A DNA stretch of 16,693 nt from Candidatus Latescibacterota bacterium. Its GTDB lineage: Bacteria; Krumholzibacteriota; Krumholzibacteriia; WVZY01. Where the stretch lies: the NCBI GenBank assembly GCA_963791045.1, contig CAWBQK010000020.1, positions 1-16,693 of the forward strand, read 5' to 3'. The position numbers were made by a program, and so were the translations under genes. Each line of letters opens with the position of its first letter. Position 1 is the first letter of the stretch. The notes under the pieces were generated by a model. The model made no database searches. It saw nothing but the letters and a program-made list of their open reading frames with translations, and was not told the origin of the DNA. Positions 1 to 16,693 of the stretch are shown piece after piece.

Positions 1-173
1 GGCTACTCCTCGTCAGTCACGACATGTCGTTTTTGCGCGGGTTAACCAACAAACGATGGGACATCGCCACCGCATCGGATGTTCACGGACAATTCGAACT
101 TCTCGAAATCAACTGGGATTGAAGAAAACTTGGGCACGGGTCCTGTCATCGGCCACCCCGGGCGTGGTAGGTC

Positions 174-605
174 CTACACCTCAGCTTCTTTCCAAGCAAT
201 TACTGAGGCGGGGAGTGTGTGTGCAAAATAGAGAAAGCAAAACGGCAGCACCGCGTCGAACATGTAGTTTCCCCGATAACCTGTTGTTGCATTGAAGAGC
301 ATGATCCCAAGACACGTCACCGTAAAAACAGCGTATGACAGCCGAAGCGCGTCGTGCGTCACCATGACCTGGCGTTCGTCGAGTTTGTCGATGGACGAAT
401 GCGAGAACCGCCAAAGGCCCGTCTTCACATGAACGACAAAAAAGCTCGCGAGCGCGACGGCGAGAAACAGCCACGCACCCGTCGCTTCCACGCCGCCCCC
501 TCCGGTATGATATCCCGTGTAATAAAAAATTAAAAAGATCGCGAGCGCACCGTAGTTGGTCGCGACTCCGATTCTCCTCGCCGTCTTCGATGTCTTGATA
601 TCCAT
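174..605 (-). CDS. Small integral membrane protein (about 4 TM segments), partner of the upstream XRE regulator
   Basis: 143-aa ORF with four hydrophobic stretches and an LDERQ motif typical of membrane proteins paired with XRE regulators. Starts 1 nt after the regulator stop, with a GGGGAG SD-like sequence upstream. Confidence 0.75.
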   Translation of the reverse strand: MDIKTSKTARRIGVATNYGALAIFLIFYYTGYHTGGGGVEATGAWLFLAVALASFFVVHVKTGLWRFSHSSIDKLDERQVMVTHDALRLSYAVFTVTCLGIMLFNATTGYRGNYMFDAVLPFCFLYFAHTLPASVIAWKEAEV

Positions 606-606
606 C

Positions 607-867
607 TCACTCCCCCTTCTCTTTATCGGGGCCGTACAATTCCTCGCTCAAGGGCTTCATCGGTTCCGTGGAGAAGATCTTCTCGACCGGGAGCCGGAAC
701 ACCTCGCTGATTCGAAAGGCCAGGTCCAGGCTCGGGTTATATTCACCGCGCTCCAGATAGCCGATCGTCTGGAAATTCACACCTATGAGATCGGCTAACT
801 CTTTTCTGGATAAGCCTTTTTCCTGTCTGAGCAGGGGAATCCGGTTGTATAGCCTGCGTGTCTTCAT
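607..867 (-). CDS. XRE/Cro-C1 family helix-turn-helix transcriptional regulator
   Basis: Typical HTH_3 pattern: LRQEKGLSRKELADLIGVNFQTIGYLERGEYNPSLDLAFRISEVF. Confidence 0.93.
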   Translation of the reverse strand: MKTRRLYNRIPLLRQEKGLSRKELADLIGVNFQTIGYLERGEYNPSLDLAFRISEVFRLPVEKIFSTEPMKPLSEELYGPDKEKGE

Positions 868-873
868 ATTGTA

Positions 874-902
874 ATACTAGAACATGATGTTGTATTTGTC
901 AA
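874..902 (-). promoter_or_regulatory. Sigma70-type promoter of the XRE gene, probably producing a leaderless mRNA
   Basis: TTGACA (902-897), 17-nt spacer, TAGTAT (879-874). The ATG at 867 lies 7 nt below the -10 and has no SD. Confidence 0.7.
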
Positions 903-926
903 TCATAATGTTGTATTTATACAACA
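887..926. promoter_or_regulatory. Putative autoregulatory operator of the XRE regulator
   Basis: Perfect inverted repeat TGTTGTAT-TT-ATACAACA (909-926). ATGTTGTATTT occurs as a direct repeat at 887-897 and 908-918, flanking and overlapping the -35. Confidence 0.65.
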
Positions 927-991
927 CTTATTCCTATCACTATTGAAAAACAAGGAGTTACAAGAGCGTGAGTGGGGCCTGTCGCTGAGGG

Positions 992-1996
992 TTACTTGAG
1001 CAGGAACCCCGTGACCTCTTCGACAAAACGGTCTGTCTCGTCGATGAAAAGAAGGTGGTGGGAGTTGTCCAGAACGACGAACTTCTTCTCTCCGCCGTAC
1101 TTTTTGATGCTTTGCTTGAGCGAAAAATAGGGGACCTCGGCATCATTCCGGCCGGAGATGACAAGGAGTGGTGTTGTCAGCGCGCCAACGCGGTCCTCGA
1201 TGTTGATGGCCTGGAGTTCAGGAAACATGACGTCGTTTATGTGCATCTGTTTTTCACCCCACGCATCCTGGTACTCGCTGAAGCCGCTTCCCTCGAAGAG
1301 CTTTTCCCACGACAAGTTCTGGGTGAGACCTCCGTATGCTTCGCTCGACCAGAGCGATTTCGTGAGGGCATCCCGGTAGCTCGCATAGGGCGGGCTGCCG
1401 ATGGCCTGAAGATCCGTTATTGCGCGCTCGGCTTTGAGGTCGCGCGCCCACTGAAGAGTCATTTCATAACTCGCCAGGTATGTCGCCATCATATTGAGCG
1501 GTCCGGCCGCGTCGACAAATCCATCGATGTTGTCTTCGTGTTCGAGGAGATACAGAAATCCCAGCGTTCCGCCCCACGAGTGTCCGATCAGGTTGATCCG
1601 TTCCTTGTTGAATTTCGTCTTCAGGAAATCAACGACGGCGCCGACATCACCAACATGATTCGCAACGATAAGCGATTCATCGGGAACGTCGGGCGAGTTG
1701 AGAACACCGCGCTGATGCATGTAGGCGACAACAAAGTTTTTCTCGAAAGCGGGGCCCGGATACGCCTCGAACGCCAGGATCCCCATGGGGTTCGCGGGGC
1801 CTCCGTGGAGAAAGAGAAGGACGGGCGCGTTACTGCTTTCACCCTTCAAACGAACAAAGATCTTGGTGTCACCCGATTCGACAAGAACTTCCTCGTCCAC
1901 GGCCGCCGCCGACGCGTAGGAGCCGTACAATCCGGCGACAAAAAGCATAACCAGGGCACACATTATAGTTGCGTTAAGTTTTTCACAGCGGCGCAT
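992..1996 (-). CDS. Exported alpha/beta hydrolase (proline iminopeptidase-like)
   Basis: LFLHGGP oxyanion motif, GHSWGG nucleophile elbow, GRND acid, SHH catalytic His region. Hydrophobic N-terminus ending ASA-AA resembles a signal peptide. Start placed at ATG 1996 because of an upstream AAGGA; the ORF track starts at 2038. Confidence 0.85.
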   Translation of the reverse strand: MRRCEKLNATIMCALVMLFVAGLYGSYASAAAVDEEVLVESGDTKIFVRLKGESSNAPVLLFLHGGPANPMGILAFEAYPGPAFEKNFVVAYMHQRGVLNSPDVPDESLIVANHVGDVGAVVDFLKTKFNKERINLIGHSWGGTLGFLYLLEHEDNIDGFVDAAGPLNMMATYLASYEMTLQWARDLKAERAITDLQAIGSPPYASYRDALTKSLWSSEAYGGLTQNLSWEKLFEGSGFSEYQDAWGEKQMHINDVMFPELQAINIEDRVGALTTPLLVISGRNDAEVPYFSLKQSIKKYGGEKKFVVLDNSHHLLFIDETDRFVEEVTGFLLK

Positions 1997-2407
1997 TTTA
2001 CCATTCCTTGATTTCTTATCGAAGGGACAAAGCCACATAAGGACGGAGACTTAGGGCCTCGCGTCGGACTATTTTAACACGGATATCGCTCTCGGTCGCC
2101 CTCGAAACATAAGCACAGAAGGCCCGTCCGAACGGTCAATTGTGTCTTTTTATACTTTTTTTTACTGGCCTGAGTTCTCGCTTCTTACCATATTACCCCG
2201 CACGGGCCCCAACGGCTCCACTGCCGAGTTCGATTCTATTCGGGGCAACGACGGTGGGACACATCTCGCCGCGAACACAATAGCAATACACGATTACGAA
2301 ATAGATCGTGCGGCCGCGGCCGCTTCTACAACATGACTCACTTCCTGTGGTCGCACGATCTCAAATTACCTCTCGGGATACACCGAAACCTTCGCATTCG
2401 TATCATC

Positions 2408-2785
2408 TCACCCAACCGACTCCATGATTGCGCCGAGAACCCCCATGAAGAACACCATGAACAGAGCGATCGCGCCGAATATGAGACCGATAAGTGTCGT
2501 GACACCCTGGATCATGAAATACATCTTTAGTTTGCCGAGCGAATCGAAGAGGACTTCCTTGCTCCCGGTGAGATGAGCCCGTTCGATAGAAGAAGCGCTT
2601 TGCAAAAGCACCACACCGACCCAGATGGGCAGCCACGCGAACAAGATTCCAACGATCGACATCGCGCTCATAATGCCCGATATAATAGAAAGCACACCAA
2701 GCAGTCGGAGCCATCCTTTGGTCTGGTAGATGGGAAGGCTCACCTCACGAATCGCGGCGGTGCTGTCCTGGGTCCCTGCTTCCAT
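2408..2785 (-). CDS. DUF5362-like membrane protein
   Basis: 125 aa with about 3 TM segments. The pattern KGWLRLLGVLSII...LGKLKMYFMIQG resembles DUF5362. AGGAGG SD upstream. Confidence 0.7.
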   Translation of the reverse strand: MEAGTQDSTAAIREVSLPIYQTKGWLRLLGVLSIISGIMSAMSIVGILFAWLPIWVGVVLLQSASSIERAHLTGSKEVLFDSLGKLKMYFMIQGVTTLIGLIFGAIALFMVFFMGVLGAIMESVG

Positions 2786-2836
2786 GGTTTCCTCCTATGC
2801 ATTCGAACGATTCATCCGTGTACCTCTGGAATCCCC

Positions 2837-3574
2837 TCAAGCTTGCATCAAACTTAGAATCTTTTCAATGAAAGTACGGCCCGCGGCCGTGGTCATATCG
2901 GGCGGAACCGGCACGAACGGCACCCCGAGCTTTTTCGCGAGTTCGCCATCGGTGTCGGCGCGATCCCCTACCATAACGGCTCTGTCGCACCCGTTGAGCA
3001 CGTACCGCTTGAGATAGTCCGACATCGGCGTTTCTGGTTTGCCGACCACAGTAGGCGTCTGGCCGGTTGAAGCGGTCAGGGCGGCAATGATCGCACCGCA
3101 GTCAATGAGCCCGCCGTTCTTGGTGGGGCACACACGATCGGGGTGCGTGGCGATGAACGGCAGTCCTCCCGCGACGAGCCGGTGCGCGGTCTGGAGGTTG
3201 TCGTAAACGAGACTCGTGTCAAACCCGACGACCACGGCTTCCGCCCCGTCGGCGCCGTGCGCGATCCCCGCAGCAAGGAACTCCTCTTTCAACGACGGAT
3301 TGCCAAGCAAGAACACGCGGCTAACGGCGAGTTTTGTCTTCAGGTAATCGATGGTGACGAGATTTGATGTGACGACCGAGACGTTGTCGCTCAATAGCTC
3401 GTGGCGCCCGAGCATGGCGCGATAGTCGTCTGTTTTTCTGGAGCTGTTGTTTGTGACAAAAACAACGCCGGCCCCAAGCGCGCGGCAACGGCTCAGGAGT
3501 TCCGGTGTATGCGGAAGCGGATCGGTCTCCAGGAAGGTCGTGCCGTCCCAGTCGAGAATCACTGCGCGTTTCAT
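2837..3574 (-). CDS. HAD-superfamily class IIA hydrolase (NagD-like phosphatase)
   Basis: Motif I DWDGT, motif II VTNNS, cap AVVVGFD, GKP, motif IV MVGDRADTD. Start placed at MKRAVILD (3574). Confidence 0.9.
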   Translation of the reverse strand: MKRAVILDWDGTTFLETDPLPHTPELLSRCRALGAGVVFVTNNSSRKTDDYRAMLGRHELLSDNVSVVTSNLVTIDYLKTKLAVSRVFLLGNPSLKEEFLAAGIAHGADGAEAVVVGFDTSLVYDNLQTAHRLVAGGLPFIATHPDRVCPTKNGGLIDCGAIIAALTASTGQTPTVVGKPETPMSDYLKRYVLNGCDRAVMVGDRADTDGELAKKLGVPFVPVPPDMTTAAGRTFIEKILSLMQA

Positions 3575-3718
3575 ATGGTACACGACCCCGGTTGATGTTT
3601 TCGAAATGGATGAAAGCCAGCCCGGGCGCGCCGACCCAACGAAGAACCGGCACACCCTCATCAGCGGAGTCTATGCAAAACCAGCCACCAAATCAACCAC
3701 GGGCCGGCACGGGGGCAC

Positions 3719-5317
3719 CTAGAATACAGTGTCTTCGCCGCGGCTGCGTTCGAACATCGTGCGAATCGGGCTGTTTTCGGGGATCTGCTCGAGCGCGATT
3801 TTCTTCCATCTCGCCGTTCTCGCGAGCGGGTCTCGCATCGACAGCGTGCGTCCGCCGGGGATATCCCAGATTCCATCCCAGTAACACCGCAAACCCGGCC
3901 GGTCGGCATAGCTTCTTATCCGTCGGCCGCGAACGCGCGCACGGCCAGACGAAGGCGGTTTGGTCATCGCATCCTCAATGTGATCGACGCCGGGGGCCTT
4001 GTGGTCCAGCACCCCGGCGGCATCGAGCTTGTGAAAGAGCCCGTTCCCGTCGAGCTGCGCGAAACGAAAGTCGATCTCAAAGAGCTGCTGTCGCAGGTCC
4101 ACGTACGGTCGCAGCATATCCCAATCGAGCGAATGCAATTTGAGATACCGTGTCAGAGCCTTGATCGTATCCGGTATCGGGGAGGGCTTCGTCTCGCGGC
4201 CAAGAACCAGTTCGACTGATATCCTTCCACGGTGCTCCGCTTTGCGAACCGCCGTCTTGATTGTCTCGTTGACGTGGTTCCACGTGAAGAGTTCTTTGAG
4301 TTGAAACCCTTTTCGCTGGATGTAGTCCTCGTAAACCGGAAGTTTGATCGCCCAGTCGAGCGTGGCGGAGAGCGACTCGGGAGCGAATTCGATCCGGTCG
4401 AGCATCGAACGCCACTCCTTACACACTTCTTCGGCCCACACGGGCATCCATTTCGCGTCGATGTACTTCTCCGCTTTCTTCAGATAGTACCTCTGGATTT
4501 GAAGTGCCGTCGCCTCATGCCCGGTGATCAGTCCCACCGTTTCACGGCACGCCGGATCGCGCGCGAATGCCTGCATCGCCTCGACGGGTTTCATCGGCAA
4601 CATCTCCCTCCCCACGGCGAGTCCCGCGTCGATCATCGCGACGACCACGCCGGTCGTACCCACGCGCAACCACGACGCGAGATGAGAACAGAGACTCTCC
4701 CCGGCAATGATGTGCAGCCTGTGAAACCCACGTCTTGCGAGCGGTTCGTCTTTTCTGTGAAAGATCCCGCGAACATCCGTCGTCGACCCGCACACCTGCT
4801 TCTGGAGATGCCAGACGCGCGGCGAGATCGTGAACTCGATTCCCGCCGACATCGGATTGAACCCGCCCGCACCGGTAAAGATGATTCTCGACAAGAGGTG
4901 CGGGACGATCTGTTCCGTGAACGCGGAGGGGTGCCTCACGTGAAGGTACGACTCGTGGCTCCCCCACGTCGTTCTCGCTCCACTATAATCAACATTACAT
5001 TTGAAAACGCTCATCGTTTCATTTTTCCGGATCGAATCCGAGGTACACGACAGGGCGTCGGCCAGCGCCTTGTCCCCGGCGAGCGCGTACCGAACGACCT
5101 CGGTCGGGTTGGGGCACTCCGGCGTGCTCCATTCCGGATGCCCCCCGCAGTCCAGGTAGAACCGCGCCCCGCTCGAGAGGAAACGATCCATGGGATTCAA
5201 TCCCTGGATGTTCGGAACATTGTCGCGGACGTGCCGCTGGATCTCCTGGATGAGGGTATCCCGGTTGCGGCCACCAACGGCGTATTCCGTTTCTACACCG
5301 AGCAGCATCTCTTTCAC
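3719..5317 (-). CDS. pafA: Pup-protein ligase PafA-like (Pup ligase/deamidase family)
   Basis: Motifs colinear with PafA: GVETEY, FLSSGARFYLDCGGHPEWSTPEC (the PafA-type DxGxHPE), GSHESYL, SRIIFTGAG, KDEP, HRLHIIAGES, DWAIK, PPSSGRARVRG, RDP. GTG start at 5317 lies 1 nt after the pup stop, with an AGGTGG SD. Confidence 0.88.
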   Translation of the reverse strand: MKEMLLGVETEYAVGGRNRDTLIQEIQRHVRDNVPNIQGLNPMDRFLSSGARFYLDCGGHPEWSTPECPNPTEVVRYALAGDKALADALSCTSDSIRKNETMSVFKCNVDYSGARTTWGSHESYLHVRHPSAFTEQIVPHLLSRIIFTGAGGFNPMSAGIEFTISPRVWHLQKQVCGSTTDVRGIFHRKDEPLARRGFHRLHIIAGESLCSHLASWLRVGTTGVVVAMIDAGLAVGREMLPMKPVEAMQAFARDPACRETVGLITGHEATALQIQRYYLKKAEKYIDAKWMPVWAEEVCKEWRSMLDRIEFAPESLSATLDWAIKLPVYEDYIQRKGFQLKELFTWNHVNETIKTAVRKAEHRGRISVELVLGRETKPSPIPDTIKALTRYLKLHSLDWDMLRPYVDLRQQLFEIDFRFAQLDGNGLFHKLDAAGVLDHKAPGVDHIEDAMTKPPSSGRARVRGRRIRSYADRPGLRCYWDGIWDIPGGRTLSMRDPLARTARWKKIALEQIPENSPIRTMFERSRGEDTVF

Positions 5318-5318
5318 G

Positions 5319-5524
5319 TTACTGACCACCTTGCTGACGTGTTGCTTTCAAAAAGTCTTCACTGTTCGACGACAACGTCTCATCGACGATCCGATGTGCG
5401 GCGTCGATCAGGTTGCGCGCGTTGCCTCTCAACGAGTCGGCCTGCATCCTCGCTTCGTTGGAAGGGGGATCGGTCCGTGGGGTTTCGCGAACGGCATCTT
5501 CGTTTCTTTCTCTCTCTCGCTCAT
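5319..5524 (-). CDS. pup: Prokaryotic ubiquitin-like protein Pup (C-terminal GGQ), with an apparent frameshift near 5505-5518; absent from the ORF track
   Basis: Hand translation of the frame ending TAA 5321-5319 gives ...RNEDAVRETPRTDPPSNEARMQADSLRGNARNLIDAAHRIVDETLSSNSEDFLKATRQQGGQ*, matching the Pup C-terminal pattern (IDxxLxxNAEDFVxxYxQKGGQ). AAGGAGG SD and an ATGA overlap with the dop stop at 5524, but that ATG is out of frame across a GA repeat. An in-frame ATG at 5447 gives 42 aa. Confidence 0.85.
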
Positions 5525-7284
5525 TGCGTCGTTCCTCCTTTGTCCGGGGTATCGGCGCTCCCGGACAGCCTGGTGTGTTTCGGCCGGTGACCGTTTCGGC
5601 TCAGCCCGTCGATGATATCGACGAGTGAGCCCGCCTGTTTGAACACGCGTTCGGTGCGTTTGCGAGTGAAGCCAAACGGATTGCCCAGGTCCACCGTCCG
5701 GTGTTCAAGATTGTGTTCGTCGTCGCCGACGATAAACTGGATCTGTGCCCAATCGACCTCGGACACACGGTCCGGTCCCGCTTCGCGAAGAAGCATCGCG
5801 CGCGTCCATGCCCGCGTGTCTTCGGGAGGGTTTTTGGTGAACTTTTTGATCTCGTTCTTTTTGACGAAATGTTCGACGCGCCCCGCGCGGTCGTACGCCC
5901 AGAACAAACCTTCCTCCTTGTCGAGGCTCGAATAGATGTGATCGAGCCGTTTGACGGCGGGATGCTGCCAGTCGAGGTTCTCGTTTCCGGAGATGACCTC
6001 GTTGAGGATCGAGAACTTGAGCGCCCAGTCGAGCCTGCTCGACAACGCCGCGATGTTGCCGGTGCGGAGTTTTTCCAGCGTATCCGCCCAGAGCTCGACG
6101 ATCTCGTGGGCGCGCGGAACGATGTCGTCACAGTGTCTCTGCGACACAAACCGCGCCGCCTCTTCGAGGAACATCATCTGGAGTTCGACCGCGGTGACAT
6201 TGCGCCCCGAACACATTTTCGCCGTCGCCTTGAGTCCCGGATCGTGGCTCCAAACACCGAGCGCCGTAACCGGATCTTCGAGGAGAAGACCGAGGTTGAC
6301 GTGACCGGCCTCGATCATTGCGAGGACGATCTGCATGACGCCAGCCTTGAGAAGCGTCGAGCCGTGGCACAACGTGTTGTCGAAAAAGATCGAGTGCAGC
6401 CGCGCCATCCCCGACCCGGCGTGTTCGATGCGCCCGGACGAATCGCGGCTCGCCGTGCAGTGCGACTCGTCGCGGCTGTTGACGACGGGACGCGAGTACG
6501 TCGTGTGCGGCCCGACGATCTGTTCGAAGAAATCAGCCCGCTGCGACAGTTGGAAATCAACTTCGGGCCTGCCGTTCTCGCTTCCCACTTTGCCCTGGCC
6601 GGTGAACACGATGCTCGACACCTGATACGCGGCGAGGTAGAGGAGGTACTGCATCCTGCGCTCGAAGATGTCCTGCCAGCACTGGCGTGTGACGAGAAAG
6701 TTCATGTGACTGCCATATGCGTTGCCTCGACCGTCACTGTTGTTGACGAGTACATTAATCTTCTGTCCATCGGGGAGCTTTTGGTTCGCCGCCGCGAGGA
6801 TGCCGCGGAGGTACTCGAGCTGCGCATGCCAGCACGCGACATGATCGAAAGCGCTCCGCGTCTCGGGCACACACACCTCGATATGATTGAGATCGATGTA
6901 AATGCACCCGCCGTTCTCGGCCATGAAGCGGCGGTCGTGATCCTGGGGATTCCAGTCGACCTGCCCGCTCGTTCCGCCGATATGGTTGCCCGATGTCAGA
7001 TACATGGACGCGGCGCCCATGATGTCGGAGTAGTTGTAGTACTTGTGGCCGGAGGAGGCGACCGACCGGCGCCGTTTGTCCTCACATTCGTTGCACGAAC
7101 AACTCCACAGGAAGCGCCCCGAATCTTCGGCAAGCCCAGGTATCTCGCGAATCAAAGCCCGGGACGCTTCGCTGGAAGTTCCCCCAACGCGGTCGAGGCC
7201 GCTGATGAAGTTTCCCATCTCTCCGTCGTAACCAATGATCTTGGGTATCCCCCGCGATCGTTTCTCTTTTTTGCCGGAAGCCAT
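5521..7284 (-). CDS. dop: Dop-like Pup deamidase/depupylase (divergent member of the Pup ligase/deamidase family)
   Basis: Motifs: IIGYDGEMG, NGGCIYIDLNHIEVCVPE, NNSDGRGNAYGSH, FQLSQRADFF, TTYSRPVVNSRDESH, RLH, LDWALK, PPEDTRAWTR, VDW. Has a long loop after strand 1 and sits immediately upstream of pup, as dop does. Start at 7284 (MASGKK) follows an AAGGAG SD. Assignment as Dop rather than PafA is partly positional. Confidence 0.78.
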   Translation of the reverse strand: MASGKKEKRSRGIPKIIGYDGEMGNFISGLDRVGGTSSEASRALIREIPGLAEDSGRFLWSCSCNECEDKRRRSVASSGHKYYNYSDIMGAASMYLTSGNHIGGTSGQVDWNPQDHDRRFMAENGGCIYIDLNHIEVCVPETRSAFDHVACWHAQLEYLRGILAAANQKLPDGQKINVLVNNSDGRGNAYGSHMNFLVTRQCWQDIFERRMQYLLYLAAYQVSSIVFTGQGKVGSENGRPEVDFQLSQRADFFEQIVGPHTTYSRPVVNSRDESHCTASRDSSGRIEHAGSGMARLHSIFFDNTLCHGSTLLKAGVMQIVLAMIEAGHVNLGLLLEDPVTALGVWSHDPGLKATAKMCSGRNVTAVELQMMFLEEAARFVSQRHCDDIVPRAHEIVELWADTLEKLRTGNIAALSSRLDWALKFSILNEVISGNENLDWQHPAVKRLDHIYSSLDKEEGLFWAYDRAGRVEHFVKKNEIKKFTKNPPEDTRAWTRAMLLREAGPDRVSEVDWAQIQFIVGDDEHNLEHRTVDLGNPFGFTRKRTERVFKQAGSLVDIIDGLSRNGHRPKHTRLSGSADTPDKGGTTQ

Positions 7285-7361
7285 GTCCTTCTCCTTCTTT
7301 TTACTTTTCGGCCATACCCGGCCGCTGGTCGATCCGGGCGGGACCGCGAGTTCTCGCACAC

Positions 7362-7634
7362 GACAGGCGCGGGTGGCGGCTCGCGTTCTGGGTTGTTGAA
7401 GCCTCTGTGCATGAGAACTCGCACATCGCTTCGCTCGCCGATGGGGCCCCCGCCGCGGCGCAGCGGAGCGGAGTGCGGGTGGCACGCACGGCGCTGTTAT
7501 CGGCGAATAAGCAAACCGAGTGCAAATCGCTGTTATAAGCGAATCAGCGATCCGCACGTAGCGTCAGCGAGCACGCGCGGGGTAATCGGCGACAGGACCC
7601 GCGCCGAACCAGGTCGCCGCCACCCGCGCCTGTC
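7362..7634. repeat. 273-bp intergenic element bounded by perfect 19-bp inverted repeats (MITE-like or structured RNA)
   Basis: GACAGGCGCGGGTGGCGGC (7362-7380) is the exact reverse complement of GCCGCCACCCGCGCCTGTC (7616-7634). Internal 21-nt direct repeat, 18/21 identical, at 7492-7512 and 7528-7548. Confidence 0.75.
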
Positions 7635-9342
7635 ACGCCACCTGCACGAAGCGGTGGGTGTGGACGACTTTCTTGCGTACTGGTTCCACGCTCACCACGT
7701 CGAGATCCTGCGGCAGATCGATCAAGTAGCGCTTGCAGTTGACCGGCGTCAGCAGCCGCGCCGCGTTTTCGATTTCCTCTGAGATCGCGTCGAACACATC
7801 GTCGGGGCGGATTCCGCGGGTGCCCGTCTCGATCTCGCGCAGGCACGCCGCCCGCGCCGCCTTGTGCGCGAGTTTCGCGAGCACGGCGCCGCTTACCAGT
7901 TCGTGAATGCGGACCGTCCGCCGCGTGCCGTCACGAAACGTGATCGTCGCGACATCGCTCTCTCCGTTCGGCGCATACAACCGTGACAGTGTCGAGTCGA
8001 CGATTTCATCCCTCGCCGAGAGGCCGTCACCATCCGCCGAAGACGCGTACGGTTTGTCGGCACGGAAATACTTCGACAGGATCGAACGCGCGCCCGCCCT
8101 GTTGGGACGGCCGATCCGGATCGGGTTATCGCCGAAGCGGCCCGGGCGTGTGATCGCCTCGTCGAGAATGTCCTGACGGTTGGTCGCCGCGATCACGAGG
8201 ATGTTCCCGCGGTCCTCGAGCCCATCGAGCTCGACGGCCAACGCGTCCACCGCGCGGTCATCAACACGGTGCAGGTTCGCGCCCCGCGCCGAGGCGATCG
8301 AATCGAACTCGTCGAAGAACATCACGACGGGGATGTCCGGATCCGCCGCGGCCGCTTCGCGCGCCACCTTGAACACCTCGCGGATTTTCGCTTCGGTTTG
8401 CGAGTACCACATCGATCCCAGCTCGCCCGGCTTGATGTTCATAAACCGCGACCGCCCCGACTTCGAAAGCTCCCGCAACCAGTTCACGAGCGCCTTAACG
8501 AGAAGCGTCTTGCCCGTCCCCGGCGGTCCCTCGAGCATGATCGCGCGCTGGAGGGGGAGCCCGTACTCGCCCGTCAACGCGGGATTCTCGAGGTGAAGCA
8601 GGATGAGATGCTTGAGTTCTTCGATCTGCGTGTCGAGACCGCCGATGTCGTCAAAACTCTCCTTCGGAGCTTCTTCGAAGAAAAGATGATCGCCGGTGGC
8701 CTTGGGTATCTTTTCATAAGCGATCCGTCCGGCGGGGTTCCAGCGAACCTCGTCACCTTTCTCCAGTTCATCGTGGAGAATCCGTTCGCTGGGTTTGGCA
8801 ATGATTTCTTCGTCGCGCCGGCTCAAGACCAGGCGCCCATCGGGCGTGAAGCGCTCGAAGGTTGCCGTCTCACCACACGAGAGAGTCGTGGCCGAAATTT
8901 TGCAAACGAGCAGGTTGAGATCTCCCGAGAGAAGGACCTGGTCGCCCGCGGCAACGCTTTCCTTGTCCAGCTCGTCTATAACACGGACAAAGCGGAGCGT
9001 GCTCTCGTAGTTGACGAGCGCCGTTTCCTCTCCGGCGATCATCTGGTACTCGAGAAATGTCGCCGGGTAGAGCGGCGGCTGCGTAAGACGCTTATACGCC
9101 CCTTCAAGTTCCCCAAAAACACCTTCGAGCTCGTTCTGGACTTCCTTCGCGCGGCGAAGCCCGGTCCTGAGCCGGCCGAACTCGTGGAGCAGCAACATAT
9201 CGATATGACACCTGTTTTCTCCGGCATTATCCCGAAGCTCCTGGAGCTGGCTGCTCTTCTGTTCTGGTGAGATGCTGTCATCCATCAGAATCAGCCGTAT
9301 CAGTTCCATTTCCCTCGCGAGCGGACGTGCATTGCGCGGCAT
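7633..9342 (-). CDS. arc: ARC/Mpa-type proteasome-associated AAA+ ATPase
   Basis: N-terminal coiled coil ending LTQPP, OB-like interdomain region, FDDIGGLDTQIEEL, Walker A GPPGTGKT, Walker B FFDEFDS, AATNRQDILDEAITRPGR, and the ARC/Mpa-type segment ITFRDGTRRTV..ELVSGA. Start at 9342 follows an AAGGAGG SD. Confidence 0.9.
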   Translation of the reverse strand: MPRNARPLAREMELIRLILMDDSISPEQKSSQLQELRDNAGENRCHIDMLLLHEFGRLRTGLRRAKEVQNELEGVFGELEGAYKRLTQPPLYPATFLEYQMIAGEETALVNYESTLRFVRVIDELDKESVAAGDQVLLSGDLNLLVCKISATTLSCGETATFERFTPDGRLVLSRRDEEIIAKPSERILHDELEKGDEVRWNPAGRIAYEKIPKATGDHLFFEEAPKESFDDIGGLDTQIEELKHLILLHLENPALTGEYGLPLQRAIMLEGPPGTGKTLLVKALVNWLRELSKSGRSRFMNIKPGELGSMWYSQTEAKIREVFKVAREAAAADPDIPVVMFFDEFDSIASARGANLHRVDDRAVDALAVELDGLEDRGNILVIAATNRQDILDEAITRPGRFGDNPIRIGRPNRAGARSILSKYFRADKPYASSADGDGLSARDEIVDSTLSRLYAPNGESDVATITFRDGTRRTVRIHELVSGAVLAKLAHKAARAACLREIETGTRGIRPDDVFDAISEEIENAARLLTPVNCKRYLIDLPQDLDVVSVEPVRKKVVHTHRFVQVA

Positions 9343-10435
9343 CTTGAATCCCTCCTTCCGGAGTCTGATGTTCGTTGTCGGTAGTAACTTCCGCCCCACC
9401 CGCATCGAATACGGCGCCGCCACCCGGCACGTAATATCCTCTCCGCTCGAGCGCACCCTTTTGCCATCCAAAAAGCGTGTGGGTGATTTCATCTTCGGAC
9501 ACGTCGTTCACCGTGAGCGCGCAGGTGAACGCGCGCGGAAAAATCGTGCGGTGAAGATGCCGGTCCTCGGCGCTAAGAAACCCCTTCGCGAACGGGCACA
9601 CCGAACGCTTCTCCTGGGGACAGTCCTTGCACCACTCCCTCACCGGGTGTGAATGCCACCACCCGAGAAAAATCTCGCCCCTGCGGCGAAGGTCCACCGC
9701 CGCCCGCGCGGCCGACCACGTTTCGTGCGTGAATGTCAGATGCTTGACATCCGAAATCGTATGGACCGCCGGGACCTGCGCGGTGATTTCAACAAAAACT
9801 TCGGGGCGTTCGGTATCGCGGTGGAGGTGGCCGATGAGCACACCGCCCGTTTCCTTCGCGCCCGCGGTCCGCGCGAGTTCTCGCGTTTCCTCCAGAATGT
9901 CTTGTGAAATCACAATCGGCATCTCGCCCTGCTCCGCATCGCCGCACGCGCAAGAGCGTTCGGTGAAATCAGCGAGCGGCGATTCCTTGAACGTGATGTT
10001 CGGCGGAACCTCACGGCTCTTGTACGGCGAGACCGGCCCGGCGTTTGCGTGGCCTTCATCAAAAAACGCAACGGGAAGGTATCGCACCTGATCTTCTTTT
10101 GTCAGACGGCCCTTTTCGAGCAGCTCGGCCGTTACCTGCTTGGCCAAACCATTGAAGTACGCCGTCGGAAAATCTTCGGTCGCCCCATCGCCCTCTTCGG
10201 AGTAGATGGTCACCCTGAACCCGTCCAGATACGGTTCGCCGGCGTCGGCACTCCACAGCGGACGGATCGCCGAAGATCCGGTGCCGTCCGCCAACTGGAG
10301 CCGGCTCTGCCGTAAACCCTGCAACCACGCCCACTCGAGCGCGGGATCCCAATCCACCGAAACGGGAACCTGTTCGACGAGAGTTCCGTCGGCGCGATAG
10401 AGCGCAATCGCATAGCGATACCTTTGTGTGGACAT
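9278..10435 (-). CDS. JAB/MPN+ (JAMM) metallo-isopeptidase with an N-terminal domain of unknown function
   Basis: ETGGVLIG (catalytic Glu), GWWHSHP, and SAED completing the JAMM motif. Start at 10435 (MSTQR) follows a GGGAGG SD. Confidence 0.9.
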   Translation of the reverse strand: MSTQRYRYAIALYRADGTLVEQVPVSVDWDPALEWAWLQGLRQSRLQLADGTGSSAIRPLWSADAGEPYLDGFRVTIYSEEGDGATEDFPTAYFNGLAKQVTAELLEKGRLTKEDQVRYLPVAFFDEGHANAGPVSPYKSREVPPNITFKESPLADFTERSCACGDAEQGEMPIVISQDILEETRELARTAGAKETGGVLIGHLHRDTERPEVFVEITAQVPAVHTISDVKHLTFTHETWSAARAAVDLRRRGEIFLGWWHSHPVREWCKDCPQEKRSVCPFAKGFLSAEDRHLHRTIFPRAFTCALTVNDVSEDEITHTLFGWQKGALERRGYYVPGGGAVFDAGGAEVTTDNEHQTPEGGIQDAAQCTSAREGNGTDTADSDG

Positions 10436-10503
10436 CTCATGCCCTCCCAATACGAGAATTTGACAATCGGCCGGACGCAAAGCCGGGCCGAGGGATGATC
10501 AGA

Positions 10504-10785
10504 TCATCCTGCGTCTACATTCGGAGTCAGTGTGACCCAGTCGCCTGTTTCCAGGGCGTCACCGATGCGCTCCGTTCCATGCAGATGCCGGGCCTCGCGC
10601 CGCAGCATCGCACGGTAGCTGAGCGAACGACCTTCCGCGTCGTTCCGGTTCAGGTTCAAATCGTCGATGAGGTTCTGCACCAACTCGGCCGCCGTCGTAT
10701 CCGGCGACACGCCTTCGACGTTCCGAACCTTCTGCTGAGACACGTCGCTAGCCGTGAGCTCGAGTGTTGCGGCTTCGTACGCCAT
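10504..10785 (-). CDS. Ubiquitin-like (beta-grasp) modifier protein with C-terminal Gly (..PNVDAG)
   Basis: 93 aa with a beta-grasp-like pattern (VSPDTTAAELVQNLIDDLNL...LETGDWVTLTP) and an exposed terminal AG. GGAGGT SD. Located between E2 and JAB genes. Confidence 0.85.
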   Translation of the reverse strand: MAYEAATLELTASDVSQQKVRNVEGVSPDTTAAELVQNLIDDLNLNRNDAEGRSLSYRAMLRREARHLHGTERIGDALETGDWVTLTPNVDAG

Positions 10786-10791
10786 GATCGC

Positions 10792-11721
10792 CTACCTCCT
10801 TCCCCTTGCGGGTTCGGGTGTTGGCTCCCCGGTCTTGCGGGAGCCCTTTGCACGTGGGGCTGTCCCCCGCGCTTCCAGATATCTCCGCGCCGTCGTCCCG
10901 TCGGCAAGGATCAGGGCTTCCTTGTCACAGAAACGGCAGGCGACGGAGAGCGACGAGAGCCCGCTGTCGAGCAGCGCCGATGACGGCCGCTCGTTGAAAC
11001 GGACTTCATAAAAAACAGACACCCCATCCTCCGCGTCCACACCAGCCCGGGCAAAACGAACGAGTCCGTTCACCGTGAGCAAAAACTCCGCAAGCGCCGC
11101 ACGTGACTCATCGCAAAGCGACTTGTGTTTCGCGACGCTTGTCCTCAGCCGGTAACCGCCGTTGCCATCCGTCTCGACACCGGCTCTTCGCGACGCGTTC
11201 TGCGTGTCGAGGTCGACGAACGCTTCGCCGTTCTGCCTTTTTGAAATCACCCACCCGGTTTCCTCACAAAGATCCTCGAGCGAGTCTTCGGGGATGCTCC
11301 CCCCATTTGTCGCCGCGGCCGTCTCCGGCTTGGATATCACCGCCCGCGACGAGATGAGATTCTCGATCGCCTCCGCGCACAACTTCGCCACCTCGACGCC
11401 GTCGACCACCGGCACGTCCTCACACAGATTCAGGAGAGCCCCCTCTTCGGGTGAAAGCGCCACCCTTGCCCTGCCGGCCAGCCTGGGGTTGACCTCGAGA
11501 TACCGCCACAGGTCGCCGGTTTTCACGCTCGCCGGCACGGGGGAACGGCACGTGAGCCAGTTGCCGCCCAACTCGACGTCGATGGTCTGGTCGCTCCCCG
11601 AGTTCACGTTCACGCGCCAGGTCATCCGCCCTGTTTTCTCGACGTCAAACTTGCCGTCGAAATCCCCGGCGCAGAAGAGATCGTCGATCGATTTTTCCAA
11701 ACGCTCGATTCGGGTGTTCAC
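10792..11721 (-). CDS. Hypothetical protein with two tandem YbjN/CesT (T3SS-chaperone-like) domains
   Basis: Two internally similar halves: LWRYLEVNPRLAGRARVAL..LNLCEDV and LAEFLLTVNGLVRFARAGV..VFYEV. GTG start overlaps the E2 stop (GTGA, 11721-11718) with a GGAGGAG SD. The fold call is inference. Confidence 0.6.
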   Translation of the reverse strand: MNTRIERLEKSIDDLFCAGDFDGKFDVEKTGRMTWRVNVNSGSDQTIDVELGGNWLTCRSPVPASVKTGDLWRYLEVNPRLAGRARVALSPEEGALLNLCEDVPVVDGVEVAKLCAEAIENLISSRAVISKPETAAATNGGSIPEDSLEDLCEETGWVISKRQNGEAFVDLDTQNASRRAGVETDGNGGYRLRTSVAKHKSLCDESRAALAEFLLTVNGLVRFARAGVDAEDGVSVFYEVRFNERPSSALLDSGLSSLSVACRFCDKEALILADGTTARRYLEARGTAPRAKGSRKTGEPTPEPARGRR

Positions 11722-12251
11722 CGCTTCTCCTCCAGTGCCTGTGAGTCCTTGATTTTGTAGCTCGCGCGCCGCCGCACGAGCGGCCGCGAGTCGACGGGAA
11801 ATCTTTCCTTGTTCTTGCGCGCCCACGTACACGCTTCGGCGTTCAACGCGTCATCTTCGCGCATCGTCACCTTCTGGAAGGTGAGGATCTCGTAGCACTG
11901 GTAAATGATGTCGACGAGCGATGTGCCCGGATTGAGCATTCCAATGCAAACAAACGGAAATCGGACATTCGGATGAAATACATTCGCCGGGCCGAAGAGC
12001 GTGACCACTTCGGGCGGTGTGGCCCGCTGCCAGTAATCCGACGGAAACCGGATTCCGATGTCCACGCGGTCGTACTCACAAACACCCTCGCGAGTCTTCA
12101 GCAGCGTCTTGCAGAAGAACCTGACAAGGTACGTTTGGTGCGGTTTTTCTCCCATCGGCACCACTTCGATGAGATCGCTCCGCGCGGCCAACGCCATCGC
12201 TTCGGCTTCCTGTGTCTCGAGGAACGACTTGATGATTGGGCTTACGACCAT
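11718..12251 (-). CDS. E2 / UBC-fold ubiquitin-conjugating enzyme
   Basis: Colinear with eukaryotic UBC motifs: IRFPSDY..PP..VFHPNVRFPFVC (HPN plus catalytic Cys), PGTSLVDII..IL, ALNAEA. Start at 12251 follows a GAGGTG SD. Confidence 0.9.
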   Translation of the reverse strand: MVVSPIIKSFLETQEAEAMALAARSDLIEVVPMGEKPHQTYLVRFFCKTLLKTREGVCEYDRVDIGIRFPSDYWQRATPPEVVTLFGPANVFHPNVRFPFVCIGMLNPGTSLVDIIYQCYEILTFQKVTMREDDALNAEACTWARKNKERFPVDSRPLVRRRASYKIKDSQALEEKR

Positions 12252-12255
12252 GGTG

Positions 12256-13413
12256 TCACCTCTCTCTCCCGGGGGCTTTCCCGCCCCTGGAATCAACTTC
12301 TACATAACGCCGGCATCCACTGCTGTCGCGGATACCGAGGACATCGCCTTCCCGAACCCCAATCGCACGCAGCGTCCGATCCGCCAGGTGTGGCGGCAGC
12401 GCGGCGGGGTTGACCAACTCGCGGCTCCCGAATCCGGTCGCGACCATGTCGCCCCCGCATTCCAGACAGGCCCGGGCGCGCTTTAGGCGGGACGTGCGGC
12501 GATCGAACGTCACCTTGAGCTCGAGGACAGGATGCGGGCGGCCGCAGTCCCTGCACATGAGTTGGGTGACAAAGGACTGGCCGGGCACTTCGAGCGTTGC
12601 TTTGTGCGCGATCTTGTCGAGACGCGCATTCTTGGCCACGGACCCCTCACAACGGATGGGCGGCTCGGCGTGCAGCGGCATCCGGCACTCGCCGTTATGA
12701 TGGAGGCGAGTCAGGTAATGGTTGTGATACCCGGCATCGATCAACACCTGGAACGAATCGGCATCGGGACCACCGCCCGTGCTCGGCTCGTAGAACCCCG
12801 ACAGGATCTTGCCCGCTTCGATCGCCGCCAGAGAGCCGGCAAACGCCCCGAGGCTCGACGGCGCGTTGGTCGCCGCGGGCTCACCCGACCCCGGCGAACA
12901 CGCGTATGTCTGCTCGACGGCGGCGTAGTCCTCAGGCGTCCACCCGCACTCGGCACAGCCGCGCTCCGCGCCCGGGAAAAACACACTCACGCGGGCGAGG
13001 AGGTTGCCGCCGTCAACCCCGGCGTCGATCCACGGAATCCCCAACCGCCAGCTCGTCTCGTTGGTGTGCTGGCGCGCGCGTCTCGAGTCGAGTCCGGCAA
13101 GGATGACGTCACCTCTTCGGTGGTGGAGCGGAACATTTTCAATCCGCTCGACCAGCGCGGTCACATCAAGAGACGGGTTGATCTTCTTCATCCGCCGCTT
13201 CTGCACAACGGCCTTGGGCTTACCAACATCCGACGGCACGATGTCCTGTGATTTGAGGTTCTTCGGTTCGTACGTGTCGGGATCGATGAGCGTGACACGC
13301 CCTACCTCACTCAGCCGTGCGAGATGGGAAATCATGTGGCTGCCTATGTTGCCACCGCAGCCCACCACGACGACGTGCTTTGACATCTCATTCTGTTCGT
13401 TGAGCTTGGTCAT
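12256..13413 (-). CDS. E1-like (ThiF/MoeB family) Ubl-activating enzyme with a C-terminal Zn-ribbon/ubiquitin-fold-like extension
   Basis: VVVVGCGGNIGS nucleotide loop, IDPD..NL, VGKPKA, GLDSRRAR, CAEC, candidate catalytic Cys in TYACS. C-terminal CRDC and CLEC, then RTLRAIGVREGDVLGI. GAGGAGG SD. Confidence 0.92.
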   Translation of the reverse strand: MTKLNEQNEMSKHVVVVGCGGNIGSHMISHLARLSEVGRVTLIDPDTYEPKNLKSQDIVPSDVGKPKAVVQKRRMKKINPSLDVTALVERIENVPLHHRRGDVILAGLDSRRARQHTNETSWRLGIPWIDAGVDGGNLLARVSVFFPGAERGCAECGWTPEDYAAVEQTYACSPGSGEPAATNAPSSLGAFAGSLAAIEAGKILSGFYEPSTGGGPDADSFQVLIDAGYHNHYLTRLHHNGECRMPLHAEPPIRCEGSVAKNARLDKIAHKATLEVPGQSFVTQLMCRDCGRPHPVLELKVTFDRRTSRLKRARACLECGGDMVATGFGSRELVNPAALPPHLADRTLRAIGVREGDVLGIRDSSGCRRYVEVDSRGGKAPGRER

Positions 13414-13445
13414 TCGTTCGACCTCCTCGGTTGACCGCTTTCAAC

Positions 13446-13991
13446 TCAGCCGCACACATCGTCACCCGGAACCCACTGGAAACCCTCGTCGATGCCCGTC
13501 GGGTTGTCGCACATCGAGCACTTCGGCGCAAACGACCAGCAGTTGAGTTCATCGGTCTCATGGTGGATAACCGAACACCCGGGGCAGCGGACGACGGCCG
13601 CCCCTGGTTCGATCGTCTGCTTGCATCGGGGACACACCATCGGCTCTTCGCTCCCCTCGAACGTCTCGATCCGCGCGAGACTTTCGGCGGAAAAGTAGAT
13701 GGGTCGGTTGTCCCCAACTTTTATTTCGTCACCGTGCATGAGCGCGCGAATTCCCGTTGCCATGCGAAGTCCGTTTACTTTTATTTTCTTTGAGCGCCCC
13801 CACAGGACGGACCACGACACGTCTCTTCCTTCACCGTTGGTCGGCACGACGATGACGCTACGAGCCTTCGCGGTTTTGGAATGCGTCGCTTTGACTAACT
13901 TTGGGGGTGAGCCTTCGATGTCGAGCGATTGCTCGGTGAGCGGAACGACCAGCCACTGACGATCGTCGTCGCGAAACCAGATGTAGGCCAT
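13446..13991 (-). CDS. FHA-like domain plus prokaryotic RING-type Zn finger (candidate E3 ligase)
   Basis: VNGLRMATGIRALMHGDEIKVG resembles the C-terminal strands of FHA. C-x2-C-x12-C-x2-C-x4-H-x6-C(W)-x6-C-x2-C resembles Prok-RING_1 / C4HC3 fingers. First gene of the E1-E2-Ubl-JAB cluster. Confidence 0.75.
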   Translation of the reverse strand: MAYIWFRDDDRQWLVVPLTEQSLDIEGSPPKLVKATHSKTAKARSVIVVPTNGEGRDVSWSVLWGRSKKIKVNGLRMATGIRALMHGDEIKVGDNRPIYFSAESLARIETFEGSEEPMVCPRCKQTIEPGAAVVRCPGCSVIHHETDELNCWSFAPKCSMCDNPTGIDEGFQWVPGDDVCG

Positions 13992-14137
13992 GGTGACGAC
14001 CCCTCTTTTTCAAAATCACTTTTTTTTACCGGAGGCGAGGGTCGGCACTTGCCATTATGGGAAACCTGGCTACACTATACGTAGAGCATGTGTGTGCGTT
14101 CCCTCGACCACCCGGTAGTTTTATCAGAACCAACTGG

Positions 14138-14166
14138 ATTATATTGGAAAGGCACCCGAACGTCAA
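14138..14166 (-). promoter_or_regulatory. Near-consensus sigma70 promoter of the Ubl/Pup cluster
   Basis: TTGACG (14166-14161), 17-nt spacer, TATAAT (14143-14138). Predicts a start site near 14131 and a leader of about 140 nt. Confidence 0.8.
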
Positions 14167-14430
14167 GCACTAACTCATTATTTTACAAGGGTTTAGTCAC
14201 AGTGGGCGCTCAAAATGCCTCACCGTAGCCCAGTTTTTACGGTCAGATCGAATCGAGTCGAAATGCTCCTGCGTTTGTCACAGTAGATTTTAAAGCCGTC
14301 ATTCTGAGCGACTTTCCACGCACAGAAACGGCATAAAATTCGTTACTGTGAGAACACTTCGACAACTCGATTCTTGAATCGCACCGTGTGTCCGTCCGTC
14401 GCTCCCGCCGCCTTCCTGGAGGTCTTGCTA

Positions 14431-15548
14431 ATGGCAGCCAAGACAAGAAAAACCACAAAGCTTGTCCCCAAAGTCGATCCCTGTGTCGCCCGCGCGTCAT
14501 GCCTTCGGTACGTAGATGAACCGTTGGATGAATGGGAAATCATGTCGGCCGTCGGTGAGTTGATCACCAGCGGCTGCAGCGTGGCAGAAGTTCAGGAGAA
14601 GATATTCGAGAAGTACAAAGTGGAGATGTCGCGCGAGAAACCGTACTACTATTTGCGGATTCTCGGGGAGCAGGGTTACCTCCGCTATGTCGCGCCGTCG
14701 TGTCACGAGTTGAAGGACCAGATCGAACAAAATTTCGATTGGCTCGAGCGCGTTCATGTCGTTCACACCACCGTCTCAAATGATGTCGCGCGCGAAGCGG
14801 CTTACATGCTTCTCCGGCTCGTCCAGCAGTATCACCGAACCCACGGGAAGAAGGATGCCGTGCATGTGGGCTGGGCCGCGGGCTTATCGATGCTGCAGAC
14901 GGCCAGGGCCTTTGCCGAGATCCTGCAGAGGCCCGCAAACGGTCTTCCCAAAAAGATTTACTTCCATGCGATGGTCACCGGGCACGACCCGGGCAATCCC
15001 GCGACGGACCCTAACGCGTTCTTTACCTTCTTCCTCGAGCCTCCCGCGCTTCAGATCGAACCACATTTTGTCGGGCTCCATGCGCCGTCGATGGTGCTGA
15101 CCGAAGCGATACCCCGATTGAAAAGGAACGTAGAGATCGCGCGCGCGTTCGACGCCGCCAAGGACATCGACATCATTGTGACATCGGGCTCGGACTGGCA
15201 GGATCGGCACAGTTCGCTGCGCGCATGCATGGAGGCGTCGGAGTCGACATACCAGACGCTCAAACAGGAGAAAACGGTGGGAGATATGTTGTGGCGCCCA
15301 ATCGGCGACGACGGACCGATCGAGATGGAGACGGAGAGGCGCGCGCTCACGCTCGTCGAACTCAGCGACCTCCCCGAGTTTATCAAGAGCGGGAAGTACG
15401 TGCTTATGATGTTGGGGCCTGTGCGTCGTGCAACCACCACAAGGGAAGGATTCTACACACGGCGCTGCATCAGAAACAACCGCTGTTCACTCACCTGGTG
15501 TGCGACAGCCGCACCGCCGCGGCGCTTCCAGGTCTGTCGAAGAAGTAG
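14431..15548 (+). CDS. SorC/DeoR/LsrR-family transcriptional regulator (HTH plus sugar-phosphate-binding domain), with an apparent 1-nt frameshift near 15420
   Basis: HTH-like MSREKPYYYLRILGEQGYLRY, then LKDQIEQNFDWLERVHVV, VHVGWAAG, DIIVTSG, VGD. The family-typical end LFTHLVCDSRTAAAL lies in the other frame (ORF 15225..15548). GGAGG SD before ATG 14431. Confidence 0.8.
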
Positions 15549-15577
15549 GTTTTGGCCAGGCCGGGCCATACGAAGAA

Positions 15578-16693
15578 TCAGACACGGGGGTGGCTCAGAA
15601 GTCGGCGGTAGACGCGGTACAGATACACGATGCCGCTTCGTATCCGCTTGTTGTAAATGCGGATGGATTCGTTTTGCCGGGTCGTCCCCGTCCAGTGGCG
15701 CTTGTACGGTTCGTCTCCGCGGAGGAGGTCGAATTCGCTTCGGCCTCTTCGCGCCGCCTCTTCGATGCAGAATCCCAATAGCGCGGTCAACACATTGGTG
15801 CGCTTCACCGGCATCGGCTGCACCGCGCTTATATAATAGTAGAGCTTGTCGTTGTAATCGAAACCGTAGAACGATCCGATGTGGAGACCGTCGAGTGTCA
15901 TCGTCGCAAGAAACAAGATTTCCTTGTCCATGAGCGCGCGCGACACATTGTGATGAAATCGTTCGATCTCATCCGAACAGAAACTCTCCGAGCCGCCCCG
16001 TGCTTTCCAGCTTTTTTTGTTGAGCGCGATCAAATCATTCATCCGCGCGGGCAGATCATCGCCATTTTCACACAAATCGAAGCGGAGGTCGCCGGTCTCG
16101 GCGAGGCGGCGGCGCGAACAACGAACCGTATACCGATTGGTCCGCCGGTAACTCTCCAGCAATTCCTCCCACCCGCCGTTCAAATGAATATAAGGACATT
16201 TTGTGTATCTCACGTGCTTCGCCGTCGAACTGCGGGTGTCTCTCGACGCCAGTTCCTTGAATCTATCGAGAACCGGCGACGTCTCCGGCACTTCGAAGAA
16301 CTCGAACACATCCCATTCTTTCCTCAGCGGCCCGAACAGGTGATCCCAGATCGCCGTCGCACCACGCGTCACGTCGTCAGCCTTCACGATCATACAAAAT
16401 AGTCCGTAATGCCGGCGCCGACCGGCCTCAACACTGGTAGCTCGAGCATCCGCCGGTACGTCACCTTCTGCACCCAGAGCGGCGCGATGGCGATGAGTTC
16501 ATCACCGTCGTACGCGGCGACCGCGAGCAGCCTGTCCCCGTTGATGCACGTTTTCGCCCAGTTCGACACCCACTCCCATGTGAGAAAGACATCGTTGAAA
16601 TGACTCTTCTCGAGAAGCGCGTTCCACTGGGCGCAGCGTATCCAGCTCGTCAGCAATACGTACTCTCGTCGAAGTGTATACGTACATAAACAT
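15578..16693 (-). CDS. CelD/BcsL-type GNAT acetyltransferase, split by two apparent frameshifts (near 16395 and 16631); may begin at or beyond the window edge
   Basis: Three overlapping ORF pieces join into one colinear protein: DELDTLR / QWNALL..FLTWEW..LIAIAPL..GITDY / MIV..CPYIHL..W..LL..EFDLLRGDEPYKRHW. Confidence 0.8.

Follow-up and report, generated by a model that had tools for sequence, protein, structure and literature searches.

In actinobacterial pupylation, and especially in its proteasome-less Corynebacterium form, the genes stand in the order arc-dop-pup-pafA and encode an ATPase with OB and AAA domains, a Dop with a loop, a PafA without that loop (the catalytic Asp being present in both) and a small tag ending in GG[EQ]. 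The Caldiarchaeum subterraneum-type operon instead encodes ubiquitin, E1, E2, a small RING E3 and an Rpn11-like JAB, and rare bacterial E1/E2/RING/JAB operons were reportedly noted by Burroughs et al. in 2011. In the base-lid of the eukaryotic 26S proteasome, the MPN+ isopeptidase Rpn11 sits at the mouth of the Rpt AAA+ ring. Bil and Bub operons, as presented in parts of PMC11601596 and 10.1101/2023.09.26.559546, also hold E1, E2, Ubl and JAB genes in one operon, and a passage of PMC5654768 mentions bacterial 'complete operons'. The locus described here lies at positions 3719-13991 of the window (the whole 16,693-nt stretch of DNA that was analysed) and joins a ubiquitin-type set (E3-like, E1, E2, Ubl and JAB) to a Pup-type set (ARC, Dop, Pup and PafA), outside Actinobacteria. 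Sequence, fold and synteny show both sets to be complete, and that the two are joined had been claimed in a preliminary description of this DNA. A literature search, in which coverage of key papers was incomplete, found no paper on an operon combining Ubl and Pup, and a text search of PMC11601596 and PMC11601603 returned neither 'Pup' nor 'PafA'. 'AAA' occurs twice in PMC11601596, once in the title of a reference and once in the name of a strain. A RING-like E3 and the Pup set also distinguish the present operon from Bil and Bub.

Ten co-oriented genes had been claimed for the locus, and all ten could be placed on the minus strand, in the order RING-like, E1, E2, tandem YbjN-like, Ubl, JAB, ARC/Mpa-like ATPase, Dop-like, Pup-like and PafA-like (Table 1). 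The further claim that gaps are of a few nucleotides or replaced by overlaps holds for most junctions: the gaps measure 30 nt (RING/E1), 4 nt (E1/E2), 6 nt (YbjN-like/Ubl), 68 nt (Ubl/JAB) and 1-13 nt (pup/pafA), the GTG start of the YbjN-like gene at 11721 overlaps the E2 stop (GTGA), and dop and pup overlap at ATGA. The overlap of the JAB gene with the start of arc, also claimed, extends over 65 nt, and the JAB tail contains both the start codon of ARC (ATG, 9342) and the GGAGG site that belongs to it. Tight spacing breaks down between arc and dop, where a 348-nt spacer intervenes. The repeat within this spacer has 45 matches on many contigs of the same genome (73-100% identity, the spacer's own copy counted) and is overlain, with loose ends, by many unrelated contigs from four runs; in two other loci, L009 and L010, arc and dop lie 0-65 nt apart. 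The putative promoter lies some 145 nt ahead of the RING-like gene and is the best of three such sites found, with 2.1 expected from shuffled sequences. The hairpin that follows pafA is no evidence by itself because seven such sites were found and 9.7 were expected.

Table 1. Genes and other features of the locus, with their positions in the window.
Feature	Position	Strand	Profile match or remark
Sigma-70-like promoter (TTGACG, 17 nt, TATAAT)	14138..14166	-	11/12 matches; consensus match only, putative
E3-like/RING-like protein, 181 aa	13446..13991	-	Prok-RING_1 E 1.1e-4, 22.5 bits, below Pfam cut-off 29.1
E1, 385 aa	12256..13413	-	ThiF 6.5e-29
E2, 177 aa, HPN...Cys active-site signature	11718..12251	-	UQ_con 5.6e-3, below cut-off
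Tandem YbjN/type III secretion chaperone-like protein, 309 aa	10792..11721	-	PF10722 2.7e-5
Ubl, 93 aa, ubiquitin-type beta-grasp, end ...DAG	10504..10785	-	AF2 model pLDDT 89.8
JAB/MPN+ isopeptidase, 385 aa	9278..10435	-	Prok-JAB 5.8e-7, JAB 5.2e-5
ARC/Mpa-like AAA+ unfoldase, 569 aa	7633..9342	-	TIGR03689 2.4e-87, AAA 6.8e-31, Prot_ATP_ID_OB_C 1.3e-9
arc-dop spacer with dispersed repeat of about 245 nt	7285..7632	.	Outside conserved architecture
Dop-like depupylase/deamidase, 587 aa	5521..7284	-	Pup_ligase 1.7e-91
Pup-like tag gene, frameshifted as assembled	5319..5524 (5524/5447-5319)	-	Pup 2.7e-3, below cut-off
PafA-like ligase, about 529 aa	3719..5308	-	Pup_ligase 7.9e-82
Weak terminator-like hairpin, directly 3' of the PafA stop	3697..3712	-	5 pairs

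A survey of gene neighbourhoods found the ten-gene arrangement in other genomes and in metagenome loci, and the juxtaposition is thus neither unique to this contig nor a misassembly. Eight further genomes share the full set of ten genes in this order, three of them from the window's phylum and five from Gemmatimonadota (the divergent G211 and G226 included), although the Pup-like or YbjN-like gene escaped tblastn in some of the eight. Operon order is retained down to 23-38% identity between clades. We also examined 80 metagenome loci, picked via the JAB family, such that the tallies are silent on how frequent Pup-only or E1/E2-only systems are. JAB is followed by ARC in all 63 loci in which this is visible, bearing out the proposal that the JAB-arc junction is where the two modules are joined; ARC is followed by Dop in 37/37 and Dop by PafA in 22/22. 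Where visible, the Ubl gene stands in its expected position in 66 of 67 loci, E2 in 34/34 and RING in 20/20, and tblastn recovered the YbjN-like gene in 29 of the 34 loci in which it was expected to be visible. Because the order is conserved across genomes and the 80 metagenome loci, the juxtaposition is far beyond chance. The unit nevertheless tolerates interruption, as E1 is not next to E2 in 7 of 28 visible loci (further off in two, unseen in five) and one locus carries inserted, unrelated genes for a WD40 protein and a STAND NTPase. Within 208 genomes of the window's phylum the E2 family is present in seven, the Pup-ligase family in eight and both in six. Many uncultured bacteria of soil and sediment carry the operon.

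The ubiquitin-type half has a parts list identical to that of the Caldiarchaeum-type operon, and shares with it the HPN...Cys motif of E2, an eight-ligand zinc finger and a full JAMM motif in JAB. The C-terminus of the E3-like protein forms a cross-brace zinc finger (RING/PHD-like, C4HC3) whose seven Cys and one His do not vary among 22 orthologues, and its profile gave weak matches to PHD and RING chains. An FHA-like domain at the N-terminus, which the Caldiarchaeum-type operon does not have, is suggested as a lead only by atlas features that fall near FHA clusters (0.86-0.87). E1 is built of a ThiF-type adenylation domain, a zinc site, Cys172 and then a C-terminal four-Cys zinc ribbon with a tail; D44, N52, Q56, K67, D109, R114, C153/C156, C172, C243/H248 and C287/C290/C316/C319 are invariant in 24 orthologues. 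Among 36 orthologues of E2, H93 and C102 never vary and P94 and N95 hardly do, and 26 of the 27 PDB matches to the E2 profile are ubiquitin-conjugating (E2/UBC) proteins (E 0.0025-1).

The Ubl found no match in a family profile search. The closest structure in the PDB to its model is Caldiarchaeum ubiquitin, from a complex with an Rpn11 homologue (6fno_D, TM 0.72/0.75); ubiquitin, SUMO and ISG15 come next. A C-terminal ...AG motif is present in 69 of 71 metagenome orthologues, with Gly as the end in 27 and a tail after it in 42. The two forms together are what one sees for a modifier that is processed and conjugated, and the Ubl is often made as a precursor. The JAB differs from that of the Caldiarchaeum-type operon in two additions, an N-terminal domain of some 170 aa that is specific to the family and an insert rich in Cys within the JAMM motif; E195, H261, H263, S288, D291 and C269/C272/C280 are invariant in 31 orthologues. 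A search of 1.84 billion proteins gave 581 representatives of the family at E<=1e-30. A further difference is the tandem YbjN-like gene between E2 and Ubl. The AF2 model of its product has two alpha-beta modules (pLDDT 89.0, pTM 0.86), and its Foldseek matches at probability 1.00 (AmyR, YbjN, VecA, SycT and SycE) each cover one module. The ubiquitin-type set is also joined here to ARC-Dop-Pup-PafA.

That second half resembles actinobacterial pupylation in gene order and in the features of its proteins given above, although none of the four proteins reaches its NCBIfam equivalog cut-off (293.8 bits for ARC to TIGR03689, cut-off 504.75) and the Pup models miss most of the tags (weak Pfam matches in 2/7 orthologues, a weak NCBIfam match in 1/7). 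ARC has a helical N-terminus, OB domains and an AAA domain whose Walker A motif keeps its G-x-x-G-x-G-K-T residues in all of 31 sequences. Unlike its actinobacterial counterpart with a penultimate-Tyr motif, it ends in ...R-[YF]-x-x-x-A in most of 42 orthologues, a tail without HbYX. Dop and PafA were told apart by the Dop-loop criterion, as set out in part of PMC7947786. The Dop-like protein scores 202 bits to Mycobacterium Dop and 103 bits to PafA, keeps the catalytic Asp (...Y-I-D...) and an N-terminal acidic pair, D-x-E (at least 90% conserved in 27 sequences), which a variable insert of 60-100 aa follows, and has an enlarged Dop-loop region. The PafA-like protein, with start candidates at ATG 5308, GTG 5317 and GTG 5329, can be aligned with residues 2 (the ETEY motif) to 336 of Corynebacterium PafA, shows no Dop-loop and keeps the catalytic Asp (...Y-L-D...); it scores higher to Dop (180 bits) than to PafA (135 bits). 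The pup gene had been listed as part of the operon, and it is present between dop and pafA, but its reading frame is broken as assembled: the frame from ATG 5524 ends at 5429, and the conserved C-terminal part, ending in GGQ, lies in another frame, in a 42-aa ORF open from 5447 to 5319. The Pup arm may be impaired in the window, or the 42-aa product may be used without the conserved N-terminus. Elsewhere the tag is 63-68 aa long and conserves an N-terminal M-x-x-R-E-[RK] and a C-terminal ...R-Q-x-G-G-[EQ], and all 23 metagenome loci showing both dop and pafA have between them a small ORF ending in GG[EQ] (GGQ in 12, GGE in 11).

A search of six genomes turned up no 20S proteasome. Each of the six has one PF00227 match, of a size and type also present in E. 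coli, and these matches are thus most likely HslV. Likewise no 20S was found in the Corynebacterium glutamicum control, which was positive for the Pup ligase and absent from the PF00227 positives, providing a precedent for a Pup/ARC system without a proteasome. Like the 26S proteasome, the operon brings together an MPN+ isopeptidase and a proteasomal-type AAA+ protein, here through coupled genes, and has a ubiquitin-fold tag; it differs in being without a 20S core and in having a second, unrelated tag. Any resemblance would lie in the principle of operation only.

We lean towards reading the ten genes as one conserved functional unit, a proteasome-independent tagging and unfolding system in which two chemically different tags serve a single ARC/Mpa-like AAA+ unfoldase. 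As the same arrangement recurs in many bacteria, the two chemically unrelated tags probably work together, in a mode that we infer as follows. The E3-like protein would choose substrates for Ubl tagging, and PafA would join the disordered Pup-like tag to lysines, Pup then docking on the N-terminal helices of ARC and supplying a threading end. JAB, its gene translationally coupled to arc, might play at the ATPase the part that Rpn11 plays at the 26S proteasome, and would both mature Ubl precursors and strip Ubl from engaged substrates, while Dop would deamidate GGQ tags and remove Pup. Unfolding, disassembly or hand-off to another protease would be the outcome, with the YbjN/chaperone-like protein probably holding an unfolded segment, tag or client. 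The two-tag interpretation of the preliminary description is sustained as regards the joining of two full sets and the conserved JAB-arc junction; its suggestion that the Ubl itself is pupylated is partly contradicted, as discussed below, and the roles in stress response or phage defence that it raised are conjecture.

A role in anti-phage defence or another conflict, akin to that of Bil or type II CBASS, with tags placed on invading proteins that ARC then unfolds, is an unlikely alternative to this cellular tagging unit. It would fit the patchy distribution of the JAB family (6/208 genomes of the window's phylum and 6/401 of Gemmatimonadota, four full-length and two divergent), which, with its presence in records titled Latescibacterota, Gemmatimonadota, Acidobacteriota and Blastocatellia, suggests horizontal spread. 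The G+C content of the operon (0.58-0.65, against 0.51-0.55 in the low-coordinate and 0.53-0.58 in the high-coordinate flank), the STAND NTPase and WD40 insertion and the antiviral role predicted, in part of 10.1101/2023.09.26.559546, for uncharacterised bacterial E1/E2/RING/DUB operons point the same way. However, the PADLOC matches of the operon are only to generic E1, JAB and AAA domains, with none for six of the ten proteins. Furthermore, a search of plasmids and phages gave no match, the flanking genes are of housekeeping types (HAD, alpha/beta hydrolase, GNAT and TsaD), the operon is without a toxin-like effector, and the retention of order at 23-38% identity fits an old, stable cellular function.

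It is quite unlikely that the tags form a relay, in which the E3 places Ubl, PafA pupylates the Ubl itself and the Pup-Ubl-substrate passes to ARC. The two halves strictly co-occur, a folded beta-grasp tag has no threading end of the kind that a disordered Pup could give, and Lys occupies one position of the Ubl in 87% of 60 sequences. That position, however, is Lys or Arg in 98%, such that Arg is tolerated where an acceptor site would forbid it, 2 of the 60 Ubls have no lysine at all, and at least one Pup-like protein is also lysine-free. In known systems, moreover, PafA enzymes modify many substrates. The absence of an invariant lysine in either tag argues against an obligatory tag-on-tag relay and means that no single molecule has to carry both tags; under the reading that we prefer each could act on substrates of its own, in parallel.

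We regard as improbable a cross-regulatory arrangement, with one module as the substrate of the other (Ubl on ARC, PafA or Dop, or pupylated E1, E2 or E3) and a single tag marking clients. The strict linkage of the modules and the self-pupylation of mycobacterial PafA, reported in part of PMC4783102, would accord with it, but a full E3-like protein whose recognition domain is separate, and Ubl precursors in need of maturation, resemble a client-directed cascade, and the analysis turned up nothing that points specifically to cross-regulation. That two independent systems merely hitch-hike on one mobile cassette, without functional interplay, would suit the completeness of each half and the tolerated insertions but is highly improbable given an order shared by such distant clades, a JAB-arc junction of overlapping reading frames seen in 63/63 loci, a single unfoldase with none separate for the Ubl half, and Pup ligases in six of the seven E2-positive genomes.

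Contig C20, which makes up the window in its entirety, belongs to a bin of 3.66 Mb in 21 contigs (G000) that is 81% complete and 5.8% contaminated. On its minus strand, from 13991 to 3719, lie ten genes in one orientation, whose families we named with Pfam and NCBIfam; the start codons of the E2, YbjN-like, JAB, ARC, Dop and PafA genes were reassigned by comparison with orthologues. Once starts are reassigned most junctions are tight. Specifically, the E1 and E2 genes are separated by 4 nt and the YbjN-like and Ubl genes by 6 nt, the E2 and YbjN-like genes overlap in GTGA and dop and pup in ATGA, and the start of ARC, together with its ribosome-binding site, sits 65 nt within the JAB reading frame. 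The first gene is preceded by a promoter-like site (11 of 12 matches). The observation made in the preliminary description, that of ten co-oriented genes of which JAB and arc overlap, is therefore confirmed from the sequence; its account of close packing holds for most junctions but not for that between arc and dop, which in the window are 348 nt apart. The 68-nt spacer between the Ubl and JAB genes folds no better than shuffled sequences (z = −0.42). We note that G+C is 0.58–0.65 over the operon as against 0.51–0.55 at the flank 1–2500 and 0.53 at 13500–15000, which may be taken as a weak hint of foreign origin.

Genes of the operon in the window, in operon order, with their coordinates and family matches
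Gene	Product	Coordinates	Strand	Family match
1	zinc-finger protein, Prok-RING_1-like		-	Prok-RING_1 E 1.1e-4, 22.5 bits vs cut-off 29.1
2	E1, ThiF-type		-	ThiF 6.5e-29
3	E2	start 12251	-	UQ_con 5.6e-3, below cut-off
4	YbjN-like	start GTG 11721	-	2.7e-5
5	Ubl, 93 aa		-	without any Pfam/NCBIfam family
6	JAB/MPN protease	start ATG 10435	-	Prok-JAB 5.8e-7; Prok-JAB and JAB above Pfam cut-offs
7	ARC, proteasome-type AAA ATPase	start ATG 9342	-	TIGR03689 2.4e-87; AAA and OB domains
8	Dop-like, Pup_ligase family	start ATG 7284	-	Pup_ligase 1.7e-91
9	Pup-like small ORF, GGQ end	5319-5524	-	Pup 2.7e-3, below cut-off
10	PafA-like, Pup_ligase family	start ~5308	-	Pup_ligase 7.9e-82

The arc–dop distance in the window (7285–7632) compares with 0–65 nt in two other copies of the operon, L009 and L010. 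Within this spacer lies a repeat of about 245 nt that has 45 matches, the spacer itself counted, at 73–100% identity over many contigs of the bin, and contigs of several public runs also cover the repeat, with loose ends. This repeat is an insertion particular to the source genome and looks like a miniature mobile element; being common to contigs of the bin, it supports the place of the window contig among them. The pup gene of the window is broken as assembled, through either an assembly error or a real mutation. At 5524 an ATG that overlaps the stop of dop begins the motif M-x-x-R-E-[RK], with which orthologues also start, and the frame that begins there stops at 5429, while the conserved C-terminal part with the GGQ end lies in another frame that can be read only from an ATG inside the gene, at 5447 (42 aa); the frame changes within an A/G-rich stretch near codons 7–10. 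When contigs from four public runs were compared with 5250–7700, the interval 5414–5495 was uncovered, and one contig, free of gaps, begins at 5507.

A survey of gene neighbourhoods, proposed in the preliminary description, found the same gene order in other genomes and in 80 metagenome loci, which rules out a misassembly or one-off juxtaposition; misassembly is also countered by the dispersed repeat that the window contig has in common with other contigs of its bin. In a search with the JAB alignment, 6 of the 208 genomes of the window's phylum were positive. All ten genes are present in the same order, at 31–61% identity (tblastn), in G004, G071 and the one-contig genome G012, and the copy in G179 is cut off by a contig end (tblastn). 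Of the 208 genomes, 8 have the Pup-ligase family, 7 have the E2 family and 6 have both; the exceptions are G142 (59% complete), which has an E2-like gene only, G008, in which ARC-Dop-PafA lie on a 3.3-kb fragment with the upstream region off the fragment, and G192, which has a lone PafA-like gene. Four of 401 sampled Gemmatimonadota genomes have a full-length JAB orthologue. In this phylum the whole gene set is present in G595, G518 and G398, and in G211 and G226 the order is kept although they are only 23–38% identical to the window.

Scanning metagenomes by JAB alignment gave at least 182 relatives, of which the best 80 were used, with fixed visibility thresholds deciding which loci count. 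JAB is followed by ARC in 63 of 63 visible loci, ARC by Dop in 37 of 37, and Dop by PafA in 22 of 22; the Ubl gene lies 5′ of JAB in 66 of 67 and RING 5′ of E1 in 20 of 20. E2 was found in 34 of 34 loci, the YbjN-like gene, sought by tblastn, in 29 of 34, and E1 lies beside E2 in 21 of 28, is more distant in 2 and was not seen in 5. All tallied loci were reached via JAB, so that the frequency of either half alone lies outside the tallies, and in these JAB-selected loci the JAB family of the operon is always accompanied by both halves. A conserved eleventh operon gene is ruled out, the flanks differing by clade. The JAB family counts 581 representatives (E ≤ 1e-30) among 1.84 billion cluster representatives and at least 330 clusters at 90% identity (E ≤ 1e-20). 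Its members bear generic names (‘Mov34/MPN/PAD-1’, ‘proteasome lid subunit RPN8/RPN11’ or hypothetical), and the titles of their records name Latescibacterota, Acidobacteriota, Blastocatellia and Gemmatimonadota.

Each half of the operon is complete and, as far as conserved residues can tell, looks active. In the ubiquitin-type half, the E1 has an adenylation domain and keeps the nucleotide-binding residues, the zinc site, Cys172 and a C-terminal four-Cys ribbon (24 sequences), the invariant Cys172 being the residue that would form the thioester. The E2 carries the HPN...C signature of UBC-type enzymes, with H93 and C102 invariant and P94 and N95 kept in at least 90% of 36 sequences, and 26 of the 27 PDB matches to its profile, weak as these matches are, are ubiquitin-conjugating (E2/UBC) proteins. 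Seven Cys and one His are kept in the E3-like protein (22 sequences) in a C4HC3 cross-brace pattern, giving eight invariant zinc ligands, and the zinc finger has weak PHD and RING matches; an Atlas search with its N-terminal domain gave FHA clusters at 0.86–0.87, a resemblance that we treat as a lead only.

Modeled from a 60-sequence alignment, the Ubl adopts a beta-grasp fold (pLDDT 89.8) whose best PDB match is Caldiarchaeum ubiquitin from a complex with an Rpn11 homologue, followed by ubiquitin, SUMO and ISG15; its sequence profile finds just sub-threshold SAMP1/MoaD matches among PDB sequences (E 0.12–0.2). Among 71 metagenome orthologues, 27 stop exactly at ...AG, 42 have ...AG followed by a variable tail and 2 deviate, as would be the case for a modifier that undergoes processing and is conjugated via Gly, and the Ubl thus combines a beta-grasp fold with an exposed or processable C-terminal Gly, as the Caldiarchaeum type does. 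The JAB protein has the full JAMM motif of MPN+ proteases (E ... HxH ... S..D; E195, H261, H263, S288 and D291), invariant in 31 sequences. An insert of the protein holds three invariant Cys, and about 170 residues at its N-terminus form a domain specific to the family, for which an Atlas search returned no family (best score 0.81). Prediction of a complex between JAB residues 1–345 and two copies of the N-terminal 240 residues of ARC, from 31-row alignments, scored 0.00 and gave no verdict. The protein encoded between E2 and Ubl is modeled (pLDDT 89.0) as two tandem modules, both of which resemble YbjN-family proteins and type III secretion chaperones.

For the Pup-type half, presence or absence of the Dop-loop tells Dop from PafA (PMC7947786). 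The Dop-like protein scores 202 bits to Dop and 103 bits to PafA. Its catalytic Asp and acidic D-x-E pair are retained, and where the Dop-loop lies, past the acidic motif at the N-terminus and before the catalytic Asp, it has a long insert; it is a Dop-type paralogue with a Dop-loop. The PafA-like protein can be aligned to PafA (4b0t/4bjr) starting at the ETEY motif and on through ...Y-L-D..., and lacks the insertion of about 40 aa. It has the glutamine-synthetase-like fold, the catalytic Asp and the lack of a Dop-loop that mark the PafA type, although Dop gives it a higher score than PafA does and it falls below the NCBIfam cut-off. A Pup-like tag is recognized as a small protein ending in G-[EQ] whose gene lies beside the ligase genes (PMC2588565). 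The Pup-like gene has these properties: at 23 of 23 metagenome loci the interval between Dop and PafA contains a small ORF ending in GG[EQ], the last residue being Q in 12 and E in 11. Its products give sub-threshold matches only to Pup family models, and a search of Pfam and NCBIfam at E ≤ 10 found no family besides these weak Pup matches, hence no match to a model of UBact, the Pup-like tag of Gram-negative phyla, if these libraries include one.

In the ATPase of the operon the Walker A motif is canonical and OB domains are present, and its match to TIGR03689 covers model positions 33–487 of 512 at 293.8 bits against a cut-off of 504.75; its OB and AAA Pfam domains exceed their cut-offs. At the extreme C-terminus (7633–7660 in the window, and in 42 orthologues) ARC reads ...R-[YF]-x-x-x-A, the tails ending in ...V-A or ...A-A and not carrying the penultimate tyrosine of the HbYX type. 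This suggests that the conserved tail may dock to another partner instead of making the HbYX contact with a 20S core. We found one PF00227 match of about 170–185 residues per genome in G000, G004, G012, G071, G179 and G208, and no 20S alpha and beta subunits by PF00227 in these six genomes (G000 being only 81% complete). The single PF00227 protein is most likely HslV, because E. coli and other proteasome-less controls yield the same kind of match. Another control, Corynebacterium glutamicum, has the Pup ligase and is not among the PF00227 positives, so that a proteasome-less Pup/ARC system has precedent. No conserved protease gene was found in the operon flanks among the loci with visible flanks.

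Given this set of parts, the conservation of their active sites and the order of their genes, together with the lack of a 20S core and the roles of the families elsewhere, we lean, somewhat on the favorable side of even, towards the view that the operon encodes one pathway centered on the ARC unfoldase and fed by two tags. The E1-E2-E3 cascade would put the ubiquitin-fold tag on selected proteins and PafA would attach the disordered Pup-like tag to lysines; the N-terminal helices of ARC would bind Pup and ARC would thread the client. The two tags may be carried by the same client, work in parallel or control one another. The JAB protein, whose gene is coupled to arc, would mature Ubl precursors and remove Ubl at the ATPase, like Rpn11, while Dop would deamidate GGQ forms and recycle Pup, and the tandem YbjN-like, chaperone-like protein may hold an unfolded segment.

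A more demanding arrangement, which we advance tentatively and think rather improbable, is a degradation-like machine with two signals, in which the Rpn11-like JAB is a fixed subunit of the ARC ring and a client needs both marks. A phospho-reading FHA-RING E3 would attach the Ubl, to be recognized by the extra domain of JAB, and the disordered Pup-like tag would be read by the ARC coiled coil and serve as the end to be threaded. If true, this would be the base-lid logic of the 26S proteasome in a prokaryote, with a second, unrelated tag and without a 20S core, and the first case of two protein-tag chemistries in one pathway.

It is possible that the operon serves defence. Its patchy distribution, the three phyla named in record titles and a G+C above that of the flanks, most clearly at the low-coordinate end, would suit such a role, whereas specific PADLOC matches, copies on plasmids or phages and a toxic effector are all lacking. 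PADLOC models (CBASS Cap2/Cap3, IetA, TRIP13 and others) found no full-length match among the ten proteins, 6 of which had no match; the partial matches, to adenylation, JAB and AAA domains, are generic, and membership in a known defence system is rejected. A mobile-element origin is rejected, as the JAB protein has no match in 72,556 plasmid and 50,697 phage records. The option raised in the preliminary description that the Ubl itself is pupylated is, as an obligatory relay, unlikely, because the Ubl lysine that is best conserved gives way to Arg in about one sequence in ten, 2 of 60 Ubls are lysine-free and one Pup-like protein is without any lysine; on the same grounds we reject poly-Ubl chains built via a conserved lysine.

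Ubiquitin-type and Pup-type tagging are textbook convergent solutions and are treated as alternatives. Taken singly, both halves of the operon belong to known systems, and the first reading of the locus, as a ubiquitin-type module joined to a Pup-type module, is supported by family matches, conserved residues and recurring order; the combination is possibly a new kind of two-tag machine. In the accessible text of Iyer et al. 2008, the two kinds of tagging are listed as independent inventions, and Pup/PafA neighbourhoods outside Actinobacteria are described without a link to ubiquitin-type genes (PMC2588565). Some bacteria have complete ubiquitin-type operons (PMC5654768), and RING E3s are rare in bacteria (10.1101/2023.09.26.559546). 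The terms ‘Pup’ and ‘PafA’ are absent from two papers on Bub (PMC11601596 and PMC11601603), and no linkage of E1/E2 with Dop/PafA is described in the literature searched. A conserved, widespread operon with both tags and one unfoldase would mean that bacteria combine the two chemistries; it would offer a simple model of the way in which a deubiquitinase came to cooperate with an AAA+ ring, and would make the role of proteasome-less Pup/ARC testable in a new setting. It also brings new families, currently annotated as generic or hypothetical: a Pup-like tag missed by standard models, a JAB protein carrying an additional domain, and a tandem YbjN-like partner.

A distant variant operon occupies 2395–10665 (minus strand) of contig C30 in G142 (locus L022). 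There an E2-like gene and a 98-aa ORF precede a JAB-like gene (22% identity, without a Pfam match) paired with an ARC-like AAA gene with an OB domain, and an unknown 392-aa protein, a second JAB and a ThiF E1 follow; the variant has no Pup-ligase genes. Its make-up hints that the JAB-ARC pair may be a core to which different tagging modules attach.

Other loci carry additional genes within or beside the operon. At locus L056 (1515–8053), genes for an 826-aa WD40 protein, an 833-aa DUF4062-STAND/NACHT NTPase and an outer-membrane beta-barrel lie between E1 and E2, and in five related loci E1 was not seen beside E2. Directly 3′ of PafA, a co-oriented Clp-lid AAA+ gene of about 380–390 aa (AAA and AAA_lid_9 domains) occurs in 8 of 22 loci with a visible flank, including L056 (16705–17880), L059 (16447–17589) and L090 (14056–15225); the window is without it. 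On the other side of the operon, the window has a divergent 519-aa gene (14374–15933, plus strand), with relatives at the same position in 7 of 26 loci (L009, L010, L020, L044, L046, L090 and the window); beyond weak Sugar-bind and HTH hints it is without a clear family, and it may encode a regulator. A gene for a sigma-54 activator (bEBP) lies directly 5′ of the RING-like gene in L140 (14559–16463, minus strand), L141, L142 and L058, three of them Gemmatimonadota. Past Dop, L142 (contig C11 of G398, 13943–18670) has three more Pup_ligase-family matches, one of them on the opposite strand; G398 has extra PafA paralogues.

Follow-up and report, generated by a model that had tools for sequence, protein, structure and literature searches.

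We analysed a window of 16,693 nt, which is the whole of contig C20 in a metagenome-assembled genome (MAG) from Candidatus Latescibacterota (G000; 21 contigs, 3.66 Mb, 80.9% completeness, 5.8% contamination). The minus strand carries a co-directional cluster of ten genes, in which a very small gene lies between two paralogues of the Pup_ligase family (PF03136). The larger features are as follows.

3719-13991, minus strand: ten-gene co-directional cluster, in the order Prok-RING, ThiF E1, UQ_con-like E2, YbjN, 93-aa ORF, JAB, Mpa-like, Dop-like, Pup, PafA-like
10504-10785, minus strand: 93-aa ORF between the YbjN and JAB genes, a candidate ubiquitin-like modifier, ending ..TPNVDAG before the stop
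7633-9342, minus strand: Mpa/ARC-like AAA ATPase with an OB domain (Pfam AAA and Prot_ATP_ID_OB_C), ending ..RFVQVA
5521-7305, minus strand: Dop-like Pup_ligase-family gene, 594 aa (PF03136, E = 1.7e-91)
3719-5317, minus strand: PafA-like Pup_ligase-family gene, 532 aa (PF03136, E = 7.9e-82), with the N-terminus ..GVETEYA

For the small gene, the initial annotation had proposed a Pup-type tag that the ORF track had missed, and both parts of that proposal hold. Read directly from the window sequence, the minus-strand frame that ends with the stop codon TAA at 5321-5319 gives ..IVDETLSSNSEDFLKATRQQGGQ. This frame, which has the C-terminal Gln already pointed out (..RQQGGQ), is open upstream beyond position 5600, and the first ATG, GTG, or TTG in it is the ATG at 5447. 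Since a product from that codon has just 42 codons, the list of ORFs of at least 60 aa is blank at the gene. The ATG at 5524-5522 opens a different frame, which reads MSEREKETKMPF.. and terminates after 31 codons, and no single ORF of Pup length is present in the window as assembled. The start signals described earlier for this out-of-frame ATG can all be read in the sequence: It is preceded by an AAGGAGG motif and overlaps the TGA stop (5523-5521) of the Dop-like gene as ATGA. At the other end, the GTG start of the PafA-like gene follows 1 nt after the stop of the tag gene. The parts of the gene are as follows.

5534-5540, minus strand: Shine-Dalgarno-like AAGGAGG, 9 nt upstream of ATG 5524; a GGAGG-ATG context is also present in the relative L008
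5507-5524, minus strand: 5' part of pup in the start frame, ATG AGC GAG AGA GAG AAA (M S E R E K)
5509-5518, minus strand: (GA)5 tract coding for Glu-Arg-Glu, followed by AAGAAAC; the copy number is the same in L008
5507-5509, minus strand: the lesion, a run AAA where the intact relative L008 has AAAA
5445-5447, minus strand: in-frame ATG with a potential 42-aa product; a GAGG abuts it with zero spacing, and the Met is not conserved
5319-5507, minus strand: 3' part of pup in the second frame, RNEDAV...FLKATRQQGGQ, with the stop TAA at 5321-5319

A search of 5.8 billion proteins returned five homologues of the tag, all exactly 68 aa long, with E-values from 1e-32 to 4e-24 and the common start MSERE[KR][KR]. 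One of these, P0001, begins MSEREKRNEDAV and equals the six start-frame codons of the window joined to the 62 codons of the second frame, with zero mismatches: The second frame is 100% identical to its residues 7-68, and it reads K6-R7 at the break. The metagenome contig L008 (1,415 bp; protein 79% identical) allows a comparison at the DNA level. No base differs between L008 and the window from the ATG to the last unit of (GA)5, and the AAAA of L008 against AAA in the window is the sole indel in the 204-nt gene. On this nucleotide comparison the lesion amounts to the absence of one A from an AAAA run; codons 6 (AAA) and 7 (AGA) would both have to use base 5507. The break had previously been placed in the GA repeat, but the five GA units are the same in L008 and its extra base falls in the adjoining A run. 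Of the two repairs that had been offered, removal of one GA unit gives 67 aa, a length and an N-terminus found in none of the five close homologues, whereas addition of one base gives the 68 aa of the relatives.

Intact counterparts of 63 to 69 codons occupy the same position in three genomes of the same family and in two Acidobacteriota MAGs, where the two pup loci lie between the same neighbours. They have M-x-x-R-E-[KRL] starts and end in GG[EQ] or DGQ, so the GG[QE]-type ORF expected at related loci in the initial annotation is present there. The three same-family counterparts begin M/V-[ST]-T-R-E-.. and end in RQQGGE, RQGGGE, or RQPDGQ, and an N-terminus of the form M-[ST]-x-R-E-[KRL] is seen in L002, L003, L004, L036, and L037. 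A further four of the five loci recovered in a metagenome scan (L009-L012) match residues 13-45 only; the two that we inspected (L009 and L010) have a GC-rich frame and no GG[QE] end, and we rejected these loci as Pup genes.

Use of the ATG at 5447 had been suggested as an alternative way to translate the second frame. The comparison with relatives does not favour this: Met is absent from that column in four of the five close homologues, P0001 alone having it, and the Met of L002 sits one column later (alignment A1). A non-canonical start for this frame was also considered and ruled out. Between the Shine-Dalgarno site and position 5447 the frame contains no ATG, GTG, TTG, CTG, ATT, or ATC, and the sole ATA lies upstream of the Shine-Dalgarno site.

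We infer that the frame break is a consensus error (base-calling or polishing) of the MAG assembly and not a property of the organism, and we place the probability of this at roughly 0.78. An assembly indel was also the most likely cause according to the initial annotation, which agrees with the intact 68-aa orthologues, with the single missing A, and with the many frame breaks found elsewhere in the assembly. These were surveyed by tblastn against G000 with 540 stop-to-stop ORFs (120 aa or longer) taken from a 260-kb portion of the same-family genome G007. Matches were obtained for 223 of the 540, with 167 of them strong (at least 80 bits). Eighteen HSP pairs switch frame inside a single gene; they mark 16 distinct junctions over 118,083 nt of aligned sequence. 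Nine of the 16 junctions are in the ribosomal protein operon (C5:26,500-35,000), and contigs C6, C7, C11, and C17 also have junctions. Five lie inside the Pfam domains of the ribosomal proteins L5, S5, L15, L22, and L4, none of which has a second copy in G000. Since breaks in single-copy ribosomal protein genes cannot be real, the G000 consensus must contain indel errors. Genes for a MiaB-like protein, an alcohol dehydrogenase, QueG, a DUF6588 protein, a TPR protein, and a TMEM260-like protein are also broken, and a stretch of seven C is the site of one of the breaks.

Among 14 query ORFs that we checked, three belong to no Pfam family; these could be the same sites seen on the antisense strand. 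In the reverse control, with G000 ORFs against pieces of G007, 6 of 342 were positive, four of them in the ribosomal operon; this is an upper bound for G007, because those four positives have G000 queries that are themselves broken. Taken together, G000 has about one indel error in every 7-14 kb of coding sequence, and at that rate a contig of 16.7 kb should contain one or two breaks. There are, however, two caveats to reading the tag lesion as one of these errors. Eleven of the 16 junctions look like insertions and many are not in homopolymers, so the loss of one A is not a signature error type. The breaks are also clustered, and seven genes of the window are unbroken: RING, E1, E2/YbjN, JAB, Mpa, Dop, and PafA each align to their counterpart in G004, a genome from another genus of the family, in a single HSP without a change of frame. 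Errors may be rarer here than on average in the genome.

Public sequencing runs add little at the site itself. No run contains half or more of the words of positions 4800-6200, the best share being 0.33. Four contig-only runs, which hold low-depth contigs of relatives, were aligned to 3700-7700, and no piece in them bridges 5487-5536; the pieces of run X3 end at 5486 and resume at 5537. Record 5 of run X1 (167 letters) aligns to 5669-5507 with its last four letters unaligned at the A run, which fits an extra A or equally a substitution, and we do not count it as evidence. The same contigs differ from the window farther upstream, between the stop of the Mpa-like gene and the start of the Dop-like gene: One low-depth contig of a relative in run X2 shows an additional T after position 7395, and one in run X1 skips 108 nt (7465-7574).

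The alternative that the single-A deletion is real in the strain or population is unlikely, though more probable than the other alternatives. In that case the tag gene would have become a pseudogene recently, or would yield a 31-residue out-of-frame peptide together with, at best, a truncated tag of 42 residues, which could still be ligated but would lack its threading end. The assembly as given does read AAA, and none of the four public runs, which hold contigs of relatives, bridges the site. The 3' frame is otherwise intact, as would be expected for a very recent lesion, and loss of the tag is plausible given its patchy distribution: Pup and Pup_ligase genes occur in the same four of 13 family genomes, G000 included. 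Against a true deletion, an assembly that breaks five single-copy ribosomal protein genes cannot be trusted for indels, the Dop-like, PafA-like, and Mpa-like genes are all intact, and P0001 represents an intact allele whose residues are completely identical on both sides of the break. The 42-residue product is itself a poor candidate, since its ATG has a GAGG at zero spacing and encodes an unconserved Met.

Far less probable is a functional shift, whether by programmed -1 ribosomal frameshifting, transcriptional slippage, or slipped-strand ON/OFF phase variation at the GA/A tract. Switching at a tag gene would be striking, and (GA)5 followed by AAGAAA stands exactly at the break, but the five close homologues and L008 are read in a single frame and need no shift. 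The start frame has no X XXY YYZ heptamer, and the downstream 84 nt fold no better than shuffled sequence (z = -1.25; 24 of 200 shuffles as good). The slipped-strand switching at the GA repeat considered in the initial annotation finds no support, with (GA)5 in both the window and L008. To our knowledge, five GA units and a run of three or four A are shorter than the tracts known to slip.

With the missing A restored, as the reading of an assembly error implies, positions 5524-5319 of the minus strand are a genuine 68-codon gene of the pup family, although a divergent member of it. The Pfam Pup model (PF05639) matches the open frame with 25.3 bits (E = 3e-5), from the ATG-encoded residue to the last residue. 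P0001 scores 25.6 bits, both values being below the gathering cut-off of 27. In the search with the clade members Pfam Pup gives E = 2.4e-5, and five of the eight members match at E ≤ 0.01. NCBIfam has no match for any of the three tag peptides searched. A profile built from the eight clade members and compared with the PDB recovers Pup chains only (6 of 6 matches at E ≤ 1, best E = 0.026), and in this alignment ..EDFLkatRQqGGq pairs with ..EDFVRAYVQKGGQ of the solved Pup chains.

The features given for Pup in the available text of PMC2588565 are a length of 50-90 residues, a C-terminal G[EQ] signature, a neighbouring gene of the PafA family, and two PafA paralogues. The tag is 68 aa long in all five close homologues and in L008. 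The window sequence ends in ..RQQGGQ, the relatives in GGQ, GGE, or DGQ, and PF03136 genes lie on both sides. The location between two Pup_ligase paralogues is kept in six other loci from two phyla (L005, L006, L007, L008, L036, and L037/L040). A C-terminus of the form ..S.[ND][SP]E.FL[KR]A[TI]RQ..G[QE] is conserved. We also modelled residues 25-68 of the tag with the PafA-like protein. The model has an ipSAE of 0.75, against 0.00 for the best control. In the calibration of the method, 116 of 157 solved complexes and 2 of 215 mismatched pairs attain this mark. Contacts agree to at least 94% among three runs, the partners have a pLDDT of at least 71, and the C-terminus of the modelled tag touches the ligase at residues 11-19 and 56-60. 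A like complex (4bjr) is solved, so the score reflects likeness and not binding, and may stem from memorisation by the model.

It is very improbable that the open frame is instead a chance ORF, or another small protein with a fortuitous GGQ end: The sub-threshold Pfam score, the silence of NCBIfam, and the weak E-values of the PDB profile would fit such a reading, but the conserved position between the paralogues, the conserved C-terminal motif, the restriction of PDB matches to Pup chains, and, as a measure of likeness to 4bjr, the complex model all speak against it.

The identities of the two paralogues are less sharply defined. The upstream gene scores 265.6 bits with the Dop equivalog model TIGR03688 (cut-off 492.3) and 221.2 bits with the PafA model TIGR03686 (cut-off 551.3); the downstream gene scores 226.9 and 203.8 bits, respectively, again below both cut-offs. 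Comparison with PDB chains of Dop and PafA gives 202 versus 104 bits for the upstream gene and 180 versus 136 bits for the downstream gene. Since neither paralogue reaches an equivalog cut-off and both are closer to Dop, sequence alone does not tell which of them is the ligase. The labels dop and pafA used in the initial annotation draw their support from gene order and N-terminal architecture, and on the same grounds we call the genes Dop-like and PafA-like. The upstream paralogue has ~78 extra residues relative to the downstream one before the RF..G..Y.D motif, at the position of the Dop loop, and aligns in one frame to residues 2-579 of the G004 Dop. For the downstream paralogue, only the alignment to solved PafA starts at residue 4. 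The Mpa-like ATPase is likewise below its equivalog cut-off (TIGR03689, 293.8 bits; cut-off 504.75).

By homology with known systems, the parts of the locus would act as follows. Translation of the tag would begin at ATG 5524, where the ATGA overlap and the AAGGAGG motif would couple it to the 3' end of the Dop-like gene, and would yield a largely disordered protein of 68 residues. A Gln-ending Pup implies a deamidation step, with ligase action and recognition by the ATPase to follow (PMC3511204, available text). The Dop-like enzyme would then deamidate the C-terminal Gln of ..GGQ to Glu, and the PafA-like enzyme would link the side chain of this Glu to target lysines by an isopeptide bond. 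The helical middle of the tag would be recognised by the coiled coil of the Mpa-like ATPase, with the N-terminal MSEREKR.. segment as the putative threading end; a disordered N-terminal threading segment of Pup and a GQYL docking motif of the ATPase are described in the accessible part of PMC8755798.

The sole match to the Proteasome family (PF00227) in G000 is HslV (L033; C17:250214-250726), at 261.9 bits against a cut-off of 137, and genes for a 20S proteasome were not found in this genome, which is 80.9% complete. The Pup-carrying relatives have one or two PF00227 matches. The C-terminus of the Mpa-like protein reads ..RFVQVA (7633-7660) and that of its G004 counterpart ..RYVRVA, with no GQYL motif. 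From its gene content, the pupylation module seems to work without a 20S core.

Actinobacterial Pup (PupQ, PF05639), which has been solved with Mpa (3m91/3m9d, 7px9) and with PafA (4bjr), shares with the window gene the small tag of 68 aa, the location beside Pup_ligase-family genes and an Mpa-like ATPase, a C-terminus in which ..EDFLKATRQQGGQ aligns to ..EDFVRAYVQKGGQ, and the Gln end that implies deamidation (PMC3511204, as far as its text is available). The resemblance of the tags is nevertheless weak, below the Pfam gathering score and with a PDB E-value of 0.026. The conserved N-terminal motif M-S-E-R-E-K-R is seen only in the alignment of the window clade, unlike actinobacterial Pup, and the host belongs to Candidatus Latescibacterota and not to the Actinobacteria.

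The corynebacterial arc-dop-pup-pafA loci are alike in the order Mpa-Dop-Pup-PafA, with pup directly before the ligase gene (PMC3511204), and also in having no proteasome subunit genes in the locus and an ATPase without the C-terminal docking motif (PMC3511204 and PMC8755798, in the portions available for each). They differ in phylum, and the window locus extends upstream to the E2-like, YbjN, candidate ubiquitin-like, and JAB genes. The name UBact is reportedly used for the Pup-like tags of five phyla.

Sporadic Pup orthologues outside the actinobacteria have been described (Iyer, Burroughs and Aravind 2008), and the window tag has the Pup features listed in the accessible text of PMC2588565. 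The lineages given there are nitrospirae, deltaproteobacteria, planctomycetes, and verrucomicrobia; those given in the excerpted text of PMC7947786 are NC10, Armatimonadetes, Verrucomicrobia, Nitrospinae, Firmicutes, Proteobacteria, and Planctomycetes. Latescibacterota and Acidobacteriota are absent from the lineages in these portions of the two papers, and a literature search over partly available texts returned no account of pupylation in Latescibacterota. The present data therefore add to the Pup family a clade from Latescibacterota and Acidobacteriota MAGs, with a conserved M-S-E-R-E-K-R start and a ..FLKATRQQGG[QE] end. Beyond the patchy occurrence noted above, we found one Pup_ligase fragment among 23 genomes of a sister family.

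For annotation, the repair restores a key small gene of a pupylation locus that ORF callers could not see for want of one base. Many other genes are broken in this assembly as well, so any pseudogene or frameshift in G000 should be distrusted unless reads support it. The gene itself is a new member of a known family, and its linkage to ubiquitin-type genes is a more unusual point than the repair. G004 and G012, which represent two other genera of the family (L005 and L007), preserve the full ten-gene order, and the order from the E2-like gene onward is also found in the Acidobacteriota MAG G042 (L040). For this last genome, tblastn at E ≤ 1e-3 found neither the E1 nor the RING gene within 19 kb of the locus. 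In the available text of PMC2588565, which treats Pup neighbourhoods, the term JAB is not mentioned.

The 93-aa ORF shares 56%-61% identity with its positional counterparts in G004, G012, and G042, of which the one in G012 extends past the equivalent point and ends ..NAAQGLE before its stop. Pfam gives a weak RA-like match (E = 0.037), and the AlphaFold model is poor (mean pLDDT 57.9), with the element order strand-strand-helix-helix-strand-strand. Judged from this gene neighbourhood, it is a tentative and on balance doubtful possibility that the Pup tag does not feed a proteasome and that a single Mpa-type unfoldase functionally links a Pup-type system with one of ubiquitin type, in a two-tag cluster. 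If the linkage of the Pup genes to the E2-like, JAB, and candidate ubiquitin-like genes is functional, the combination of two protein-tagging chemistries in bacteria could be studied in a natural setting here.

The initial annotation had also counted three other frameshifts in the window. None is seen in the seven genes compared with the G004 proteins, and one possible frame problem lies near 15400-15450. Short minus-strand ORFs at 14243-15440 have no Pfam match. On the plus strand, an ORF of 519 codons (14374-15933), with a weak Sugar-bind match below the cut-off (E = 1.3e-4), overlaps a convergent GNAT gene on the minus strand (15578-16393) by 355 nt. The GC3 phase fits the plus-strand ORF to about 15400 and the GNAT frame thereafter, and the true end of the plus-strand gene may have been lost to another frame error.
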